Below, piece by piece: positions 1-64,000 of a stretch of DNA of 64,000 nt (within the stretch, counting starts at the first letter, position 1; every line of letters starts with the position of its first letter). The DNA is taken from positions 3,301-67,300 of the forward strand of contig DASRJO010000105.1 in NCBI GenBank assembly GCA_035649435.1, written 5' to 3'. The stretch is from Candidatus Krumholzibacteriia bacterium. GTDB taxonomy: Bacteria; Krumholzibacteriota; Krumholzibacteriia; G020349025. The translations under genes were made by a program, and so were the position numbers. The notes under the pieces were generated by a model. That model worked only from the letters and a program-made list of their open reading frames with translations. It searched no databases and had not been told where the DNA came from.

Positions 1-774
1 CTGGTGGCGCGAGAGAATGGGATTCGCTTGCTGGGAACACGCAGCGAACGCGATCACACCGACGCCATGCGTGCATACGCGCGCCGCAAAATGAAGGAGC
101 TCGAGCGCCTCGATCTTTCGGGCTACATCCTGAAGAAGGATTCGCCCAGCTGTGGCATGGCGCGTGTGCGCTTGTACACCGACACCGGTCCGGCGACGCG
201 CACCGGTGTCGGTCTGTACGCTGCGGCGCTACTGGCCGCCTTCCCCGACCTGCCCGTCGAGGAGGAAGGACGTCTGTTGGATGCGCGCCTGCGCGAGAAT
301 TTCGTCGAACGCGTGTTCGCCTATCGCCGGGTGCAGAACCTCTTCGCGGCCCGGTGGACGATGGGAGAATTGGTTCGCTTTCACACGGCGGAAAAGTTGC
401 TCCACCTGGCGCACGATCCAGCCACCTACACGGCTCTCGGGCGCTTGGTGGCCACAGCGCGTGGGCGCGAACGACGGTCGTTAGCAGCCACCTATCGCCG
501 TACCTGCATGCAGGGACTCGCCAAGCTGGCCACGGTGCGCAAGAATGTCAATGTACTGCAACACATCCAGGGCTACTTCAAGAAGTGCGCGAGCGAGGCG
601 GACCGGCGCGAGTTGCAAGGGATCATCGAGGATTTCGGCAAAGGTCTCGTGCCGCTCGTCGTCCCCATCACCCTGATCCGGCATTTGGCACGTCGTTACG
701 AGGTCAGCTATCTCGTCGGGCAGACGTATCTCGAGCCGCATCCCAAGGAGCTCATGCTGCGCAATCACGGTTGA
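1..774 (+). CDS. DUF1722 (YbgA-like, probably DUF523-DUF1722) protein, 5'-truncated by window edge
   Basis: The frame is open from nt 1 to the stop at 772-774. The product (LKKDSPSCGM, FVERVFAYRR, HTAEKLLHLAHDP, LQHIQGYFKK) resembles the YbgA/DUF1722 family by eye. The N-terminus lies outside the window. Confidence 0.65.
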   Translation: MVARENGIRLLGTRSERDHTDAMRAYARRKMKELERLDLSGYILKKDSPSCGMARVRLYTDTGPATRTGVGLYAAALLAAFPDLPVEEEGRLLDARLRENFVERVFAYRRVQNLFAARWTMGELVRFHTAEKLLHLAHDPATYTALGRLVATARGRERRSLAATYRRTCMQGLAKLATVRKNVNVLQHIQGYFKKCASEADRRELQGIIEDFGKGLVPLVVPITLIRHLARRYEVSYLVGQTYLEPHPKELMLRNHG

Positions 775-890
775 GGGAAAGCGGGAACTCGAGGTGCAGG
801 CATCGCGGCGTGACTGCTAGAATGCCACGGCGATCGTCGCCGGCATTGCCGGTCGGGAGCAGTGGGATCGAGAAACGGACGGAGAGCTCG

Positions 891-2345
891 ATGCGCGCGG
901 ATGAAGTGCTCGATCGCGCCGCGGCGCGCTGCCGAGAGCGCCAGGTTCGCATCCCGACCTTCGCGCAGATGCGCAACCCGAGCCTCGTTCCGGAGGTGGT
1001 GCGGCGGGGGTTGCGCCAGGTCGGTCTCCATGACATCGATCCGCTCAACCTCTTTCGCATCACATGGAAGAACGAGCCCGTCGAAAAGGGAGGCCTCTTC
1101 CACACCGGCAACTGGGTCGAATTCCCGAAGGCTCTGACCGGCGTCGATGCGCGCATCATCGGCCTGGTCGGCAAGTGGTTCCCGACCGGAGCGCACAAGG
1201 TGGGAGCGGGTTTCGGTTGCCTGGTGCCACGCTTGGTCGCGGGGCAATTCGATCCGACGGCGCACAAGGCGGTGTGGCCTTCGACGGGAAACTTCTGTCG
1301 CGGCGGCGCCTTCGATTGCGCGCTTCTCGGCTGCGATGCCGTCGCCATCCTGCCGGAAGAAATGAGCCGTGAGCGCTTCGAGTGGCTGCGTCGACTCGGC
1401 GCCGAAGTCATCACGACACCGGGCGGCGAATCCAACGTCAAGGAGATCTACGACGCCTGCTGGGAGATTCGGCGCACGCGGCCGGACTGCGTCATCTTCA
1501 ATCAGTTCGAAGAATTCGGCAATGCAGTCTGGCACTATCACGTGACGGGCGAGGCCGTCGACCAAATCTTCCGCGCCGTGGCGCGGCCGGGGGATCGGCT
1601 CGCGGCTTTCGTCGCCGCCACGGGCTCGGGGGGAACCATCGCCGCCGGAGACTTCCTGCACACGCATCATCCGCAGCTCCGCACCGTGGCCGCCGAGGCC
1701 TTGCAGTGCCCGACGCTGTTGCAATGCGGCTACGGCGAGCACCGCATCGAGGGCATCGGCGACAAGCACATTCCCTGGATTCTCAATGTACGCAGCACCG
1801 ATGTCGTCGTCGCCGTGGACGATGCGCAATGCCTGGCGTTGATGCGCTTGTTCAACGAGCCGGAAGGGCACTGCTTCCTGGCGGGGGAAGGTGTGGACGC
1901 GGCGTGGCTGCCGCAGTTGGCGCTGCTCGGCATTTCGGGCATTTGCAATCTTGTCGCCAGCATCAAGACCGCACGCATGTTCGAACTCTCGTCGCATGAC
2001 GTGCTGTTCACGTGCCTCACCGACTCGATGGATCTCTACCACAGTCGCGTGCACGAGCAACGCGAGGCGCAGGGTCCCTACAGCAGCATGTTGGCGGCCC
2101 GGAACTTCGCTCGCCATCTGCAGGCCATCAGCACCGACTCCATGCGCGAGCTCAGCTATGCCGACCGCAAGGCGCTGCATCATCTCAAGTACTTCACCTG
2201 GGTCGAGCAGCAGCAGAAGAGCGCACGTGACCTCGATCGGCTGTGGGATCCGGAGTTCTGGGACCAGACCTACCGCCAAGTCGACGAGTGGGATCGTGCG
2301 ATCGTCGCCTTCAACCAGCGTGTGGGCCTCGATCGAGGGGCCTGA
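891..2345 (+). CDS. Fold-type II PLP-dependent enzyme (cysteine synthase / Trp-synthase-beta-like superfamily)
   Basis: ATG 891 is preceded by GGAG. It has a putative PLP-lysine segment FPTGAHKVGAGF and a glycine loop ATGSGGTIAAG. The upstream part of the 354..2345 ORF is Arg/Gly-rich and overlaps gene 1, so it is rejected as coding. Confidence 0.7.
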   Translation: MRADEVLDRAAARCRERQVRIPTFAQMRNPSLVPEVVRRGLRQVGLHDIDPLNLFRITWKNEPVEKGGLFHTGNWVEFPKALTGVDARIIGLVGKWFPTGAHKVGAGFGCLVPRLVAGQFDPTAHKAVWPSTGNFCRGGAFDCALLGCDAVAILPEEMSRERFEWLRRLGAEVITTPGGESNVKEIYDACWEIRRTRPDCVIFNQFEEFGNAVWHYHVTGEAVDQIFRAVARPGDRLAAFVAATGSGGTIAAGDFLHTHHPQLRTVAAEALQCPTLLQCGYGEHRIEGIGDKHIPWILNVRSTDVVVAVDDAQCLALMRLFNEPEGHCFLAGEGVDAAWLPQLALLGISGICNLVASIKTARMFELSSHDVLFTCLTDSMDLYHSRVHEQREAQGPYSSMLAARNFARHLQAISTDSMRELSYADRKALHHLKYFTWVEQQQKSARDLDRLWDPEFWDQTYRQVDEWDRAIVAFNQRVGLDRGA

Positions 2346-2348
2346 GGG

Positions 2349-3719
2349 ATGTCGCGGGTCCAGGGGTCGAAGGGGAAGGTCGAGATGGCCAAGCCGACGC
2401 CACGAGTCGAGGGGCGGTCGGCGCGGGTCGAAGGGCAGCAACGTGTGGCACGGGTGACGACGAGCGCGCGGCTCGGGACCCTTCTCGCGCTCTGCTCCGT
2501 CGTCCTTTCGTTCGCCGCGGTCGAGGCGCTCGTGCGCCTCGCCAAGCCCGACCTCTCCATTCCGCAAGCGAGTGGACATTTCCGTTTCACCCAGAGCTTC
2601 GAGTTCGAGCTCCCACACCACCTGCGTGACCCGGTTCTCGGCTGGAGACTGCAGCCCGGCATCTATGGCTCGATGCGGATCAACAGCCTCGGCTTCCGCG
2701 GTCCCGAGTGGCGGACCGGCAAGTCGGCGACCAAGCGCATCGCGCACCTGGGCGATTCGTCGACGATGGGGTTCACGATCGCGGACGACGGCGAGATCTA
2801 TGCCGCGCTCTTGCCGCGACTGGTGCAACGGGATGGGTTGGAGCTCGAGGCGCTCAACTTCGGTGTCGACGGCTACTCTTCGTATCAAGGACGGATCCTG
2901 CTCGAGCAGGTGCTCGGAGACTTCGCCCCAGATTACGTGACGATCTATTTTGGCTACAACGATCACCATTTTTCCAATGCCAGCGATCGGGAGACGCGCT
3001 TCTCGACGCCTGGGATCCTGCGGGCGCTCGAACACAGCCATGCGTATCGCTTGATGCGCCGGCACCTGCTGCGCTGGACGCGCCGCGAGGCCGATCTGCG
3101 CGAGCCGACCTTGCGCGTCGATCTGGAGAGCTTCGAATCCAACGTGCGGGCGATGGTGGAGGCGGCGCGTGTGCGTGGTGCGGTGCCGATCCTGATGACG
3201 ACGCCGCTCCGGCCAGGCGTGCCCTTGGTCGAGAACGAAGTGCGCATCGAGCGCGACGGCAAGCCGGCATGGGTGACACAGGATTGGTGGGTGACGAACG
3301 AGCTTCGCCAGCGTGGACTCGAACTCGAAGGCGCGGCGGGGTCGGAAGATCTTCGGCGCTTCTTGGTCGATGCGCTGCAGGCGCATCCGGATTGGGCGTA
3401 CTTGCACTTCTTGCAGGCGCGCGAGCTCGAGCGTGCCGGGGATCCCCAGGGAGCTCGGGCGGCGCTCGGGCGCGTGGCGCTGCACGATCGCGAGCGCAGC
3501 GTCCTCGATCAGTACAACGAGCGCGTGCGCAGCGTGGCGCGAAGCCTGCACACGGAGCTCGTCGACATCGCACGCATGTGCGAGGCGCGGCCGTCGCCGC
3601 ATCTGTTCAACGACGTCGTCCACCCGAGCCCGGCTGGGCACAAGCTGATCGCGCAAGCGCTCGCCGAGGCGCTGCTGCGCCTCGAAGGCCGCAAGCCCAG
3701 CAGGCCGGAAGAAGGCTGA
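2349..3719 (+). CDS. SGNH/GDSL-family hydrolase with N-terminal membrane/signal segment
   Basis: Block I is HLGDSSTMGF, followed by FGVDGYSS and GYND, and block V is NDVVHPSPAGH (DxxH). A hydrophobic N-segment reads LGTLLALCSVVLSFAAV. It starts 4 nt after the previous stop. An alternative start is M at 2385. Confidence 0.8.
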   Translation: MSRVQGSKGKVEMAKPTPRVEGRSARVEGQQRVARVTTSARLGTLLALCSVVLSFAAVEALVRLAKPDLSIPQASGHFRFTQSFEFELPHHLRDPVLGWRLQPGIYGSMRINSLGFRGPEWRTGKSATKRIAHLGDSSTMGFTIADDGEIYAALLPRLVQRDGLELEALNFGVDGYSSYQGRILLEQVLGDFAPDYVTIYFGYNDHHFSNASDRETRFSTPGILRALEHSHAYRLMRRHLLRWTRREADLREPTLRVDLESFESNVRAMVEAARVRGAVPILMTTPLRPGVPLVENEVRIERDGKPAWVTQDWWVTNELRQRGLELEGAAGSEDLRRFLVDALQAHPDWAYLHFLQARELERAGDPQGARAALGRVALHDRERSVLDQYNERVRSVARSLHTELVDIARMCEARPSPHLFNDVVHPSPAGHKLIAQALAEALLRLEGRKPSRPEEG

Positions 3720-3724
3720 GCGGC

Positions 3725-4669
3725 GTGCCCGAGCTGCCGGATGTGATGCTCTACATCGAACGGCTCGAGCCGCGCGTCCTCGGCCAGACCTTGCAGCGCG
3801 CGCGGCTCGCAAGCCCATTCCTGTTACGCACGGTCGAGCCACCGCTGCGCAACGCCGAGGGCAAGCGCGTCCTCGGGCTTCGCCGTCTCGGCAAGCGCAT
3901 CGTGTTCGGGCTCGAGGACGAGATCTTCCTCGTGCTGCATCTCATGATCGCGGGCAGGCTGCGCTGGCGCGACCTCGGCGAACCAGTGCCGCGCAAGCGC
4001 GGGCTCGCCGCGTTCGATTTTGCGAGCGGCACGCTCCTTCTCACGGAAGCGAGCACGAAGAAGCGTGCGTCGCTCCACGTCGTGCGCGGGGAAGCGGGGC
4101 TCGCTGCGCTCGATCCCGGCGGTTTGGAAGTCCTGGAGGCCGATGCCGCCGCGTTCGCGGTGGCGCTTCGGCGCGAGAACCGCACGCTCAAGCGCGTGCT
4201 CACCGATCCGCGTCTGCTGAGCGGCATCGGCAATGCGTACTCCGACGAGATCCTGCACCGCGCCCGCATGTCACCGCTGCAGCGCACGCAGAATCTCGAC
4301 GACGCAGGCGTAGCGCGCTTGCACCACGCGACACAGGAAACGCTACGAGAATGGTTGCAGAAGCTGCGCCAGGAAACCGGCGATGCGTTTCCGGAGAAAG
4401 TCACGGCGTTTCGTCCCGGCATGGCGGTGCACGGGCGCTATCGCGAGCCGTGCCCGGTGTGTGGCAACCCCGTGCAGCGCATCGTCTACGCCGAGAACGA
4501 GTGCAACTATTGCGCGACCTGTCAGACGGATGGCAAGCTGCTGGCGGATCGCGCCCTGTCGCGCCTGCTGCGCGAGGATTGGCCGCGAACCTTGGACGAG
4601 CTGGAAGAGATGAAGAGCGAGCGGCTGCAGAGCAGCGCGGAGCGCCTGAACGATTCGCCAGGGAAGTGA
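3725..4669 (+). CDS. Fpg/Nei-family DNA glycosylase / AP lyase
   Basis: GTG 3725 gives M-PELPDV (catalytic N-terminal Pro-Glu). There is an H2TH motif LLSGIGNAYSDEILHRARMSP and a C-terminal zinc finger CPVCGNPV...CNYCATCQ. The rest of the long 2708..4669 ORF is overlap junk. Confidence 0.85.
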   Translation: MPELPDVMLYIERLEPRVLGQTLQRARLASPFLLRTVEPPLRNAEGKRVLGLRRLGKRIVFGLEDEIFLVLHLMIAGRLRWRDLGEPVPRKRGLAAFDFASGTLLLTEASTKKRASLHVVRGEAGLAALDPGGLEVLEADAAAFAVALRRENRTLKRVLTDPRLLSGIGNAYSDEILHRARMSPLQRTQNLDDAGVARLHHATQETLREWLQKLRQETGDAFPEKVTAFRPGMAVHGRYREPCPVCGNPVQRIVYAENECNYCATCQTDGKLLADRALSRLLREDWPRTLDELEEMKSERLQSSAERLNDSPGK

Positions 4670-4672
4670 AAG

Positions 4673-6328
4673 ATGGGCTCCGGCATGAGCGGCGCGGACA
4701 GATGGCGGCTCGCCGTGCTGCTGCTCGGTGCCGGGGCACTGCTGTTCATCGGATGGAAGCTGCTCTGGTTCCTGACCGACGACGCCTTCATCACGTTCCG
4801 CTATGTGAGCAACAGCGTTCTCGGCCACGGCTACGTGTGGAACGCGGCTCCGTTTCGCCCGGTCGAAGGTTACTCGAGCTTCCTCTGGGTGTTGATTCTC
4901 GATGGCGTGTGGCGTCTCACCGGATGGCAGCCGCCCGAGGTGGCGAACTTCATCGCGCTAGGGTGCTCGTTTCTCTCCCTCGTCCTCGCTGCGGTCTTGG
5001 TGCTCCGGCTGCGCTGGCGGCAGGAACTGCTTGCTTGGCGCTTCGTCCTCGCCGGCTTGGTGCTCCTGGGTCTCGTCACCAACCGCACGTTCCTCACATG
5101 GTCGAGCTCGGGGTTCGAGACAGCGCTGTTCAACCTCCTCGTCTTCGCATGGCTCGCCGTCGGCGTCGGTGCGAGTCCCATGCGGCCGAGGGGTGCCCTT
5201 GCCTTGTCGACTCTGGCTGCGTGCCTGCACCTTGCGAGACCAGAAGGGGTGCTCTTCGCCGGCGCCACGATCGCCATGTTCGCCTCCCGAGATCTGGCGC
5301 CGTGGCGATCGCCGCGTGCTCTGGCTGCATGCACGCCGCTGCTCGTGATCCCCATCCATTTCTTGTGGCGTCACTCTTTCTACGGCGAGTGGCTGCCGAA
5401 TACGTATTACGCCAAGATCGTCGGTGCCTGGCCCGCGAGCGGCGCACGCTATGCGCTGTCCTTCGTGCTCGAGTACGCCTTGTGGGTTCCCTTGGTGGTG
5501 ATGCTCGTCGCGGCGGCAACACAAAAGCGCGTGACGACGGGGCGCATGGCTTCGCCATCCATGATGGCGTGGATCTGTGTCCTCACCCTGGTCGCACACG
5601 TCTCGTATTACACATTCATCGTCGGCGGCGATCATTTCGAGTATCGCGTCTACAGTCACTTGCTGGCTCCTGGCTTCGTGGCCCTGGTGTGGCTCGCGAA
5701 CCAATCCGGGTTGCGCGGGCGCACCATCGCATTTCTCTTCGCGGCCCAGATTGCGCTCGCGCTGCCGCTGCCATGGCACCACTGGGCGCTCACACGTCAC
5801 CTCGAAACACGCGAAACCACACGGCGCATGCGCGTCGCGGTCGCGCCGCATTGGCCACCCGTGCTGCGGGAGTACGCCCGACTCTTCGATGGCCTGCAAG
5901 CCTGGCTGATCGAGCATTGGGTGTGCGTGCGGCACCAAGAGCACAAGGTGAACCAAGAGTATCTCGTGACGCTCTACCCCTCGCGTGCCGAAGGGGAGCA
6001 GCTGCCGGCCGACGGCTTCCCGGTGCACGCCTTCCAAGCCGTGGGCGTGGCCTCGTGGACGTTGCCGCACGTCAACGTCATCGATCTCTTGGGGCTCAAC
6101 GACTGGGTCATCGCCAGGACTCCCGTGGATGTGACGCGATTTCGCGGCATGGCGCACGAACGCCGGGCGCCCGAGGGCTACGCCGATTGCTTCGAACCCA
6201 ATGTGTTTCTGGCACCCGATGGAGGAGTCCAGATCGCAGTGCGGCCCACGGCGATGAACGCCGGCGTCATCGAGGAATGCGAAGGGACCTGGAGAGAGCG
6301 AGTGCGCGCCTCACGATCCGGGCCCTGA
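4673..6328 (+). CDS. Polytopic membrane protein, probable GT-C-fold glycosyltransferase
   Basis: 551 aa with many hydrophobic helices. The first-loop acidic motif LTDDAFITFRY is of the kind seen in GT-C arabinofuranosyl/mannosyl transferases. It starts 4 nt after the fpg-like stop. The substrate is unknown. Confidence 0.5.
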   Translation: MGSGMSGADRWRLAVLLLGAGALLFIGWKLLWFLTDDAFITFRYVSNSVLGHGYVWNAAPFRPVEGYSSFLWVLILDGVWRLTGWQPPEVANFIALGCSFLSLVLAAVLVLRLRWRQELLAWRFVLAGLVLLGLVTNRTFLTWSSSGFETALFNLLVFAWLAVGVGASPMRPRGALALSTLAACLHLARPEGVLFAGATIAMFASRDLAPWRSPRALAACTPLLVIPIHFLWRHSFYGEWLPNTYYAKIVGAWPASGARYALSFVLEYALWVPLVVMLVAAATQKRVTTGRMASPSMMAWICVLTLVAHVSYYTFIVGGDHFEYRVYSHLLAPGFVALVWLANQSGLRGRTIAFLFAAQIALALPLPWHHWALTRHLETRETTRRMRVAVAPHWPPVLREYARLFDGLQAWLIEHWVCVRHQEHKVNQEYLVTLYPSRAEGEQLPADGFPVHAFQAVGVASWTLPHVNVIDLLGLNDWVIARTPVDVTRFRGMAHERRAPEGYADCFEPNVFLAPDGGVQIAVRPTAMNAGVIEECEGTWRERVRASRSGP

Positions 6329-6340
6329 AGCGAGCGGGCA

Positions 6341-7195
6341 TCACACGGCGGCAAAGACGTGGGCATGATCGGCCACGAACTGCGCGAACGTCCGTGCCGG
6401 AGTGCCGGTCACATCCTCGATCACACGCGTCGTCGTGGATGCATGACCGGCGGCGAAAATGCCGAAGAAGCCGACGAGAGCGTCGGCCAGCCACGCCGGC
6501 ATGCCACCGGCGACGAACCACTTTTCAGCATCGCTCGGGGAGACGTCGACATAGGTGATCGCGCGTCCGGTGACCTCTCCAATCCGAGCAGCGATGTCGT
6601 GGAAGGAAAGTGCCTCGGGGCCGGTGATTTCGTAGACCTTGCCTTCGTGGCCGCTCTGCGTCAAGACACAGGCCGCAACCGCTGCGATGTCGCGCGTATC
6701 CACGAGACCGATGCGGCCGTCGCGCATCGGGGCGTGAAGCGCGCCGCGTGCGGCGATGCTGGGGGCAAAGCCGAGCGTGTTCTGCATGAAGTAGTGCGGA
6801 CGCAAGTGCGTCCACGCCATGCCGGACTTTTCGATCTGCTTTTCGGTCTGCCCGTGCCAGCGCGCGATCGACTGCGATGCGTCCAGACCGGCGCCGAGCA
6901 CCGAGAGCTTGACCACGTGGTGCACACCGGCGCGCTGCGCGGCATCGACTGCATGACCTTGTTGCTCGACCTGCCGCGGATCCACCGGCGTGAGGAGAAA
7001 AAGGCGATCCACGCCGTCCAACGCCCGTACGAGCGTCTCCGGACGATCGAGATCGCCGACCGCGATCTCCACACCCGGGAGTCTGGCCGCCTTGCCGGCA
7101 TCGCGCACGAATGCGCGCACTGGAACACCTGTGGCGGCGAGCTGCCGGACGACTTCGCTTCCCGTTATTCCGGTCGCACCAGTAACGAGAATCAA
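6341..7195 (-). CDS. NmrA-like atypical SDR, NAD(P)-binding protein
   Basis: TTG at 7195 is preceded by GGGAGG with a 5-nt spacer and yields (M)ILVTGATGITGSEVVRQL, a Rossmann motif. It is NmrA-like over its full length. The longer 7279 start has an Arg-rich leader and no SD. Confidence 0.8.
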   Translation of the reverse strand: MILVTGATGITGSEVVRQLAATGVPVRAFVRDAGKAARLPGVEIAVGDLDRPETLVRALDGVDRLFLLTPVDPRQVEQQGHAVDAAQRAGVHHVVKLSVLGAGLDASQSIARWHGQTEKQIEKSGMAWTHLRPHYFMQNTLGFAPSIAARGALHAPMRDGRIGLVDTRDIAAVAACVLTQSGHEGKVYEITGPEALSFHDIAARIGEVTGRAITYVDVSPSDAEKWFVAGGMPAWLADALVGFFGIFAAGHASTTTRVIEDVTGTPARTFAQFVADHAHVFAAV

Positions 7196-7404
7196 GGTCG
7201 CCTCCCATCGGAATGGAACGCTCCCTGCAGAAAACTGACGAACGGTGCGACGGTACCTCACTTTGCGCGTGCGGCGCAAGATGTCGCCGCACGATGTGCA
7301 GAATCAGGCTCCAGATGATGCGATGGCGCTCGATGATGCAATGACTGCATCGGGCAGAGTCTCGACGCCCTGACCGATTGCGAGCGCGGCAAGCGACTGG
7401 GGCT

Positions 7405-8544
7405 TCACTCGAAGCGGAAGACGCGGGTGGCGAGAACGAAAAGGATCACGCTCGCGACACACATGCCGAGCACGTGGGGCAAGACGGCGGTCGGCGCGGC
7501 GCCGAAGCTCACGAGCTGGTGCATGCCGTCCATGGCCCAGCCGGTGGGCAGGAAGAGCTGCAGCTTCTGCATCCACTTCGGTGTGATCTCGATCGGCCAC
7601 CAGCAGCCGCCGAGCGCGGCCAGGACGTTCGTGGCGACGACGCCGATGGCGACGGCTTGGCCTTCGCTGCGCGCGAGGCTGCCGAGCAGGATGCCGAGCG
7701 TCGCCGTGAGCGTGGCGTAGGCGAGCATCAACACCACGACCATCCAGAAGTTCGGTCCCCAGTTCATCTTGAAGAGCACGGTGCCCGCCAGCATGCCGAA
7801 GGCGATCTGCACCACGCCGATTCCCATCTTGCCGCTCCACTTGCCGAGCACGATCGCGGGCCGGGAGATCGGCGTGTAGGCGAGCCGGCGCAGCAGGCCT
7901 TGCCGGCGTTCGGTGAACAACAGCACGGCGCCGCTGGTGCAGAGAATGGACAGCACGAACATCACCAGGATGCCGGGAATGGCCTGCTCGAAACCCGTCG
8001 GCACGCGCCGGAGTTTGCCCGCGGGCGTGGTCTCGACCTGCAAGGTGCGCGGCAAGGAATCGAGCCGGGCAATGCTCGCCGGCGTGGGCGCGAGACCCTG
8101 TTCGCCGGTCACGATGACGTCGGCGAGCAGCGTGTAGGCGGCGCGCCCAATGCGCACGCGGTCGTAGTCGTTGCCGAGGCCGCTCTCTTCGCGGGCGAAG
8201 CGCAGCTTCACCGGCTTGCCGGCGAGGACGGAGTCCGTGAAGCCGGACGGGATACTCAGCCGGCGCGACGCGGCGTCGAACTCCGCCGTGGTCCCGGGCC
8301 GCGTGATTCCGTAGCGCCGGTCCTCGAGCCGGTGTTGCAGCTGATCGCCGAGGAAGCCGGTGTCGCCGTCCGACCACAGCGCCAGGCGATCCTGGCTGCC
8401 GCCACGGCTGCCGAAGTTCGACGTCACGGTGCCGATGAAATAGAAGAACACGATCGGCATGACGAACATCCAGCCGATGGACTCGCGCTCGCGCAGCATG
8501 TACTGCACGTCCTTGCGTCCGAGGAACCACACGTGACGCAGCAT
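7405..8544 (-). CDS. ABC-2 type transporter permease
   Basis: It starts at MLRHVWFLGRKDV, 2 nt after the upstream permease stop. One N-terminal TM and a large extracytoplasmic loop are followed by a C-terminal cluster of about 5 TM helices, as is typical for ABC-2 permeases. Confidence 0.8.
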   Translation of the reverse strand: MLRHVWFLGRKDVQYMLRERESIGWMFVMPIVFFYFIGTVTSNFGSRGGSQDRLALWSDGDTGFLGDQLQHRLEDRRYGITRPGTTAEFDAASRRLSIPSGFTDSVLAGKPVKLRFAREESGLGNDYDRVRIGRAAYTLLADVIVTGEQGLAPTPASIARLDSLPRTLQVETTPAGKLRRVPTGFEQAIPGILVMFVLSILCTSGAVLLFTERRQGLLRRLAYTPISRPAIVLGKWSGKMGIGVVQIAFGMLAGTVLFKMNWGPNFWMVVVLMLAYATLTATLGILLGSLARSEGQAVAIGVVATNVLAALGGCWWPIEITPKWMQKLQLFLPTGWAMDGMHQLVSFGAAPTAVLPHVLGMCVASVILFVLATRVFRFE

Positions 8545-8546
8545 CT

Positions 8547-9800
8547 TCACCCCTGGGCGAAGCCCCGCCGCAACCGGCGGGCGCAGACGAGGAACAACAC
8601 GACGCCGACGCCGGCCAGAAGGGCGATGGCGTTTCCGAGCGCCGCCGGCCGGACCGTGCCGTTCAAGATGTTCTCGAGCTGTTGCACCGACCAGCCGTTC
8701 GGCGTGTGACGGCCGATCTTCGCCATCCATTCCGGCATGGCTTCGAAGGGAAAGAAGCTGCCGCCGATCATCATGAGCGGGAAGATGAGCCCCATGCTCA
8801 CGATGTTGCCGGCGCGCTGTGTGCGGACGTGCAGTTGAATCACCATCATCGCGAGCAGCAGGACGGCACCGGAGAACATCACCCAGAGGGTTGCGAGCGG
8901 CAGCGCGGATGGGGCGAGATGAAAGTAAAGGAACGCGATGGTGAGCGACACGAAGCCCGTGGCGCCCATCAATGCCGTGCCGTAGATCGCCTTGCCGCCG
9001 AGGAACTCCGTCACCGAGCGCGGCGACACCACGAGCCGGCGCAAGGTCATCTGACTGCGCTCACGCCAGAGGTCTTCGCTCACGCCCTGCGCCATGAACA
9101 GCAGCGACATGTACAGGAGACCTGGCAAGAAGTAGAGGGCGAAGCTCTTGGGCGGGCCGGCAGCCTTTTCCTTTTCCTCTTCGTCCGTCGTCGTTTCGAG
9201 CTGGATCACGAGCGGGTCGACGTAGCTGTTGACACGACCGACGAGCTCGTTGATGTGGACGCTGGTGGAGATGATCTGCGCGTTGGGGAATGTGTCGAGG
9301 CCGGGGGCCGGGCCGCCGGCCAATGCGCGCAAGTCATCGCCCAGCACGCGATGCAAGTAGAATGCGGCGTCGGCGAAGATCGCCAGAGTTTCTTCGACGA
9401 TGCCGGGGAGGATCCGCTGCGCCGGATTGGTGACGAGACGCAACGTGCAGGGTTCTTCGCGCAGCACGGCATCGGAGAATCCGGCTGGGATGACCAGGAG
9501 TGCAGTGGCTTCGCCGCGCTCGACGCGCTTGCGCCCGGCTTCGAGCTGCACCACCTCGGCGCGGATGAAGCTGCCGGCAGCTTCCTGACTCAATCCACCG
9601 AGGAGGAGATTGCTGAGGGTGCTGTCGTCCTGATCCACGACCAGGAGATGCGCCTGGGGCTTCGGCCCACCCCTGCCGCCCGTGGAGGCGACGACGAGCG
9701 CGCCGATGACGAGCGGGATGCCGAGCCAGAGCACGAACTCGACCGGTTGGCGGCGCTGCCGGTGGAAATCTTTGAGCGCGGTGCGCCAGAGGAAAGTCAT
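8547..9800 (-). CDS. ABC-2 type transporter permease (paralog)
   Basis: It has the same architecture as the neighbour (N-terminal TM, loop, C-terminal TM bundle). It lies 16 nt downstream of the ATPase gene. Confidence 0.8.
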   Translation of the reverse strand: MTFLWRTALKDFHRQRRQPVEFVLWLGIPLVIGALVVASTGGRGGPKPQAHLLVVDQDDSTLSNLLLGGLSQEAAGSFIRAEVVQLEAGRKRVERGEATALLVIPAGFSDAVLREEPCTLRLVTNPAQRILPGIVEETLAIFADAAFYLHRVLGDDLRALAGGPAPGLDTFPNAQIISTSVHINELVGRVNSYVDPLVIQLETTTDEEEKEKAAGPPKSFALYFLPGLLYMSLLFMAQGVSEDLWRERSQMTLRRLVVSPRSVTEFLGGKAIYGTALMGATGFVSLTIAFLYFHLAPSALPLATLWVMFSGAVLLLAMMVIQLHVRTQRAGNIVSMGLIFPLMMIGGSFFPFEAMPEWMAKIGRHTPNGWSVQQLENILNGTVRPAALGNAIALLAGVGVVLFLVCARRLRRGFAQG

Positions 9801-9816
9801 CGCTGCTCCGAAGCCG

Positions 9817-10746
9817 TCACTCGCGCAGCTCCTTGCCGGTGAGCTTGATGAACAGGCTCTCGAGGTTGGGCTGAGTGACGGTGGTCTCGTACAGCTCGGC
9901 GCCGGCGGCCGTCAACGCCTGCAAGGTCGACGGCAGCTTGCGCGCGGCCTCGCGCATCGCGAGCGTCACCGAATCGGCTTCCACCTGTACGATCTCGACA
10001 CCGTCGAGCCGGCCGAGCGCTTCGCGCACGGGCCCCGGCTCGAAACGCCCGGACAATCGCAACAGGTCGCGTTCTCCGACCTTGGCGCGCAGCTCTGTGA
10101 GCGTGCCCATGGCGATGATGCGCCCATGGTCGATGATCGCCAAGCGATCGCACAGACCTTCGGCTTCCTCCATGTAGTGCGTCGTGTACAAGACGCACGT
10201 GCCCTGGCGAGCTTGGTCGCGCACGAGATCCAGGAGACGCACGCGACTCTGCGGATCGACGCCCACCGTGGGTTCGTCGAGGAGCAAGGCCTGCGGCGTG
10301 TGCACGAGCGCGCAACCGAAGTTGAGCCGGCGTTTCATCCCACCACTGAAGCGCTTGACCGGCTCCCTGGCGCGGTCGTGCAGCTCGATGATCTCGAGCA
10401 CTTCCTGCACGCGTTTCTTGAGTGTGCCGCCGCGCAAGCCATAGGCGGCGCCCCAATAGCTGAGGTTCTCGCGCGCGGAGAGTTCCTCGTAGAGGGCCAG
10501 TTCTTGTGGAACGACACCCAGCTTCTCGCGCGACGCGCGTCCGTCGGTCACGACATCGTGGCCGAAGACACGCACGCGGCCGGCATCGGGCCGGAGCAGG
10601 CCCGAGACGCAACTGATGGCGGTGGTCTTGCCAGCACCGTTCGGCCCGAGCAGGCCGAAAATCGCGCCGGGCTCGGCATCGAAAGTGACGTCCTCGACGG
10701 CGGTGATCGAGCCGTACTGCTTGCGCAGGCCCAGAACCTCGATCAT
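9817..10746 (-). CDS. ABC transporter ATP-binding protein
   Basis: Walker A GPNGAGKTT, signature FSGGMKRRL, Walker B LLLDEPTVGVD, H-loop TTHYMEEA. Confidence 0.92.
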   Translation of the reverse strand: MIEVLGLRKQYGSITAVEDVTFDAEPGAIFGLLGPNGAGKTTAISCVSGLLRPDAGRVRVFGHDVVTDGRASREKLGVVPQELALYEELSARENLSYWGAAYGLRGGTLKKRVQEVLEIIELHDRAREPVKRFSGGMKRRLNFGCALVHTPQALLLDEPTVGVDPQSRVRLLDLVRDQARQGTCVLYTTHYMEEAEGLCDRLAIIDHGRIIAMGTLTELRAKVGERDLLRLSGRFEPGPVREALGRLDGVEIVQVEADSVTLAMREAARKLPSTLQALTAAGAELYETTVTQPNLESLFIKLTGKELRE

Positions 10747-11013
10747 GGCGTGACCCTCCGGAGTGCTGGAAGAAGCTGTGGATCATACGCGATCCGCGTG
10801 CGCGGGGTTACAAGCGCAGGAGGCGCGAGACAAGACCCAGTGGGGATCCGTGAGGCCGTCGTGCGAGCGGGCTCCCGGTCTTGCATCCCGCGGAGGAACG
10901 AACGCGTATGATGAGACCATGACCCTTTAGGCTGAACGTGGATCGCCCGTGCACGCGAAGAGTACGTCCGACCGATTTGGACGGCGCCCACGAGAGGGAC
11001 GCTGGAGGATGAC

Positions 11014-11511
11014 ATGTTGGAGATCGTGACCGCGACCACGCCGGCACATATGGCTCAGGTGCGCGAGCTGTTGGTCGAGTATGCCGCTTGGCTCGGAATC
11101 AGCCTGTGTTTCCAGGGTTTCGACGAGGAGCTGGAAAGTCTGCCGGGGCGCTACGCCCCGCCCGGCGGATTGCTGCTATTGGGTCTGGATGGCGACCGCC
11201 CCGTGTGCTGCATTGGCGTGCGACCGATGGAGGACGGTGTCTGCGAGATGAAACGCCTCTATGTCCGGCCCTCGCACCGCGGCCAAGGGGTGGGCGAGTT
11301 CCTCGTGATGATGGCGGTTGGCAAGGCCGAGTGCATTGGGTACAAGAGCATGCGTTTGGACACACTTCCGGTCATGGCCACGGCTCGACAGCTCTATCGG
11401 CGTCTCGGTTTCCGCGAAATCGAACCGTACTATACGAACCCCGTCGAAGGGGTGGTCTACATGGAGATCGCCCTACCGGTGGAGCCGAACGACTCTGGCG
11501 ACAGTAACTAA
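11014..11511 (+). CDS. GNAT-family N-acetyltransferase
   Basis: The acetyl-CoA binding motif is RLYVRPSHRGQGVGEFL. GGAGG lies 6 nt upstream of ATG 11014. Confidence 0.85.
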   Translation: MLEIVTATTPAHMAQVRELLVEYAAWLGISLCFQGFDEELESLPGRYAPPGGLLLLGLDGDRPVCCIGVRPMEDGVCEMKRLYVRPSHRGQGVGEFLVMMAVGKAECIGYKSMRLDTLPVMATARQLYRRLGFREIEPYYTNPVEGVVYMEIALPVEPNDSGDSN

Positions 11512-11543
11512 GGGGCAAGCTGCCCCGTTTCCCAGGATGAGCG

Positions 11544-12059
11544 ATGCACCGGCGATTTCAGGAGCATGTGGAGATGTACCAGGACCGCATCTACCGCCTG
11601 GCGCGCTACAGCGTCGGGAACCGCGAGGAAGCCGAGGACATCGCGCAGGAGGTCCTGGTCCGGCTCTGGCGTCACCTGGACCAGATCGAGCCGGCCGGTG
11701 TCTGGCCGTGGCTCGTGCGGGTGACGCGCAACGCCAGCATCGACGCCCTGCGGCGTCGCGGCAGCTATCGCGCGGTGGTGGTGCCGGACCCTGAAAATCA
11801 ATCGACACAATGGGTTGCAAGCCCCGAGCGGAGCCCGGCGGCGAATTCAGAGGCCGCCGAATTCCAGCGCCACCTCGAGGCCGCCGTGCAAGAGCTGGCC
11901 GAGCCGTATCGGAGCATCGTGATCCTGCGCGAGATCGAGCAACGCAAGTACGATGAGATCGCGGTTGCACTCGAGCTACCGCTCAACACCGTCAAGGTGT
12001 ACCTGCACCGGGGACGGCGGATGTTGCGGGCCAAGCTCCGGGAGTTCGCCGAGTCATGA
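11544..12059 (+). CDS. ECF-type RNA polymerase sigma factor (module 1)
   Basis: Region 2 reads DIAQEVLVRLWRHL and WLVRVTRNASIDALRRR. Region 4 reads YRSIVILREIEQRKYDEIAVALELPLNTVKVYLHRGRRML. Confidence 0.85.
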   Translation: MHRRFQEHVEMYQDRIYRLARYSVGNREEAEDIAQEVLVRLWRHLDQIEPAGVWPWLVRVTRNASIDALRRRGSYRAVVVPDPENQSTQWVASPERSPAANSEAAEFQRHLEAAVQELAEPYRSIVILREIEQRKYDEIAVALELPLNTVKVYLHRGRRMLRAKLREFAES

Positions 12060-12628
12060 CGCAAAGGGAATCCAGGCCACTGTCGTGCGCGCGCGCCCAG
12101 GTGCTGCTCGAGCTTGCCCTGGATCATGAGATCGATCCAAGGCGCGAAGCGCAGTTCCACCGCCACATCGCCGTCTGTGCGGCGTGTCGCGAAGAGTTCG
12201 AGACCGCACGACGCGTCCAGGGAGGTCTGCGCCAACTCGCGACGGCCGCGTGTCCCGCGACGGTTGGCGCCGCGGTTCGCGCATTCGTCGAAGCGGAGGA
12301 GAGTCGTCGCGAAGGCTGGATGGAGGCCTTGCGTCGAAAGTGGGAGGTCGCCTGGCGCCCGTGTCTGGCCGTGGTCGGCGTGGCTGCGACCGCGACGATC
12401 ATCGCGCTCCTGGCGCGCCCGCCCGCACGACCTGCGGGCGATGCGGCGGCGGTGGCGCAAGCAGAAGAGGAAGTGCGGTGGGCCCTGACCTACGTCGCCC
12501 AGGTCACGCGTCGCGCCAGCGACGACGCGTTGGACCTCACGCTCGGAGCCGTCCTTGGCGACGTGATCGGACGACAAGTGGTCGCACCGGTCACGGAAGC
12601 CGTCGGCAAATCCCTGGAGGAGGAATGA
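12056..12628 (+). CDS. Anti-sigma factor, zf-HC2 type, single TM
   Basis: ATGA overlap with the sigma stop. It carries the HIAVCAACREEF zinc-finger motif and a central TM PCLAVVGVAATATIIALLA. Confidence 0.7.
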   Translation: MTQRESRPLSCARAQVLLELALDHEIDPRREAQFHRHIAVCAACREEFETARRVQGGLRQLATAACPATVGAAVRAFVEAEESRREGWMEALRRKWEVAWRPCLAVVGVAATATIIALLARPPARPAGDAAAVAQAEEEVRWALTYVAQVTRRASDDALDLTLGAVLGDVIGRQVVAPVTEAVGKSLEEE

Positions 12629-13320
12629 GAGCCATGAACGAACGCGAACCCGTTGCGGGTCCATGTCGCCGCCCGACCGCGCGGGCCCGGCCCTGGTGCT
12701 GGGGACTGTACGGTCGGAGCATCCTGCTCGGGCTCCTGCTGTGTCCCAGTCTCGGTGCCACGGAAGAAAAGAAGCGGGCCGATTACAGCCAGGAAGCCGG
12801 ATACGTGGACTTCGAATCGCTCGGTGTCTTCAACGAGGAAGACGCCATCGTCGAAATCTATCTGCACGATGCCCTTCTTGGTATGGTTTCGTCGATGTCG
12901 AAGACCGCCGATCCGGAACTTTCCGACATGCTGTCGAAGCTGAAGCTCGTGCGCGTGCAGAAGTTCGAGATGAGTGACGCGAAAGGCACGGAAGTAGAGA
13001 CCAAGGTTTCGGGTCTCGCATCCAAGCTGGAGAAGGGCGGATGGATGCGGGCCGTGCGCGTGCGCGAGGCCGACGAGAACGTCTATGTCTACTTCAAGAT
13101 GGGCGAAAAGTTGCTTCAAGGCATCACGGTCATGGCGATCGAGGCCGATGGGAAAGCAACTTTCGTCAACATCGTGGGCGAGATCGATCCCGAACAGATC
13201 GGCCGGCTGGGCAAGAAGTTCGACATCGACGAGCTGCACGATCTCAAGGATTGGGAGCACCGCGCCAAGGACAAGGTTGCCGAAGAACCGAAGAAGAAGG
13301 AAAAAGACCAGAACGACTAG
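12625..13320 (+). CDS. DUF4252-like secreted protein
   Basis: ATGA overlap with the anti-sigma stop. It has a signal-like ILLGLLLCPSLGA. The body (YVDFESLGVF, LKLVRVQKFE, ITVMAIEADGKATFVNIVGEIDP) resembles DUF4252, which commonly follows ECF/anti-sigma pairs. Confidence 0.6.
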   Translation: MRAMNEREPVAGPCRRPTARARPWCWGLYGRSILLGLLLCPSLGATEEKKRADYSQEAGYVDFESLGVFNEEDAIVEIYLHDALLGMVSSMSKTADPELSDMLSKLKLVRVQKFEMSDAKGTEVETKVSGLASKLEKGGWMRAVRVREADENVYVYFKMGEKLLQGITVMAIEADGKATFVNIVGEIDPEQIGRLGKKFDIDELHDLKDWEHRAKDKVAEEPKKKEKDQND

Positions 13321-13337
13321 CGCCCGTGGAGGTCGCG

Positions 13338-13910
13338 ATGAAATCGCGTCTTTGCGCTTGCATCCTCGCGGCACTGTTGCCGGCGGTGGCGGGCTGTCTG
13401 TGGACGCCCGAGCTGTCGGAGATCCAGCGCGAGATCGAGCGCCAACTCCCGGGGGCGCGCTTCGAAAAGGACGTGAAGATCAACTTGGGGCCGCTGTCGC
13501 TCGGCCTGGCGCGCTTCGCCACCGGCTTCATCCCCGCGGACGTGGCCCCGGAAGCGCACGAAGCGCACGACTATCTGCAAGAGGTGCGCCGCGTGCAAGT
13601 CGCGCTCTACCGCACGCTCGAGCTGCCGCCCCTGCACAAAGTGCGTCTGCCGCAGCATCTCGAAGACCGCATCCGCGACGAGGGCTGGCATCTGGCGGTG
13701 AAGAAGCAGCAGCCGACGGAGCTCGTCTGGGTGCTGACGCAGGAAGAGAAAGGGCTCGTGCGCGACATCTACGTGATCTTGCTCAACACCGACAATCTGG
13801 CGCTCGTGCGCGTCCAAGGCCGGATGGATCAGCTGCTGGCCAAGGCGATGGAGAATCGCGCCGGCGAGCTGCCGCAAATGCTCGGTCTCGATCTCAGCCT
13901 CCAACAGTAG
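13338..13910 (+). CDS. Lipoprotein, distant DUF4252-like paralog
   Basis: Lipobox LPAVAG-C. The segments LGPLSLGLARF, VQVALYRT and VILLNTDNLALVRVQGRMD parallel the preceding gene. Confidence 0.5.
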   Translation: MKSRLCACILAALLPAVAGCLWTPELSEIQREIERQLPGARFEKDVKINLGPLSLGLARFATGFIPADVAPEAHEAHDYLQEVRRVQVALYRTLELPPLHKVRLPQHLEDRIRDEGWHLAVKKQQPTELVWVLTQEEKGLVRDIYVILLNTDNLALVRVQGRMDQLLAKAMENRAGELPQMLGLDLSLQQ

Positions 13911-13932
13911 TCGCACGCATCTCGTCTCGGGG

Positions 13933-13941
13933 TGCTATAGT
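13933..13941 (+). promoter_or_regulatory. Candidate extended -10 promoter element (TGcTATAGT) for msrA
   Basis: TGCTATAGT in a GC-rich intergenic region, about 58 nt upstream of the msrA start. The -35 is weak (TCGCAC/GCACGC). Confidence 0.35.
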
Positions 13942-13998
13942 GCGTGCCGCGCGCCGTTCTCGGTCGCCGATCGGTGTGGACTCGACACGGAGGTGTGC

Positions 13999-14541
13999 GT
14001 GGCGGAGCACGAAACAGCGACGCTCGCCGGTGGCTGCTTCTGGTGTCTCGAAGCCGTCTTCGAACAGCTGCAAGGCGTGTCGCGCGTCGAATCCGGTTAT
14101 GCCGGTGGCAGCGTGCCGAACCCCACCTACGAGCAGGTTTGCAGCGGCAGGACCGGGCATGCCGAAGCCGTGCAGGTGACCTTCGATCCACAGGTCATTG
14201 CATTCGAAGATCTGCTGCGCGTGTTCTTCACCATTCACGACCCGACGACCTTGAACGCCCAAGGCGCCGATGTCGGCACGCAGTATCGTTCGGCGGTGTT
14301 CACCCACACGCCCGAGCAGCTCGCCAGCGCCACGGCCGTCAAGTCCGAGCTGGACTCGGCAAACATCTACGACGCTCCGATCGTCACCGAGATCAGCCCG
14401 TTGCGCACTTTCTATCGCGGCGAGGACTACCATCAAGAGTTCTTCCGCCGCAATCCGAGCCAGCCCTACTGCGCTGCCGTCGTGGCACCCAAGGTGGCGA
14501 AGTTTCGCCGCCAGTGGCTCGCCAAGCTGAAGACGAAATAG
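13999..14541 (+). CDS. msrA: Peptide-methionine (S)-S-oxide reductase
   Basis: Active-site GGCFWCLEAVF, plus GYAGG, HAEAVQVTFDP and GEDYHQEFF. GTG 13999 has GGAGG 5 nt upstream. GTG 13993 is an alternative start. Confidence 0.92.
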   Translation: MAEHETATLAGGCFWCLEAVFEQLQGVSRVESGYAGGSVPNPTYEQVCSGRTGHAEAVQVTFDPQVIAFEDLLRVFFTIHDPTTLNAQGADVGTQYRSAVFTHTPEQLASATAVKSELDSANIYDAPIVTEISPLRTFYRGEDYHQEFFRRNPSQPYCAAVVAPKVAKFRRQWLAKLKTK

Positions 14542-14562
14542 CGCCCGAGGAGTCACGGGCGC
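14541..14562. terminator. GC hairpin between convergent msrA and giant gene (possible bidirectional terminator)
   Basis: GCGCCCG-aggagtca-CGGGCGC forms a 7-bp stem. The flanks (GAAATA / ATTCT) are only weakly U-rich. Confidence 0.35.
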
Positions 14563-14584
14563 ATTCTGCATACTGTCGCGACCG

Positions 14585-17500
14585 CTACTTGACGACGACG
14601 ATCTTGCGCGTGAGCGTGTGCCCATCGGAGCGCAGGCGCAGGAAGTAGACACCGGAGTCGAGGCTGTGGCCGCGATCGGTGGTCGCGTTCCAGTCGATCT
14701 GCATCCGGCCGGGAGGTCGAGGTTCGTGCAGCAGCTGGCGCACGAGCCGCCCGCGCGCATCGAAGATGCTCAGCTCCACCGTGGCGCGGCGGTACAGCAT
14801 GTATCGCAGCAGGGTGTGGTTGCGCAACGGATTGGGGAACACCTCGAGACGTTCGGCGAAGCGCAGGGCGTCATCGATATGAGCCGAGCGGATCTCCACT
14901 GCCACCGCCGCCCAATCGACGAGGCTGGAGAAGTTGCCGCTCGTCTGGTGATCGCCGGCATCGACCGCACGATCCTGCACCTCGATGGACGCGGTCGCCT
15001 GCTGCGCGCCGCTCGCGGCGCGGGCACGCAGGAACGTGCCATCGGTGCGCACATGCTCGCGATCGCGCAGCGCGACGGCGCGATAGATGATGCCGCCTTC
15101 GGTGAGCGTGGGCAGGAGCCATTCGTAGCTGGCGCTCTCGTCCCCGCTTTGGCATCCGGCATCGAGCCCGGCGGTGTTCGTTGCGGTCACACTTCCGAGT
15201 GGGTCGACGGGGTCGGCGCCGGAATAGCGTGAGACGGCGAGAGCCGCCCGTGCGACCGGGGCGGCGAAAACAGCGGCGATCGTGCCCGGGCTCGGCACCC
15301 CGCGCGCTGTCCACAGCTCCAACCCGTTCTCGCCTTGCCCACCGCATTGCGCCTTCACACGCGTCCATTGCAAGCCCATGCCTTGCACATCCACGACCTG
15401 TCCTAAGGGTTGGCTCGAGATGGCGGCGAGATAGAGATCGCCGCTCACGGCGGCGAGGCCGCTCTCGGTTTGCACCTGGATGGCGAAGGTCGCGGTCCCT
15501 GTCGTGCTCTCGCGGTAGGTGACACCGCGGCCCTCGACATCGAGGCGGACGGTCGCGTCATGCATGGCGAAGCTGTCGCTCGTGCGATAAGTGAAGCCAT
15601 CGAGACCGGTGAAGCCAGGGTCGGGTGTGTAGGTGAACGAGCCGTCATCGCGGAGATCCAGCTCTCCGTACTTCGGCACGTCGAGCACGACGGTGTGCAA
15701 CGTGTCGCCATCGGCGTCGAAGTCGTTGGCCAGCAGACCGGGAGTACGCTGCTGCAGGCTGGTGCCGGCGGCGACGAGGAAGGTGTCCGCATGCGCGATC
15801 GGTGCATCGTTCACCCGCGTCACCTGGAGCGCGACCGCGCCATGGCGTATTGCTCCGGCCGGATCGGAGACGGCGTAGACGAACAGGTCGCTGCCCGAGT
15901 AGTCGGGCAGCGGGATGTAGACGAAGGATCCGTCGGGACGTAGCGTGACGCCGCCGTGCGCGGCACCGCTCACCAGCGCTGCGGTCATCGCATCGCCTTC
16001 GACGTCGAGATCATTGCCGAGCAGGCCCGGGGCATCGACGTGTAGCGTGCCGTCCTCGGTGACGGTGTAATCGTCGGCGCCGGGGAGCGGCGCATCGTTC
16101 ACCGCGGCGATGGCGAGGCTGACTTGGGTGGTGGCGAAGGCGCCGGCGGCGTCGCGCGTGGTGTAGGCGAAGACATCGCTGCCGTGGAAATCAGGCGATG
16201 GCGCGTAGGTGAACGAGCCATCACTGCGCAAGGCAAGCGTCCCATGTGCCACCGTGGTGTGCAGCTCGGTCAGCAACGGCTCGCCGTCCACATCGGTGTC
16301 GTTGACCAGCACGCCCGGAGCGCCCACGTCGAGCGGCATGTCCTCGTCGAGGCCGTAGGAATCCTGCGCTGCCACCGGCGGATCGTTGACCGGCAGGACG
16401 GCGAGGGTGACTTCCGCGCTGGCGCTGCGTCCAGTGCCATCCAGGGCGGCATATTCGAAGCTGTCGTTGCCATGCCAATCGGCGTCCGGGACATAGCGGA
16501 ACGCACCATCCTCGCCGAGCGCCAACGTTCCGTGGCCGGGTGAGCGGACGATCCCGGCGCGCAACGCGTCGCCATCGGCGTCGGCGTCGTTCGCCAGAAC
16601 GCCCGGTGCTTCGATCATCCACTCGCTGTCCTCGGCGCCGGTCCAGGTGTCCGCGATCGGGCGCGGCACGTCGGGGGTCGCTCCGACCTGGAGAAACACC
16701 GTGCCGGTGGCGATCCCGCCGGCGTTGTCGTCGGCGATGTAGGTGAAGCTGTCGGGTCCATTCGAATCGGGCGTGGGCGTGTAGACGAGGCCACCCTCTG
16801 CTCGCAGCTGCAATGTTCCGTGCAAGGGCGGTGTGCCCGGCCGCACGCTCAAGACATCGCCGTCCACGTCGGCATCGTTGGCGAGCAAGACCGGCGCCGG
16901 CAGTTCGAGGGCGCTGTCCTCGTCGGTGGCGAACGCATCGTCGCGTGCCGTCGGTGCGTCGTTCACCGGGGCGACGGCGAGCGTCACGGTGCCGATGGCG
17001 TTGCCGCCATGGCCATCGTCGGCGATGTAGGTGAAACGGTCGCTGCCGTGATAGTCGGCCGAGGGTGCGTAGGTGAATGCGCCGCTCGGTTCGAGTCGAA
17101 GGACGCCGTGCTCTGGTGACGCGTCGAGGCGCAAGCTCATGGCATCGCCATCCACATCGACATCGTTGGCGAGCAGGCCCGGAGCCTCGACGACGAGGAA
17201 GTCATCCTCGTCGACATCCAGCGCGTCGTTCACGGCGCTCGGAGCATCTTGAACGGGACTCACCGTGAGGGTGGCGGTCGTGATGACGCTGCCACCCTTG
17301 CCGTCGCGCACCTCGATGGTGAATGCGTCCGCACCGTGGAAATTCAGTTCCGGGACGAAGGTGAAACCGCCGTCGGCGCTCACGGTGACGGTGCCGTGCG
17401 CCGCTGGCGAGGCGAGGGACGCGACGAGCGCATCGCCATCGGCGTCCGTGGCACTGCCGAGAACCCCAGGGGCGGCGATCGTGAGCGTGACATCTTCCTC

Positions 17501-20500
17501 GGTGGTGAACAGGCTCGGGACGGCCGCCGGGGCATCGTTCATGGGTTGCACGGTGACGGCGACGTTGCCGACGCGTGTCCCGCCCTGGTCATCGTCGGCG
17601 CGGTAGCTCCAGGCATCCGTGCCATGGAAATCCTGCTCCGGCGTGAAGACGAAGGCGCCGGATGTATCCAGGCTCAACGTTCCATGTGCGGGCGGGCCCG
17701 CAAGCGTGACGCGGAGCACGTCTCCTTCCACGTCGCTGTCGTTTCCGAGCACACCAGGAGCCGCGACGACGAGAGCGATGTCCTCGTCGGTGGCGTAGCC
17801 ATCGGCCGTGGCCACAGGAGAATCGTTGATCGCGCGCACGGTGAGCGACACGGAACCCAGGCCCGTGGCGCCGCTCGGATCACGCGCCGAATAGGTGAAG
17901 TTGTCGCTGCCGGAATAGTCCGGATGCGGCGTGTAGGTGAAGGCACCACTCGGGCCGAAGACGAGGGTGCCGTGCGCAGGGGATGTGGCGATGCTCGCGC
18001 TCAGGGCATCGTTCTCGACATCGCTGTCGTTGCCGAGTACGCCGGGAGCGGCGATCACGAGCGCCACGTCTTCGTCGGCGGCATAGGCATCGAGAGCGGC
18101 GACGGGTGCGTCGTTGACCGGTTGCACGCTGAGCGCGACCGTCCCGAGCCCCGTGGCGCCGTTCGCATCACGGACAGTGTAGGTGAACGCATCCGGGCCG
18201 AAGTAGTGGGGAGATGGTGTGTAGGTGAAACCGCCGTTCGGATTGAAGGTCAGCGTGCCATGCGCAGGTGGGGTCGCAGTGCTCGCGCTGAGCGCATCGT
18301 TCTCGATATCGGTGTCGTTGACGAGCACACCCGGCCCGGTGATGACGAGCGCCCCATCCTCGTTGGTGACGTAGGCGTCGGCCGAGGCGAGGGGCGCATC
18401 GTTCACCGCGGCCACGGCGAGAGCGACCGATCCGGTGGTGGTGGCCCCGCTCGGGTCGCGCAAAGTATAGGTGAACGTGTCGCTCCCGAAATACTGCGGC
18501 GCGGGTGTATAGACGAAGGCACCGTCGGCTCCGAGCTGCAGCACGCCGTGTGCGGGAGCGGCGGCGACGCTCGCGCTCAGCGCATCGCCGTCGACGTCTG
18601 CATCATTGCCGAGCACGCCGGGCGCAGCGATCGAGAGTGGAGTGTCCTCGACGGCAGGGTACGCATCACTTTGCGCCGCGGGCGCGTCGTTGCGCGCGGC
18701 GACGAAAACCACGACGGTTTCCATGTCCCCAGCACCGCTCGCATCCCGCGCCTCGTAGGTGAAGCTGTCGCTGCCGTGAACGTCGCGGTTGGGGGTATAG
18801 GTGAAGCCGCCGGCGGCTGCGAGCACGAGGGTGCCGCGCTGGGGTGGTGTCACCACGGTCGCGCCGAGTGCGTCGCCGTCGATGTCGGTGTCGTTGCCGA
18901 GCACACCCGGGGCCGCGATAGTCAGCACGTTGTCTTCGTTGGTGACGAAGCCGTCGCCCGCGGCGCTCGGCGGATCGTTGACCGCCGTGACCGTGAGGTT
19001 CATCGACGCAGCGTCGCTGGCTCCGCTCGGATCACGCAAGGTGTAGGTGAAACCATCGCTGCCGTGATAGTTCGCGCCCGGCGTGTAGGTGAAGCTGCCG
19101 TTGGCATTCAACACCAGCGTGCCATGCGCAGGTGGCGTGTCGACCACTGCCTCGAGGGCGTCGCCGTCGATATCGATATCGTTGCCGAGCACACCGGGAA
19201 CGCTGCGGTCGAGACGCACATCCTCTGGTGTCGCATCGGCGTCGTTGACGGCGGTGGGAGGATCGTTCCTTGCAGCGACGGCGATCGTCACTGTCCCGGA
19301 TGTCGTGCCACCCTTGGCGTCGCTCAAGCCATACGTGAATGAATCCCCGCCATTCCAGTCGGCATTGGGTGTGTAGACGAAGTCCCCCTCGAATCCGAGG
19401 ACGACGGTGCCGTGATCGGGTGGGGAGACGAGGCTCACGAGCAGAGCGTCGCCGTCGATGTCGAAGTCATTGGCGAGAACCCCCGGGGCGGCGACGCGGA
19501 GCTCCAGATCCTCGCTGGCGGACCAGCCGTCGCCGGTCGCCACCGGCCAGTCGTTGATCGCGCGGACGATGAGGGTCACCGTCGCGGTCGCCGTCACGGA
19601 CGCTGCATCGGTCACACGGTAGGTGAAGCCGTCGGTGCCGGCGAAGTCGGGGGCTGGTGTGTAGTTGAAACCACCGCTGGCAGCGAAGACGAGCGTGCCG
19701 TGCTGCGGCGCATCGAGGACGGCGGCGGTCAAGACGTCGCCGTCCAGATCGGAGTCGTTGCCGAGAACGCCTGGCGCCGCGAGCACGAGGGGTTGGTCTT
19801 CGTCCAGCAGGAGGACATCGGACGCGGCGCCGGGCGCGTCGTTCACCGGGCTCACGCTCAAGGTCACCGCTTGGGCGCGGACGCCCCCCTGTCCGTCGCT
19901 CACGTTGTAGATGAAGACATCGCTGCCGTTGAAATCGGTGAACGGAACATAGGTAAAGCTGCCGTTCGCGACCAACATCAGGGTTCCATGCACGGGCGGC
20001 GTGCCGAGTGCCACCGTGAGGGAGTTACCGTCGACATCGACATCGTTGCCGAGGACGCCGGGTGCGTCGATGACGAGCGTGGCGTCCTCAGCGACACCGT
20101 AGCTGTCGGCAGTGGGGACAGGTGCATCGTTGACCGCGCTCAAGGTGATGCCGACGGCAGCGGTGGCCGTTCCGCCTCGACCATCGCTCACACGGTAGGT
20201 GAAGCCGTCGATGCCGTTGGCATCGGCTTCCGGTGTATAGATGAAGCCGCCGTCGGGTTGCACGATCACGCTCCCCCGCGCGGGGGGAGCGTCGACCGTC
20301 GCCACCAGGACATCCCCGTCCACATCGCTGTCGTTGGCGAGGATTCCCGGTGCCGCGATGGTGAGCGGCGTGTCTTCGGCCGTGGCATGGCCTTCACCTG
20401 CGGCGTTCGGCAGGTCGTTGACCGGTGTCACGTTGAGCGTGACGCTGCCAGTGTCTGTGCCGCCGTGCACGTCCCGCAGCTCGTAGGTGAAGACATCGGA

Positions 20501-23215
20501 TCCGTTCGTGTTCGGGTTCGGCGAATAGGTGAAGCTGCCGCTCGGAAAGAGCACAATTGTGCCTCGCGTCGGAGCTGCGACCAGCGTCACGCTCACCGGA
20601 TCGCCCTCGGGGTCGGTGTCGTTCGACATCAGCCCCGGCGCCGCGATGTCGAGAGGCTGATCTTCGGGCGTGACGAAGACATCATCGGTCGCGCGCGGCG
20701 GATCCTCGACCGCGCCGATGGCGAGCGTCACGGAGCCCGTGTCGCTGCCGCCATGGCCGTCGTTCAACACATAGGTGAAGGCATCGGCACCGTTCCAGTC
20801 CGGGCTCGGCGTGTAGGTGAACGAGCCGTTGGCGGCGAGGCTCAGGCTGCCGTGTGCGGGAGCGTTCCCCAGTTGCACGCTCAGTGCATCGCCGTCGAGA
20901 TCCGAATCGTTGGCACACACGCCGGGCGCCGCGACGACGAGCGGCACGTCCTCCTGGGTGGCATGATTCTCGTCGATGGCCGCGGGCGGATCGTTCACGG
21001 CCGTGACCGCGAGTGTCACCGTCGCGGGCTCGAGGCCGCCACGGCCGTCATCGGCAGCGTAGGTAAAGGAATCAGGCCCATTGTAATTGGCGCTCGGCAA
21101 GTAGGTGAAGCCGCCGTTCGCGGCCAAGATGAGCGCTCCGTGCTGTGGATGTGAGGTCAGGATGACGGACAGCGCGTCGCCATTGGCATCGGTGTCGTTG
21201 ATCAGCAAACCAGGCGCCGCGACGCTGAAGAGAGCGTCCTCGCTCGCGGTGTAGGAATTGTCCGCCGCCACCGGCAGCGCGTTGGTGCCGCCGCCTCCCG
21301 GCAATGTCTCGATCACGAGCACGGGTGGTTCGGAGCCCTCCTTCGAGCTGTACTCGAGGCTGTTCGTCGAGGCATTCTGCAAGCCGAAGCTGTACGTGCC
21401 ATCGCCGCGGATGGCGGTGCTGACGTCGAACTCGACCCAGTCGTCTGTGTTGGCGACGCCAGCCGATCCGAGCGGCGTTCCGCCGATCGCCGGAGCGTTG
21501 TCCCAGGTGAGCGTTTCCTCCGTCCATGCAGTCGTGGTGGCCGGGAAGTAGTTCGACACACGATAGAGCGAGCCGCCGTCGGAACTGCTGTTGGTGACGT
21601 ACAGCCGCAGCTTGGCGCGATAGACGCTGATGCCAGTCCCGGTGACGTTGAACTTGAGGAAGCTGCGGTAGCTGGTGACGTCGGCTTCGACGCGCAGGTC
21701 CTTGTTGCTGCCATCCGGCTGGGTCGGCGTGCTCGTGTTGCCAGATGCATCTTCGACCGGCGCGAGCGTGAGCGTGAGCGGCGTGACGTTGAGCGTCACA
21801 TTCGTCGTCGCGCTCTGCATGCTGCCATCCGAGGCGCGGTAAGTGAAGCCGTCGAGACCGTAGAATCCCAGCTGCGGCGTGTAGGTGAACGAGCCATTGG
21901 CGGCGAGAGCCAGGGCGCCGTGCAACGGGTTCGCGGCCAATACGGCGGTGACGGTCGTGCCGTTGGGATCGCTGTCGTTGGCGAGCACGCCGGGGGCGCT
22001 CACACTCAGCGGTTGCTGCATCACCGTCGAGTAGGAATCGTAACCGGCCACTGGAGGATCGTTGGCCGGGGGGATCGTGGTGACGGTGACCGTCACTTGA
22101 TCGGTGCTGGCGAGGATGCCATCGCTGCCGCGCAGTCGTAGCAGGTAAGAGCCCGTGAGCGAGAATGTGGCGTGGGCCTCGGCGCTGGTGGAGCTGGTGA
22201 AGCTCACGCTGCCGGGGCCGCTCACCTTGCTCCAGGTGAGCGCGAGCGTCGACGAACCGGGATCGCGGTCGTCATCGGCCTGGCCACGCAACCAGGCTTG
22301 CTGCGCGATGCCGATCGCCAGATCCGGTCCGGCGTTGACGCAAGGCGCCAGGTTCGTCGGCGTGCCATCGAACGGCTCCCGGTCGATGAGAAACAATGGC
22401 ACTAGATCGGTGGTGACGGTGACGAGGATGGGTGGTTCGTCGCCGCGCTCCACTTGGATGCGCCGCACGTTGGGGGCGGCGAACGGGAAGTCGTCGATCC
22501 AGGAATGCCCGTCCCCGTGGATGAAGAGCACGGGTTTGCCGAAGGCGATGGCGTCGGGCTCGAATTGTTCGAAGAACAGAGTGCGGCCGCTTCCCGGTCC
22601 CGCCTGCGCGAAGAGAACGGCGGCGCGCACGAAGGGCGCTTGGGTCACCATCTGTTGCTCGACCCAGTCGGCGTCGTCCTGCATGACGTCGTCGTCGTTC
22701 GAGCCACCGACCAGGTTGAGCCCGATGAAAAGGACGTTCTTGGCGACGAAGGCGAAGTTCTGCGGGCGCGCGGCTTGCCGCGAGACGGCGAGGCCGCTGC
22801 AGAAGTTCGATTCGAGACCCAAGAAGTGCGTGTTCCAATAGTTGAGTGCCAAGGCCGGGTCGTCGCAGTCCCTGGTTTCGTTGTCTCCGGGGCACATGAA
22901 GGCCGGGACCGAGAGCATCTCGAGCACATCGGCGACCTGCTGGTAGCGGAACTCTTCGCAGGGCGTGCCGCCGGAGAAGATGTCTCCCACGTGCACCAGG
23001 AACTCGCCGGGGCTGTAGAGATTGTGATCGAGGCAGTGCTGTTGCAGGACAGGGAGCTCACTGTCGTCGTAAGGGACGTCGCCGATGGCGGTGAAGGTGA
23101 TGCTCTGGGCGCGTGCGGCGATTGCCCAGGACGCGAGCATGAGGCCGCAGGCGAAGAGAAGCCTGAAAGCACGCTGTCGTGCGCGCAGAGCCGCGGCCTG
23201 GCCGGAGAGGGCCAA
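14585..23215 (-). CDS. Giant (2876 aa) secreted surface protein: signal peptide, metallophosphoesterase-like domain, PKD-like domain, DNRLRE/carbohydrate-binding-like domain, about 21 tandem-95 (cadherin/VCBS-like) repeats, unknown about 230-aa domain, T9SS-type C-terminal sorting domain
   Basis: The N-terminal signal is LLFACGLMLASWAIAARA. Phosphoesterase motifs are AIGDVPY, HVGDIFSG, PGDNE and HGDGHSW. The repeat consensus is VNDAP.A..D.Y...ED..L...APGVL.ND.D.DGD.L......P.HGTL.L...G.F.YTP...F.G.D.FTY...D. The last about 86 aa (EVFPNPLRNHTLLRY...GVYFLRLRSDGHTLTRKIVVVK) match the T9SS type-A / FlgD-Ig CTD pattern. Confidence 0.9.
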   Translation of the reverse strand: MALSGQAAALRARQRAFRLLFACGLMLASWAIAARAQSITFTAIGDVPYDDSELPVLQQHCLDHNLYSPGEFLVHVGDIFSGGTPCEEFRYQQVADVLEMLSVPAFMCPGDNETRDCDDPALALNYWNTHFLGLESNFCSGLAVSRQAARPQNFAFVAKNVLFIGLNLVGGSNDDDVMQDDADWVEQQMVTQAPFVRAAVLFAQAGPGSGRTLFFEQFEPDAIAFGKPVLFIHGDGHSWIDDFPFAAPNVRRIQVERGDEPPILVTVTTDLVPLFLIDREPFDGTPTNLAPCVNAGPDLAIGIAQQAWLRGQADDDRDPGSSTLALTWSKVSGPGSVSFTSSTSAEAHATFSLTGSYLLRLRGSDGILASTDQVTVTVTTIPPANDPPVAGYDSYSTVMQQPLSVSAPGVLANDSDPNGTTVTAVLAANPLHGALALAANGSFTYTPQLGFYGLDGFTYRASDGSMQSATTNVTLNVTPLTLTLAPVEDASGNTSTPTQPDGSNKDLRVEADVTSYRSFLKFNVTGTGISVYRAKLRLYVTNSSSDGGSLYRVSNYFPATTTAWTEETLTWDNAPAIGGTPLGSAGVANTDDWVEFDVSTAIRGDGTYSFGLQNASTNSLEYSSKEGSEPPVLVIETLPGGGGTNALPVAADNSYTASEDALFSVAAPGLLINDTDANGDALSVILTSHPQHGALILAANGGFTYLPSANYNGPDSFTYAADDGRGGLEPATVTLAVTAVNDPPAAIDENHATQEDVPLVVAAPGVCANDSDLDGDALSVQLGNAPAHGSLSLAANGSFTYTPSPDWNGADAFTYVLNDGHGGSDTGSVTLAIGAVEDPPRATDDVFVTPEDQPLDIAAPGLMSNDTDPEGDPVSVTLVAAPTRGTIVLFPSGSFTYSPNPNTNGSDVFTYELRDVHGGTDTGSVTLNVTPVNDLPNAAGEGHATAEDTPLTIAAPGILANDSDVDGDVLVATVDAPPARGSVIVQPDGGFIYTPEADANGIDGFTYRVSDGRGGTATAAVGITLSAVNDAPVPTADSYGVAEDATLVIDAPGVLGNDVDVDGNSLTVALGTPPVHGTLMLVANGSFTYVPFTDFNGSDVFIYNVSDGQGGVRAQAVTLSVSPVNDAPGAASDVLLLDEDQPLVLAAPGVLGNDSDLDGDVLTAAVLDAPQHGTLVFAASGGFNYTPAPDFAGTDGFTYRVTDAASVTATATVTLIVRAINDWPVATGDGWSASEDLELRVAAPGVLANDFDIDGDALLVSLVSPPDHGTVVLGFEGDFVYTPNADWNGGDSFTYGLSDAKGGTTSGTVTIAVAARNDPPTAVNDADATPEDVRLDRSVPGVLGNDIDIDGDALEAVVDTPPAHGTLVLNANGSFTYTPGANYHGSDGFTYTLRDPSGASDAASMNLTVTAVNDPPSAAGDGFVTNEDNVLTIAAPGVLGNDTDIDGDALGATVVTPPQRGTLVLAAAGGFTYTPNRDVHGSDSFTYEARDASGAGDMETVVVFVAARNDAPAAQSDAYPAVEDTPLSIAAPGVLGNDADVDGDALSASVAAAPAHGVLQLGADGAFVYTPAPQYFGSDTFTYTLRDPSGATTTGSVALAVAAVNDAPLASADAYVTNEDGALVITGPGVLVNDTDIENDALSASTATPPAHGTLTFNPNGGFTYTPSPHYFGPDAFTYTVRDANGATGLGTVALSVQPVNDAPVAALDAYAADEDVALVIAAPGVLGNDSDVENDALSASIATSPAHGTLVFGPSGAFTYTPHPDYSGSDNFTYSARDPSGATGLGSVSLTVRAINDSPVATADGYATDEDIALVVAAPGVLGNDSDVEGDVLRVTLAGPPAHGTLSLDTSGAFVFTPEQDFHGTDAWSYRADDDQGGTRVGNVAVTVQPMNDAPAAVPSLFTTEEDVTLTIAAPGVLGSATDADGDALVASLASPAAHGTVTVSADGGFTFVPELNFHGADAFTIEVRDGKGGSVITTATLTVSPVQDAPSAVNDALDVDEDDFLVVEAPGLLANDVDVDGDAMSLRLDASPEHGVLRLEPSGAFTYAPSADYHGSDRFTYIADDGHGGNAIGTVTLAVAPVNDAPTARDDAFATDEDSALELPAPVLLANDADVDGDVLSVRPGTPPLHGTLQLRAEGGLVYTPTPDSNGPDSFTYIADDNAGGIATGTVFLQVGATPDVPRPIADTWTGAEDSEWMIEAPGVLANDADADGDALRAGIVRSPGHGTLALGEDGAFRYVPDADWHGNDSFEYAALDGTGRSASAEVTLAVLPVNDPPVAAQDSYGLDEDMPLDVGAPGVLVNDTDVDGEPLLTELHTTVAHGTLALRSDGSFTYAPSPDFHGSDVFAYTTRDAAGAFATTQVSLAIAAVNDAPLPGADDYTVTEDGTLHVDAPGLLGNDLDVEGDAMTAALVSGAAHGGVTLRPDGSFVYIPLPDYSGSDLFVYAVSDPAGAIRHGAVALQVTRVNDAPIAHADTFLVAAGTSLQQRTPGLLANDFDADGDTLHTVVLDVPKYGELDLRDDGSFTYTPDPGFTGLDGFTYRTSDSFAMHDATVRLDVEGRGVTYRESTTGTATFAIQVQTESGLAAVSGDLYLAAISSQPLGQVVDVQGMGLQWTRVKAQCGGQGENGLELWTARGVPSPGTIAAVFAAPVARAALAVSRYSGADPVDPLGSVTATNTAGLDAGCQSGDESASYEWLLPTLTEGGIIYRAVALRDREHVRTDGTFLRARAASGAQQATASIEVQDRAVDAGDHQTSGNFSSLVDWAAVAVEIRSAHIDDALRFAERLEVFPNPLRNHTLLRYMLYRRATVELSIFDARGRLVRQLLHEPRPPGRMQIDWNATTDRGHSLDSGVYFLRLRSDGHTLTRKIVVVK
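15533..21285 (-). repeat. Coding tandem array of about 20 diverged copies of a repeat of about 285 nt (about 95 aa) inside the giant gene (approximate borders; one extra copy at about 21770-22075)
   Basis: VNDxP...APGVLxND...FTY blocks recur periodically in the translation. The copies are diverged at the DNA level and I saw no long perfect repeats. Confidence 0.8.
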
Positions 23216-23493
23216 GCAATAGACGAGGACTGGACTTGGAATCTTCGTACTGCCAGCGTAATTGCCGCTGCGGGGAGCTGTCCGCCGCGAGCGGTGAGGC
23301 GCATCGTGTATGGAGAATTATACGGCCTCTCGCGCACCGAGAAAAGCCGAGACTCGAACCAACGCCCTGCACGCTTTCACGGCCTCGCCTACCGGAGTCA
23401 CCATGGGTCGTGAAAGAGTGAATTTGTAGTCTGGGGCTTTTGACCCAACCAGAAGCGCAGCCAGCATGGCGTGGTCGCGAGCAAGAGGGCACC

Positions 23494-23528
23494 AAAAAAA
23501 TAGGGCGTGCACGACGGCACGCCCTATT
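23494..23528 (-). terminator. Rho-independent terminator of the 1066-aa secreted-protein gene
   Basis: On the minus strand there is a 10-bp stem TAGGGCGTGC/GCACGCCCTA (23501-23510 / 23517-23526) with a 6-nt loop, followed by TTTTTTT. It lies about 25 nt after the stop at 23554. Confidence 0.7.
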
Positions 23529-23553
23529 CTTGACTTCGCTCTGCGAACCTTGC

Positions 23554-26500
23554 CTACTTCATCACGACCATCTTGCGCGTGAAGCGCTCGGTGCCCGCAT
23601 CGAGACGATAGAAATACACACCGCTCGAGCTGCGTTCGCCGGCGTCGTCGAGCCCATCCCAGGTCGCCGACAGCCCGGCACCGGCAGTGAGCGTCGCATC
23701 GACGAGTGTGCGCACCAAGCGGCCGGCGACGTCGTAAATGCGCAGCTTCACCGGGCCGGTCGAGGCGAGATCGAAACGAATCGTCGTCGTCGGGTTGAAC
23801 GGGTTCGGAACGTTCTGGTGCAGCGCCGTTTGGCGCGGCACTGCGATCTCGTCGTCCTCCGACACGTCGGTCGGATTCGGACCCTGCTGGCAGGCGATCG
23901 GCAGGACGCAGCCGAGGATCTTCGACATCAGGATCGTTTGCGGTGAATTCGGCGACGGCGGCAGGCTCGGGTTCTGGGCGAAATCGAACCACGGGTGCGA
24001 CTGCAGGATCGTATTCCAGCGTTCAGCGTTGCTGCCGTTCATGACGATCGCCGCCGCGTTCACCGCCGCGTTGTTGCGCGGGTCGCGGTACGAGTGCGTT
24101 GCCACGGCGGTGCCCGCGGCACCCAGGGCGTCGTAGTCGCGGGAGATCGGACAGCCGCCGTCGAGTCGATACTCGTCACCGGTGAACGTCCGAGCGCAGG
24201 TGGCGGTGCCGCTCTGGCGGAAGGTGAAGGACGCGTCGCCCCGCACCTTGGGATAGGCGTCGGCCGTCTGGCTGGAGCCGTTGAGCACACTGCCCATGTT
24301 GGTGGCGTACAGCGCGTTGGCTGGCCTTTCTTGCAACGCGTTGGCGCCGATGACCCAGAGCGTGGCGAAGCCGGCTGGCGTCAGGCTCGCCTGGGCAAGC
24401 CAGCTACGGAACCAGGCGGCCTGGTCGACTTTCGCCGCGTCGAGGTCGGAGCCGTCCGGCATCAGCCAACCGGTGGGTCCCGAGTTGCCGACGTCGTAGA
24501 CGATCAGGTTGTAGCCCTGCGCCTGCTCCGTGGTGGCGCGACCGGCCAGTTGGTTGTTGGTGTTGCCGAGACCCTGATGATCGTAGACATCGTAGTGTCC
24601 CTTGTAGCCCAGCCGATCCAGCGTGTACATGAAGGACGTGCGGTTCACCTGGCCTCCACGCCGGCGCGTGTTCACCATCTGCACGTACAACATGCAATGC
24701 TTCTGCGAGGAAGCGGCGAGTTCTCCGGGCGTGGGGTCGAGATCACCATTGGCATCGTTGGCGATGCGCTGCAGATAAGCCGGGGCCCAATTGATCGCCG
24801 GGAGGAAGCTCACCTCGAGCATGCCGCCCGTCGCCATGTGCCCCGCATCGACGCTGGCGGGCACGGAGGTCAACCCGGATGGATCCGAGTTCGCACCCCC
24901 GAAAGCGTCCTGCGCGAACCAGAAGTAGTGCAGGATGTCCCCGCCACGGAAGTACGTGTCGTCGAGATCGACGCACCAGAAATCTGCCAGCGTCGCGCCG
25001 TTGCTGTTGCGCACGCTATCTGCGGTGACGGCGAAGAAGCCGTTCGCGCCGACGCTCCAGGGCGGCGGCGCCTTGCCGACGTGCGGTCCTGCGACGATAG
25101 CACCGTACCATTGGACGGAAGAGACACCACCCGCGCCGCGCGCGTCGACGACCTGAACCCAGATCGAATCCCCGGTGATCAAGTTCGGGCTGGTCCCGTT
25201 GATCCCGAGCTCCGTGCCCTGAGAGAACGCCGTGGAGCCAAAACGGTTGGTGGTCGGGCGGAAGTGCTCGCCGGAACCGGGAGGGAATCCGGGGTGGATC
25301 TCGGTCGGGAACGCATCCTGCGCCTGTGACCGGGCGTCGATGCCCTCGCTGATCGTGGGCCCGCTCAGGATGCGGCGGCCGATCCGCGTGTCGTCGATGT
25401 ACGGCCCCGGTCCCGGAGTGAAGGTCGCTGGCGCGGGAATGCCGGCGATCCATTGCCAGTCGGAGGTGCGATGCCGCACCTGGATATGCGTGGCGGTGGG
25501 GTCGAACTCCGACGTCATGTCGAACGTGAGCGACAGCCAGCCGAAGAACGACAGCGAGTTCCACGAGAAGGAATGTCCCCAGCCGCTGATGCAGGTCTGG
25601 CTGTCGACGGTGCTGCGGCCGCGCACCGACCAGTTTTGCACGATGCGGCTGGTACTGAAGAAGTTGCCGGGGAAGCGCCGGAAACGCAGGACGGTGCCGG
25701 TCGCCGTCGGCGTCGAGGCCAGGCTCACCCATGGACTCATCACGACGTCGTCCAGCCAGTTGCGCACCACGAACCCGTCCGGCGCGAAGGCCATGCTCGG
25801 ATCGTTGGCGATGGTGGGCGAGGTGTCGTCCGTCCACAGCCAGCCGCAGGTCTTGTTTTCGCTGCACACGTCGTTGTCTGTGATGTGCTGGAAGACACGC
25901 GACCATGCACCGAATGGTTTGCTGTCCTGGATATTGAGGAACGAAAGGTTAGGGTTCAAGGCGCCCTCGAACCCTTCGTTCACCGGCGTGGTGACGCCAG
26001 TGAGCGCGATGTTGTCGATGACGATGGCCGCGCCGATGTTCGTGGCCTGCAGACCGTCGCAGGGCGAGAAGCCACCGTCGGCGAAGAACGAGATGTAGAG
26101 GCAATGGGTTCCGGGACCGAAGCCGGGCACGGGCAGCGCATCGACGGATCCTGCCGTTTCGAAGCCGGAAGCGGAGTATTCGACGTCGCGGAAGGTGGCG
26201 GCGTTGCTGCTGGGATCTGTGTCGAAGTTGACACGATTGAAGGAAGCGCAAGCGGAGTCGCGTTCGACTTGCAAGAAGTCGAAGCCATCTTCGGAGTCGA
26301 CCATGTAATCGAACGACAAGGAGCCCGAACCGGAGTAGGTGATGCGGATTCCTTGGTACCAGTCATTGTCGTAACCCGTGGGCTCCGCGCAACAATTGTT
26401 GTCGGAGTAGCCGAGCGCGGCGGCTTTGCCGGTGATTCCGCCGTTGCCTGTGTACGCGGAGGTGACAGTCCAATAGATGGCGCCGTCGTTCAGGACGTGA

Positions 26501-26754
26501 TTGTCGACGCGCAGCCAGCCGGCGTTGGTGCAGGGGAAGCCATTGTCGAAGCTCCATTCGGCGATCCACACCGTGTCCTGCAGAGCTTTCTGCGGCGCCG
26601 GCTCGGTGCCCTCGGGGTCACCAAGGATGTCCACGTACGCACCCGGGTCGGCGATTTCGTGGCGCAGTCCCGCAGGACGGGCGAACACGCTGCTCGCGAA
26701 CAAGGAGATGATCCCGACACAAGCGCAGGAGATACGCTGGTATCTCTGCAACAT
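23554..26754 (-). CDS. Large secreted protein of unknown function with T9SS-type / FlgD-Ig-like C-terminal sorting domain
   Basis: It starts at MLQRYQRISCACVGIISLFASSVFA (signal peptide). No catalytic motif is recognisable. The C-terminus NVPNPFNPTTTIRFDL...GVYFYRLDAGTERFTRKMVVMK matches the same CTD pattern as the giant neighbour. Confidence 0.75.
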   Translation of the reverse strand: MLQRYQRISCACVGIISLFASSVFARPAGLRHEIADPGAYVDILGDPEGTEPAPQKALQDTVWIAEWSFDNGFPCTNAGWLRVDNHVLNDGAIYWTVTSAYTGNGGITGKAAALGYSDNNCCAEPTGYDNDWYQGIRITYSGSGSLSFDYMVDSEDGFDFLQVERDSACASFNRVNFDTDPSSNAATFRDVEYSASGFETAGSVDALPVPGFGPGTHCLYISFFADGGFSPCDGLQATNIGAAIVIDNIALTGVTTPVNEGFEGALNPNLSFLNIQDSKPFGAWSRVFQHITDNDVCSENKTCGWLWTDDTSPTIANDPSMAFAPDGFVVRNWLDDVVMSPWVSLASTPTATGTVLRFRRFPGNFFSTSRIVQNWSVRGRSTVDSQTCISGWGHSFSWNSLSFFGWLSLTFDMTSEFDPTATHIQVRHRTSDWQWIAGIPAPATFTPGPGPYIDDTRIGRRILSGPTISEGIDARSQAQDAFPTEIHPGFPPGSGEHFRPTTNRFGSTAFSQGTELGINGTSPNLITGDSIWVQVVDARGAGGVSSVQWYGAIVAGPHVGKAPPPWSVGANGFFAVTADSVRNSNGATLADFWCVDLDDTYFRGGDILHYFWFAQDAFGGANSDPSGLTSVPASVDAGHMATGGMLEVSFLPAINWAPAYLQRIANDANGDLDPTPGELAASSQKHCMLYVQMVNTRRRGGQVNRTSFMYTLDRLGYKGHYDVYDHQGLGNTNNQLAGRATTEQAQGYNLIVYDVGNSGPTGWLMPDGSDLDAAKVDQAAWFRSWLAQASLTPAGFATLWVIGANALQERPANALYATNMGSVLNGSSQTADAYPKVRGDASFTFRQSGTATCARTFTGDEYRLDGGCPISRDYDALGAAGTAVATHSYRDPRNNAAVNAAAIVMNGSNAERWNTILQSHPWFDFAQNPSLPPSPNSPQTILMSKILGCVLPIACQQGPNPTDVSEDDEIAVPRQTALHQNVPNPFNPTTTIRFDLASTGPVKLRIYDVAGRLVRTLVDATLTAGAGLSATWDGLDDAGERSSSGVYFYRLDAGTERFTRKMVVMK

Positions 26755-26980
26755 AATGAACCCCCCGAGACGTGAGGCGATGGGTGAAATGGCATTCCCT
26801 GGCAGGGGCGAACCCTCCAACCAACCTGAACGAAGGCGGTGACGACATGACTCGGCCCGGGAATCGCCGACCAGCGGGATCGGTCTCCGGACGCTATGTC
26901 AGACTTGGCATGGTGATTCTACCAAGGCCGCTCCAGGGGGGTCAAGGAAACCGCCTGGAATTGGGTGTGGAGCCGCAGCC

Positions 26981-27010
26981 TTGCCCGGACGTCGGGACCC
27001 GACATATAGT
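26981..27010 (+). promoter_or_regulatory. Candidate sigma-70-type promoter for the bacilliredoxin operon
   Basis: TTGCCC, an 18-nt spacer, then TATAGT. It ends about 67 nt upstream of ATG 27077. Confidence 0.35.
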
Positions 27011-27076
27011 GGGCAGGAACCTGATAGGAATCGATCCAAGGTTCTGGGGGCCACCCGCAACCGGAGGAACTCGAAG

Positions 27077-27511
27077 ATGCCCTACGATCCGATGCTTGTC
27101 CAACCCATGCGCGAGGAGCTCACGCGGCTCGGCGTGAACGAGCTGCGCACCGCGGCCGATGTCGACGCCTTCCTGGCCGAGAAGAATGGAACGACCCTCT
27201 TGGTGGTCAATTCGGTCTGCGGTTGCGCTGCCGGCCAGGCCCGGCCGGGCGTCCGCCTGGCGCTGCAGAGCGAGGTCAAGCCCGATCGCGTCGGAACGGT
27301 GTTCGCCGGGCAGGATCTCGAGGCGACGGCCCAGGCGCGCAACTACTTCGCGCAATTTCCACCCAGCAGCCCGTCGTTGGTGCTGATGAAGGACGGCGAA
27401 GTGGTGCATTTCGTTCCGCGTCACGCGATCGAGGGCCGCGACGCCATGAGTCTCGCCAACGATCTGGTCGCGGCGTTCCAGAAGTTCTGCAAGACCACGG
27501 CGGCGCGCTGA
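27077..27511 (+). CDS. BrxA/BrxB-family bacilliredoxin (YphP/YqiW, DUF1094)
   Basis: The CGC redox motif sits in LLVVNSVCGCAAGQARP. Family-like segments are FAGQD, ARNYF and SSPSLVLMKDGEVVHFVPRH. GGAGGA lies upstream of the ATG. Confidence 0.8.
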   Translation: MPYDPMLVQPMREELTRLGVNELRTAADVDAFLAEKNGTTLLVVNSVCGCAAGQARPGVRLALQSEVKPDRVGTVFAGQDLEATAQARNYFAQFPPSSPSLVLMKDGEVVHFVPRHAIEGRDAMSLANDLVAAFQKFCKTTAAR

Positions 27512-27513
27512 GA

Positions 27514-27795
27514 ATGGGAACCTTCCACCACGACCGCGGCGCGCTGCACGGCATCACCGTCGTCGTGGATACGGCGGGGAAAGACGTCTACGTCGGGCGC
27601 TGCGACACGGAGGACGCCGAGGCGATCGTCCTGCTCGACGCCGACGTGCACGCCGACGGCGCGGGGGGGCGCAGCAAGGAAGAGTTCGTCCAGCAAGCAG
27701 CCCGCGTCGGCCACTGGAAGAAACACGATCGTGTCGTCATCCCCGCGCGCGACATCGTCTCGGTGCGGCGCTTGGGCGACATCGCGGCCGGCTGA
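27514..27795 (+). CDS. Small hypothetical protein (93 aa), coupled to bacilliredoxin gene
   Basis: It starts 3 nt after the brx-like stop. It is beta-rich (ITVVVDTAGKDVYVGRCD, IVLLDADVH, VVIPARDIVSVRRL). No family is recognised. Confidence 0.45.
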   Translation: MGTFHHDRGALHGITVVVDTAGKDVYVGRCDTEDAEAIVLLDADVHADGAGGRSKEEFVQQAARVGHWKKHDRVVIPARDIVSVRRLGDIAAG

Positions 27796-27815
27796 TGGCT
27801 CGGTGCACGACATCG

Positions 27816-28370
27816 TCACCGCGACTCACCTCGGCTCTTGCGGTCTTTCTGGAACAGGTAGACGCCGATGGCGATGAGGCCGAGCGGCCACCACTCCTCC
27901 AACCAGTACAGGTCCATGTCGAAGCGCGTGTGCAGCAGGAACAGCGCGCCCATGCCGATCAGGAACAAGCCGCCGGTCATCGAACCACGATTGCGCGGCA
28001 GCTCGAACGGCGGCAGGCCTTGGCTCCCAGCCTGATCGAGCGCCAGGTTGTAGAGAGACGCTCGCCGCGCCCCGTCGACGAAGTTGTACAGAACGAAGAA
28101 TGCCAACGACAAGGCGAGCAGCGGCGTGAGCCCACCGGCTCCTCCGGCCAGGATCGTGACCAGCGAAGCGAAGATGAGGATGTGCAAGAAGCCCACCTGG
28201 TAGTAGCCGACGTAGATGTGACCCAAGCCCGGGAATCCGGACAACAGCGTGGCGAGCACCACGCTCTTGCGGCGCGGATCGACGCGCGGTGACCACGCGG
28301 GTGGCGCCGGCGGACGCGGCTCGGCGCCTGCTTCGATGAAACCGGGACCTCTCTCTTCCATTGCATTCAT
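27816..28370 (-). CDS. Membrane protein (TM2-like N-part, LiaF/DUF5668-like C-part), last gene of ECF module 2
   Basis: Start MNAMEERG has GGAGG 8 nt upstream. It has about 4 TM segments (LLSGFPGLGHIYVGYY, FLHILIFASLVTILAG, LLALSLAFFVLYNF, LFLIGMGALFLLH...WWPLGLIAIGVYLF). Confidence 0.55.
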   Translation of the reverse strand: MNAMEERGPGFIEAGAEPRPPAPPAWSPRVDPRRKSVVLATLLSGFPGLGHIYVGYYQVGFLHILIFASLVTILAGGAGGLTPLLALSLAFFVLYNFVDGARRASLYNLALDQAGSQGLPPFELPRNRGSMTGGLFLIGMGALFLLHTRFDMDLYWLEEWWPLGLIAIGVYLFQKDRKSRGESR

Positions 28371-28395
28371 GACGAGCACCTCCAAGTGTGGGGAA

Positions 28396-29310
28396 TCATC
28401 GCGGCTCTGGGTTCGGGGTCGCTTGCCGATCGCTGGCGAAGGCGGTATCCAACGTGACGCGCAACGCCTGCAACGCATGAGAAAGTTGCGCCAAGTTGCC
28501 GCTCCGAATTCCCGCCCGAGCTTCCGTCAGGTCGGCGCGCACCGCTTCCCAATTGCCGGCCGCGGTCGGATGCGCGCGCAAGAATTCTTGCTGGCGCGCC
28601 GCGGCGGCGTTCTGGATACGGCCGCCCGTGCCGGCCCAAAGGCTCGAGGTCCAGTTGTCCATCACCGGTTCGAATCGCTGCACCGCCGCTGGGATCCCGC
28701 CGCCGAGCTGGATCACCGCCAGCGCATGCTGCGGCAGCGGGCGGAGCGGCGAGAATGGCAAGCCACAGAGCAACATCAGCAGGAAACACGCGGCGGTGGC
28801 GAACTCCCACGCCAGGCGCGGACGCGCCGCGAGGTGTCGCCACGTGCTGGCGAGCCGTTCACCCAGCGCATGGCTGGCGCGCGGCCGAGTGCGTGTCGCC
28901 GCCAGGACGGCGAGGGTGAATTCGGCTCCAGGATCCGCCAGTGCGAGGGCCGGAAGATCACGACGCAGCGCGGCGAGAACGACCGCGAGCGCGGCGCAAC
29001 TCTGGCAATGCCGCAGGTGCACGTCGACGAGGGCTGCATCGTCCCGCAACAAGGCACCGTCGACGTGATCTGGAAGCTGCGACTGCGCGCGCACACACGT
29101 CGAACCGGTGGTGCGCTGCAGCAGCGACGCGACGAAGGCCTCGGTGTCCGCGTCGGTCTTCGATTCCGATCCGGGTGCGTGCATGGCTTCCAGAACGCCG
29201 GCGCAGCGCTCGCATTGCGACGCGTGGTTTTGCATCTCGGCGCGGGCGTCGACGACGAGCTCGCCGGCCATGAAGGCGTCGAGCTGGACCATGAATGCTG
29301 CGCAATGCAT
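28396..29310 (-). CDS. Anti-sigma factor (zf-HC2-like) with TM segment and periplasmic helical domain (module 2)
   Basis: Start MHCAAFMVQLDAFMAGEL has GGGAGG upstream. Cys/His motifs are HASQCERCAGV and HLRHCQSCAAL. The TM is WEFATAACFLLMLLCGLPF. It lies 11 nt after the sigma stop. Confidence 0.65.
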   Translation of the reverse strand: MHCAAFMVQLDAFMAGELVVDARAEMQNHASQCERCAGVLEAMHAPGSESKTDADTEAFVASLLQRTTGSTCVRAQSQLPDHVDGALLRDDAALVDVHLRHCQSCAALAVVLAALRRDLPALALADPGAEFTLAVLAATRTRPRASHALGERLASTWRHLAARPRLAWEFATAACFLLMLLCGLPFSPLRPLPQHALAVIQLGGGIPAAVQRFEPVMDNWTSSLWAGTGGRIQNAAAARQQEFLRAHPTAAGNWEAVRADLTEARAGIRSGNLAQLSHALQALRVTLDTAFASDRQATPNPEPR

Positions 29311-29321
29311 GACGCCTCCCC

Positions 29322-29891
29322 TCAGTGTTCGCGTCCGTAATCGCCGCCGGAAAGCGCCTGCACCTTGCGCGCGAGCTCGATCCGGGCGCGATTGCCGCGC
29401 GACTTCACCGTGCCCACCGGCACGCCGAGAATGTGCGCGGTCTCCTCGACCGAGAGACCGTGGATCTCGCGCAACAACAGGATCTCGCGATTCAATTCCG
29501 ACAGCGCGCGCAGTGCCAGATGCAGCAAGCGCTTGCGACCCTCCTCGTGCCAGCTCTCCTCGGCGCCGCGAGTGGTCGCGGCGAGCGGCAGGGCGCCATC
29601 GGCGGGCACGTCGTGCGCTGGAGGGCGGGCGCGCCGGCGACGCAGGTGATCGATACAGGCGTTGCGCGCGATGCGGATCATCCACGGCAGGAAGCGCGAG
29701 GCCTCGTCGCAGCGATGCAGGTTCTGGTAGATGCGGATGAAGATTTCCTGCGCCACGTCGCGCGCCTCCTCGGCGTTGCCCACGTAATGCAACGCGATGG
29801 CATGGACGCGGGGCTGGAACTGGCGCACGAGGGCCTCCCAGGCCAGCTCGTTGCCGTCCCGACAGCGCGCGAGTAGGGTCGCCAGCTCCAT
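29322..29891 (-). CDS. ECF-type RNA polymerase sigma factor (module 2)
   Basis: It starts at MELATLLARCRDGNE. Region 2 reads ARDVAQEIFIRIYQNL and WMIRIARNACIDHLRRR. Region 4 reads REILLLREIHGLSVEETAHILGVPVGTVKSRGNRARIEL. Confidence 0.85.
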   Translation of the reverse strand: MELATLLARCRDGNELAWEALVRQFQPRVHAIALHYVGNAEEARDVAQEIFIRIYQNLHRCDEASRFLPWMIRIARNACIDHLRRRRARPPAHDVPADGALPLAATTRGAEESWHEEGRKRLLHLALRALSELNREILLLREIHGLSVEETAHILGVPVGTVKSRGNRARIELARKVQALSGGDYGREH

Positions 29892-29956
29892 ATCGGCATT
29901 CCCGTTCTCCCCGCCTTGCGCCGTCGCGTCGCGGGACCAAAGCGTCTGCCTAGGAA

Positions 29957-29982
29957 AACGCACGGCGGCGGGCCCCGGTTCG
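29957..29982 (-). promoter_or_regulatory. Weak candidate ECF-type promoter upstream of sigma module 2
   Basis: The minus strand reads CGAACC-N16-CGTT, about 65 nt upstream of the start. It overlaps a CCCCGGT/ACCGGGG hairpin. Confidence 0.25.
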
Positions 29983-30062
29983 CTCCGTACCGGGGACGCG
30001 CCGCGTGCCAACCCATGGAGTGTAGCAAGTCGAAGTCTGGTAGGCGCTTGCGCTATCTGCGC

Positions 30063-31556
30063 TCAGCCGCCGTGGTCGCTTTTGGGCTGGCGCAGCACCA
30101 GGGACCGCCTCGCCTCGCCGCGACGAATCTGGAGCCGCACACCCTGTTCGAGATCGCCCTTGTCGACCGCCGACTCGAACTCGCGCGCGCTCGAGACGGG
30201 TTGGCCCTGGACGCTCAGAATGATGTCCCCGCGGGCGAGACCCGCGCGGCTGGCGGTGCTGAGCGGCTCGACCTCCGTGACCATGACTCCGGCGACCTCC
30301 TCGTCGAGCCCAGCACGGCGCGCGAGCTCCGGAGTCAGCGTCCGGACGCCGACGCCGAGATCGGAGACTTCGGGTTCGGCGGCAGGGTGTTCGTTGGAGG
30401 CGGTTTCCGCCTCGTCCACCTCGATGCGCAGCGCCTTGCTCGCACGATCGCGCCACACCTCGACATCGGTCTTCGTCCCGGGGCGTGTGGCGGCGACGAG
30501 CGAGCGCAACTCGGTCACGTTCGCCACCTTTTTCCCATCGAAGCTCACGATGATGTCGTCGGCACGCATGCCAGCGCGCGCAGCGGGGCTGCCCGACACG
30601 ACGTTGTTGACCAGAACACCGGTCTTGCCGGTGTAGTCGAGGGAACTGGCCAGGTCGGCATTGACGTCCTGGATCTCGACCCCGAGCCATCCACGCACGA
30701 CGCGGCCTTCCTTGATCAGGCTGGTCATGATCGACTGCGCCATGTTCGCCGGGATGGCGAAGCCGATCCCCATGCCCCCGCCCGTGCGCGACATGATCGC
30801 CGTGTTGATGCCCACGACCTCCCCGCGCAGGTTGACCAGTGGGCCACCGCTGTTGCCGGGGTTGATCGCTGCGTCGGTCTGGATGAAGTCCTCGTACTCG
30901 GCGATGCGCACGTCGTTCCTGCCCTTGGCGCTCACGATCCCGGCGCTGATCGAGCTCGACAAGCCGAACGGATTGCCCACCGCCACCACCCACTCGCCGA
31001 CCCGCAACGCGTCGGAGTCGCCGAGCTTGGCGGGTTTCAGGTTCTTGGCGTCGATGCGCAACACCGCGAGGTCCGTCTTCGGGTCGGTGCCGACGACCTT
31101 GGCGGTGTATTCGGTGTCGTCCGACATGATCACCGTGACCTCGTCGGCCTGGTCGACGACATGGTTGTTGGTGAGGATGGTGCCATCGGCGGCGACGATG
31201 ACGCCACTGCCGAGCCCGCGGGCCTCGTAGTCGCGTCCGCCGCCGCCGGGGCCGAAGAAGCGCTCAAAGAATTCGCCACCCAAGTCGGGCAAATCGCCGC
31301 GTTGGTTGGCGCGCACGCGGCGCGCCGAGCGAATGCTGACCACGGACGGCTGGATCGTGGTGGCGATGTTTTCGAATGCGGCGGAAAGATCCTGCGCCGC
31401 GCTCAACGCGCGTTCGGTGGGGGTCGCGGCGGGAGTCGGATCCGCGTGCACGGTCGACGCGGTGTCGGGCGTGAACGTGGTGACGGCGCCGAGCGCCAGT
31501 GCCGCGCCGGCAGCGCCGATGACGAGAGCAGTGAGCGAGCGTCGGATGCGATTCAT
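30063..31556 (-). CDS. htrA: DegP/DegQ/HtrA-family periplasmic serine endoprotease with two PDZ domains
   Basis: Catalytic triad contexts are TNNHVV, DLAVLRI and GNSGGPLVN. Two PDZ-like regions follow (GVLVNNVVSGSPAARAGMRADDIIVSFDG and GVMVTEVEPLSTASRAGLARGDIILSVQG). There is an N-terminal signal. Confidence 0.92.
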   Translation of the reverse strand: MNRIRRSLTALVIGAAGAALALGAVTTFTPDTASTVHADPTPAATPTERALSAAQDLSAAFENIATTIQPSVVSIRSARRVRANQRGDLPDLGGEFFERFFGPGGGGRDYEARGLGSGVIVAADGTILTNNHVVDQADEVTVIMSDDTEYTAKVVGTDPKTDLAVLRIDAKNLKPAKLGDSDALRVGEWVVAVGNPFGLSSSISAGIVSAKGRNDVRIAEYEDFIQTDAAINPGNSGGPLVNLRGEVVGINTAIMSRTGGGMGIGFAIPANMAQSIMTSLIKEGRVVRGWLGVEIQDVNADLASSLDYTGKTGVLVNNVVSGSPAARAGMRADDIIVSFDGKKVANVTELRSLVAATRPGTKTDVEVWRDRASKALRIEVDEAETASNEHPAAEPEVSDLGVGVRTLTPELARRAGLDEEVAGVMVTEVEPLSTASRAGLARGDIILSVQGQPVSSAREFESAVDKGDLEQGVRLQIRRGEARRSLVLRQPKSDHGG

Positions 31557-31761
31557 GGGGGTTCCTCCAGTAGGGAAGGGCCCGCGAGTTCCTTGGACGG
31601 GCCGTAAAGGCTCGATGTCATCTTTACCCGGGGCGTCTCGTTCCAGTTCCGCGTCTCCGCGGCCCCTTCCCGGCCCGCGCTCTGCGGCGGCGCGGCTCCC
31701 GTTCCGCCTGGAGCCCGAGGCGCGTCCTTGGTGTTACGGTTGCCGCCGGGAGGTGGAGCCC

Positions 31762-32178
31762 ATGGCCTACTGGCTGCTCAAGGCCGACCCAGACGACTTC
31801 GGTTTCGCCGAGCTCGAGCGTGAGCGGAGGAGCGTCTGGGACGGTGTGTCGAACCCTCTGGCGCTCAAGCATATGCGCGCGGCGCGCCGCGGTGACTTGG
31901 CGCTCGTCTACCACACCGGCAAGGAAAAGGCCGTCGTCGGTCTGGCCACGATCGTGTCGGATCCCTACCCGGATCCGCGCCTAGATGATGCGCGCCGCGT
32001 CGTCTTCGATGTCGCGCCCCAGGCGCGACTCGCGCGGTCGCTGCCATTGGCGGCGGTCCGTGCCGATCCGCAGTTCCGCGACTTCGCGCTGGTGCGGATG
32101 CCGCGCCTGTCGGTGATGCCGGTGCCCGCGCCGTTGTGGAAGCGTTTGCTCTCGATGGCAGGCGAGAAGAAGCCGTGA
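31762..32178 (+). CDS. EVE (DUF55 / PUA-like) domain protein
   Basis: MAYWLLKADPDDF, WDGVSNPLALKHMRAARRGDLALVYHTG and AVVGLATIVSDPYPDP are typical EVE-domain motifs. Confidence 0.8.
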   Translation: MAYWLLKADPDDFGFAELERERRSVWDGVSNPLALKHMRAARRGDLALVYHTGKEKAVVGLATIVSDPYPDPRLDDARRVVFDVAPQARLARSLPLAAVRADPQFRDFALVRMPRLSVMPVPAPLWKRLLSMAGEKKP

Positions 32179-32235
32179 AACGAATCGGGGTGGAGCCTGT
32201 GCTCCACCCCGAGGAATCGACGACCGAGGTTTGAC

Positions 32236-34368
32236 TCAGCTCTCGGCCTTGGCGAACTTGTCGGCGGGAATGACATCGGTGAGCGACAGCTTGGATGTTT
32301 CGGACTGGAGGAAGAGCTTGCCGTCCTGATGGATCACGGTCTTGTGCGGCAGCTTGACCGCGCCCACAGTCTTGTAGTTGTGCAGGAACTCCTCCTGATC
32401 CACCGGGCTGCCCTGGATGCTCTTGCCGCGGTAATCCATCTTCACCACGAGGTGCGAGGTCTTGTCGACGTAGACCTTGAACTTCTTGCTAGCGCGCGGC
32501 GGGGTCAGCAGCAGCACGTCGGCGGGGGCGCCGTCGACTTTGCCTTCTTCGAGATACTGCGCGCTGTAGCTTTCGTAGTCGCGCAGGAAGGAGATGAGCT
32601 CGCGCGCCAGGTCGTCCTCGAATTCCTGCATCTCGGCCTCGTCGAGCGTCTTCGACCCCCCCATGCCCTTGGCGAAGCCGGACTTGCCCTCGCGGTTGTA
32701 GACCTGGACCATGTTCTGTCCCATGACGGCAATCTCGAGGCGCAGATTGCCGGGATACTGCACGTAGCGCGTCGCTTTCGCTTCCATCTGTTGGCCCATG
32801 ACGTTGAGCTGAACGTTCTGGGATTCGGTGAGGTAGCTGATCTTGGCGAGCGCCTCCACGCCGCCCACCGCCTTCGCGGCCTGGGCCAGCACCTCCTGCC
32901 CCTTGGTCAGCATGGCCGGCGTGGCCGCGGGGAACTCGGCCGCCTTGGGCTCGGGAATGGTGATGTCGATGGTGTTGACCGTGCCGAGCGCAGTCAACTG
33001 CTCGTCGAATGCCTCCGGCTTGCCCACGACCAGCAGGGCGAAGTTCTCCGGCTGCAGGAAGCTCGAGGCGACACGCTGCACGTCAGCGACCGTCACCTTG
33101 GCCACTTCGGTGGCGAAGCGCTCGAGGTAATCGGCCGGGTAACCCCAGCGGGCATAGTTCATCTGCCGGGTGACGATGCCGCCCTTGTCGGCGAAGTTGA
33201 AGACGTAGGAGTTGAGCAGGCCGTCCTTGGCGCGCTTGAGCTCGGCGTCGGTGACCGCTGTGTTCTTCATGCGCTTGACTTCTTCGATGCAAGCGCGCGC
33301 GGCTTTCACCGTGGTCTCTGACTTGGTGCCGCACACGACCTGGAACATGCCGGGGTAGGCGAGCTCGGCACCGAGACGGCTGCCGACGCGATAGGCAAGG
33401 CCCTGGCGCGAGCGCACTTCGTTGAACAGGCGCGAGCCGAGGCCACCGCCGAGCAGCTCGTTCATCACGACGAGAGCGAAGTAATCCGGATGGTCCGCCT
33501 TCACACCGCGGTGGCCGAACCGGAGGTTGGACTGCGTGACGCTTTCCTTGACCACCAGGTTGAACGATTGCTGCACGTCGGGAGTCTCCGGGATCGGCAT
33601 CTGCTGCACGGCCTGCTTCGGCCAGGTGCCGAGAGTGCGCTGCAGCGACTGCACGATCTCGTCACGTGAGAAGTCACCCCAGACGGCGACGTATGCCTCG
33701 GCCGGGTGAAACCACTTCTTGTGGAAGCTCTGCAGATCCTCGCGCGTGATGCGCGCCAAGTGCTCGTACTCCACTTGCGCTGCGAAGGGATGCCCCTTGC
33801 CCCAGAGGATCTTGTTGAACTCGCGATCGGCGATGTCGCTGGGGTCGTCGTTGCGCCGCGAGATTCCCGACCGCGCCTGCGTCAACGCCAGGTCGAGCTT
33901 GTCCTGAGGGAACGCCGGCTGCAGCAGCAGATCGCGCACGATCTCCAGCACCCGGTCGGTATCCTCGACCAGCGCGTTGACGGTGATCTCGGTGGTCAAG
34001 TTGCCGGTCGAGATCTCGATGGACGCACCGCGGCCCTCGAGCAGCTCGTCGAGCGCATCGCCGGCCAGCTTTTCCGACCCCCCCGAGCGCAGGACTTCGG
34101 CCGTGATGCCCGGCAGGCCCAGCTGCTCCTTGGGCGCATTCGCCTCGCCCGCGCGCAGGCTCAAGGTCATGCGGAACAGCGGCAGCTCGTGGTCTTCGAG
34201 CACGAAGAGCTGGATGCCGTTGTCGAGTGCTTGCCGGTGCACCGGCGGCACGTTGATGCGATTCAGCTCGGGAGCCTTGATCTTCTCCCACTTCTTGGCG
34301 GCGAACGCAGCGCCTGGGCACAGGAAGAGCCCGGTGAGCGCCGCCAGGAAGAACCGTCGTGTGTTCAT
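32236..34368 (-). CDS. M16-family peptidase-like protein lacking HxxEH (non-catalytic partner) fused to an extra C-terminal domain of about 220 aa
   Basis: Start MNTRRFFLAALTGLFLCPGAAFA is a signal peptide. The body is M16-like, but the zinc-motif position reads GLPGITAEVLRSGG. The C-terminal about 220 aa (KISYLTESQNVQLNVMG...KVDYRGKSIQGSPV...) is beta-rich and LolA/outer-membrane-lipoprotein-carrier-like by eye. Confidence 0.7.
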   Translation of the reverse strand: MNTRRFFLAALTGLFLCPGAAFAAKKWEKIKAPELNRINVPPVHRQALDNGIQLFVLEDHELPLFRMTLSLRAGEANAPKEQLGLPGITAEVLRSGGSEKLAGDALDELLEGRGASIEISTGNLTTEITVNALVEDTDRVLEIVRDLLLQPAFPQDKLDLALTQARSGISRRNDDPSDIADREFNKILWGKGHPFAAQVEYEHLARITREDLQSFHKKWFHPAEAYVAVWGDFSRDEIVQSLQRTLGTWPKQAVQQMPIPETPDVQQSFNLVVKESVTQSNLRFGHRGVKADHPDYFALVVMNELLGGGLGSRLFNEVRSRQGLAYRVGSRLGAELAYPGMFQVVCGTKSETTVKAARACIEEVKRMKNTAVTDAELKRAKDGLLNSYVFNFADKGGIVTRQMNYARWGYPADYLERFATEVAKVTVADVQRVASSFLQPENFALLVVGKPEAFDEQLTALGTVNTIDITIPEPKAAEFPAATPAMLTKGQEVLAQAAKAVGGVEALAKISYLTESQNVQLNVMGQQMEAKATRYVQYPGNLRLEIAVMGQNMVQVYNREGKSGFAKGMGGSKTLDEAEMQEFEDDLARELISFLRDYESYSAQYLEEGKVDGAPADVLLLTPPRASKKFKVYVDKTSHLVVKMDYRGKSIQGSPVDQEEFLHNYKTVGAVKLPHKTVIHQDGKLFLQSETSKLSLTDVIPADKFAKAES

Positions 34369-34400
34369 GATCTCTTCTTCTCCTCGTCGGCTTGCGGGAT

Positions 34401-35981
34401 TCACTTGCCAGCGTCTGATTGGGCGCGGCGGTCGTCGGTGACCATGGCGCCGATCGTGGCGTTCTTCCGCGTCAGGTATTTCTTCGCCATGGCTTGGACG
34501 TCCTCACGCGTCACTTGTTCGATGCGGCCGACCTCGTCGAAGAGCTTTTCCCAGCCGCCGCGCAGAATCTCGAACGCGGCCAGCTGGCCAGCCAGCCCCG
34601 AGTTGTCCTCGATGCCGCGGATGAACTCGGCGCGGACCTCGGTCTTGACGCGCGCCAGCTCTTCGTCGCCGATCAGCTCGTCTTGCAGGCGCTTGATCTC
34701 TTCCCAGCCAGCCTTCTCGATCGCTTCCGGTGTGTGGCCCGAGTTCGGGATGGCGAAGACGATGAACAAGCTCGGATACTTGTTGCCCGGGAACTCGGGG
34801 AAGGCGCCGGCGAACAGCGCGCTCTTTTCCTTCTTCACGCAGCGCTCGAACAAGCGCGAGGTCCGCCCTTGGCCGAGAACGCGGGCCAGCACTGCGAGCT
34901 TCGGATCGTCGTCGTCCGTCGTGCTCGGGCGATGGAACCCCATGGCGAAGATGGGCTGGGTGTCGCCCTGGAGGGTGAAGCGGCGCTCGCCGTTCTGTTC
35001 GGGCTCGACCGTGTGCACGGGCATCGGATCCGGCCGGCGCGGAATGCCGGCGAAGTAGCGTTGTGCCAGCTTTTGCACCTCGGCGGGGTCGACATCGCCG
35101 ACGAGCGCGACCACCATGTTTTGCGGCGTGTAGTACGTGTCGAAGAACCACTCGGCGGCGTCGAGGCGCAGATTGTCCAGGTCGGCGCGGTGGCCGATCC
35201 CCAGATTCTTGTACGGATGGGCCCGGTAGGCCACGCCCACCATCTCCTCGATGAACTGGCCGAACGGCTGCGAGTCGATGCGCATGTTGCGTTCCTCGAT
35301 GACGACGTCGCGTTCCTTGTAATACTCGCGGAACACCGGCTTGGTGAAGCGCGCCGCCTCGAGGTATGCCCACAGCTCCAGCTTGTTCGACGGCATGCTG
35401 TAGTAGTAGTAGGTGCCGTCAGAAGCGGTGCTGGCGTTCAACCCCACACCGCCGGCTTGATCGATGATCTGGCTGAACTCGTTGGACTCGACGTAGCTAT
35501 CGGCCTGATCCTGGAGACTCTTGATCTCCTTTTCGAGCTGCGCGATGCGCTCTGGGTTGGTGCGCTCGCCTTTGAGGCGCTCGGCGTACAACTCCATGAA
35601 CAACGCGTCGATTTTCTCGATCAGCTTCGATTCCTTGCCGAAATCCTTGGCGCCGATTTCCTCGGTGCCCTTGAAGGCCATGTGCTCGAACATGTGCGCG
35701 AGACCCGTTTGACCCATGGGCTCGTCGACGGACCCGGCATTCACGTGCGTCATGAAACTGAATACGGGAACATCGTGACGCTCGAGGACGATGAAGCGCA
35801 GTCCGTTCTCGAGTGTGAACTCGGTCACCTTCGATTTAAGGGCGCTCGGGTCCCAGTCGGCGGACGATTTGCCCGCCTGCGCTGCCGGAGCAAACGCCAG
35901 CAACACGACGAGACACACAATCAAGACGCCGCTTCGCTGTGTTCCCCAGCGCGGGGTGGCGGCGCTTCGACGATTCGACAT
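34401..35981 (-). CDS. M16 (pitrilysin/insulinase) family zinc peptidase, catalytic subunit
   Basis: The inverted zinc motif HxxEH is present in GLAHMFEHMAFKG. The start MSNRR has AGGAG upstream, and a signal sequence LIVCLVVLLAFAPAAQA follows. Confidence 0.85.
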   Translation of the reverse strand: MSNRRSAATPRWGTQRSGVLIVCLVVLLAFAPAAQAGKSSADWDPSALKSKVTEFTLENGLRFIVLERHDVPVFSFMTHVNAGSVDEPMGQTGLAHMFEHMAFKGTEEIGAKDFGKESKLIEKIDALFMELYAERLKGERTNPERIAQLEKEIKSLQDQADSYVESNEFSQIIDQAGGVGLNASTASDGTYYYYSMPSNKLELWAYLEAARFTKPVFREYYKERDVVIEERNMRIDSQPFGQFIEEMVGVAYRAHPYKNLGIGHRADLDNLRLDAAEWFFDTYYTPQNMVVALVGDVDPAEVQKLAQRYFAGIPRRPDPMPVHTVEPEQNGERRFTLQGDTQPIFAMGFHRPSTTDDDDPKLAVLARVLGQGRTSRLFERCVKKEKSALFAGAFPEFPGNKYPSLFIVFAIPNSGHTPEAIEKAGWEEIKRLQDELIGDEELARVKTEVRAEFIRGIEDNSGLAGQLAAFEILRGGWEKLFDEVGRIEQVTREDVQAMAKKYLTRKNATIGAMVTDDRRAQSDAGK

Positions 35982-36136
35982 CGGGGCTCCTTTGCGTTCT
36001 AGATCCAGCGCCTCACGAGCGCGCGTCTTCGCGGCCCCGCGGCTCGGCCGCGATGGCGCGTGCACCCTCGGTGCGTCCAGGGGCGACCATGGTAGCGCAA
36101 GTCGGCAGCGGCCGCGTGGGAGCAGCACATACGAAG

Positions 36137-36149
36137 TTAAATTATTTAA
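36137..36149. promoter_or_regulatory. AT-only palindrome TTAAAT-T-ATTTAA within an AT-rich island of about 40 nt in a divergent promoter region
   Basis: Perfect 6-bp arms. The surrounding 36131-36170 is strikingly AT-rich for this genome. It lies between the M16 operon (minus) and the PPIase gene (plus). Confidence 0.3.
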
Positions 36150-36347
36150 TCATCAATACTTACGGTGATACCCCACGACGGTCCGCGTCGGCCGCCCGGC
36201 GACTCCTTCTTTGTTGTACGCAGACTCCTGCCCGCGGGATTCTGCGGAATGATTAGAATGAGGCCCGTCGGAATTGTGGAGATCGACTCGGTTCGGGATC
36301 TTCCCCCAGGCGTCGCGTGTACACCGGCTCGGGAAGAAGGGTGCGAC

Positions 36348-37478
36348 GTGGCGCGAAGACGAATCCCAACGGCAAACCGCCCAATCGCGACGCGACTCGC
36401 CTGGGTCGCGCTGCTCAGCCAGCTCGGGGGGATCGCTGCGGCGGACGACCTCCCGCCGGAAGTGAGCGCCGCCACCGCGGCACCGGGGCTGTACGCGGTG
36501 CTCAGTACATCCCTCGGCATCGTCATCTGTGCGCTGGAATTCGAGAAGACACCGGTCACGGTGGGGAACTTCGTCGGCTTGGCCGAGGGACGGATCCAAT
36601 TCCTCGAGCCGCGGACCCAGGAGTGGGTGAGCCGGCCGTATTACGACGGAATGAAGTTCAATCGCGTGGTGAAGGATTTCGTCATTCAAGGCGGGGACCC
36701 GCTTGGCGACGGGACCGGTGGCCCAGGATACGTCTTCATCGACGAGTTTCACCACGACCTGCATCACGATCGCCCCGGCATTCTGTCGATGGCGAATTCG
36801 GGTCCGGGGACAAACGGCAGCCAATTCTTCATCACACTCGCCAAGCTGTCGTATTTGGATAACCGGCACACGGTATTCGGCCATGTCGTCCACGGTATGG
36901 ATGTGTTGCAACGCATGGCCAATCAGCCGATGACGGGAGCGGATAATTCCACCCCGGTGGTCGAAGTGGTGCTGCGCAAGGTGAGCGTGATCCGGCGCGG
37001 CGCATCCGCCGAGAAGTTCGATCCGGTGGCGGCCTTCGAACGTCAAGACGAGATCATGGCCGAGCGGGAAGTGCAGCGACAGGTGCGGGCGGCGCAATTT
37101 CGCGCTGAGCTCGACCAGGAGATGCTGCACGCACAAGCCACGGAGAGTGGCGTGAAGTTCGTCGTCCGCTCCGAAGGGCAAGGCGTGTTGCCCGAGCGCG
37201 GCGACCAAGTGCTCGTGCATTACGTCGGCTTCTTGGAGGACGGGACCAAATTCGACTCCAGCTACGATCGCGGCCAACCGTTTCAATTCCCCGTCGGGCA
37301 GGGGCGAGTCATTCCCGGACTCGACGAGATCTGCCTCCACATGCGTCCGGGCGAGAAGCGCCGGGTTCTCGTCCCCGCCTCCATGGCTTACGGGGACAAA
37401 GGCTCCAAGAGATTCGGCATCCCTCCCAAAGCCCTCTTGATCTTCGACGTCGAGCTCATCGAGGTCGTGCGTCACTGA
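36348..37478 (+). CDS. Exported dual peptidyl-prolyl isomerase: cyclophilin-type domain fused to FKBP-type domain
   Basis: Cyclophilin motifs are FNRVVKDFVIQGGDP, LSMANSGPGTNGSQFFIT and HTVFGHVV.GMDVL. FKBP motifs are VLVHYVGFLEDGTKFDSSYDRGQPFQFPVGQGRVIPG and LIFDVELIEV. The GTG 36348 start gives a signal-like LAWVALLSQLGGIAAA. ATG 36249 is an alternative start. Confidence 0.8.
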   Translation: MARRRIPTANRPIATRLAWVALLSQLGGIAAADDLPPEVSAATAAPGLYAVLSTSLGIVICALEFEKTPVTVGNFVGLAEGRIQFLEPRTQEWVSRPYYDGMKFNRVVKDFVIQGGDPLGDGTGGPGYVFIDEFHHDLHHDRPGILSMANSGPGTNGSQFFITLAKLSYLDNRHTVFGHVVHGMDVLQRMANQPMTGADNSTPVVEVVLRKVSVIRRGASAEKFDPVAAFERQDEIMAEREVQRQVRAAQFRAELDQEMLHAQATESGVKFVVRSEGQGVLPERGDQVLVHYVGFLEDGTKFDSSYDRGQPFQFPVGQGRVIPGLDEICLHMRPGEKRRVLVPASMAYGDKGSKRFGIPPKALLIFDVELIEVVRH

Positions 37479-39057
37479 GCTCCGCGGCAGCGCGCAGCTC
37501 GCCGCGACGTACGACGGCACTCAGAGCGCGCAGGTTGCGGATGTCGACCGATGGATCGGCGCTCAGCAGCAGCAGATCGGCACGTTTGCCGCGTTCGATG
37601 CTGCCGCATTCCGCCGATTGGCCGAGCGCGAGCGCGCCGCCCGCGGTCGCCGCGTTCAGCACCTCCGGCGTCGCAAGACCCGCCATCTGCATGGCTTCCA
37701 ACTCGGCGTGGATCGACACACCGTGGGCGACGCCGGGTTCGCCGGCGGCGCTTCCCACCGCGATCGGGATGCCGGCGGCGTGGACGCGCTGCAAGTTGGC
37801 AGCACGGATGCCTGCGGCCTGCTGTGATTGTTTCGCCGGCGTGCACGTCGCCGTGTAGACCGTGCCAGTGCTTCGGGTGAGGGTGAGGAACTCTTCGTCG
37901 ATTGGTGCATCGATCTCGCTGCCGAGGACATCGACGCCGGCGCGCAGGGCGACTTTGGCGTCCGCGAGGGAATTCACCTGCGCCACGATGCGCATACCCC
38001 GTGCGCGAGCGGCCGCGATTGCGCCGCTCAAGGCCTGCGACGTCAGGCGTTCTCGCCGCCCCGTGACGCGAGCGAGCACGAGCACGACGGCATCGGCACC
38101 ATGCGAGGCGAGATAGTCCACCGCCTCCTCGGCCGCGCGTGCGCTCGAGATGGGCAGATGCAGCTTTTCGCCGGGCAAATCGAGGTCCGAAGGGGCGGCG
38201 GCGAGCCGCGGACCCGCGGCAAGAACGTGCGGTCGATCCGTGGCAAGGCTGTCGCGCAAGTCCCAAGTCCAGGCGAAGCCGCCCGCATCGAAGACGGTGG
38301 TCACGCCCGAGCTCAAGTGCGCGCGGAGGAAACGCTCAGGGTGTGTGCGCATCGCGCTCGGCATGGCTGAACTGCTCGCGCCCGATTGCGACAGGTGCAC
38401 GCGCGCATCGACGAGACCGGGGATGATCCATGTCGCGCTCGCGTCCACGACGTCGGCATCCTCTGGCACGGGGCACTGCCCGACGCACTCGATGCGTCCA
38501 TCCCGGACGAGGATCGTGGCCGTCGAGACGTCGCTTCCTCGCCACACACGGCCACCGACGAGGGCGAGCGGCGGCGGCGGTGTTCCCGGTGGCGCGTCGA
38601 AGGCGCTCGTCATCGCGATGCGCCAGCCGGATGGCGTGCGAATGAAAACGCGCTCGGACAGTCCCGTGTGCTCGTCGTTGCCGTAAACGACGCGATAGCG
38701 ATACGCGCCGTAAACCACGCCGGGAAGCACCGGGACGAGACGCATTGCCCGCGCATCGAACACGTCCGGCCAGGCATCGCCTCCAGCCTGGCTCGCGTGC
38801 GATTCGTATCCGAGCCGGATTCCCCCGGGGCCCGTGCGCGCCAATGTTTCGGCGTGCAGGTAGGTTTCCAGATACGCGTCGCGATCGCGGTGACGGATGG
38901 CGTCCAAGTTGGCGACGAACACGCGCCTCGCCGCGCCGACGTCGGCGGAATCCGCTGGCGCAGTTTGTGCGGCAGCGGAAAGCGGAGCGCAGACGGCCCA
39001 AGCGATTGCGACCCGGCGGACAGCCAGGGCAATCGTGGAGGAAGGATGGGAACGCAT
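37456..39057 (-). CDS. Amidohydrolase-superfamily protein with N-terminal SnoaL/NTF2-like domain; metal ligands apparently degenerate
   Basis: Start MRSHPSS is followed by a signal (AWAVCAPLSAAAQ). An NTF2-like segment reads FVANLDAIRHRDRDAYLETY...IRTPSGWRIAMTSAF. Amidohydrolase landmarks are IIPGLVDARVHL (RxH instead of HxH) and the C-terminal GSIERGKRADLLLLSADP. Confidence 0.7.
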   Translation of the reverse strand: MRSHPSSTIALAVRRVAIAWAVCAPLSAAAQTAPADSADVGAARRVFVANLDAIRHRDRDAYLETYLHAETLARTGPGGIRLGYESHASQAGGDAWPDVFDARAMRLVPVLPGVVYGAYRYRVVYGNDEHTGLSERVFIRTPSGWRIAMTSAFDAPPGTPPPPLALVGGRVWRGSDVSTATILVRDGRIECVGQCPVPEDADVVDASATWIIPGLVDARVHLSQSGASSSAMPSAMRTHPERFLRAHLSSGVTTVFDAGGFAWTWDLRDSLATDRPHVLAAGPRLAAAPSDLDLPGEKLHLPISSARAAEEAVDYLASHGADAVVLVLARVTGRRERLTSQALSGAIAAARARGMRIVAQVNSLADAKVALRAGVDVLGSEIDAPIDEEFLTLTRSTGTVYTATCTPAKQSQQAAGIRAANLQRVHAAGIPIAVGSAAGEPGVAHGVSIHAELEAMQMAGLATPEVLNAATAGGALALGQSAECGSIERGKRADLLLLSADPSVDIRNLRALSAVVRRGELRAAAELSDARPR

Positions 39058-39299
39058 GGCTCGGACCCCTTTCTTGCGACGCTCGCGGCCACACAGCCCG
39101 GACGAGACACGCGGCCGGACCCGAGTCCGCTGCGGAAGGGGCCGCTGCCAGGAAAAGCGGGTCCTGGGGCGGACGTTACATTTAATTTGCGACCGGGGGG
39201 CGTCATTCCTGCTCTCCCCTCGGTATAATGTGGCACTTCGGAACGGCTCGGGCGAGCGCCTCTCTGCTTTCCGAACGTGAATGGACACGACCCAGGAGG

Positions 39300-39779
39300 A
39301 TGTGGAACGTGCGTACCCTCAAGATCTCTGCAGTGGTCATGATGATCGTCGCCTTCGCGGCATCGTCGGCCTTCGCCGGTGGTTCGGCTTGCACGGCGTC
39401 CAAGCAAGTGAATTCCGCCTCGTCGGACAACGCGTGCCTGTCGACGGTGTTCGCCGGTGCGGGCAACTCGTGCTCCGCCAGCAAGGCCAAGCTCGCCGCC
39501 CTCGTGGACATCGAAGCCACTCGTCTGCCCTCCGGTGGGCTCGTGGTCATGTACAAGGGCAAGACCGAAGACGCCGTGGCGTATCTGCAGGCGGCTGCCT
39601 GCGGCCCGCCGTCGAACTTCTGCTGCCCGTTGACGCGCCAGTTGGCTGCCACGCCGAATGCCAAGGTCGAGATCGCCAAAATCGCCCAGGGCGCGGTCAT
39701 CGTCGTCAACGCCGCCGAGAAGAGCGTCGTCGATAGCTACGAGCAGTCCTTCTTGACGCTGGCGTCCGCTTCGCACTGA
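39300..39779 (+). CDS. Small secreted Cys-containing hypothetical protein
   Basis: A signal peptide reads LKISAVVMMIVAFAASSAFA. The AGGAGG abuts ATG 39300, so GTG 39309 (9-nt spacing) may be the true start. No family is recognised. Confidence 0.45.
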   Translation: MWNVRTLKISAVVMMIVAFAASSAFAGGSACTASKQVNSASSDNACLSTVFAGAGNSCSASKAKLAALVDIEATRLPSGGLVVMYKGKTEDAVAYLQAAACGPPSNFCCPLTRQLAATPNAKVEIAKIAQGAVIVVNAAEKSVVDSYEQSFLTLASASH

Positions 39780-39855
39780 GACGTGGCGAACGCGTCGTTG
39801 ACTGGACGAGACCCCCGATGCGTCGGGGGTCTCGCCGTTTGGGGGAGGTGAATGG

Positions 39856-41028
39856 ATGCGTCGCTTCGCCTTGCTCGTCGCGTGCGCGGGTGCCGCCGCC
39901 TTCGGCCGTGCGATCGGGACGGCGCCGCATGCGAGCGCGGAGCCAGTCGGCGACATTCCTCGCGTTCGCATGGTGCGTGCCTTCCCGCAGCTCGTGTTCG
40001 AAAGGCCCGTTTTCATCACGCATGCAGGCGACGAGAACAGGCTGTTCGTCGTCGAGCAGGGTGGCCGCGTCCTCGTCTTTCCCGCCGATGACGGCGCGGC
40101 ATCGGCGCGCGTGTTCCTCGACCTGCGCACCCAGGTGCGGACGGAGCACAACGAAGAGGGGCTGCTGGCGCTGGCGTTTCACCCGCAGTACGCCACACGC
40201 GGCACGTTCTTCGTGTTCTATTCGGCATCGAAGCCGCGACGCGGCGTGTTGTCGCGCTTCGAGGTCGATGAGCGCGATCCGAACCGTGCCAAGGTCGAAT
40301 CGGAAACGGTGCTGCTCGAGGTGCCGAAACGCTGGGGGAACCACAACGGCGCCACTTTGCTCTTCGGGCCCGATGGGTTTCTCTACCTGAGCCTTGGCGA
40401 CGGCGGTTCGGCGGGTGACCCGCTCGATGCGGGCCAGGATCTCGCGTCGTTGCTCGGGAAGATCCTGCGACTCGACGTCGATCGCGCCGACGGAACGCGG
40501 GCCTATGCCATCCCGGTAGACAACCCCTACGTGGGCGTGGCAAGCGCGCGACCCGAGATCTGGGCCTATGGCTTGCGCAACGTCTGGCGCATGAGCTTCG
40601 ACCGCGAGACCGGTGAGCTGTGGGCGGGCGACGTGGGACAGGATGAATGGGAAGAGATCGACCGCATCGTGCGCGGCGGCAACTATGGCTGGCGCATTCG
40701 CGAGGGGGCGCACGTGTTTCGTCGCGGCACGGCGCGCGCCCCGCTCATCGACCCGGTGTTCGAATACGGCCGCAAGGAGGGGGCGTGCGTCGTCGGCGGG
40801 TACGTGTATCGCGGCACGCGCATGCGGCGTCTGGTGGGGGCATACGTCTATGCCGATTACGTCACCGGGACGATCTGGGCGTTGCGGGCACGTGGGGATT
40901 CGCTGCTCGCGCAGGGCGAGATCCTTTCGCAGCCGCGCAACATCGCGTCCTTCGGCGAAGGGCACGACGGCGAGATCTACCTCTGCGCCTTCGACGGACG
41001 CATCTACACGCTGGCGGAAGCACCGTGA
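39856..41028 (+). CDS. PQQ-dependent sugar dehydrogenase (soluble glucose/sorbosone dehydrogenase, YliI-like beta-propeller)
   Basis: It has a signal peptide. Motifs are EEGLLALAFHP, NHNGATLLFGPDGFLYLSLGDGG, GKILRLDVD, RNVWRMSFD and GGNYGWR. Confidence 0.85.
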   Translation: MRRFALLVACAGAAAFGRAIGTAPHASAEPVGDIPRVRMVRAFPQLVFERPVFITHAGDENRLFVVEQGGRVLVFPADDGAASARVFLDLRTQVRTEHNEEGLLALAFHPQYATRGTFFVFYSASKPRRGVLSRFEVDERDPNRAKVESETVLLEVPKRWGNHNGATLLFGPDGFLYLSLGDGGSAGDPLDAGQDLASLLGKILRLDVDRADGTRAYAIPVDNPYVGVASARPEIWAYGLRNVWRMSFDRETGELWAGDVGQDEWEEIDRIVRGGNYGWRIREGAHVFRRGTARAPLIDPVFEYGRKEGACVVGGYVYRGTRMRRLVGAYVYADYVTGTIWALRARGDSLLAQGEILSQPRNIASFGEGHDGEIYLCAFDGRIYTLAEAP

Positions 41029-41138
41029 ATCCCATTGCATGCGCGCGGTCGCATGCCTAGCATGGGTGGCGGCAGCGCCCCACGCTCCCCGCAGTTCACG
41101 GGTCGAGAGCCGGCGCCGACGCACGGTTCGACGAGACT

Positions 41139-41948
41139 TTGGAGGCCACCATGCCCAAGATGCACGAGGTCGATTACAAAATCTTCGGTGACGACATGCA
41201 GTTCGTGGAGATCGAGCTCGATCCGCAGGAAGCGGTGGTGGCTGAAGCCGGCGGCATGATGTACATGCAGGACGGCATCGAGATGGACACGATCTTCGGC
41301 ACCGGCAACCAGAACCAGGGGTTCCTCGGGTCGCTGCTCGGTGCCGGCAAGCGGGTGCTCACCGGCGAATCGTTGTTCATGACGGTGTTCCACAACGAGG
41401 GCCACGACAAACGCAGCGTCGCATTCGCGTCGCCGATCCCCGGCAAGGTCGTGGCGCTGAATCTGGCGCAGCTGGGCGGCGAGATGATCACGCAGAAAGA
41501 TGCATTCCTGGCGGCGGCGCGCGGCGTGGAAATCGGCATCGCTTTCCAGAAGCGACTCGGCGTCGGTTTCTTCGGCGGCGAGGGATTCATCATGCAGCGC
41601 CTCCAGGGCGACGGCTTCGCCTTCGTCAACGCCTGCGGCACCTTGATCGAGCGCGTGCTGGCGCCCGGGGAAAGCCTGCGTGTCGACACCGGCTGTCTCG
41701 TGGCGTTGCAACCGAGCGTCAGTTACGACGTGCAGTACGTCGGCAAGGTGAAGACCGCGCTCTTTGGCGGGGAGGGATTGTTCTTCGCCCAGCTGCGCGG
41801 GCCCGGGCGCGTGTGGCTGCAGTCGCTGCCCTTCGGCCGTTTGGCGAGCCGGATCTACGCGGCGGCGCCGCGCAGCGGCGGCCGTGGTCGCGAAGAGGGC
41901 TCGATCCTCGGCGCACTGGGCAACATGCTCGACGGCGACGGGCGCTGA
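41139..41948 (+). CDS. TIGR00266 / AIM24 (DUF124) family protein
   Basis: [49 protein letters not shown] and [21 protein letters not shown] are characteristic. The start may instead be MPKMHEV at 41151. Confidence 0.8.
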
Positions 41949-42016
41949 GCTCCGGCGCGGCACGCTCCCGAGCCGGAAGCAAGAAGACATTGACGCGATC
42001 ATTCAGTCCGGAGGGA

Positions 42017-42442
42017 ATGGTGCCGACCTACGACTATCTTTGCGAGAATGGCCACCGCTTCGAAGCGTTCCAGTCCATGAAGGACGAGGCGCTCAAAGCG
42101 TGCGTGGAATGTGGTGCCGGCGTGAAGCGCCTCATCGGGCCTGGCGCCGGGTTCCTGTTTCGCGGCGATGGCTTCTACATCACCGATTATCGGTCGAAGA
42201 CCTATCAGGACAAGGCCAAGGCCGAAGCCGGCGGCTCCGGCAAGAGCGAGGGCAAGGCTGAAAAGAGCGAAGGATCGAAGTCGGAGTCCAGCAAGCCGGT
42301 GACGGACAAAGCCGGGGCCCAAGAGAAGTCGAAGTCCGAGAAGCCGCGCGCCGAGAAATCGAGCGAGAAGTCGAGCGAGAAGTCGAGCGGCAATCAGGCA
42401 GACAAGTCGTCGGCGAAGAAACCTCGCGGCTCCGACACGTAG
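42017..42442 (+). CDS. FmdB-family zinc-ribbon protein with long Lys/Ser/Glu-rich tail
   Basis: MVPTYDYLCENGHRFE...CVECGAGVKRL (CxxC...CxxC zinc ribbon) is followed by about 90 aa of low-complexity K/S/E. Confidence 0.75.
   Translation: MVPTYDYLCENGHRFEAFQSMKDEALKACVECGAGVKRLIGPGAGFLFRGDGFYITDYRSKTYQDKAKAEAGGSGKSEGKAEKSEGSKSESSKPVTDKAGAQEKSKSEKPRAEKSSEKSSEKSSGNQADKSSAKKPRGSDT
42353..42388 (+). repeat. Three tandem copies of a 12-nt unit (GAGAA[A/G]TCGAGC) encoding (EKSS)x3
   Basis: Read directly at 42353-42364, 42365-42376 and 42377-42388. The repeat is in frame inside the FmdB-like gene tail. Confidence 0.9.
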
Positions 42443-42458
42443 CAGAACACGCTCGGTC

Positions 42459-43286
42459 TCATTTGCTCAGGAACCACGGGAGAAGGCGCACGATCGAGAG
42501 CAAGAAACCGGCGAGGGTCAGCACCAGCAGACCCAGCGCGGCGAGTTGAACACCGCGACCTTCCGGGCGTTCATGCGCGCCGCGCACTCTGTGCCCGAAG
42601 GCGAAGCCGGTGACGAAGCCGCCCAAGTGCGCCCAGTTGTCGACGCCGCGCATGAAGAGGCCGAAAGCGAACAGCACCACTGCCCAAGTGACGAATTGTT
42701 GCGTCATGACGTCGCGCGTCCCGCCCCGGCGCCGGCGGAACGAAATCATCGCACCCAAGAGACCGAAGATCGAACCCGAAGCGCCGATGGACGGTCCGTT
42801 GCCGAGGAGACTGGAGGCCAGGAAGCCACCGGCGCCGGCCAGACTGTAGAGCACGAAGAATCGCGCCGGCCCCAGCTCTTCTTCAGCGAATGTGCCGAGC
42901 TGCCGAATCCACATCACGTTGAAAAAGATGTGCAGCAGGCCCCCGTGCAAATAGACTGCCGTCAATAGCGTCCACCAATGACCGATCTCGAGGGCTGGAC
43001 GGCCGGTCATGCCGAGCAGGAACAGAGCGCGTGAGCTCGGTGACAGGATTCCCATCAGGCCGCCCGAAGGCGTGAGCGCTGCGCGCAGATCCAGTGCGAT
43101 GCTGGTGACGTAGAGCACGATGCACGTAATCGTGATCAACGGCACGAGCTGCAGGTGATGGCCGAAGAGGCGTTGCAGGCGTCGGCCAGCTCCCCACAAG
43201 CCGGGGCGCAGGGCGCCGCAGTACGGACAGCGCGGCTCGTCGTCGCCGATGAGTTTTCTGCAGCTCGGGCAGAGCATGGCCGGCAT
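42459..43286 (-). CDS. Rhomboid-family intramembrane serine protease with N-terminal zinc ribbon
   Basis: Start MPAMLCPSCRKL...CPYCG has GGGAGG 6 nt upstream. It has the HWWTLLTAVYLHGGLLHIFFNM motif, the catalytic GASGSIFGLLG and the downstream AHLGGFVTG histidine. Confidence 0.85.
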   Translation of the reverse strand: MPAMLCPSCRKLIGDDEPRCPYCGALRPGLWGAGRRLQRLFGHHLQLVPLITITCIVLYVTSIALDLRAALTPSGGLMGILSPSSRALFLLGMTGRPALEIGHWWTLLTAVYLHGGLLHIFFNVMWIRQLGTFAEEELGPARFFVLYSLAGAGGFLASSLLGNGPSIGASGSIFGLLGAMISFRRRRGGTRDVMTQQFVTWAVVLFAFGLFMRGVDNWAHLGGFVTGFAFGHRVRGAHERPEGRGVQLAALGLLVLTLAGFLLSIVRLLPWFLSK

Positions 43287-43431
43287 GAGGAACCTCCCGG
43301 CGGGCATTCTAGCCGGTCGCGGGAGGTCGGAGTATCTTGCATTCCGCGAACGCGACCTCGGCGCCGTGGTTTTGGCGCCGGTGCAACATCGTCGCAAGCC
43401 CCGGCGCGAGCCGCGTGGAGTCGTGGTGCCG

Positions 43432-44331
43432 ATGACCGAAGCGATCGACAGCGCGGGCCGCGGCTATCGCGGCAAGGTGCAGCGCGTGCTCTGGATCACG
43501 CTATTGCTCAATTTGGGCGTGGCGGGCGCGAAGCTCGCGACCGGGCTCGTGACCAGCAGCCTGGCGCTGCTCGGAGACGCGGCGCATTCGGCCATCGACG
43601 CGGCCAACAACATCGTGGGGTTGGTGGCCATCGCTGTCGCGACGCAAGCGGCCGACGAGAGTCACCCGTATGGACACTCGAAGATCGAAACCTTGGCGGC
43701 ATTCGTCTTGGCCGGACTGCTCTTCATCACCTGCTTCAATCTGGGGCTCGAGGCAGTCAAGCGTCTGGCCGGGGCGGAGGCGAGGATGGCGGAGGCGACG
43801 CCGGTGGCGTTCGCCGTGGTTCTCGGAACCCTCGCGATCAATCTCTGGGTCAGCCGCTACGAGGCACGGCGCGGCCAGCAGCTGGGCAGCGAGTTCCTGC
43901 TGGCGGATGCGGCGCACACGCGCAGCGACGTCCTGGTCACGCTCACTGTGCTCGCGAGCCTCGTCTTCGTTCGCTTCGGCGTCCCGCGCGTCGACGCGGC
44001 GCTCTCGCTCCTCATCGCCGGACTGATCGGACTCATCGGGTTTCGCGTCTTCCAGCGCACGGTCCCCGTGCTCGTCGATGCTTCGGCGATTCACGAACGA
44101 CAAGTCGTCGAAGTCGCGAGCAGAGTGACCGGGGTGCAGAGCCCGCACGCGGTGCGCTCCCGGCGCGCCGGGCGGCTCGTGTTCATCGATCTGCACATCA
44201 TCGTCGATCCGGCGACGAACATCGAGGCGGCGCACGCGATGTCGGATGCGGTGGAAACGGCGCTCGAGCGCGAGTTCGGCCCCGCCAGCATCACGGTGCA
44301 CGTGGAGACTTCACGTCACTGCGGCCACTGA
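43432..44331 (+). CDS. Cation diffusion facilitator (CDF) family metal efflux transporter
   Basis: LLGDAAHSAIDAANN (TM2 metal site), HPYGHSKIETL and LADAAHTRSDVL (TM5 site) are present, with a C-terminal cytoplasmic domain. The start is uncertain (ATG 43432 or upstream GTGs). Confidence 0.85.
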   Translation: MTEAIDSAGRGYRGKVQRVLWITLLLNLGVAGAKLATGLVTSSLALLGDAAHSAIDAANNIVGLVAIAVATQAADESHPYGHSKIETLAAFVLAGLLFITCFNLGLEAVKRLAGAEARMAEATPVAFAVVLGTLAINLWVSRYEARRGQQLGSEFLLADAAHTRSDVLVTLTVLASLVFVRFGVPRVDAALSLLIAGLIGLIGFRVFQRTVPVLVDASAIHERQVVEVASRVTGVQSPHAVRSRRAGRLVFIDLHIIVDPATNIEAAHAMSDAVETALEREFGPASITVHVETSRHCGH

Positions 44332-44432
44332 CATGGCGCCAGCGTGACGACGCGTGCGGACACCATCCTCCAACAGGAACCTTTGACTCGGCACACGCGT
44401 CGCGGCCGCGAGGCAGGAACGCGACAGGAATC

Positions 44433-45308
44433 TCATTGCGCGTATTCCACGAGCAGGTCGGCGTGCGCGGAGTGACGCAACTTGCACAAGGCACGGTCAC
44501 GCAGCTGGCGCACCCGCTCGCGCGTCACCCCATGCACGACGCCGATGCTCTGCAGCGACTCAGGGGGACTGGAGACGAGCCCGTAGTATCGGCGCAGGAT
44601 GTCTGCCTCCCGGGCGTCGAGAACATCCATTGCCGACCGGATGTCTTCCTGGCGCAAGGCCTCGATCAGCCAATCATCAGCGGAGGATTTGTCTTCGAGC
44701 GAGTCCGCCTCGAAAGCCGACTCCTCGCCCTCGATCGGTTCATCGAGAGAGAAGGGAACGGTGGGCAACTCCTGCAGGATTTCGACCTGCGTCGGGGTGA
44801 GTTGCAAGCGCGCAGCCAGGGCGTCGGTGCTCGGCGTGGCACTGCACTCCTGCATCAGCCGCTCGGTCTCGCGCACCAGTCGCGACAGGCCATGGACCTT
44901 GCCGGCGGGAAGACGCACGATTCGGCTGTGGTCCGTCAGGTACGTCATGATACTCTGACGGATCCACCACACTGCATAGGAGATCAGTCGGAACCCGCGC
45001 GCGGGGTCGAAGCGCGCGGCGGCGCGCATCAGGCCGATGTTGCCCTCGTTGATCAGATATTCCAGTGGCACACTGTAGCGGGCGTACTGCCTGGCGACGC
45101 TGACGACGAAACGCAGGTTGCGCCGCACCAGCTCCTTCTGCGCGCCGCTGTCGCCGCTGCGGGCGCAGATGGCGAGCTCGCGTTCCTCACGGGGAGTTAG
45201 CACCGGGATCTTCTCGATCTCTGAGAGATAGCGTTGCAGGGCGCTGGTTCCCTCGGAGAAAGAAGTTTCGGTCGTTGTCGCACGGTGAGATTCGCGGCGG
45301 GCTCGCAT
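44433..45308 (-). CDS. Alternative sigma-70-family RNA polymerase sigma factor (group 2/3-like, regions 2-4)
   Basis: NLRFVVSVARQY, INEGNIGLMRAAARFDP and YAVWWIRQSI form region 2. Region 3 is present. GVTRERVRQLRDRALCKLR forms region 4.2. The ATG lies 1 nt after the Rrf2 stop. Confidence 0.85.
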   Translation of the reverse strand: MRARRESHRATTTETSFSEGTSALQRYLSEIEKIPVLTPREERELAICARSGDSGAQKELVRRNLRFVVSVARQYARYSVPLEYLINEGNIGLMRAAARFDPARGFRLISYAVWWIRQSIMTYLTDHSRIVRLPAGKVHGLSRLVRETERLMQECSATPSTDALAARLQLTPTQVEILQELPTVPFSLDEPIEGEESAFEADSLEDKSSADDWLIEALRQEDIRSAMDVLDAREADILRRYYGLVSSPPESLQSIGVVHGVTRERVRQLRDRALCKLRHSAHADLLVEYAQ

Positions 45309-45309
45309 G

Positions 45310-45771
45310 TCAGTCCACCGCCTGCACCACGTGATTGAAATGCACGTGTTCCTTTCGCTGAGGAATCGTGTTGTTCCAGCGTGGCTGGGCCAGCTCGGCC
45401 ATCGTCAGGTCATTGAACATGCTCTCCAGGCTCTTCTCGGCCAGTCCGAACACGTGCTTGAGATTGCAGTCGTTGCTCAACCCGCAGTGCCCGGAGCAAT
45501 CGTGCATGAGGAACGGTCCGTCGATGAGTTGGATGACGTCGTAGGCCGTGATTCGATCCGGGCTCAGCCGCAACTTGAACCCGCCGTGGTGGCCCTTCAT
45601 GGACAGCAGGATCTCGTTCTTCACCAAGTGCTGCAGGAGCCGGCTGAGCAGGAACGGCGGTGTCTGCATCTCGTTGGCGATCTCGTTGGCAGGGACGTAA
45701 CGATGACTGTCGAGGCGGGCCAGGTAGACGATGGCCCGTAGTGCGTAATCGGCGCTGCGAGAGATGATCAT
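45310..45771 (-). CDS. Rrf2-family transcriptional regulator with three clustered Cys (probable Fe-S sensor, IscR/NsrR-like)
   Basis: Start MIISRSADYALRAIVYLA has AAGGAGG upstream. The wHTH reads ANEIANEMQTPPFLLSRLLQHLVKNEIL. The Cys cluster is HDCSGHCGLSNDC. Confidence 0.85.
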   Translation of the reverse strand: MIISRSADYALRAIVYLARLDSHRYVPANEIANEMQTPPFLLSRLLQHLVKNEILLSMKGHHGGFKLRLSPDRITAYDVIQLIDGPFLMHDCSGHCGLSNDCNLKHVFGLAEKSLESMFNDLTMAELAQPRWNNTIPQRKEHVHFNHVVQAVD

Positions 45772-45828
45772 GGGGCCCCTCCTTCTCTTCTCCCTCTCGT
45801 GCGTGATGGGGCAATTCGATCGTCTGCC

Positions 45829-45840
45829 CTTTACGTAAAG
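45829..45840. promoter_or_regulatory. Perfect 12-bp palindrome CTTTACGTAAAG, candidate operator in the Rrf2 / hemerythrin divergent region
   Basis: Read directly and self-complementary. It lies about 58 nt upstream of the Rrf2 start and about 209 nt upstream of the hemerythrin start. Confidence 0.4.
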
Positions 45841-46048
45841 CCAGGAACGTGCCGGTCTTACGACTTCAACGTCCGATTCCAACTGTTGATTCGTCATCTA
45901 TTTGGGGGCGTGGCGTCGCGGTCGGCCGAAATCGCGTGTGTTTCCAAAGGAAGCAGTGAAGCCGCGCGATCCAATGCGGCTGCCTCGGGTGCTTGACGTG
46001 CGAACATTTCTGCCACACGTTCCGGGTGAGTCCATCGGAGGAAGGGAA

Positions 46049-46534
46049 ATGAAACTACAGGATCCCATCCACCTTCTCAGAGAGGAGCACGACACCACGC
46101 TCGCCGAGTTGGAGCGCATGGAGCTCGCGGTCGCCGATCTCAATGGCGCACGCCGGGCGCAGGCCCTGCAGACGCTGCAGAAGGGCTTGAAGTTCCTCGA
46201 CACAGCCGTTCGTGCCCACGGCGAACGCGAAGAGCAATTGCTCTATCCCGTGCTCGGACGCCATGTCCCGAAGCAGACCGTGGACGTCATGCTCGAAGAG
46301 CACAAGGAACTGTGGTGGGAGATGGATCTGCTCGAGACCGCATTGCGCCGGCACGATCCGCCGCACCAAGAGGTCCGTTGGCATGCGATCGCGCTGATCG
46401 ACCTCTTGCGACGGCACATCGACAAAGAGAACAACGTCATCTTTCTCATGACGGCGCAGATGTTGTCGGAGCAGGAGTACAGGGATCTGGCGGAAGCGTT
46501 GACGAAGATGCACGAGGCAGCTCGAGAGCAGTAG
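46049..46534 (+). CDS. Hemerythrin (HHE cation-binding) domain protein
   Basis: LREEHD, H.EREEQLLYPVL, LEEHKELW and RHIDKENNVIF are typical His/Glu ligand spacings of hemerythrin-like domains. A GGAGGAAGGG tract lies upstream of the ATG. Confidence 0.8.
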   Translation: MKLQDPIHLLREEHDTTLAELERMELAVADLNGARRAQALQTLQKGLKFLDTAVRAHGEREEQLLYPVLGRHVPKQTVDVMLEEHKELWWEMDLLETALRRHDPPHQEVRWHAIALIDLLRRHIDKENNVIFLMTAQMLSEQEYRDLAEALTKMHEAAREQ

Positions 46535-46551
46535 AGCAAAAACGCTTGCGC

Positions 46552-46590
46552 AAACCGGCGGCGTCTGAGCCCACGCCGCCGCCGGTTTTT
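46552..46590 (+). terminator. Rho-independent terminator after hemerythrin gene
   Basis: A 12-bp stem pairs 46552-46563 with 46577-46588 (AAACCGGCGGCG / CGCCGCCGGTTT) around a 13-nt loop and runs into TTTTT. Confidence 0.7.
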
Positions 46591-46717
46591 GTGGCCGGTG
46601 GCCCTGGCCGGGGTGGCGACCGCCCGGCCCGTGTTTGGTACCATGGGCGGCCCGCGTCGCGGCCACCACCGGCGGGGAATGCGCCTCGTCACGAGGCATG
46701 CGAAGCGTCAGGAGTCG

Positions 46718-48205
46718 ATGCCGCTCTATTTCCACTTGTTGAACGACAAGGAAATCGACCGCCTCCAGGTGGTCCTGCGTGTCATTCGCGACAACCGTGA
46801 GGGAGTCCTGGATCGTTGGTACGAGCTGTATACCTTGCACTTCGCCAACGACCGCACGTTCTCCGAAATCGAGTTCAAGACGGTCTTCGGCCGCGACATC
46901 GACGTCGTGATCGAAACGCTCCTCGAGCACGACATCGTCGCCTTGGCGCAAGGGGTGCGGCGCATCGGGGACCAGCTCTTCGAGCGTGGCGTGCCGTTCG
47001 AGGAGATCATCGCTTCGTTGCACCTATTCGAGGAAAGCTGCGCCATTTTCTTTCGCCGCAACCTCTCGGTGCTCGCCAAGGGCCCAGACATCTTTCTCGT
47101 CTTCGACAAGTTGTCGCACGTGCGCATGATTCTGATCGCCGAGGCCTATTTCGGCAGTCACGACGTCAGGCACCAAGTGCGGACGCGAAGCCTCGAGCGC
47201 GATCTCCAGCAGCTCGATCCCGAGGCGACGCGGCGCCAGAGTTTCCATGGCCTGATCGGCGCGAGCCCGGTGATGCGCCGGGTGTACGAGCGCGTGCAAG
47301 CGGCCGCACCCGGCGGCGCCTCGATCCTGATCACGGGCGAGAGCGGCACGGGCAAGGAGGTGCTGGCGCGCGCCATTCACGAAGTCGGTTCCCCCGCGTC
47401 GGCGCCGTTCATCGCGGTGAATTGCGCCGCGTTGCCGCGCGAGCTGATCGAGAGCGAGCTGTTCGGGCATCGCAAGGGTTCCTTCAGCGGCGCCACCGGC
47501 GAATCCCTCGGACTGGTGCGCGCAGCCGAGGGCGGGACGCTGCTGCTCGACGAGATCACCGAAATGCCGCTCGAGACTCAGGCCAAGTTGCTGCGTGCCC
47601 TGCAGGAGCGCGTCGTGCGCCCAGTGGGAGCCACGGCCGAGATTCCCGTGAGCGTGCGCTTCATCGCCTCGACCAACCGGCCGATCGCCGAGGCCATCGC
47701 CGAAGGCAAGCTGCGCGAGGATCTCTATTACCGGCTCAAGGTGCACACGATCGAGCTGCCGCCTCTGCGGGAGCGCCTGGCCGATCTGTCGCTGCTGGTG
47801 GAGCACTGCATCGCGCTGTTCAACCGGCGCTATCCCCGCCTGGTGAAGGGCATCGAGGGCGAGGCGATTCAGGCGCTGCGAGGTTACAGCTGGCCCGGGA
47901 ACGTGCGCGAGCTGATGAATGCCATCGAGGTGGCGTTCGCGTACGGCCGCACCGACAGCATCCGCCTGCAGGATCTGCCGGCCGAAGTCTGCGGGCGACG
48001 GGAACCGCTTCCCGTACCCAACGGCGATGTGTTCGATGCCCTGTCGCCCATTCCGACGTTCGAAGAGTCAGAGAAGCTCCTGCTCGAACGGGCACTGGAT
48101 GCGACCAGCGGCAACAAACTGCGCGCGGCCAAGATGCTCGGCATCTCACGCAAGCAGCTCTACGCCAAGATCAAGAAGTACGCGATCGAGCTGGCCGCGG
48201 ACTGA
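46718..48205 (+). CDS. Sigma-54-dependent transcriptional activator (bEBP) with non-receiver helical sensor domain, AAA+ core and Fis-type HTH
   Basis: Walker A GESGTGKE and Walker B GGTLLLDEI are present. The sigma-54 contact loop reads ELFGHRKGSFSGA, a variant of GAFTGA. WPGNVRELMN is present, and the C-terminal HTH is NKLRAAKMLGISRKQLYAKIKKY. The N-terminal about 190 aa is all-helical and looks RsbR/non-heme-globin-like by eye (unverified). Confidence 0.9.
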   Translation: MPLYFHLLNDKEIDRLQVVLRVIRDNREGVLDRWYELYTLHFANDRTFSEIEFKTVFGRDIDVVIETLLEHDIVALAQGVRRIGDQLFERGVPFEEIIASLHLFEESCAIFFRRNLSVLAKGPDIFLVFDKLSHVRMILIAEAYFGSHDVRHQVRTRSLERDLQQLDPEATRRQSFHGLIGASPVMRRVYERVQAAAPGGASILITGESGTGKEVLARAIHEVGSPASAPFIAVNCAALPRELIESELFGHRKGSFSGATGESLGLVRAAEGGTLLLDEITEMPLETQAKLLRALQERVVRPVGATAEIPVSVRFIASTNRPIAEAIAEGKLREDLYYRLKVHTIELPPLRERLADLSLLVEHCIALFNRRYPRLVKGIEGEAIQALRGYSWPGNVRELMNAIEVAFAYGRTDSIRLQDLPAEVCGRREPLPVPNGDVFDALSPIPTFEESEKLLLERALDATSGNKLRAAKMLGISRKQLYAKIKKYAIELAAD

Positions 48206-48465
48206 TGCGGCCGCGCTCCTCGCCTCCCGCGCAGATGCGGGCGCTGAAGACTTCTCGTTGAGCCCCGGCATCGGAAGCTCTCCTCGACGTGGATCCTGCG
48301 TCCACCGCCCTTGTGAACGAAGTCGTTTGAGTTTGGCTCCCCTCGTCACATCGCTTTGCTCTCGGCCCCGCGGATGCCCCTTTTGGAGTCAGAAGAGGTT
48401 TGTCGGCATACTCGGTGCGCTGCCGTAACGCGCTGTCACTGATCTGTTTACGTCAACGCGCGCAC

Positions 48466-48481
48466 GGGCATGCTCTTCGCT
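48466..48481 (+). promoter_or_regulatory. Candidate sigma-54 (-24/-12) promoter upstream of the pseudo-receiver/cytochrome operon
   Basis: GGGCAT-GCTCT-TCGCT has the invariant GG (48467-48468) and GC (48479-48480) at the correct 12-nt offset. It is about 95 nt upstream of ATG 48576. A second, weaker site is CGGCAT-ACTCG-GTGCG at 48404-48419. Confidence 0.35.
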
Positions 48482-48575
48482 ATTCCCGAGGCGAGTCACA
48501 CGGGTTCGCGACGACAAGATGGAATCGCCCGCCGCACGCAGGAGAGATCCTCGACGGACGCAGAGAAGAGCCGAC

Positions 48576-49004
48576 ATGCTCACACCATTTCGAGAAGGAA
48601 CCGTCCTCGTGCTGACGGAGAGCGAACAGCTGGCGGGCATCGTCGCGCACGCCATCGAGAGCCTCGGGTCGAGCGGCCCGCGGCTCAGCACCGTGCGAAC
48701 TCTCGCGGATTGTCTCGTGGCCTTGCGGCTGTTGTCTCCCTGCATCGTCATCGTCGATGACACGGGGCTCGCGCCGGTGGCCGCGGAGGCGCTGAGCGAG
48801 ATGCACGCCGCCCGGTCTGGAACGCCGATCGTGTACCTGACGTCACAGCACACGCTGGACCTCGAGCGCGAGATTCGCCAGCGCGGCGTGTTGTTCTACG
48901 TGCAGTTGCCCGACACCGCCCAGCAGTTGGACGTCGTTCTCGGTCAACTGCTGGCCCGACTGGTGCGCGAAACTCCGGCGCGCGGCGCACCACGGGTCCA
49001 TTGA
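48576..49004 (+). CDS. Stand-alone receiver-like (pseudo-REC) protein
   Basis: It has a CheY-like beta/alpha periodicity (TVLVLTESE, CIVIVDDTG, PIVYLTSQ, VLFYVQLP). However the N-terminal acidic pair reads TE and the conserved Lys position reads L, so phosphorylation competence is doubtful. Confidence 0.5.
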   Translation: MLTPFREGTVLVLTESEQLAGIVAHAIESLGSSGPRLSTVRTLADCLVALRLLSPCIVIVDDTGLAPVAAEALSEMHAARSGTPIVYLTSQHTLDLEREIRQRGVLFYVQLPDTAQQLDVVLGQLLARLVRETPARGAPRVH

Positions 49005-49108
49005 GTGCGCGAGCCGGAAGGCTGGACACAGCCAAGGAAACATCGGTACCCTTCCCGCCACACGCGGCGAATGCGTCGGAACGGATCGCGTTGCAAGGGG
49101 GCCTCGAG

Positions 49109-50809
49109 ATGCCGAGAACCACTGCCAGCTTCGCGGCGGCCATCGCCGCACTCCTTCTCGTCAGCGGCTGCGGAGATGACGAAGTCGTGCAGGTCCAACC
49201 AGACCAGGCCATTCAAGTGGTCGTGCAAACTGCGCCCGAGTCCCTCGATACCGGCGGGCGAACGAGCATCCAAGTCATCGTGCAACGCGCTCCCACAGGT
49301 GCCGATCTTCGCTACGGCTGGCTGGCCGACGCCGGCACCTTCGCCGATGCAACGACCGACAGTACGACCTGGACCGCACCCGACAATCCCGGCGTCTATG
49401 GACTCTCGGTGATCGTGACCGATGGCGACAACGTCGCGATCGCGCAGAAGAACGTCGCGGTCGCGACCTACATGCCGGCGGACGATCCCTTCTACAAAGG
49501 AGCGACCAGCTGTTCCGTGTGCCACAACGGCGGGTCCGGCGGCACACAGTGGAGCACCTGGTCGGTGTCGGCGCACGCGAGCGCGATCGAGTCGTTGCAA
49601 GAGATCGGAATGGACAGCAATCCATCCTGCTTGAAATGCCACACCGTCGGCAGCTACGGCCTCAATGCCGACGCGGCGCTCGACAACGGTGGCTACGACG
49701 AAACCGCGGTGCCGCGCCTGGCCGGTGTGCAGTGCGAGAACTGCCACGGACCCGGCAGCCAGCATCCCAGCCCCAACTTCACGTCCGTCGACGTCACCAT
49801 GGATGCATCGCTCTGCGGGCAGTGCCACACCGATGCGCACCATCCCACCTACGACGAGTGGCAGACCTCGGCGCACGCCGCCGGCGCGACGTGGACGTCG
49901 TCGTCACCCCCGGGACTGCGCGCGAGCTGTTCCAAGTGCCACAACGGCATGGTTTCGGCGGCGTATCTCGATGATCCGCAGAATTTCGTCCCGCCGACCG
50001 TGAACCCGACGCAGCTCGTGCGTCACACCTGCGCCGTTTGCCACGATGCGCACGGCAACGACAACCCGGGGAGCTTGCGCGATGCATCCGTGACCGACGT
50101 GTGGCTGCCCAACAACGTGCTGGTCGAGGAAGCAGGCGCCGGACGACTGTGCATCTCGTGCCATAACGGCCGGCGCACGGAGACCGACGTGCTCGGGCAG
50201 ATCAACAACGGGTCGAGCAACTTCGGCCCGCATCACTCGATCCAGGGCGATGCGCTCAAGGGCGTCAACGCTTACCAGACCTTGGCCCCCGGCTTCCCGT
50301 GGTCGAGCAGCAAGCACATTCTGGTCGAAGATGCCTGTGTCGCCTGCCACACGCACCCACATGAAGGGGATCCGGAGGCCGGCATCCCGAACTTCATGGG
50401 CCACGATTTCCTCCCGACGACGGAAGCGTGCGTGCGCTGCCATGGCCCGCTCACGGATTTCGAGGACATCTTCGCCAAGGCCGACTTCGACGGCAACGGC
50501 AGCATCGAGGGCGTTCAAGTCGAGATCCGCGGCCTGCTGGATCTCCTGCAGCAGACCATCATCGACAAGAGCCGCAACGATTCGGTGAGGATGGATTTCA
50601 TCAACAACTTCATCCCGACGCTCGGCGACACCACGAAGAGCACGCGCGTGCAACGCGAGGCCGGTTACAACTGGGCCTACGTCGACTACGACGGCTCGAG
50701 CGGCGTGCACAACACCACCTACTCCGTGCAGCTCCTGCAGCAGAGCATCCTGTACCTCGAACCGTCGGCGCTGCCGCAAGCCGCCTTCGTCCTGCGGGAG
50801 GACATGTGA
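49109..50809 (+). CDS. Nine-heme c-type cytochrome lipoprotein with Ig-like N-terminal domain
   Basis: Lipobox LLVSG-C. The nine CxxCH motifs are CSVCH, CLKCH, CENCH, CGQCH, CSKCH, CAVCH, CISCH, CVACH and CVRCH. Contexts such as CENCHGPGSQH and W..SAHA are typical of multiheme c554-type families. Confidence 0.85.
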   Translation: MPRTTASFAAAIAALLLVSGCGDDEVVQVQPDQAIQVVVQTAPESLDTGGRTSIQVIVQRAPTGADLRYGWLADAGTFADATTDSTTWTAPDNPGVYGLSVIVTDGDNVAIAQKNVAVATYMPADDPFYKGATSCSVCHNGGSGGTQWSTWSVSAHASAIESLQEIGMDSNPSCLKCHTVGSYGLNADAALDNGGYDETAVPRLAGVQCENCHGPGSQHPSPNFTSVDVTMDASLCGQCHTDAHHPTYDEWQTSAHAAGATWTSSSPPGLRASCSKCHNGMVSAAYLDDPQNFVPPTVNPTQLVRHTCAVCHDAHGNDNPGSLRDASVTDVWLPNNVLVEEAGAGRLCISCHNGRRTETDVLGQINNGSSNFGPHHSIQGDALKGVNAYQTLAPGFPWSSSKHILVEDACVACHTHPHEGDPEAGIPNFMGHDFLPTTEACVRCHGPLTDFEDIFAKADFDGNGSIEGVQVEIRGLLDLLQQTIIDKSRNDSVRMDFINNFIPTLGDTTKSTRVQREAGYNWAYVDYDGSSGVHNTTYSVQLLQQSILYLEPSALPQAAFVLREDM

Positions 50810-52185
50810 CGCGTGGGTGGAGAACCCCGCGCGCGCTCGCCGCACACTGGATCACTGGCTGCGCGGCGACGGCACGCTGGGTCACCTGGGTCGCGGTCTG
50901 CATCTCGATCCCATGTTTCCCCCGGATGGCCGGCGGCCAGGAAGCGAGTGCTGTGGGCACGGGGTGGACCTCGCCCACGACTTGGTGGGTGGCGAGCCGC
51001 ACCACCGGCTACTGGTACGAGAGCATCGATCCCAGCACCGGTGTCGTGCTCGCGCGCGCCAACTTTCTGCAGAACGTCGACGCGTCCGTATCACGCCTGT
51101 GGGATGACCACCTCGACCTACGCTTCGCCGGTCGCTATGCCGATGCCGATCTCTACCCGATCCAGCCGACGAACGAGACGCGTTGGACCGTGGGCTATGC
51201 GCAGGTGCGCGCGAGCTCCTGGCAGGTGCGCGCGCGCCTCGGACGTTTGTTCGTCCAGGAAGGTCCGGCGCATCACACGCTCGACGGCGCTTGGGTCAAG
51301 CTCAATCCGGCGCGCCGCGTCGAGGTCCGAGCCTGGGGTGGGTCGCAGGCGCCGGCCGATCTCGAGTTCGACATTCGCAGCATCGAGACGAACTTGGCGT
51401 TCGGGGGCCGAGTTCTCGCCACGGTGACGCCCGCGGTGCGCCTCGGCGTCTCGGGTGCGCAATGGGAGGAAGGCGGTGAGGTTGCCGCACGACCCGTGGG
51501 GGCGGACGCCACTTGGTTCCCGCTCGCGGGACTGCGCGCGTTCGCGCGCGCGGAGTACGAGACCGATGCCGAGCGCTGGCAACGCATCGAGCTGCTCGGC
51601 GACTACAGCCCGGGGCGTGGCTCGCCGTGGCTCTTGCGCGCGCAATACCTGGACCGCACGCCGTGGATCGAGCAGACGAGCTACTTCGCGCGCTTCGCCG
51701 CCCTCGAGCGCGTTCGGCTCATGCGTGCTTCGGCGCGCTATCAGCTCGCGAACGGTCTCGGGGGCGAGATCGAGTCCTTCACCAGCGTGATCGACACGCG
51801 CACCTCTGCGCGTCTGGGTGGCGCGGTGCTCTTCCGCTACGGACGCGTCGGCTACTCGGCACTCTTCGGTGATTCGGGCGAAGAGAGCCAGTGGTTCGGG
51901 GATGTCGACGTGCCGGTGCGTCCGTGGGTACGGCTGGCCGCCGGCGCGGTCATCGCGACCTACGCGCTGTTCGAGGACGCACCAAACGACATGGAGCGCG
52001 ACCTGGTCACACTCTTCGGGCGCGCCACGCTCGACCTGATGCCCGGACTGCGCGGTGTGCTCGAAGTGCAAGGATTGAAGAACCCGGACTTCGACGAGGA
52101 CGCACGAATCCTGTTCGGTCTCGACCTGTTCGCCGGACGTGGGGCGTCGAAGTTCGGCCTGGGACGGGGAGGGTGGTTGCAGTGA
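50806..52185 (+). CDS. Predicted outer-membrane beta-barrel (porin-like component of a porin-cytochrome conduit)
   Basis: GTG 50806 overlaps the upstream stop (ATGTGA). It is 459 aa with no heme motifs. It has repeated amphipathic strands of about 10 residues with aromatic girdles (WTVGYAQVRA, VEVRAWGG, LAFGGRVLATV, LRAFARAEYE, WLLRAQYL, GAVLFRYGRVGYSALFG, ARILFGLDLFA). The topology is not computed. Confidence 0.5.
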   Translation: MTRGWRTPRALAAHWITGCAATARWVTWVAVCISIPCFPRMAGGQEASAVGTGWTSPTTWWVASRTTGYWYESIDPSTGVVLARANFLQNVDASVSRLWDDHLDLRFAGRYADADLYPIQPTNETRWTVGYAQVRASSWQVRARLGRLFVQEGPAHHTLDGAWVKLNPARRVEVRAWGGSQAPADLEFDIRSIETNLAFGGRVLATVTPAVRLGVSGAQWEEGGEVAARPVGADATWFPLAGLRAFARAEYETDAERWQRIELLGDYSPGRGSPWLLRAQYLDRTPWIEQTSYFARFAALERVRLMRASARYQLANGLGGEIESFTSVIDTRTSARLGGAVLFRYGRVGYSALFGDSGEESQWFGDVDVPVRPWVRLAAGAVIATYALFEDAPNDMERDLVTLFGRATLDLMPGLRGVLEVQGLKNPDFDEDARILFGLDLFAGRGASKFGLGRGGWLQ

Positions 52186-53072
52186 AGAGACGAACCCTCC
52201 CTCGTGTCGCCATCACAGGAGGATGCCTGGCCGGTGCCGCGATCTTGCTCGTGGTCACTTTGCAGGCGCGCGATGCGGAGCCGGCGTTGAAGCCCATGCA
52301 TGCTGTACACGCGACCAACGGACTCGAGTGCAGCGTTTGCCACGAGGCGGCGGCAACATCGCTGCGCGGGACAGATTTGCTCTTGCCGCAGAAGGAAACG
52401 TGCGCTCAGTGTCACGACGTGAACGATACGGAGCAGTGCGCGAAGTGTCACGCCCAAGCCGAGGAACCGGCTGGATACGCTCCCCGCACCGTCGTGGCGC
52501 AGAATTTCCCACACCAGCTGCACGTGGAGAGCGGGATGGAGTGCGCCACGTGTCACACTGGCGAGGGACTGACCGAGCCGGTGCTGCCGGACAAGGCCTC
52601 GTGCCGCGCTTGTCACACCACCGCCTCGCAGCAGAGCGATTGCCGTGTGTGTCACGCTGCCGCCGAGGAGCTGAGGCCTGCCAGTCACGGACCGCAATTC
52701 CTGCAGCTGCATGCGCTCCAGGCGGCATGGGATCAGTCGCGTTGTGCCAATTGCCACACCGAGACGGATTGCCAGGAATGTCACAACGGCGACAACATTC
52801 GACCACGGTCGCACCCGTTGAACTTTGCCTTCGACCACGTGCTCGCAGCGCGAGGGAAGGAAATCTCCTGCAGCACCTGTCACGAATCGGAGTTCTGTTC
52901 GGACTGTCATGCGGCGCAACGAGTTCTGCCCACCGATCACTCGCAGGCCAGCTGGCTGCTCGCAGACGGCGGTCGTCATGCGGAGGCGGGGCGGTTCGAC
53001 ATGGAAAGCTGCGCCGCGTGCCACGAATCCGGCAGCACCGCACCCACGTGCGCGCGCTGTCACGGGAGATGA
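52182..53072 (+). CDS. Dodecaheme c-type cytochrome (c3/c7-like), periplasmic or membrane-anchored
   Basis: GTG 52182 overlaps the upstream stop (GTGA). The twelve CxxCH motifs are CSVCH, CAQCH, CAKCH, CATCH, CRACH, CRVCH, CANCH, CQECH, CSTCH, CSDCH, CAACH and CARCH, all within 296 aa. There is a single N-terminal hydrophobic segment CLAGAAILLVVTL. Confidence 0.85.
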   Translation: MKRRTLPRVAITGGCLAGAAILLVVTLQARDAEPALKPMHAVHATNGLECSVCHEAAATSLRGTDLLLPQKETCAQCHDVNDTEQCAKCHAQAEEPAGYAPRTVVAQNFPHQLHVESGMECATCHTGEGLTEPVLPDKASCRACHTTASQQSDCRVCHAAAEELRPASHGPQFLQLHALQAAWDQSRCANCHTETDCQECHNGDNIRPRSHPLNFAFDHVLAARGKEISCSTCHESEFCSDCHAAQRVLPTDHSQASWLLADGGRHAEAGRFDMESCAACHESGSTAPTCARCHGR

Positions 53073-53626
53073 CGATGCGAAGCGTCCGCCGGCCGCACGC
53101 GTTCTGGGCACTGATCTTGGTGCTCGGCTGTTCCGAACCGGCACCGCTGCAGGACGATCTGCGCGCTCATCCTCCCGCCTGGACCGATGCGGGGAGCGGC
53201 GATTTTCACGGTGCGCGAGTGGCGCGCGAGGGGACGAATCTCTGCACCAGCTGCCACGGATCGGCCTTGCGCGGCGATCTCGTCGTGCCCGGCTGCTACG
53301 ATTGCCACGACGGCCCTGGCGGCCACCCGCCGTACTGGAAGGACCCGGCCGAACCATTCCATGGCACCGAGGTCGAGCACCAGGGCCCGACGGATTGCGC
53401 GACATGTCATGGAGCGACGTATCAGGGCGGCTGGAGCGGAGTGAGCTGCTACACGTGTCATGCCGGCGGGCCGAGCGGTCATCCGGACGGCTGGCTCGAC
53501 AAGCGTTTCCACACCTTCCATGGTCTCGAGGTGTCGGTGCACGGTGACGCCGATTGCCGCCGCTGCCACGGCAACGATCTCCTGGGCGGCACGAGCGGCG
53601 TCGCTTGCAGCGACTGCCATCAATAG
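53069..53626 (+). CDS. Hexaheme c-type cytochrome lipoprotein
   Basis: ATGA overlap with the upstream stop. Lipobox LILVLG-C. The six CxxCH motifs are CTSCH, CYDCH, CATCH, CYTCH, CRRCH and CSDCH. Confidence 0.8.
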   Translation: MTMRSVRRPHAFWALILVLGCSEPAPLQDDLRAHPPAWTDAGSGDFHGARVAREGTNLCTSCHGSALRGDLVVPGCYDCHDGPGGHPPYWKDPAEPFHGTEVEHQGPTDCATCHGATYQGGWSGVSCYTCHAGGPSGHPDGWLDKRFHTFHGLEVSVHGDADCRRCHGNDLLGGTSGVACSDCHQ

Positions 53627-53644
53627 CCCGCCAAAGACATCCCG

Positions 53645-54754
53645 TTACGGCAGGAAAAAGAACGCCAGACCCAAGATGACGTAGACGGCCAGGAGCTGCA
53701 CGCCCTCGAGCCAGTTGGCCTCTCCGTCCAAAGCCACGAGGTTGACGACGGCGACGGAGGCGACGACCGCCAAGACCTCGAAGTTGGTGAACAAGAGATC
53801 GAGTGGAGAGCCGAAGGCATAGCTGGCAAAGACGAGCACCGGGGCCACGAACAATGCGACCTGGATGCTGGATCCCACGGCGATGTGCATCGCCAAGTCC
53901 ATCTGATTCTTGCGCGCCACGAGCACCGCGGTGCTGTGCTCGGCGGCGTTGCCGACGATGGCGACCAGGATGACGCCGACGAACACCTCGGTCATGCCGA
54001 AAGCCGCGGCGGTGGCTTCGACCGCCTGCACTAACCACTCGGAGACGAGACCGATGGTGCCCGCAGCGACGAGCAAGACGACGATGGCCCGGTTCCGCCC
54101 CCAGCCATGCGCTGCGCCGCCGGCCACGGCATCTTCGATCCTGCCCATCTCGGCGCTCGGCGGTCCCGGCTGCCCGGCGTAGAGATGTTTGTGCGTTTTC
54201 AACGAGAACACGAGGCTCAAGAGATAGGTGGCGAAGAGCACGATGGCGATCTCGAGCGACAGCTCCTTCTCGTGGGCATTGGCATGGCCGGCCACCATGC
54301 GGTGAAAAATGGCGGGCACGACGAGACCGATGGCGGAAAGTGCCAGCAAGGTTCCACCCATGCTCGCCGCCGTGGCGTTGAAGCGCAGGCGGTCGAAGCG
54401 CAGCCCGCCGGCGAGGATCGCGAGGCCGAGAACGAGCAGGATGTTGCCGATGATCGAGCCGGTGATGGAGGCCTTGACCACTTCGGGAAGCCCGCGCTGC
54501 AGGGCGACCAAGGCGATGATGAGCTCCGCGGCGTTGCCGAAGGAGGCGTTGAGCAGTCCACCGAGCCCGGGCCCCATGCGCTCGGAGAGCGACTCGGTCG
54601 CCCGTCCCATCAGGCCCGCGAGCGGGATGATCGAGAGCGCCGACGCCGCGAACACGAGCGGCGGGTCGGCATGCGCGAACTCGAGCACCGCGGCCACCGG
54701 CAGGAAGACCAGCATCAACATCAGGGGTGGGACCTGAAAGCGTCCGATGCGCAT
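53645..54754 (-). CDS. Ca2+/H+ antiporter (CaCA / CAX family)
   Basis: The alpha-repeat motifs [10 protein letters not shown] and [10 protein letters not shown] are present, with about 11 TM helices. Confidence 0.85.
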
Positions 54755-54840
54755 GCTAGGATCTCCTCGGTCTGCGGATCAGGGTGAGCCTGCCTCGCGG
54801 CGATGCTTTTCGGCCGCGACTGGTGCCGCAGGAGGCAACC

Positions 54841-55293
54841 ATGCGGGTGTCGATAACACGCCTCGGACCCCGGCCGCAAGCCAGGAGTCGGTGGGCGCTG
54901 TTCGCCTTGATCGCGGTGGCGTCATGCAGTGCCAGCACGCGGACAGAAACGACCGATTTCGACGAGACCGGCCGCAGGGCCGATGGCTACAAGGTGAGCG
55001 CGACCATCGTCAGCAAGGACAAAGCGCAGTTGGATCGTGCCCGCAGCCTTGCTCGCGCGGGTGACTATGAGGCTGCGATCGACATCGCCGAGTCGTTGCA
55101 ACGGGACTCAGGCGTCGATGCCGAGCTCAAGCCGGAGATCCTGCTCGTCTTGAGCGAGCTGTACGGTGCACCGCTCAACCCCCGGCGGGACACCGACACC
55201 GCCGACCGGTTGCTGCGCCAATTGCTGGCTGAGTATCCAGATTCGATGCAAGCGGAAACGGCGCGCCAACTCCTCGAGCGCTCCCCGCGTTGA
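54841..55293 (+). CDS. Lipoprotein with helical TPR/YbgF-like C-terminal region
   Basis: AGGAGG lies 5 nt upstream of the ATG. The lipobox is LIAVAS-C. The helical ARAGDYEAAIDIAESL...LLRQLLAEYPDS resembles a TPR-like motif. Confidence 0.45.
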   Translation: MRVSITRLGPRPQARSRWALFALIAVASCSASTRTETTDFDETGRRADGYKVSATIVSKDKAQLDRARSLARAGDYEAAIDIAESLQRDSGVDAELKPEILLVLSELYGAPLNPRRDTDTADRLLRQLLAEYPDSMQAETARQLLERSPR

Positions 55294-55355
55294 TTCTCTC
55301 GACAGCACCGCTCCCACATTGAGCTTGTTTGCTGTGCATGCGAATGGCCGGTATC

Positions 55356-55370
55356 TGGCGCGTGTCTTGC
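55356..55370 (+). promoter_or_regulatory. Sigma-54 (-24/-12) promoter, near-consensus
   Basis: TGGCGC-GTGTC-TTGC compared with the consensus TGGCAC-N5-TTGC. GG is at 55357-55358 and GC at 55369-55370. It is about 64 nt upstream of the GTG 55434 start of the GcvH-like/FeS/NrfD operon. Confidence 0.6.
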
Positions 55371-55433
55371 GATGCAACTCATTGCGGCGGTCGATGGTTC
55401 CGCCGGGGACAATCAGGCGACGAGGTGAGTCTT

Positions 55434-56102
55434 GTGACAGCGATTCTGGTCGTCTGCACCATCGCACTGTTCTTGATCGTGGATTCGGTGCGAACACGCA
55501 GACGCAGTCCGGTCGTGGCGCCTTGCGTCCCGCGGCGACTCGAAGAGCTGGGTGGCGATTTCCCCGTCCCGGCGGGGGTCTTCGTCGGCGCCGGCCACAC
55601 CTGGGCGAGCCTCGAGACCAATGGCTCGGTCCGCGTCGGCGTGGACGCCTTTGCCTCGCGTCTGCTTGGGCGGCTCGACCGTCTCGAGGCGGCCGCAGCC
55701 GGTGCCGAGCTGGCGCACGAGGATGCCGCCTTCGTGCTGCATCAAGGAACGAAGAGCGTCGCCTTCGCGTCGCCGCTCACCGGGACGGTGACGGACGTGA
55801 ACACCGCGCTATTGCACGAACCGGAACGTCTGCGCGACGCGCCCTACGACAGCGGCTGGCTGCTGCGCATCCGGCCGCACCATCTGGCGCGCGAGCTGCA
55901 TCGACTGCGCATCGGCGACGATGCACAGGGATGGCTGCAGCATGAAGCCGCACGTCTCGGCGATTTCCTCGCGCGCGCAGTCCCGAGCCGTATCGCCGGT
56001 GCGACGCTCCAAGATGGCGGGCTCGCCGTGACGGGAGTGATGGAGATGCTCGACGCCGGGGCATGGGAGCGTTTCGAATCCGAATTCCTCGCTGGCCGCT
56101 GA
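55434..56102 (+). CDS. Membrane-anchored glycine-cleavage-H-like (lipoyl/biotinyl-domain fold) protein
   Basis: GTG 55434 has GAGGTGA 5 nt upstream. An N-terminal TM AILVVCTIALFLIVDSV is followed by RTRRRS. The body aligns by eye to GcvH (GHTW..LE.NG.VRVGVD.FA..LLG, SPLTGTVTDVN, PYDSGWLLRIR). Confidence 0.6.
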   Translation: MTAILVVCTIALFLIVDSVRTRRRSPVVAPCVPRRLEELGGDFPVPAGVFVGAGHTWASLETNGSVRVGVDAFASRLLGRLDRLEAAAAGAELAHEDAAFVLHQGTKSVAFASPLTGTVTDVNTALLHEPERLRDAPYDSGWLLRIRPHHLARELHRLRIGDDAQGWLQHEAARLGDFLARAVPSRIAGATLQDGGLAVTGVMEMLDAGAWERFESEFLAGR

Positions 56103-56163
56103 AGGACCGTGCGGCGTCGAGAATGATTGGGGCGAGCGGTCGACTCGAAGGAGGAGGACGTCG

Positions 56164-56949
56164 ATGACTGCGGCGCTGCTCATCGACACCACGCGCTGCA
56201 TCGGATGCAACGCCTGTGCGGATGCCTGCAAGGAGGCCAATCACCTGCCGGGTGAAGTAGAGACGACGCTCACGGCCCGCACTTGGACGGTAGTCGAGGC
56301 GAAGGGGGACGTGTACGTCCGGCGCATGTGCATGCATTGCGAGGAGCCGACGTGCGCTTCGGTGTGTCCGGTCGGGGCGTTGCACAAGACTGCCGAAGGA
56401 CCCGTGGCCTACGAGGAGTCGCGTTGCATCGGCTGCCGCTACTGCATGGTGGCCTGCCCGTTCGGCGTCCCGAAGTACGAATGGGACAAGACGCTGCCGC
56501 GAGTACAGAAGTGCATCGGCTGCATCGGCCGCCTGCGCGCCGGCCAGAGCACGGCGTGCGCCACCGCCTGCCCGACCGGGGCGACCACATTCGGCGAGCG
56601 CGAGGAACTGCTGGCGGAAGCGCGCCGGCGGATTCGCGAATCTCCCGATTCCTATGTGCACCGCATCTACGGTGAACGCGAGGTCGGGGGCACGCACGTG
56701 CTGATGCTGGCGGCGGTTCCGTTCGAGCAGCTCGGGTTCCCGGTCGACCTGCCTGAGAGAGCGATGCCGTCTTACACCTGGGAAGCACTGTCCAAGATCC
56801 CGAACGTGGTCTCGGTGGGGGGCGTCGGCTTGCTCGGGATCTGGTGGATCATCCACCGCCGCATGCAGCTCGAGCGCTCGGAAGAAGTCGATGTCGATGC
56901 CGGGCCGCATTTGGCACAGGTCACGAGTCGAGACGGAGGCCGGTCATGA
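56164..56949 (+). CDS. Four-cluster [4Fe-4S] ferredoxin-type subunit (HybA/NrfC/PsrB-like) with C-terminal TM anchor, no Tat/Sec leader
   Basis: The Cys groups are CIGCNACADAC, CMHCEEPTCASVCP, CIGCRYCMVACP and CIGCIG...CATACP. A C-terminal TM reads VVSVGGVGLLGIWWIIH. The first cluster starts at residue 12, and no more upstream start codon is offered for this ORF in the track. Confidence 0.85.
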   Translation: MTAALLIDTTRCIGCNACADACKEANHLPGEVETTLTARTWTVVEAKGDVYVRRMCMHCEEPTCASVCPVGALHKTAEGPVAYEESRCIGCRYCMVACPFGVPKYEWDKTLPRVQKCIGCIGRLRAGQSTACATACPTGATTFGEREELLAEARRRIRESPDSYVHRIYGEREVGGTHVLMLAAVPFEQLGFPVDLPERAMPSYTWEALSKIPNVVSVGGVGLLGIWWIIHRRMQLERSEEVDVDAGPHLAQVTSRDGGRS

Positions 56950-58136
56950 AGCCAAGCATCGCGATCCCGCGCATCACGTTCTGGAGGGGCGTGTTCGGGC
57001 TCATCGTCGCAGCCGGTCTGGTGGCGACCTGGGTGCGCTTCACTCGGGGATTGGGGGCGAGCACGAATCTCTCCGACCGGTTTCCGTGGGGGCTGTGGAT
57101 TGGTTTCGACGTGCTCTGCGGCGTCGGGCTGGCGGCGGGAGGCTTCGCCATCACCGCGATGGTGCACATCTTCCACATCGAGCGCTACCAGCCGATCCTG
57201 CGGCCGACGATCTTGACCGCTTTCCTCGGCTACTTGCTCGTGATCATGGCGCTGCTCTTCGACCTCGGGCGGCCGTATCGCATCTGGCATCCGCTGGTCA
57301 TGCGCAACCCGCACTCGGTGATGTTCGAGGTCGCCTGGTGCGTGATGCTCTACACCACGGTGCTGGCGCTCGAGTTCAGCCCCATCGTGTTCGAGAAGCT
57401 GCGCCTGCAACGGCCGCGGCGCATCCTGCGCACCATTTCGGTACCGCTCGTGATCGTGGGGGTGTTGCTGTCGACGTTGCACCAATCCTCGCTCGGATCA
57501 CTGTTCCTGATCATGCCGCAGAAGCTGCACCCACTGTGGTACACGCCGATGCTGCCGGTGTTCTTCTTCATCTCCGCGCTCGGTGTCGGCTTCGCCATGG
57601 TCATCTTCGAGTCCTATCTGAGTGGGAAGGCGTTCGGCAAGCAGCTCGAGCTGCCGTTGCTCTCCCATCTGGCGAGTGTCGTCGCCGTGGTGCAGCTCGT
57701 CGCCCTCGTGTGGCGGCTGGAGGACCTGGCGTTCCGTGGCGCCTGGGAGCACCTCGGGGCCCAGACGTTGCCGGCTGCCACCTTCGCCGCCGAGATGATC
57801 GTGGGTGCCCTCGTCCCCATCGTGCTCTTCGCCGTGCCGCGCTGGCGCCAGAATCCGAATACCTTGTTCCTGGGCGCGGCCTCGGTCGTCTCGGGTTTCG
57901 TGCTCAATCGCTTGAACGTCGGCATCACCGGGCTCGAGCTGGGCACCGGCCAACGTTACTTCCCGAGCTGGATGGAAGTCGCGGTCACCATGAGCATCGT
58001 GGCGATTGGTTTCGCGCTGTTCGGTGTCGCCTGCAGGATCCTGCCGATCTTCGAATCACCCAAGGTGCAGATCCGGCGGCTGCGACGCACTCGACTCGCC
58101 CCCGCGCCGGCACCACCGGTGTCGGCGCAGGCATGA
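56946..58136 (+). CDS. NrfD/PsrC/HybB-family integral membrane quinone-interacting subunit
   Basis: ATGA overlap with the FeS gene. It is 396 aa with about 10 TM helices. FPWGLWIGFDVLCGVGLAAGGF and YRIWHPL are typical of the NrfD/HybB family. Confidence 0.85.
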   Translation: MKPSIAIPRITFWRGVFGLIVAAGLVATWVRFTRGLGASTNLSDRFPWGLWIGFDVLCGVGLAAGGFAITAMVHIFHIERYQPILRPTILTAFLGYLLVIMALLFDLGRPYRIWHPLVMRNPHSVMFEVAWCVMLYTTVLALEFSPIVFEKLRLQRPRRILRTISVPLVIVGVLLSTLHQSSLGSLFLIMPQKLHPLWYTPMLPVFFFISALGVGFAMVIFESYLSGKAFGKQLELPLLSHLASVVAVVQLVALVWRLEDLAFRGAWEHLGAQTLPAATFAAEMIVGALVPIVLFAVPRWRQNPNTLFLGAASVVSGFVLNRLNVGITGLELGTGQRYFPSWMEVAVTMSIVAIGFALFGVACRILPIFESPKVQIRRLRRTRLAPAPAPPVSAQA

Positions 58137-58193
58137 GGGGTCGAGACAGGATCGAGGGCCGGGCGAGGCGCGGCCGCGGACGGCTGAACCGGC

Positions 58194-59450
58194 TCAGGGC
58201 TCGAACTCGATGCGCTCGATCGCGGACCACTCGAAGAACTGCGGCTCGCCTCGACCGGGTGTGACGACGTAGACGCCGGCGTTGCGTTCGCTCACGTCCT
58301 GGGCATCCTCGAGCTCGAGAACGAGGCCGCCGCGCAGGACGACGCGGCTTTCGTCGTGGCGCCCGGGTTCGATCGAAGCGATGCGGGCGAACGGGATGTC
58401 GTACTCGATGTCGGCATGGGAACCGTTGAGCATTTCCCATCCGGCTTCCTCGTCGCGATCGAACACGATGTGGCCGCGATGGGTGCCGCCGTCGGTGGTG
58501 TGCACGCTGCCTTCGAGCGGCCCCAGCGGCGGGTAGGCGGTGTAGCCGCGCCCGCTGGCACCAGGCTGGCTGAAGGTCAGCTTGTCGAAGGCGCGCCAGG
58601 AAATGGTGACGCGGCCGTGGCGCTCGTCCTCGACCACGATGCCACGATTGTCGTCGTTGACGTCGTTCGAGCCTTCGAGGCGCAAGGTGCGCCCGTCGGC
58701 GAGCGTGACGTTGCATGCACGACGCGACAGGCGTTCGATGGAGCGGATCCGACCCATCGGGATCTCCACCTTGCCGTCCTCGGATTCACCGTTCAAGAGA
58801 TCGACGCTCGTGCATTCCGACTTGTCCCATTGCACCCAGCCCTCGAAGGCCCCGCTATCGGTGGTGACGGTGCCGTGCAAGCGGGTGACGCCGGGGTCGG
58901 CCCCGGTGGGCGCGGCCGCGAAGCGGATGCGCTCGATGCGGTCCCATTCGACTTCGATGCCACCGACCTCGGGATCGAGGACATGGATGGCGTCGCTCAC
59001 GTCGTTCGAGTACCCACGCACCTTCATCACCACGCCGCTCTTCAGGTGTACTTCGATATGGTCGTTGCGCAGGACTTCGATTTCCGCAATGTCGCCGAAT
59101 CGGCAGATGAAGATGCGTGCGTCGTCGTCGCCGACATGCACCTCGTGGCCGAAGAAACGATAAGGTCGCCGGCGGCGCGATTCGCGCTCGTCATCCGACC
59201 GGTTCTCGAGATAGGGCAGCTCTTCCTTGGACGAGTGGAAAAGGTCGTCCCAGAAGCTCTCTTCGTCTCCCCAGCGCAAGAAGCCATGATACTCCTTGCC
59301 GGAACGCGTGCTCACCGTGCCATACAGGAAGCCGGAGTTGTCGATGGCGTACGATTCCATCCCCGGAACCGGAACGGCCCAGGAGACGGCGGCCACGATT
59401 GCGGCAGCGAGGCAATTGAAATCTCGGGGACGCTTCCTTGGTTTCGGCAT
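58194..59450 (-). CDS. Secreted protein of unknown function built from three modules of about 125 aa
   Basis: Start MPKPRKRPRDFNCLAAAIVAAVSWAVP has AAGGAG 6 nt upstream. The threefold internal repeat is (FLYGTVSTRSGKEYHGFLRWGDEE / RLHGTVTTDSGAFEGWVQWDKSE / PLEGSVHTTDGGTHRGHIVFDRDEE), each followed by a beta-rich segment ending in ...W..I.RI.F. No family is recognised. Confidence 0.6.
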   Translation of the reverse strand: MPKPRKRPRDFNCLAAAIVAAVSWAVPVPGMESYAIDNSGFLYGTVSTRSGKEYHGFLRWGDEESFWDDLFHSSKEELPYLENRSDDERESRRRRPYRFFGHEVHVGDDDARIFICRFGDIAEIEVLRNDHIEVHLKSGVVMKVRGYSNDVSDAIHVLDPEVGGIEVEWDRIERIRFAAAPTGADPGVTRLHGTVTTDSGAFEGWVQWDKSECTSVDLLNGESEDGKVEIPMGRIRSIERLSRRACNVTLADGRTLRLEGSNDVNDDNRGIVVEDERHGRVTISWRAFDKLTFSQPGASGRGYTAYPPLGPLEGSVHTTDGGTHRGHIVFDRDEEAGWEMLNGSHADIEYDIPFARIASIEPGRHDESRVVLRGGLVLELEDAQDVSERNAGVYVVTPGRGEPQFFEWSAIERIEFEP

Positions 59451-59563
59451 GTTCGACTCCTTCGGGGCGGTTCGATCACTCTGTGACTGCATACGTTTTT
59501 CGATTCCCGTTCCGAGCCAGATTCGCGCGCGAGGAACCACGACGTCGCGGTCGAGGTTCAGGC

Positions 59564-60133
59564 TCAGCGCGGCAGTTCCGCTGCCTGCGAATCGGACGAG
59601 GTGAAGTCGATGGCGCTTGGGACGTCCTCGCTGCCGGCGCGCGAATTCTCGGACTCGCTGTCCGCGTCGAGCGAACCTTCCTCCTCCCATCCAGCTTCCA
59701 CGCGCAGTGCCTCGCGCAGCGCACTGCGATAGCGCGGGTCGGCTTGGAGGACCTCGGTCGCGATGGAAGCGAAGCGCTCGTCGGTCATCGCAGTGGGCCA
59801 AGCTCGTGGGTAGTCCGTGGAGCGCAGCCAGGCACTGCCGGCCCACAATCCGAGCGCCAGCACGATGCCGGCTGCGAGCGCCCACCGCCAGGCCCCGGGC
59901 TTGGCGTGTCCGAGGACTTCGAACGCCGGGGAATCGTCTTGGAGCGGAGCATCGGGCACCGATGCCGCACTCCACCCGCTCACCGCGTTTTCCAAGAGAG
60001 CGCACTGCCGTACGAAGTCCGCGCACGCAGCGCAATCCAGCAGGTGGGAAAGTGCCGGGGCGATGTCGGCACGTGGAGCCTCAGCATCCAGGAGCGCCGA
60101 GAGCGTCATTTCGAAGCTCGAGCACGAGTTCAT
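59564..60133 (-). CDS. Anti-sigma factor-like protein (zf-HC2-like, single TM), module 3
   Basis: SHLLDCAACADFVRQC is present. The TM is WRWALAAGIVLALGLWAGSAW. It starts 16 nt after the sigma stop. Confidence 0.55.
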   Translation of the reverse strand: MNSCSSFEMTLSALLDAEAPRADIAPALSHLLDCAACADFVRQCALLENAVSGWSAASVPDAPLQDDSPAFEVLGHAKPGAWRWALAAGIVLALGLWAGSAWLRSTDYPRAWPTAMTDERFASIATEVLQADPRYRSALREALRVEAGWEEEGSLDADSESENSRAGSEDVPSAIDFTSSDSQAAELPR

Positions 60134-60149
60134 CTTGTCTCCTTCGGCG

Positions 60150-60704
60150 TCAGCACGTTTCGTCGGTGCGATGCGACCGGCGCGTGCCGCTCAGGAACTC
60201 TCGCAGCCCATGCGCCAATGTCTTGCGCGCCCGGTACACATCGACCTTCACTTTCGCCACGCTCCAATCACGAGCGCGAGCGATCTCGGCATAGGCGAGG
60301 CGCTGCAACACGCCGAGCTCGAAGGCGAGGCGCTGATCGGGCGGCAGCGCCAGCAAGAGATTCTGCAGGTGTTCTTGCAACTGGCTGTGCTCCGCATCGC
60401 TTTGCGGCGAGTCGGCGCGCTGTCGCGGATCCAATCCGCCATCGAGCACCTCCAGTTGCAGCATGCTGCGGCGATCGCGAAAGTGATTGGCGAGCAGATT
60501 GCGCGCGGTCTGGAACACGTATGCGCGCGCTTTGTCGGGCTCGCGGAGATCGGGCGCATGCTCGACGAAACGTGTCAGTGTTTCCTGACACAGGTCCTCG
60601 GCCGTGTCGGCGTCGCGCAACCGCCGGCGCAACCACGCCAACAACTCGGGACGCAGGCGCTCGAGCCAGAGGGTCGCGGTGCTCGGATCGTGCTCCTTGC
60701 CCAT
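60150..60704 (-). CDS. ECF-type RNA polymerase sigma factor (module 3)
   Basis: It starts at MGKEHDPS. Region 2 reads AEDLCQETLTRFVEH and YVFQTARNLLANHFRDRR. Region 4 reads QRLAFELGVLQRLAYAEIARARDWSVAKVKVDVYRARKTL. Confidence 0.8.
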   Translation of the reverse strand: MGKEHDPSTATLWLERLRPELLAWLRRRLRDADTAEDLCQETLTRFVEHAPDLREPDKARAYVFQTARNLLANHFRDRRSMLQLEVLDGGLDPRQRADSPQSDAEHSQLQEHLQNLLLALPPDQRLAFELGVLQRLAYAEIARARDWSVAKVKVDVYRARKTLAHGLREFLSGTRRSHRTDETC

Positions 60705-60759
60705 GGCCTCCGGATCCGTCCCGGAGCGTCCCCGCTCCGGTTCTGAAGACACGCCAGAA

Positions 60760-60784
60760 GACGAGAGGTTACATTTCAAATTCC
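60760..60784 (-). promoter_or_regulatory. Candidate autoregulatory ECF-type promoter (GGAAT-N16-CGTC)
   Basis: The minus strand reads GGAATTTGAAATGTAACCTCTCGTCTT. The -35 GGAAT is at 60784-60780 and the -10 CGTC at 60763-60760. It is about 55 nt upstream of the sigma start. Confidence 0.45.
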
Positions 60785-60940
60785 TGCGGGTCTCGGTCCC
60801 ACGAACGTAGCACAGGGCGGGAAGCGTCTTCCCCTCGGCTTGGATGGGAGATCCAGAGTAAACGGCTGGCGAGGCGGAGCGCGGCAGGATCGGGCGCGCC
60901 GGGTCCCGACGGTCGGCAGACGAAGGGAGCTGAGGTCGGG

Positions 60941-61027
60941 ATGGCGAAGCAACCGCATTTCACGCCGGCGTTGTTCGCCTTTCTGCGGGACTTGCAGGCA
61001 CACAACGAACGCGCGTGGTTCGAGGCG
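60941..61027 (+). pseudogene. Truncated remnant of a DUF2461 (TIGR02453) family gene
   Basis: MAKQPHFTPALFAFLRDLQAHNERAWFEA matches the characteristic N-terminus of DUF2461 proteins. After that the frame loses resemblance and runs antisense into the acyl-CoA dehydrogenase gene. Confidence 0.3.
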
Positions 61028-61087
61028 AGAACCGTGCAACCGCTGACGCTGATGCGAACCTCGGCATCGCCGGGCACGGGCCGGAGC

Positions 61088-62254
61088 TCACTCGCCGAGC
61101 TCGGCCTTGGCGATGGTGGAGAGTTGCATGAACGACGTGCCCTCGTAGATCTTGCCGATCTTGGCGTCGCGATAGAACTTCTCCACCGGGTAGTCGGTCG
61201 TGTAGCCGTAGCCACCATGGATTTCGAGCGCCGCGGAGGTGATGAACTCGGCGGCCTCGCTGGCATAGAGCTTGGCCATGGCGGCTTCCTTGAGGAAGGA
61301 TTCGCCGGAGTCCTTGAGACGCGCCGCGTTGTATACTAGCAGGCGCGCGGCCTCGAGCTTGGTGGCGCAATAGGCCAGCTGATGCTGCACGGCCTGGAAG
61401 CTGTTGATTGTCTTGCCGAATTGCACGCGTTCTTGCGCGTACTTCTTGGCGCTCTCGAGAGCGGCGCCGGCGATGCCGAGCATCTGGGCGCCGATGCCGA
61501 TGCGGCCTTCGTTGAGGATCTCGATGGCGATCTTGTAGCCCTTGCCGACTTCACCGAGAACGCGATTCTCCGGCAACGTGCAGGCATCGAGCACCAGCTC
61601 GCACGTGCTCGAGGCCCGGATCCCGAGCTTGCTTTCGCGCTTGCCGAGGCCGAAGCCCGGGTCGTTCTTCTCGACGAGGAATGCGGTGATGCCCTTGTAA
61701 CCCTTGGCGGGGTCGGCATTGGCGAAAACGAGGAACACCCCTGCCTCGCCGGCATTGGTGATCCATAGCTTGCGGCCGTTGAGCACCCAGCTCTTGCCTT
61801 GCTTCTCCGCCCGCGTCGCCAGCGCGAAGGCATCCGAACCGGAGCCGGCCTCCGAGAGAGCATAGGCTGCGACCGTGTCCGTCGCCACGCGCCGGCAAAA
61901 GGCACGCTTCTGCTCTTCGCTGCCATAGCGCAGCAGGCCATTGTTGAACAGGGTGTTCTGCACGTCCACGAGGACGCCCACGGCGCCGTCGGCACGCGAG
62001 ATTTCTTCCACGGCGAGGATGGATTGGAAGAAGCTGCCCCCGGCACCGCCCTCCGCCTCGGGAATCTCGATCCCCATGACCCCCATCTGGAAAAGGCTCG
62101 GGATCAGAGTCTCGTCGTAGCGACCGGCCTCCTCCATGGCGCGCGCGCGGGGGGCCACTTCGCCCTGGGCGAAGTCCCGGATGGCGTCACGAAACATCGC
62201 CTCGTCTTCCGAGAGCATCGTCAGTGCGGGCCGGCTCATGGCTTCGACGGGCAT
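61088..62254 (-). CDS. Acyl-CoA dehydrogenase (short/branched-chain type)
   Basis: YALSEAGSGSDAFA, KLWITNAGEAGVFLVFA, ESKLGIRASSTCELVL and QIHGGYGYTTDYPVEKFYRDAKI.KIYEGTS are present, including the catalytic Glu context. Confidence 0.92.
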   Translation of the reverse strand: MPVEAMSRPALTMLSEDEAMFRDAIRDFAQGEVAPRARAMEEAGRYDETLIPSLFQMGVMGIEIPEAEGGAGGSFFQSILAVEEISRADGAVGVLVDVQNTLFNNGLLRYGSEEQKRAFCRRVATDTVAAYALSEAGSGSDAFALATRAEKQGKSWVLNGRKLWITNAGEAGVFLVFANADPAKGYKGITAFLVEKNDPGFGLGKRESKLGIRASSTCELVLDACTLPENRVLGEVGKGYKIAIEILNEGRIGIGAQMLGIAGAALESAKKYAQERVQFGKTINSFQAVQHQLAYCATKLEAARLLVYNAARLKDSGESFLKEAAMAKLYASEAAEFITSAALEIHGGYGYTTDYPVEKFYRDAKIGKIYEGTSFMQLSTIAKAELGE

Positions 62255-62628
62255 GACTCCACTTCGCTTTGCGTCGACCTCGGGCTGGGCCGCGATTCGT
62301 CCTCGGCGGTCGTGGGCGCCGGCGATCCTAGCAAATCCGAACGCCGCGCGCAGCCATCGAGGGCACGCAGCTCATTTGCACCTCGTCGCGCATCGACGCG
62401 CAGAGCGAACACGACGCCATGTTTCGGTCCCGAGGGCCCTCCTCGGTCGAGTAGCGAGCGGAGTCGCGAGGGAGGAATTTTCCGTGCGGAGCCTCGATCC
62501 GACCGAGCCGGCTTTTGGGAACGCATGGCGGGAGTCAAAGCCGATGGCAACCTTCGTCCTGGCGTACGCGTCTCATACATTCGAAGGCGTGCATGTCGCG
62601 GGGGTCTCGATCCAGCGGGGGTCGAATC

Positions 62629-63801
62629 GTGCGTAAAGTTATTGTTGTCAACAGCTTGAACATTTCTGCCGCTCTCCTGGCGGGCGTGCTGTGGCTTTCC
62701 GGCCCGGCCCCGAGTGCCGCGGCGGCCCTGGAACGCGAGTGGAGCTTCACCGCCGACCAGCTGCGACTGGCCAACCTGATCGGGATGGTGCGAATCGAGA
62801 AGCACACCGGCTCCGACATCCGCGTCCGCGTCACCGTGGATGGCAGGGATGCCACACCGGAACAGTTGCGATTCGAAGAGCACAAGGGATCGCGAGCCGA
62901 GCTCGTGATTCAGTTCCCAGTGGACGAACACAAGCGGTTCGTTTATCCGCCGCTTGGTGGCAACAGCCGCACCCGATTCCGGACCCGGGACGACGACGGC
63001 AGCTGGCTGAGTGAAATGCTGCAAGGTCGAGAGATCGAAGTGCGCGGTGAACCGTTTCGCGACGCCATCGAGGTGTGGGCCGATGTGGTCGTCTCTCTTC
63101 CCGCCGGGAAGGATCTCGCGGTGCTCCTCGGCGTGGGCGCGATCGAAGCGAGCGCGATCCACGGTGGGTTGGATCTCGACACCCAGAGCGGCACGATCGT
63201 CGTCACCGGGCTCGATGGCCACCTGCGCGCCGATACAGGCAGCGGCGCCGTGCAAGTGGAGGATGTGAAGGGGGACGTGGACGTCGATTCCGGCAGCGGC
63301 AGCGTCGACGTCACCAACGTGGAGGGAGCGCGACGGGTAACGATCGATACCGGCAGCGGTGGTGTGACGGCGCACGGGATCGAAGCGCGCGAGCTGCTGA
63401 TCGATACCGGCAGTGGCGGCGTCGAGGTCGAGGACGCGCGCACCGAGGAGCTGAGTGTGGATACAGGCAGCGGTGGTGTGCGCGCGCGCGCGATCGAGGC
63501 CGATGGCGTGCTCATCGACACCGGCAGCGGCAGCGTCGGGCTCGAGCTCGTGCGCATGGGCTCGGGGCGCTTCGAGGTCAGCACCGGGAGCGGCGGCATT
63601 CGCTTGCATTTGCCGCGAGAGGTGTCGGCGGTTTTCGACGTCGACACCGGCAGCGGCAGCATCGACGTGGACGTGGAAGGGGTCGACCTGGGACGCAAGC
63701 CGCGGCACGAAGCGCGTTTCACCGTCGGCTCGGGGACCTCGCGCGTCGAGCTCTCGACGGGCAGCGGATCGGTGCGCATCGTCCAAGGCCGGGCTGGCTG
63801 A
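62629..63801 (+). CDS. DUF4097-family beta-helical repeat protein (putative adhesin)
   Basis: GTG 62629 is followed by a signal-like NISAALLAGVLWLSGPAPSAAAA. The C-terminal half has at least 9 repeats of D(T/S)GSG(S/G)(V/I) spaced about 20 aa apart. Confidence 0.8.
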   Translation: MRKVIVVNSLNISAALLAGVLWLSGPAPSAAAALEREWSFTADQLRLANLIGMVRIEKHTGSDIRVRVTVDGRDATPEQLRFEEHKGSRAELVIQFPVDEHKRFVYPPLGGNSRTRFRTRDDDGSWLSEMLQGREIEVRGEPFRDAIEVWADVVVSLPAGKDLAVLLGVGAIEASAIHGGLDLDTQSGTIVVTGLDGHLRADTGSGAVQVEDVKGDVDVDSGSGSVDVTNVEGARRVTIDTGSGGVTAHGIEARELLIDTGSGGVEVEDARTEELSVDTGSGGVRARAIEADGVLIDTGSGSVGLELVRMGSGRFEVSTGSGGIRLHLPREVSAVFDVDTGSGSIDVDVEGVDLGRKPRHEARFTVGSGTSRVELSTGSGSVRIVQGRAG

Positions 63802-63871
63802 AGCCGGGTCGCCCGCTGCGTGGGTACAGGGAGGGAAGGCCGGTTGCGGCCTTCCCAAAATCCGCCGGCCT

Positions 63872-64000
63872 TTACTTCGCCGCACCCGTGAGCGGGTTCG
63901 GGTGCGAGACCAACGCCCACTGCTTCTTGAAGTCGAAACCGACGAATGACGGGCTCTCCGCGTTGTGACACACCGTGCAAGTCTTCTCGTCGGGAATGAC
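63872..64000 (-). CDS. C-terminal fragment of a c-type cytochrome (gene continues beyond window)
   Basis: The reverse translation is VIPDEKTCTVCHNAESPSFVGFDFKKQWALVSHPNPLTGAAK-stop (TAA at 63872-63874). It contains CTVCH in a context typical of multiheme c554-type proteins. It is too short to appear in the ORF track. Confidence 0.6.
   Translation of the reverse strand, partial: VIPDEKTCTVCHNAESPSFVGFDFKKQWALVSHPNPLTGAAK

What the first reader, a model, noticed from the sequence alone, without database searches (positions are those of the whole stretch)
49109..53626. Ext/Pcc-like porin-cytochrome conduit: four translationally coupled genes with 27 heme-binding motifs plus a beta-barrel
Seen in sequence: four same-strand ORFs are joined by 4-nt start/stop overlaps (ATGTGA at 50804-50809, GTGA at 52182-52185, ATGA at 53069-53072). 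ORF1 has a lipobox (LLVSG-C), an Ig-like domain and 9 CxxCH. ORF2 is 459 aa, heme-free and made of amphipathic strands. ORF3 is 296 aa with 12 CxxCH and one N-terminal hydrophobic segment. ORF4 has a lipobox (LVLG-C) and 6 CxxCH. Established knowledge: Geobacter OmaB/OmbB/OmcB and ExtABCD (periplasmic dodecaheme, porin-like protein, two lipoprotein cytochromes) and Shewanella MtrCAB move electrons across the outer membrane. Inference: this is an outer-membrane electron conduit for extracellular electron transfer, such as metal, mineral or electrode respiration or uptake. The gene order (lipoprotein cytochrome, barrel, periplasmic cytochrome, lipoprotein cytochrome) and heme counts (9/12/6) do not match the described clusters as I remember them. 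The genomic background looks FCB-like rather than Desulfuromonadales or Gammaproteobacteria.
Basis: partly seen in the sequence, partly recalled or inferred. Interest (0 to 1): 0.8.

Follow-up and report, generated by a model that had tools for sequence, protein, structure and literature searches.

The report
Outer-membrane cytochrome electron conduit operon
Four coupled genes encode a 22-strand outer-membrane barrel, a 12-haem periplasmic cytochrome and two haem lipoproteins, which most likely carry respiratory electrons across the outer membrane of an uncultured FCB-group bacterium; this is a new variant of a known kind of system, in phyla where it has not been described.

Summary
Four same-strand, overlapping genes at 49109-53626 carry 9, 0, 12 and 6 CxxCH motifs. 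That is 27 of the 31 such motifs found in all six frames of the 64-kb window. ORF2 models as a 22-strand barrel, and its structural matches are all outer-membrane barrels. ORF1 and ORF4 have lipoboxes. ORF3 and the ORF2 orthologues have ordinary Sec signals.

The 9/0/12/6 cluster recurs in about 15 MAG and metagenome loci labelled Eisenbacteria, Krumholzibacteria or Gemmatimonadetes. No nitrite, sulfite or hydroxylamine reductase lies beside it. Instead it sits next to varying quinol modules: ImcH-like, CbcL-like, Rieske/cytochrome b, or HmcBC-like.

The barrel is a distant homologue of Desulfuromonadales barrels that sit in ExtBC/ExtEF-like clusters. ORF1 is a collinear homologue of OcwA, the nonahaem surface reductase of Gram-positive Thermincola.

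Verdict: a porin-cytochrome conduit, a new variant of a known kind. The direction of electron flow and the substrate are inferred, not shown.

The parts
46589..48205 (+). Sigma-54-dependent enhancer-binding protein. It has an unassigned ~190-aa N-terminal domain, then AAA+ and HTH_8 domains. It is the candidate regulator of the conduit operon.
   Evidence: Pfam Sigma54_activat E 1e-64, AAA_lid_14 and HTH_8. The same order, Rrf2 - EBP - receiver-like - ORF1-4, is kept in ~70%-identity relatives L020, L021 and L022.
48466..48481 (+). Sigma-54-type -24/-12 promoter-like element, GGGCATGCTCTTCGCT (GG-N10-GC), upstream of the receiver-like gene.
   Evidence: It is conserved as GGGCACGCTCCTCGCT in L020 and L022, inside an otherwise diverged intergenic region. 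It has 3 mismatches to TGGCAC-N5-TTGC, so the 2-mismatch scan missed it, and that scan was itself no better than chance. This is an inference, not a mapped promoter.
48519..49004 (+). Small receiver-like protein of 161 aa, or 142 aa if it starts at ATG 48576. It is probably the first gene of the operon.
   Evidence: No Pfam or NCBIfam hit here. The orthologue in L020-L022 has a weak Response_reg hit and the same position directly upstream of ORF1. It is 90% identical in L001.
49109..50809 (+). ORF1: a lipoprotein with an N-terminal PKD/Ig-like domain, an OcwA-type nonahaem c-type cytochrome domain and a C-terminal helical bundle. It is the proposed cell-surface electron-exchange cap.
   Evidence: 9 CxxCH and lipobox LLVSG-C. 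AlphaFold pLDDT 86.6, beta-sandwich at 36-119 and helices at 469-550. Foldseek matches PKD/Ig domains. The family profile matches OcwA (6i5b) at E 1.8e-20 and cytochrome c554 at 5.5e-8. There is a collinear HH-x-x-Y-x-EW motif. Orthologues keep an acidic C-G-D/E-D/E-D/E stretch after the lipid Cys.
50806..52185 (+). ORF2: a haem-free 22-strand outer-membrane beta-barrel, the sheath of the conduit.
   Evidence: AlphaFold pLDDT 74, with 22 strands after an N-terminal helix. All top Foldseek PDB hits are outer-membrane barrels. No Pfam or NCBIfam family, including MtrB_PioB. Orthologues carry clear Sec signal peptides. The profile reaches Desulfuromonadales conduit barrels at 45-48 bits.
52182..53072 (+). 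ORF3: a periplasmic dodecahaem c-type cytochrome, the proposed haem wire inserted into the barrel.
   Evidence: 12 CxxCH in 296 aa, a Sec-type N-terminal segment and no lipobox. Best PDB sequence match is GSU1996 (3ov0), E 3.6e-10 over residues 30-159, followed by ACIII ActA. A 286-300-aa 12-haem protein follows the barrel in every orthologous locus and in the second-tier locus L026.
53069..53626 (+). ORF4: a small hexahaem lipoprotein built from three 2-haem repeats. It is the second lipoprotein cytochrome of the conduit. An alternative start is at 53075.
   Evidence: 6 CxxCH and lipobox LVLG-C. Orthologues all have a lipobox followed by C-[SAV]-[ED]-x-R. It is ~30% identical to the N-terminal part of the lipoprotein cytochrome that follows the Desulfuromonadales barrel. 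The gene caller's start is at 53075.
55329..58136 (+). Possibly associated membrane module: a TM-anchored GcvH-like protein (55329-56102), an HmcB/HybA-like 4Fe-4S protein (56164-56949) and an HmcC/HybB-like NrfD-type membrane protein (56943-58136).
   Evidence: NCBIfam HmcB 250 bits, HybA 218 bits, HmcC 347 bits, HybB 306 bits, all below the equivalog cut-offs. The trio lies next to or near the conduit in L001, L003, L004 and L012. The FeS protein lacks a Tat signal in all loci, so its orientation is unclear. The link to the conduit is an inference.

Best explanation

ORF2 forms a 22-strand barrel in the outer membrane. ORF3, a Sec-exported rod of 12 c-type haems, is proposed to sit inside the barrel and bridge the periplasm to the cell surface. 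Two lipoprotein cytochromes complete the complex. ORF1 is an OcwA-type nonahaem with a PKD/Ig domain, most likely surface-exposed. ORF4 is a hexahaem whose side of the membrane is undetermined. They would pass electrons between the wire and an extracellular partner such as an Fe/Mn mineral, an electrode, humic material or a partner cell.

Electrons most likely flow outward from the quinol pool. In relatives the inner-membrane module is ImcH-like, CbcL-like or Rieske/cytochrome b. In this genome it may be the neighbouring HmcBC-like module.

Expression is probably driven by a sigma-54 promoter under the upstream enhancer-binding protein.

Shown: the gene structure, haem motifs, export signals, barrel fold, conserved synteny and homologies. 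Inferred: complex formation, surface exposure, direction of flow and substrate.
For: - Haem motifs: 27 in-frame CxxCH, against about 0.1 expected.
- Barrel: AlphaFold gives 22 strands, and Foldseek hits are only outer-membrane barrels.
- Export signals: lipoboxes on ORF1 and ORF4 and Sec signals on ORF2 and ORF3 orthologues are conserved in more than 10 loci.
- Synteny: the 9/0/12/6 cluster is conserved in about 15 loci at 40-86% barrel identity.
- Core pair: barrel plus a ~290-aa 12-haem protein persists even in a second-tier relative, L026 at 149 bits. A still more distant locus, L024 at 56 bits, has a barrel plus a 14-haem protein.
- Remote homology: the barrel profile hits Desulfuromonadales barrels that are followed by a 5-haem lipoprotein and a larger lipoprotein cytochrome.
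- Neighbours in relatives: ImcH-like (NapC/NirT domain, ~485 aa), CbcL-like (11 haems plus a cytochrome b561/FdnI domain), and Rieske with cytochrome b and a 9-haem cytochrome. No catalytic reductase is adjacent.
- ORF1 is homologous to OcwA, the experimentally characterised surface terminal reductase of Thermincola (PMC6703420).
- All three operational criteria for a conduit in PMC6148476 are met.
Against: - No experiment or complex model is available. Insertion of ORF3 into ORF2 is argued by analogy with MtrAB.
- Surface exposure of ORF1 rests on an acidic post-Cys motif that resembles the Bacteroidota lipoprotein export signal. I recalled that signal from memory and did not test it for these phyla.
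- ORF2's own N-terminus in the window is a poor signal peptide, although orthologues have good ones.
- The window has no ImcH or CbcL homologue and no other multihaem gene in 64 kb.
- The neighbouring HmcB-like FeS protein lacks a Tat signal, so the inner-membrane donor in this organism is unidentified.
- OcwA-type haems can catalyse nitrite and hydroxylamine reduction in vitro, so ORF1 may be more than a wire.
- The direction of electron flow cannot be read from sequence.
Confidence: 0.78

Rival explanations
1. The complex is the same, but it runs inward. It would take electrons from extracellular Fe(II), reduced minerals, cathodes or a syntrophic partner and deliver them to the quinone pool or to periplasmic acceptors. 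PioAB and MtoAB work this way.
For: Conduits are known to be bidirectional, and CbcL/MtoC-type modules occur in both Fe(III) reducers and Fe(II) oxidisers (PMC6295460). MAGs of the same phyla from a hydrothermal chimney also carry Cyc2-type iron oxidase genes (PMC9769843). Nothing in the sequence fixes the direction.
Against: ImcH-like genes flank the cluster in many relatives, and the 2018 survey found ImcH homologues only in Fe(III) reducers. ORF1's closest characterised relative, OcwA, is a terminal reductase. No carbon-fixation or reverse-electron-flow genes were seen in the 64-kb window, but only selected ORFs outside 43-58 kb were scanned.
Confidence: 0.15
2. ORF1 is primarily a catalytic NrfA-superfamily enzyme. 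Possible substrates are nitrite, hydroxylamine, NO or a sulfur oxyanion. It would act at the cell surface or in the periplasm. The barrel, ORF3 and ORF4 would supply it with electrons or admit the substrate, so the system would be an oxyanion-reducing module rather than a mineral or electrode conduit. The role of ExtI in selenite and tellurite reduction is a precedent.
For: ORF1 aligns collinearly with OcwA, including the HH pair that sits over a pentacoordinate haem. It has a second conserved HH at 375-376 (PMC9250108). OcwA reduces nitrite and hydroxylamine in vitro. Some homologues carry weak PF02335 (NrfA) hits, and NCBI names one of them nitrite reductase c552. ExtHIJKL shows that barrel-cytochrome clusters can serve oxyanion reduction.
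Against: There is no CxxCK haem, and there are 9 haems rather than 5. NrfA matches are marginal, E 0.02-0.9 and only the C-terminal helices. OcwA's nitrite turnover is very slow, kcat about 1 per min. The PKD domain and lipoprotein anchor, together with a dedicated barrel and 12-haem wire, are more than a periplasmic enzyme would need. No NrfH/NrfBCD-type partner arrangement is present.
Confidence: 0.1
3. The cytochromes form a purely periplasmic electron-storage or transfer network, and ORF2 is an ordinary diffusion porin that merely shares the operon. No electrons would cross the outer membrane.
For: Foldseek's best matches are general or substrate-specific porins and ushers with low TM-scores of 0.3-0.45. 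No complex model was computed.
Against: The barrel family, including its second-tier members and its Desulfuromonadales relatives, was found only inside cytochrome clusters in every locus inspected. In the window and in close relatives it is translationally coupled to the cytochromes on both sides. A 22-strand barrel is larger than the 16- to 18-strand diffusion porins. Two lipoprotein cytochromes are conserved with it.
Confidence: 0.05

Closest known systems
Geobacter sulfurreducens Ext conduits: ExtABCD (GSU2645-2642) and ExtEFG (GSU2726-2724)
   Same: - Same parts list: one periplasmic dodecahaem, one haem-free outer-membrane barrel and small lipoprotein cytochromes, two in ExtABCD as here.
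- The genes are clustered and co-transcribed.
- They meet the same three operational criteria (PMC6148476).
- The ORF2 profile detects Desulfuromonadales barrels at 45-48 bits. Those barrels are followed by a 158-aa pentahaem lipoprotein and a 340-410-aa lipoprotein cytochrome, which is an ExtBC(D)/ExtEF-like layout.
- ORF4 is ~30% identical to the start of that larger lipoprotein cytochrome.
   Different: - Gene order is lipoprotein, barrel, periplasmic, lipoprotein, against A(periplasmic)-B(barrel)-C-D.
- Haem counts are 9/0/12/6, against 12/0/5/12 (ExtABCD) or 0/5/12 (ExtEFG).
- The barrel is modelled with 22 strands, against 18 or 21 predicted.
- The large lipoprotein is OcwA-type with a PKD domain, which no Ext cluster has.
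- The hosts are FCB candidate phyla, not Desulfuromonadales.
- Identity to the Desulfuromonadales barrels is only 21-22%.
- I could not obtain the GSU2644 or GSU2726 sequences, so a direct comparison was not made.
OcwA (TherJR_2595, PDB 6I5B), the cell-surface nonahaem terminal reductase of Thermincola potens, and its relative OmhA
   Same: - ORF1 has nine CxxCH.
- It shows collinear similarity to OcwA at E 1.8e-20, with a c554-like N-terminal module and a C-terminal helical bundle carrying the DGS-GVHN motif.
- It has the conserved HH-x-x-Y-x-EW motif, which corresponds to the distal histidines of a pentacoordinate haem, and a second HH pair (PMC6703420; PMC9250108).
   Different: - OcwA is a cell-wall-associated protein of a Gram-positive bacterium, with no barrel partner.
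- ORF1 is a lipoprotein of a diderm. It carries an extra N-terminal PKD/Ig domain and is encoded directly upstream of a barrel.
- Sequence similarity is patchy.
- The haem coordination of ORF1 is unknown.
MtrCAB, MtoAB and PioAB conduits of Shewanella and Fe(II) oxidisers
   Same: The proposed working principle is the same: a multihaem wire sheathed by an outer-membrane barrel, with a lipoprotein cytochrome on the surface.
   Different: - ORF2 has no MtrB_PioB (Pfam) or other family hit at E up to 0.1.
- ORF2 has 22 strands, against the 26 I recall for MtrB.
- The wire has 12 haems rather than 10.
- The cap is not of the MtrC/OmcA fold.
- There is only generic haem-motif similarity to MtrA (6r2q chain A, E 1.3e-4).
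Pcc clusters (OmaB/OmbB/OmcB type) surveyed across six phyla, including Ignavibacterium album
   Same: The cluster logic is the same, and so is the association with further cytochromes of the inner membrane and periplasm (PMC4245776).
   Different: - The Pcc periplasmic cytochrome has 8 haems and the outer one 12.
- The surveyed papers do not report clusters from Eisenbacteria or Krumholzibacteriota.

Membership tests
Porin-cytochrome outer-membrane electron conduit (operational definition of Jimenez Otero et al. 2018, PMC6148476) | A multihaem periplasmic c-type cytochrome encoded in the cluster | tested here: met
   ORF3 has 12 CxxCH, a Sec-type N-terminus and no lipobox. This is conserved in all orthologous loci.
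Porin-cytochrome outer-membrane electron conduit (operational definition of Jimenez Otero et al. 2018, PMC6148476) | An integral outer-membrane protein made of transmembrane beta-strands | tested here: met
   The ORF2 AlphaFold model has 22 strands. Foldseek PDB hits are exclusively outer-membrane barrels at probability 1.0. Orthologues have signal peptides.
Porin-cytochrome outer-membrane electron conduit (operational definition of Jimenez Otero et al. 2018, PMC6148476) | [quoted passage not shown] | tested here: met
   ORF1 (9 haems) and ORF4 (6 haems) both have lipoboxes, conserved in orthologues. Sorting to the outer membrane or the surface was not tested.
Porin-cytochrome outer-membrane electron conduit (operational definition of Jimenez Otero et al. 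2018, PMC6148476) | [quoted passage not shown] | not testable with these tools
   This needs proteoliposome, genetic or structural work.
ExtABCD / ExtEFG orthologues (Geobacter) | Sequence orthology to GSU2645-2642 or GSU2726-2724 (the source paper used >=40% identity over 75% of length) | tested here: inconclusive
The only proxy is the ExtBC/EF-like Desulfuromonadales clusters, at 21-22% barrel identity and 45-48 bits to the profile. That is far below an orthologue threshold.
ExtABCD / ExtEFG orthologues (Geobacter) | Gene order and haem counts (ExtA 12 periplasmic, ExtB barrel, ExtC 5 lipoprotein, ExtD 12 lipoprotein; ExtE barrel, ExtF 5 lipoprotein, ExtG 12 periplasmic) | tested here: not met
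   Here the order is lipoprotein-9, barrel, periplasmic-12, lipoprotein-6 (compared). Only the periplasmic dodecahaem count agrees.
MtrAB / PioAB / MtoAB family | Barrel belongs to the MtrB/PioB family and the wire is an MtrA-type decahaem | tested here: not met
   ORF2 has no Pfam or NCBIfam hit at E up to 0.1. ORF3 has 12 haems and no DmsE/MtrA-family hit. ORF1 has only a 31-bit hit to TIGR03508, against a cut-off of 192.
OcwA/OmhA clade of the NrfA-c554 multihaem superfamily (for ORF1) | Nine CxxCH haems, with a c554-like N-terminal module, a pentahaem C-terminal module and a C-terminal helical bundle | tested here: met
   9 CxxCH. Profile matches to 6i5b at E 1.8e-20 in collinear segments and to c554 at E 5.5e-8. 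Helices at 469-550 in the model.
OcwA/OmhA clade of the NrfA-c554 multihaem superfamily (for ORF1) | Conserved non-bonding distal His pairs beside the two pentacoordinate haems (OcwA H281/H282 and H380/H381) | tested here: met
   ORF1 H244-H245 aligns with the OcwA HH at SEQRES 252-253 within HH-x-x-Y-x-EW. H375 is invariant and H376 is conserved in >=90% of the 64 aligned homologues. The second pair was not aligned directly to OcwA.
OcwA/OmhA clade of the NrfA-c554 multihaem superfamily (for ORF1) | Two high-spin pentacoordinate haems, and iron-oxide or electrode reductase activity | not testable with these tools
   This needs spectroscopy and enzymology.
NrfA ammonia-forming nitrite reductase (for ORF1) | Pentahaem protein with a CxxCK catalytic haem | tested here: not met
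   There is no CxxCK and there are 9 CxxCH. NrfA structures match only at E 0.02-0.9, over the C-terminal helices.
c7-type multidomain dodecahaem cytochromes (GSU1996 family) (for ORF3) | Four tandem trihaem c7-like domains | tested here: inconclusive
   The 3ov0 match (E 3.6e-10) covers only residues 30-159, which hold the first six haems. Their motif spacing is c7-like, by my recollection of c7. The last six haems have a different spacing, in pairs 9 residues apart.

The most novel reading that the evidence does not exclude
This may be a previously undescribed, widely distributed class of outer-membrane conduit in FCB candidate phyla (Eisenbacteria, Krumholzibacteriota, Gemmatimonadota relatives).

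In it, an OcwA-type nonahaem cytochrome would be lipid-anchored and displayed on a diderm surface. Until now that type is known only as the cell-surface reductase of Gram-positive thermophiles, and it may carry two open-coordination catalytic haems. It would be wired through a new 22-strand barrel and dodecahaem core.

That core is plugged, genome by genome, into at least four different quinol modules: ImcH-like, CbcL-like, Rieske/cytochrome b and HmcBC-like. If the reading is right, these abundant subsurface and soil lineages are unrecognised extracellular electron-transfer organisms, and the surface cap might perform chemistry such as N-oxide turnover as well as mineral reduction.
Probability: 0.4. 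Interest if true: 0.7.

Novelty: new variant of a known kind. Interest (0 to 1): 0.55.

Why it matters
Trans-outer-membrane conduits have been demonstrated experimentally in only a few model Proteobacteria and Desulfuromonadales. Environmental surveys mostly search with models built from those organisms.

This cluster gives a concrete and conserved candidate pathway for uncultured FCB lineages. Relatives come from an iron-rich deep mine (DeMMO) and from a hydrothermal chimney. The ORF1 family alone has more than 700 sequence clusters.

It also links the Gram-positive OcwA-type surface reductase to a Gram-negative barrel system. That is relevant to how extracellular electron-transfer modules evolve and recombine.

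If confirmed, profiles built from these four proteins would improve detection of iron, manganese and electrode respiration in metagenomes. They would also supply a compact four-gene conduit for heterologous engineering.

Tried and rejected
1. **Direct comparison with G. sulfurreducens ExtB/ExtE.** I then tried to fish the extA-extB junction and the extA upstream region out of metagenome contigs, using published primer sequences. Both scans found nothing. NCBIfam has no model that names the Desulfuromonadales barrel or its pentahaem partner. Orthology to Ext proteins therefore stays untested.

2. **Foldseek on the ORF1 model.** It recognised only the PKD/Ig domain. The loop-rich haem domain gave no significant structural hit, so the OcwA relationship rests on sequence profiles.

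3. **Consensus sigma-54 scan of the window.** It was no better than chance, 71 matches against 70 expected. The sigma-70 and terminator scan of the operon was also uninformative. The only promoter evidence kept is the element conserved between species.

4. **MtrB/PioB, Cyc2 or any curated barrel family for ORF2.** There were no hits. The PDB sequence search with the barrel profile found nothing even at E 10.

5. **NrfA nitrite reductase reading of ORF1.** Rejected as a family assignment because there is no CxxCK and there are 9 haems. It is kept as a minor functional rival.

6. **Horizontal-island reading.** GC content and skew across the region are the same as in the rest of the window.

7. 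**Literature.** I found no paper describing this cluster in Eisenbacteria or Krumholzibacteriota. DeMMO and Southwest Indian Ridge studies list these phyla only in bulk FeGenie or Cyc2 tallies.

Full report

Yes.
- ORF1: 49109-50809, 566 aa, 9 CxxCH, N-terminus MPRTTASFAAAIAALLLVSG-C.
- ORF2: 50806-52185, GTG start, 459 aa, no haem motif, 3 Cys.
- ORF3: 52182-53072, GTG start, 296 aa, 12 CxxCH.
- ORF4: 53069-53626, 185 aa, 6 CxxCH, N-terminus ...FWALILVLG-C.

The junction sequences ATGTGA, GTGA and ATGA are present. The one soft point is the start of ORF4. A gene call on the same metagenome contig uses the next ATG, at 53075. That start has better spacing from the GGGAG upstream and gives a 2-nt gap instead of an overlap.

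The haem motifs are not chance. The whole 64-kb window has 31 CxxCH motifs in all six frames, and 27 of them lie here, all in the coding frames. Residue shuffles of the three cytochromes give 0.02-0.15 motifs on average. Each cytochrome has exactly one Cys outside a haem motif. In ORF1 and ORF4 it is the lipobox Cys, and in ORF3 it is a Cys within the signal segment. GC content (0.65) and skew match the rest of the window, so nothing suggests a recent island.

**2. What the four proteins are**

*ORF2.* It has no Pfam or NCBIfam family, and that includes MtrB_PioB. A 10-sequence alignment gave an AlphaFold model with mean pLDDT 74. The low-confidence parts are the N-terminus, two loops and the C-terminal tail. 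The model has an N-terminal helix followed by 22 beta-strands. Foldseek against the PDB returned only outer-membrane barrels: the FimD usher, MOMP, AlgE, OprD/Occ and OmpF. Probability is 1.0 but TM-scores are 0.3-0.45, as expected for a barrel with a different strand number. The window's own N-terminus is an untidy signal peptide. Orthologues have textbook Sec signals, for example LLVLLVAAGLAAAEG and VLLLVLTTAVPSFAQS.

*ORF3.* It has a basic n-region, one hydrophobic stretch and an LQA-RD cleavage-like site. There is no lipobox after the hydrophobic region. Orthologues have clean signal peptides. Its best solved relative is the G. sulfurreducens dodecahaem GSU1996 (3ov0), at E 3.6e-10 over the first six haems. 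The pentahaem ActA subunits of alternative complex III come next. With about 22 residues per haem it must be an almost bare haem chain.

*ORF1.* This is the most informative protein. A 64-sequence alignment gave a confident model (pLDDT 86.6). It has a beta-sandwich at 36-119, a loop-rich haem domain and a helical bundle at 469-550. Foldseek sees only the sandwich and matches it to PKD/Ig domains. The family profile matches PDB 6I5B at E 1.8e-20 in several collinear segments, cytochrome c554 at 5.5e-8, and NrfA C-terminal helices weakly.

6I5B is OcwA, the nonahaem cell-surface terminal reductase of the Gram-positive Thermincola potens. OcwA is described as a c554-like tetrahaem module fused to a pentahaem module and a three-helix bundle. 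ORF1 residues 241-320 align with OcwA 250-319. The alignment includes DAHHPTYDEW against NSHHLQYPEW. By numbering offset, that OcwA HH pair corresponds to H281/H282, the conserved non-bonding distal histidines over a pentacoordinate haem (PMC9250108). A second conserved HH sits at ORF1 375-376.

ORF1 is therefore an OcwA-type nonahaem that has gained a lipoprotein anchor and a PKD domain. It is not an NrfA. It has no CxxCK and it has nine haems.

*ORF4.* It is a lipoprotein built from three similar two-haem units. It is about 30% identical to the N-terminal part of the lipoprotein cytochrome encoded after the Desulfuromonadales barrels described in section 4.

**3. Conservation and neighbours**

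A scan of one genome per GTDB species with the barrel profile found 14 related loci. All are MAGs: five labelled Candidatus Eisenbacteria, one Krumholzibacteriia, one Gemmatimonadetes and seven unclassified. The scan also found two distant Desulfuromonadales/Geobacterales loci.

tblastn and ORF analysis show the order ORF1-barrel-ORF3-ORF4 with haem counts 9/0/12/6 in nearly all of them. The exceptions are L003 and L012. They lack an adjacent ORF1, and their ORF4 homologue has 8 haems. Further loci reached through ORF1 homologues show the same four genes.

Lipoboxes are conserved. ORF1 orthologues always continue C-G-D/E-D/E-D/E, for example CGDDDDD and CGDEDDD. ORF4 orthologues continue C-[SAV]-[ED]-x-R. 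The acidic stretch resembles the surface lipoprotein export signal of Bacteroidota. I recall that signal from memory and treat it as a lead only.

The barrel plus a ~290-aa dodecahaem is the invariant core. It persists in a second-tier relative, L026, which scores 149 bits to the profile and lies beside Ccm and haem-biosynthesis genes. It recurs in modified form in L024, with a barrel at 56 bits and a 14-haem protein. A full-library profile search found 443 representative proteins at E<1e-3 and 35 at E<1e-30. Named second-tier members come from Fidelibacterota and Calditrichia, which are also FCB lineages.

It is not met. The variable neighbours are instead quinol-interacting inner-membrane modules:
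- ~485-aa proteins with a NapC/NirT (NrfH-like) domain and 5-6 further haems, which is the ImcH-like architecture (L002, L003, L004, L005, L006, L007, L008, L013, L023, L024).
- ~690-aa proteins with 11 haems fused to a cytochrome b561/FdnI domain, which is the CbcL-like architecture (L005, L006, L008, L013, L024). L023 has a split version.
- A Rieske/cytochrome b pair with a 9-haem cytochrome (L025).

ImcH and CbcL are the proposed quinol oxidases of Geobacter extracellular electron transfer (PMC6295460). I assigned these proteins by architecture, not by comparison with GSU3259 or GSU0274.

The window itself has no other multihaem gene in 64 kb. About 1.7 kb downstream, past a convergent Ca2+/cation antiporter and a TPR lipoprotein, it carries three genes: a membrane-anchored GcvH-like protein, an HmcB/HybA-like FeS protein and an HmcC/HybB-like NrfD protein. 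The same trio follows the conduit directly in L003 and L004 and lies near it in L001 and L012. The FeS protein lacks a Tat signal in every locus. I therefore cannot say that it faces the periplasm, and I list it only as a possible partner.

*Regulation.* In ~70%-identity relatives (L020-L022; NCBI names one member Candidatus Krumholzibacteria) the order Rrf2 - sigma-54 activator - small receiver-like protein - ORF1-4 is kept, and so are the 4-nt overlaps. The intergenic region upstream of the receiver-like gene contains a conserved GG-N10-GC element. It reads GGGCATGCTCTTCGCT in the window (48466-48481) and GGGCACGCTCCTCGCT in the relatives. A blind consensus scan was no better than chance, so only this conservation supports a sigma-54 promoter.

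**4. Relation to known systems**

The two distant Desulfuromonadales loci, L015 and L016, and a third from the same family, L018, share one layout. It is a 437-445-aa barrel, a translationally coupled 158-aa pentahaem lipoprotein and a 340-410-aa lipoprotein cytochrome, followed by an NHL-repeat protein.

This is the layout published for ExtB-ExtC-ExtD, and, counting only the barrel and pentahaem lipoprotein, for ExtE-ExtF. ExtC and ExtF are 49% identical pentahaem lipoproteins, and extBCD sometimes occurs without extA. The ORF2 family profile scores 45-48 bits against these barrels and shares the ...LGRxFxxEG...DG... block with them. Rescaled to the size of the full library (my arithmetic), that would still be significant.

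The barrel is therefore a remote relative of a Desulfuromonadales conduit barrel family with more than 549 members. I could not retrieve GSU2644 or GSU2726 to prove that this family is ExtB or ExtE.

Against the published definitions, the window's cluster meets all three operational criteria for a conduit. It is not an Ext orthologue by gene order, haem counts or identity, and it is not of the Mtr/Pio family. Pcc clusters have been surveyed in six phyla, including Ignavibacterium. I found no paper describing this cluster or any conduit in Eisenbacteria or Krumholzibacteriota. Two environmental studies whose MAGs are among my loci (DeMMO and Southwest Indian Ridge Dive96) mention these phyla only in bulk FeGenie or Cyc2 tallies.

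**5. Mechanism, with what is shown and what is inferred**

*Shown:* four co-oriented, tightly packed genes; export and lipidation signals; the barrel fold; haem counts; conserved synteny across deep divergence; homology of the cap to a proven surface reductase; and neighbourhoods rich in quinol modules and free of catalytic reductases.

*Inferred:* ORF3 occupies the ORF2 lumen. A 22-strand barrel is the size class of TonB-dependent receptors that hold a plug domain of about 150 residues, so a haem rod should fit; that is my estimate. ORF1 is flipped to the surface and is the electron-exchange site. ORF4 bridges either ORF3 to ORF1 at the surface, or periplasmic donors to ORF3. Electrons flow outward from quinol. 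I put 0.78 on the conduit reading. Within it, I put about 0.6 on outward flow to insoluble or extracellular acceptors.

*Rivals:* the same machine running inward (0.15); a primarily catalytic role for the OcwA-like cap on soluble N or S oxyanions (0.1); and an unrelated porin with a purely periplasmic cytochrome network (0.05).

**6. Novelty and score**

The kind of system is known and known to be modular. What is new is the particular combination and its hosts: a 22-strand barrel of an uncurated family, a dodecahaem core, an OcwA-type PKD-lipoprotein cap and a hexahaem lipoprotein, in FCB candidate phyla.

I rate it a new variant of a known kind, with interest 0.55. A specialist would not be astonished that such clusters exist outside Proteobacteria. 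The OcwA link and the breadth of the family (more than 700 clusters of ORF1 homologues) would be of real interest. They also make extracellular electron transfer in these uncultured lineages directly testable.

Noticed in passing
window 55329-58136 (+); also L003 13565-17072, L004 13361-16035, L012 584-3012, L001 14745-17569: A conserved trio: a TM-anchored GcvH-like protein (relatives lack the lipoyl lysine), an HmcB/HybA-like 4Fe-4S protein with a C-terminal TM helix but no Tat signal in any locus, and an HmcC/HybB-like NrfD membrane protein. It recurs next to the conduit. Its topology and function are unclear, and I do not know of a described GcvH-NrfCD-type module.
   Followed up: partly
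window 14585-23215 (-) and 23554-26820 (-): A 2876-aa surface adhesin with 21 Big_9/cadherin-like repeats, a CBM96 and a C-terminal FlgD_ig domain. The neighbouring 1088-aa protein also ends in FlgD_ig. The pattern looks like T9SS-type cargo and fits an FCB-group host.
   Followed up: partly
window 45310-49004: A regulatory block upstream of the conduit: Rrf2 regulator (-), hemerythrin-domain protein, a sigma-54 activator with an unassigned 190-aa N-terminal sensor domain, and a small receiver-like protein with no family hit. Apart from the hemerythrin-domain gene, the block is conserved in L020-L022. In L001 about 6 kb is inserted between the activator and the receiver-like gene, including a 4-haem lipoprotein gene.
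   Followed up: partly
L023 13524-14078, L024 4751-5356 (-), L025 4659-5225, L026 8845-9390; also L001 1816-2691 (-), L003 7421-8161, L006 11947-13292 (-): Small tetrahaem genes recur beside the conduit in relatives and may encode periplasmic shuttles. Those in L023-L026 are 180-200 aa with c554-type Pfam hits. Those in L001, L003 and L006 are 207-291 aa and are known only from their haem count and a weak ORF1-like similarity. The window has none within 64 kb.
   Followed up: no
L015 13063-15774, L018 9243-11663: The Desulfuromonadales barrel/pentahaem/lipoprotein-cytochrome clusters are followed by an 800-900-aa NHL-repeat protein with Ig-like repeats. As I recall, the Desulfovibrio ferrophilus outer-membrane cytochrome clusters also contain NHL-repeat proteins. 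I did not pursue this.
   Followed up: no
window 58194-60779 (-): A 613-aa protein with no Pfam family, followed on the same strand by an anti-sigma-like ORF (59564-60133) and an ECF sigma factor (60150-60779).
   Followed up: no
L024 7074-8408 (-) and neighbours: In this locus the ORF1 homologue is separated from its barrel. It is followed by ImcH-like and CbcL-like genes. A divergent operon holds a distant barrel (56 bits), a 14-haem protein, a small lipoprotein, a c554-like protein and ResB/CcsA maturation genes. This suggests the modules are shuffled between lineages.
   Followed up: partly

Follow-up and report, generated by a model that had tools for sequence, protein, structure and literature searches.

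The closest described systems are E. coli HybA/HybB and Desulfovibrio HmcB/HmcC, NrfCD-type pairs in which the gene for a 16-cysteine ferredoxin with a C-terminal tail anchor precedes that for a ten-helix NrfD subunit. According to published work, the position of the quinone site is invariably next to the FeS subunit, and the sole inverted case is the cytoplasm-facing SoeC (PMC8076601; PMC6303296). Gallego-Parrilla et al. (2024; PMC10924467) described a Tat-plus-cytochrome module to which our "type B" pairs correspond; in loci of Ignavibacteria and Bacteroidota these pairs neighbour the signal-less ones. A third class in that report combines a signal-less, C-tail-anchored ferredoxin with a HybB-like partner, as the locus described here does, but it directly follows a Tat-lipoprotein FeFe hydrogenase, whereas the present subfamily has no Tat-bearing neighbour (PMC10924467). 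Because a Tat signal was required, that search could not detect the present subfamily. In the sulfite dehydrogenase SoeABC, too, the FeS subunit lacks an export signal and the anchor belongs to the NrfD family. That system differs in that its SoeC, with eight helices, is expected to lie inverted in the membrane (PMC8076601), while the NrfD described here has ten and is predicted to be oriented as its Tat-linked relatives are, and in its molybdopterin subunit, which has no counterpart at our operon.

The locus lies in a 64,000-nucleotide stretch of Candidatus Krumholzibacteriia bacterium DNA (GCA_035649435.1, DASRJO010000105.1:3301-67300), called the window below. Three genes follow a sigma-54-type promoter (Table 1), and the second and third match the Hyb and Hmc pairs in gene order, cysteine number, tail anchor and helix number; gene content makes this locus a "dimeric redox module" of the HybA/HybB (HmcB/HmcC) type. 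Unlike HybA and HmcB, its ferredoxin has no Tat leader, and the linkage of the pair is to genes for GcvH-like proteins and a sigma-54 two-component system. No HmcA/D/E/F, HybO/HybC or hydrogenase genes adjoin the operon, nor were any found in 160 related loci. We propose, with a probability of roughly 0.6, that this is a sigma-54-dependent module whose ferredoxin sits at the periplasmic face and whose GcvH-fold protein is a cytoplasmic adaptor or regulatory partner.

Table 1. Features of the operon and its surroundings (positions counted from the first nucleotide of the window).
Feature	Position	Strand	Basis
Sigma-54 enhancer-binding protein (context only)	46589-48205	+	Pfam AAA+ sigma-54 domain and HTH_8, without REC domain
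Sigma-54-type promoter	55356-55371	+	-24 TGGCGC, 5-nt spacer, -12 TTGCG; exact match
Gene 1 ribosome-binding site, GAGGTGAG	55422-55429	+	Sequence reading
Gene 1, 222-aa GcvH-fold protein with N-terminal membrane helix	55434-56102	+	GTG start; Pfam GCV_H; AlphaFold/Foldseek
Gene 1 predicted N-terminal transmembrane helix, residues 2-16	55437-55481	+	Hydropathy; model helix residues 2-23
GcvH-fold domain, residues 55-164	55596-55925	+	HMMER alignment to E. coli GcvH; family column counts
Gene 1 C-terminal helical extension, residues 161-222, family-specific	55914-56099	+	Conserved columns; model helices
Gene 2, 261-aa HybA/HmcB-type tetra-[4Fe-4S] ferredoxin, "type A" (no signal peptide)	56164-56949	+	Pfam Fer4_11; NCBIfam
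Gene 2 predicted C-terminal transmembrane tail anchor, residues 212-230	56797-56853	+	Hydropathy; charge statistics
Gene 3, 396-aa ten-helix NrfD, HybB/HmcC type	56946-58136	+	Pfam NrfD; NCBIfam; HybB alignment
Operon end and putative deletion junction	58137-58193		blastn/tblastn against L003 and L001; gene maps

The ferredoxin belongs to the NrfC/PsrB superfamily. Its gene begins with the ATG at 56164, the earliest start codon available past an in-frame stop, with GGAGGAGGA upstream, so no upstream in-frame start could add a Tat leader. Pfam Fer4_11 matches the protein at 1.9e-20, and the 16 cysteines fall in four motifs (C12/15/18/22, C56/59/64/68, C88/91/94/98 and C117/120/132/136) and are all invariant in 13 orthologues. 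NCBIfam models of HmcB (2.7e-74) and HybA (2.2e-64) also match, below their equivalog cut-offs (250 vs 420 bits and 217.6 vs 263 bits, respectively). The pairwise alignment with E. coli HybA (38% identity) starts at HybA residue 37, and the profile alignments begin at HmcB position 37 and HybA position 40, so the protein misses only the leader. After the tail helix come HRR and a charged tail of 31 residues, and W228 and R232 are invariant; dN/dS is 0.13-0.14. The same lack of a signal recurs in relatives: 36/75 FeS genes in a first set of loci are signal-less, and a Tat-like N-terminus occurs in 0/78 FeS orthologues of a second, independently seeded set. Judged from these sequences, the signal-less FeS proteins are a real subfamily, many members of which have no room for a Tat leader. 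The first-pass annotation had read the first cysteine cluster at residue 12, the C-terminal membrane anchor and the missing leader in the same way, and all three readings stand.

As that annotation also recognised, the third gene encodes an NrfD/HybB-type subunit and overlaps the second (its ATG at 56946 shares ATGA with the gene 2 TGA). Pfam NrfD (PF03916) matches at 4.5e-24 (86.1 bits vs a gathering cut-off of 25.8), and the NCBIfam models of HmcC (1e-103) and HybB (6.5e-91) stay below their equivalog cut-offs (347.6 vs 550 and 305.6 vs 450 bits), which points to a distinct subfamily. The protein has ten hydrophobic segments, as expected of the HybB/HmcC/QrcD branch of the NrfD family, and aligns over its full length with E. 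coli HybB at 33% identity. It shares with HybB 5/6 quinone-site residues (D58, D109, S129, E133 and S190, by pairwise alignment) and the N-side proton-channel residues R89, Y99, E148 and H184 (both lists from PMC8076601). All three genes of the operon are under purifying selection by dN/dS.

The first gene begins with GTG at 55434, after GAGGTGAG, and this start agrees with about 25 homologues of 219-223 aa that have the same MTAILV... N-terminus. Pfam GCV_H (PF01597) matches residues 55-164 (E=2e-16, 60.4 bits vs a cut-off of 22.2), while the gcvH equivalog cut-off of 115.85 is not reached (53.3 bits). In an AlphaFold model (pLDDT 79.9) the protein overlays H-proteins with an rmsd of 1.4-1.8 A (Foldseek E=4e-11; target-normalised TM-score 0.91). 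The barrel-sandwich fold is thus predicted to be common to gene 1, the glycine cleavage H protein, GcvH-L and sHdr LbpA, and the motifs HxW, VGxxD, PxxG and GW are shared by gene 1 and H proteins. Unlike H proteins, gene 1 has a membrane anchor, a 60-residue C-terminal extension and no lysine at the lipoyl position, and genes of its type, unlike gcvH, were not found beside gcvT or gcvP. The family is large (1187 representatives at E<=1e-30), and gene 1 has a dN/dS of 0.26-0.29. The extension (model helices at 161-182, 185-193 and 208-219) ends in the motif W-x-RFE-x-EFLA. The significant PDB matches to the model (E <= 0.001) are all H-proteins, whose 112-136 residues roughly equal the GcvH-fold core in length, so none of them covers the extension.

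Two properties of this protein bear on its function. First, its GcvH-fold domain is probably cytoplasmic. The hydrophobic N-terminal segment has zero basic residues before it and RTRRRS (residues 20-25) after it, a pattern predicting the N-terminus outside and the rest inside. Receiver (REC) domains must be cytoplasmic, and the same N-terminal anchor precedes REC domains in gene 1 paralogues; since the same architecture occurs with a REC domain inserted, the GcvH-fold domain would be cytoplasmic as well. This agrees with what had been proposed from the RTRRRS motif that follows the membrane segment. Second, the protein is not a lipoyl carrier. A one-residue offset of the GTKS lysine had been noted by eye, and the HMMER alignment to E. 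coli GcvH has the same offset: Lys107 (55752-55754) is one residue past the lipoyl-lysine, and threonine occupies the canonical position, which in H proteins is the hairpin tip with its ESVK motif. Across 165 aligned sequences the canonical column holds lysine in 6, E. coli GcvH counted, and the next column holds arginine in 52 and lysine in 50; given this Lys/Arg alternation, lipoylation cannot be the function of the family. The suggestion that the protein carries electrons or thiols loses its basis on these counts. Its features are those of a cytoplasmic, membrane-tethered, non-lipoylated scaffold. The same anchored gene lies directly 5' of Tat-bearing FeS genes in Deferrimicrobiaceae, so it is not a stand-in for the export signal. 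The GcvH-like role may also be dispensable, as about one third of signal-less loci have no such gene nearby.

Which side of the membrane the ferredoxin faces can be approached through its partner. In the signal-less family, NrfD carries on average 16.4 K+R in even loops vs 6.0 in odd loops, and in the Tat-dependent sister family 19.4 vs 4.4; the bias points the same way in all 30 signal-less and all 37 Tat-linked pairs. Conservation is highest in the outer loops (0.73 vs 0.54 for inner loops), and the HybB quinone-site residues retained by gene 3 belong to the outer face. In 47/55 sequences the FeS tail is richer in K/R behind the helix than in front of it, as in Tat-dependent proteins. By the positive-inside rule and by conservation, the NrfD subunit is predicted not to be inverted in the membrane. 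The charge bias and the conserved outer loops speak against a SoeABC-like inverted NrfD, and with the quinone-site residues and the tail charges they leave a cytoplasm-facing FeS subunit unsupported. Like its counterparts in the Tat-dependent sister family, the ferredoxin therefore most likely faces the periplasm.

The first-pass annotation had taken the opposite view, which we consider unlikely: the ferredoxin would be cytoplasmic, hence signal-less, and together with the GcvH-like protein would couple a cytoplasmic electron or thiol donor to quinone via NrfD. It accommodates the lack of a Tat leader across the set of 78 and 36 further orthologues (many with no room for one), a cluster without a Tat partner and the cytoplasmic GcvH-like domain; one protein (P0051), moreover, fuses a related, non-lipoylated GcvH-like triple repeat to a cytoplasmic FAD/FeS/CCG oxidoreductase, and a cytoplasm-facing NrfD system has been hypothesised in SoeABC (PMC8076601). 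However, NrfD is not inverted here as is expected of SoeC (PMC8076601), and the conserved surface and quinone site lie at the outer face, a distance that electrons from a cytoplasmic cluster could not cross unless the membrane held cofactors. The K/R of the C-tail are kept, and the highly charged tail of about 24 residues after the helix makes its translocation unlikely. The Lys/Arg alternation excludes a lipoyl arm, and in other lineages the same GcvH-like gene goes with Tat-exported ferredoxins.

A periplasmic placement leaves the export of the FeS domain as a puzzle. None of the three proteins has an export signal, and an all-ORF scan of signal-less loci found no conserved Tat-bearing neighbour, only the separate Tat ferredoxins of neighbouring modules and false positives. 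To our knowledge, folded FeS proteins cross the membrane only via Tat. A periplasmic ferredoxin would thus need an unseen partner: it would have to hitchhike with a protein encoded elsewhere, or else take some unknown route across the membrane.

The operon is probably sigma-54-dependent. The promoter TGGCGCGTGTCTTGC (TGGCGC-N5-TTGC, 55356-55370, + strand) has the canonical GG/GC spacing, exactly as first read, and its 5' end lies 78 nt from the gene 1 start. By itself the motif is at chance level: the strict pattern occurs once in the window vs 0.86 expected, and a relaxed form 21 times. It is comparison with relatives that supports it. A three-way alignment of the window with the related loci L003 and L001 shows CTGGC and CTTGCG unchanged while the spacer differs, and GAGGTGAGTC at the gene 1 ribosome-binding site is likewise invariant. 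Beyond these three loci, 17 further homologous genes have a motif 45-98 nt upstream. Across phyla, 21/100 homologous genes have the motif at the conserved position vs about 2 expected (P ~8e-16; median distance 77 nt). No sigma-70-like site was found in 55200-58400. An NtrC-type sigma-54 activator is encoded in the same cluster of relatives but is deleted in the window, where regulation can be read only from those relatives since the cognate kinase and regulator are missing. A possible substitute is the window's sole sigma-54 enhancer-binding protein by Pfam (Table 1), which is 39% identical to the L003 regulator in the AAA+ and HTH parts only.

The wider cluster is apparently undescribed in the literature. 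In full it comprises the FeS and NrfD genes, a haem-c sensor kinase, an NtrC-type sigma-54 activator, an M54 peptidase and at least one GcvH-like protein, and the kinase/regulator pair it encodes accounts for the conserved sigma-54 promoter. With the GcvH-like protein as seed, 63/83 loci contain FeS and NrfD genes. An independent set of loci, with the FeS protein as seed, has NrfD in 46/46, always after the FeS gene, the kinase in 28/31, the activator in 23/26, the peptidase in 21/26 and, no more than 1.5 kb away, a GcvH-like gene in 32/50. The cluster is widespread. By these comparisons the window trio is a trimmed copy of this cluster that has lost its kinase/activator block: homology to L003 ends at 58154, where relatives have a Cys-rich GcvH-like gene, the haem-c sensor kinase, the sigma-54 response regulator and the M54 peptidase, and the window pair has the GcvH-like gene as its upstream neighbour and, on the downstream side, an unrelated gene on the minus strand. 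A proposed link to the cytochrome conduit next door does not generalise: multihaem cytochromes are encoded 2 kb upstream of the operon, but only the two closest relatives share this linkage, and across phyla the neighbours are kinase, sigma-54 activator and M54 peptidase.

The sensor of the full-cluster kinase matches the Mcp40H-20 sensor domain, and CxxCH is present in 50/51 kinases adjoining the module. It is of the same type as the Geobacter haem-c sensors (GSU0582/GSU0935 type, Mcp40H-20_sensor), but, unlike these, it sits on a HAMP histidine kinase that has an NtrC-type regulator and follows an FeS/NrfD pair. The window itself has no kinase with an Mcp40H-20 sensor.

This arrangement allows a different reading, to which we give little credence: the FeS/NrfD pair would be a wire and not a respiratory enzyme, equilibrating the quinone pool with the haem-c domain of the kinase, and the two-component system would report the redox state of the pool to sigma-54 promoters. 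Consistent with it are the nearly invariant, tightly packed FeS-NrfD-kinase-regulator order of signal-less loci (often overlapping or with gaps of 4-11 nt), the absence of a catalytic subunit or cytochrome from most of them, the haem motif in the periplasmic domain of the kinase, and receiver-GcvH fusions (REC and TM-REC), which tie GcvH-like proteins to the same signalling system. Yet the window trio persists under purifying selection with no adjacent kinase, regulators are commonly co-transcribed with the operons they control without having to be physically coupled to the products, and the export problem is the same.

FdnH is exported by hitchhiking on a Tat partner, an example that speaks for a last and very improbable reading, in which the pair anchors an unlinked Tat-exported enzyme (a hydrogenase, for example) that carries the ferredoxin across, the GcvH-like gene being an unrelated neighbour. 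The nearest precedent, signal-less C-tail FeS proteins beside HybB-like genes for which co-export with a Tat-lipoprotein FeFe hydrogenase was proposed (PMC10924467), has its Tat partner encoded immediately upstream, whereas none of the more than 100 loci here has such a partner, and the GcvH-like linkage recurs across phyla and shares the promoter.

Under the reading we prefer, a periplasm-facing HybA/HybB-type module, the ten-helix NrfD would hold its quinone site close to the outer face, with a path leading protons in from the cytoplasm, and would pair with the tail-anchored ferredoxin and its four [4Fe-4S] clusters. At the periplasmic face the ferredoxin would pass electrons between the quinone pool and carriers in the periplasm, which in the window's lineage are probably the upstream multihaem cytochromes. 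The GcvH-fold protein would serve the signalling branch, either as an adaptor or as a regulatory partner, and carry neither electrons nor thiols. A bolder version, which we regard as doubtful, holds that the ferredoxin reaches the periplasm without a Tat-bearing partner, or that the FeS/NrfD pair wires the quinone pool to the kinase haem-c sensor with non-lipoylated GcvH-fold proteins as cytoplasmic output adaptors, or both. If the first were true, it would mean a new export route for a folded four-cluster FeS protein; if the second, a new kind of redox-sensing two-component system.

Few quinone-linked modules of anaerobic respiration are as widespread as NrfD/FeS dimers, and the FeS subunit that partners NrfD is assumed to be Tat-exported or carried by a Tat-bearing partner. 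The window encodes such a pair behind an anchored GcvH-fold gene (see the table), and the three-gene layout described in the first-pass annotation, with its overlap of the last two genes, was confirmed. About 25 database homologues of gene 1 (219-223 aa) share the N-terminus MTAILV..., so a longer ORF with a TTG start (MLCMRM...RWFRRG...), whose extra region contains the promoter, was rejected as the gene. Genes 1-3 are under purifying selection (dN/dS 0.13-0.29).

Features of the FeS/NrfD locus and its surroundings in the window
Feature	Position	Strand	Remarks
Sigma-54 enhancer-binding protein	46589-48205		no REC; 220-residue uncharacterised N-terminal region
Porin-cytochrome-like cluster	49001-53626		multihaem and MtrC-like genes
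Sigma-54-type motif TGGCGCGTGTCTTGC	55356-55370	+	upstream of three + strand genes
Gene 1	55434-56102	+	222 aa; GTG start; ribosome-binding site GAGGTGAG before start
Gene 2	56164-56949	+	261 aa; preceded by GGAGGAGGA
Gene 3	56946-58136	+	396 aa; ATGA overlap with gene 2 (56946 versus 56949)
Repeat-containing ORF	within 58194-60779	minus	478-613 aa; no Pfam match
Probable anti-sigma ORF	59564-60133	minus	downstream of operon
ECF-type sigma factor	60150-60779	minus	downstream of operon

Taken alone, the sigma-54-type motif is at chance level (one match in the window against 0.86 expected; 21 matches when the motif is relaxed), and no sigma-70-like promoter was found within 55200-58400. Comparative data alter this picture and support the promoter as first proposed. 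First, the elements CTGGC and CTTGCG are invariant across the window and the loci of its two closest relatives, L003 (87-90% nucleotide identity to the window) and L001 (~77%), with spacer and flanks differing. Second, 100 homologues among the anchored GcvH-like genes have upstream sequence of sufficient length, and 21 of them carry a GG-N10-GC motif (at most 2 mismatches, within 220 nt), where ~2 are expected (binomial P ~8e-16); its positions bunch at 60-98 nt upstream (median 77), and that of the window is at 78. Third, other GcvH-like genes of these clusters are preceded by perfect consensus sigma-54 sites, and the cluster in relatives encodes an NtrC-type sigma-54 response regulator. Nucleotide homology to L003 breaks just upstream of the promoter (window 55304-55355, L003:9705-9922; an indel of 51 nt in the window versus 217 nt in L003), picking up again at 55355, a single base ahead of the -24 element. 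In many Acidobacteriota (L034, L040, L045, L050, L064, L066, L070, L072, L080) the anchored GcvH-like gene is divergent from an FeS-NrfD-kinase-regulator-M54 operon, with a separate sigma-54-like motif 68-79 nt ahead of it; cysE/cysK-like genes lie downstream in some of these loci.

The NCBIfam scores of all three proteins are under the equivalog cut-offs, and the proteins thus form distinct subfamilies. Gene 2, with 16 Cys in four cluster motifs, is nearest to HmcB (2.7e-74) and HybA (2.2e-64). Its alignment starts at profile position 37 and 40, respectively, so it lacks the leader and nothing else; identity to E. coli HybA, counted from residue 37, is 38%. Gene 3 matches HmcC (1e-103) and HybB (6.5e-91) over its full length, and its identity to E. 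coli HybB, the reference used for residue mapping, is 33%; a PDB sequence search with it gave no match at E<=0.01. Pairwise alignment shows the HybB quinone-site residues D58, D109, S129, E133 and S190 to be conserved, likewise the mutagenesis-tested proton-path residues R89, Y99, E148 and H184 (both lists from PMC8076601).

No Tat signal is hidden upstream of gene 2: its start codon is the first possible one past an in-frame stop, and the gap to gene 1 is only 61 nt, without an in-frame start. The lack of a leader, already noticed at first pass, holds across a subfamily. Among 75 FeS genes in the first locus set, 39 have the classic RRxFLK leader (type B), and 36, the window's among them, start ~10 residues ahead of the first Cys (type A). 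In an independent set of 80 type A genes, the first Cys can be preceded by fewer than 25 residues in 49; 29 have room and no Tat-like motif, and 2 are at contig ends (0 leaders in 78 assessable genes). Given these counts, loss of the Tat signal is no annotation artefact and defines a clade.

Where, then, does the FeS domain lie? The first-pass annotation placed it in the cytoplasm. In keeping with this, no export signal was found on any of the three proteins (the N-terminus of NrfD has a conserved K/R-x-TFW-K/R motif and no twin arginine), no conserved Tat-bearing neighbour was found in the signal-less loci, and the cluster's kinase gave only false positives as a Tat bearer, at its second helix. 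Four features of the proteins argue the other way. First, K+R average 16.4 in even loops versus 6.0 in odd loops of type A NrfD (30/30 sequences), a bias in the same direction as in the Tat-linked type B (19.4 versus 4.4; 37/37), whereas an inverted NrfD is expected for SoeC, the one cytoplasm-facing case discussed (PMC8076601). Second, the predicted outer loops, including a GLGAxTNLxDxxPWG loop, are the more conserved in both subfamilies (0.73 versus 0.54 in type A, 0.70 versus 0.57 in type B). Third, conservation extends to the quinone site, which known structures place beside the FeS subunit (PMC6303296, PMC8076601). Fourth, in 47 of 55 type A ferredoxins K/R are more numerous behind the C-terminal helix than ahead of it (3.09 versus 1.36); the helix is followed by a ~24-residue tail with ~11 charges, and type B tails have the same bias (2.81 versus 0.35). 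A cytoplasmic FeS domain thus looks unlikely. We favour, with a probability of about 0.65, a periplasmic FeS domain that would be exported through an unseen partner or route.

The nearest precedent for such a periplasmic domain pairs a C-tail FeS protein that lacks a signal with a HybB-like protein; there, in contrast to the type A loci, the gene immediately upstream encodes a Tat-lipoprotein FeFe hydrogenase (PMC10924467). Replacement of the Tat signal in trans by the GcvH-like anchor was rejected: the anchor is N-out, and in Deferrimicrobiaceae the anchored GcvH-like gene sits directly before Tat-bearing ferredoxin genes too, so it is no substitute for the signal. The window's sole convincing Tat-like leader (MNTRRFFLAALTG...) is unrelated to the FeS module and belongs to the first of two adjacent M16-family peptidase genes (32236-36128, minus strand).

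The Pfam GCV_H match spans residues 55-164 of gene 1, which scores far under the gcvH equivalog cut-off (53 versus 116 bits). In its AlphaFold model (pLDDT 79.9) a barrel-sandwich core is flanked by one helix at the N-terminus and by further helices at the C-terminus. This core can be superposed on solved H-proteins (target-normalised TM-score, TMt, ~0.91; rmsd 1.4-1.8 A); the C-terminal helices are without counterpart because every significant structural match is an H-protein of about core length. The helix of gene 1 has a basic cluster behind it and no basic residue ahead, and the same anchor stands in front of REC domains in related proteins. As REC domains must be cytoplasmic, the GcvH-like domain is predicted to be so too, as the first-pass annotation had it. 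That annotation also placed the Lys of a GTKS motif one residue off the lipoyl-Lys position, and in the alignment to E. coli GcvH it indeed falls one residue past it. When 164 GcvH-like domains from these clusters are aligned with E. coli GcvH, K occupies the canonical column just 6 times, and the following column has R (52) or K (50). Since Arg cannot be lipoylated, the family is predicted not to act through lipoate, which argues against the suggested role as an electron or thiol carrier. Because GcvH-like proteins recurrently pair with REC domains and a two-component system, we infer an adaptor or regulatory role.

The anchored GcvH-like family has 1187 representatives (50% identity level, E<=1e-30), and GcvH-like domains are also fused behind REC, and behind anchor plus REC. 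Response regulators with a GcvH-fold output domain occur at L016:8635-10642 and similarly in L015, L020, L053, L055, L062, L069, L077, L078 and L081; a soluble REC-GcvH form (~268 aa) and a membrane-anchored TM-REC-GcvH form (~386 aa) stand side by side after a kinase. Some paralogues (L003:12755-13609, L005:9133-9843, L004:9120-10001) have a Cys-rich N-terminal region (for example C-x12-C-x5-C-x2-C, or CPFLETKTVTFC...), possibly a metal- or cluster-binding module. The fusion protein P0051 (L164:3234-7409; 1391 aa) combines three non-lipoylated GcvH-like domains with a GlcD-like FAD domain, a 4Fe-4S dicluster domain and two CCG (HdrD-like) domains; its gene neighbours are a PAS/GAF kinase, an OmpR-type regulator and a UbiA gene; it does not adjoin an NrfD module.

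A scan with the GcvH-like alignment (one genome per species) gave more than 514 related loci, confirmed by tblastn. The 80 loci fetched span at least a dozen phyla or classes, including Acidobacteriota, Ignavibacteriota, Bacteroidota, Deferrimicrobiaceae and other Desulfobacterota, Acidimicrobiia, Gemmatimonadota, Eisenbacteria, Krumholzibacteriia, Binatia and Calditrichia. Of 83 GcvH-seeded loci, 63 have the FeS/NrfD pair and 67 a HAMP histidine kinase, the typical gene order being Cys-rich GcvH-like, anchored GcvH-like, FeS, NrfD, further GcvH-like, kinase, sigma-54 regulator, M54 peptidase. In a second, independent, FeS-seeded scan of metagenome contigs, counting loci with enough flanking sequence, the FeS gene neighbours NrfD (46/46), a histidine kinase (28/31), a sigma-54 regulator (23/26) and an M54 peptidase (21/26), with a GcvH-like gene within 1.5 kb in 32 of 50. 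The kinase sensor matches the Mcp40H-20 sensor domain, and CxxCH plus a second Cx3-4CH are found in 50 of 51 kinases adjoining the module, which suggests that it binds one or two haems covalently. The second motif lies ~43 residues past CxxCH, in a periplasmic sensor (L070:5786-7456, L003:13758-15509 and 48 other kinases).

By comparison of window 58137-60376 with L003:12733-17427 and L001:9311-14095, the window locus is a trimmed copy of this cluster: it is without the block of Cys-rich GcvH-like gene, haem-c kinase, sigma-54 regulator and M54 peptidase that follows NrfD in both relatives, and homology ends at 58154. The only sigma-54 activator within the window is the enhancer-binding protein listed in the table. 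Directly after NrfD lies a minus-strand 613-aa ORF, whose homologue is farther downstream in L001. A minus-strand 1088-aa ORF (23554-26820), next to a 2876-aa ORF (14585-23215), carries at its end FlgD_ig / Por_Secre_tail, a sorting domain of type IX secretion, which suggests an FCB-group type organism.

The trio had also been linked to the neighbouring cytochrome conduit. That cluster contains a 602-aa multihaem protein with MtrC/MtrF domain II/IV, two further multihaem proteins and a 585-aa ORF without a Pfam match, possibly an outer-membrane barrel; a Na/Ca exchanger gene (minus strand) and a TPR gene come after it. It is common to L001 and L003 only, and type A pairs elsewhere have no cytochrome neighbour, so the link does not generalise; in Ignavibacteria and Bacteroidota a type A pair lies back-to-back with a separate type B pair plus multihaem cytochrome. 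In this lineage the module could plausibly serve the neighbouring conduit as its quinol dehydrogenase, a role that cannot be extended to the cluster in general.

FeS/NrfD dimers as such are well known (PMC6303296, PMC8076601); the variant here presents a paradox of export and topology. Searches of a literature library found nothing joining NrfD with GcvH or linking archaemetzincin to NrfD or HybB, and one on glycine cleavage H, receiver domain and sigma-54 did not find this cluster described. A systematic search for tail-anchored Tat substrates could by design not detect signal-less members (PMC10924467). The cluster couples an FeS/NrfD module to a haem-c sensor kinase and a sigma-54 regulator, and in it the H-protein fold would gain a lipoate-free role, including that of a response-regulator output domain. 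In the type A subfamily the topology signals read "outside", yet neither signal nor carrier is encoded; resolving this contradiction would either bring to light a new way of export or hitchhiking, or show the docking geometry assumed for the module to be wrong.
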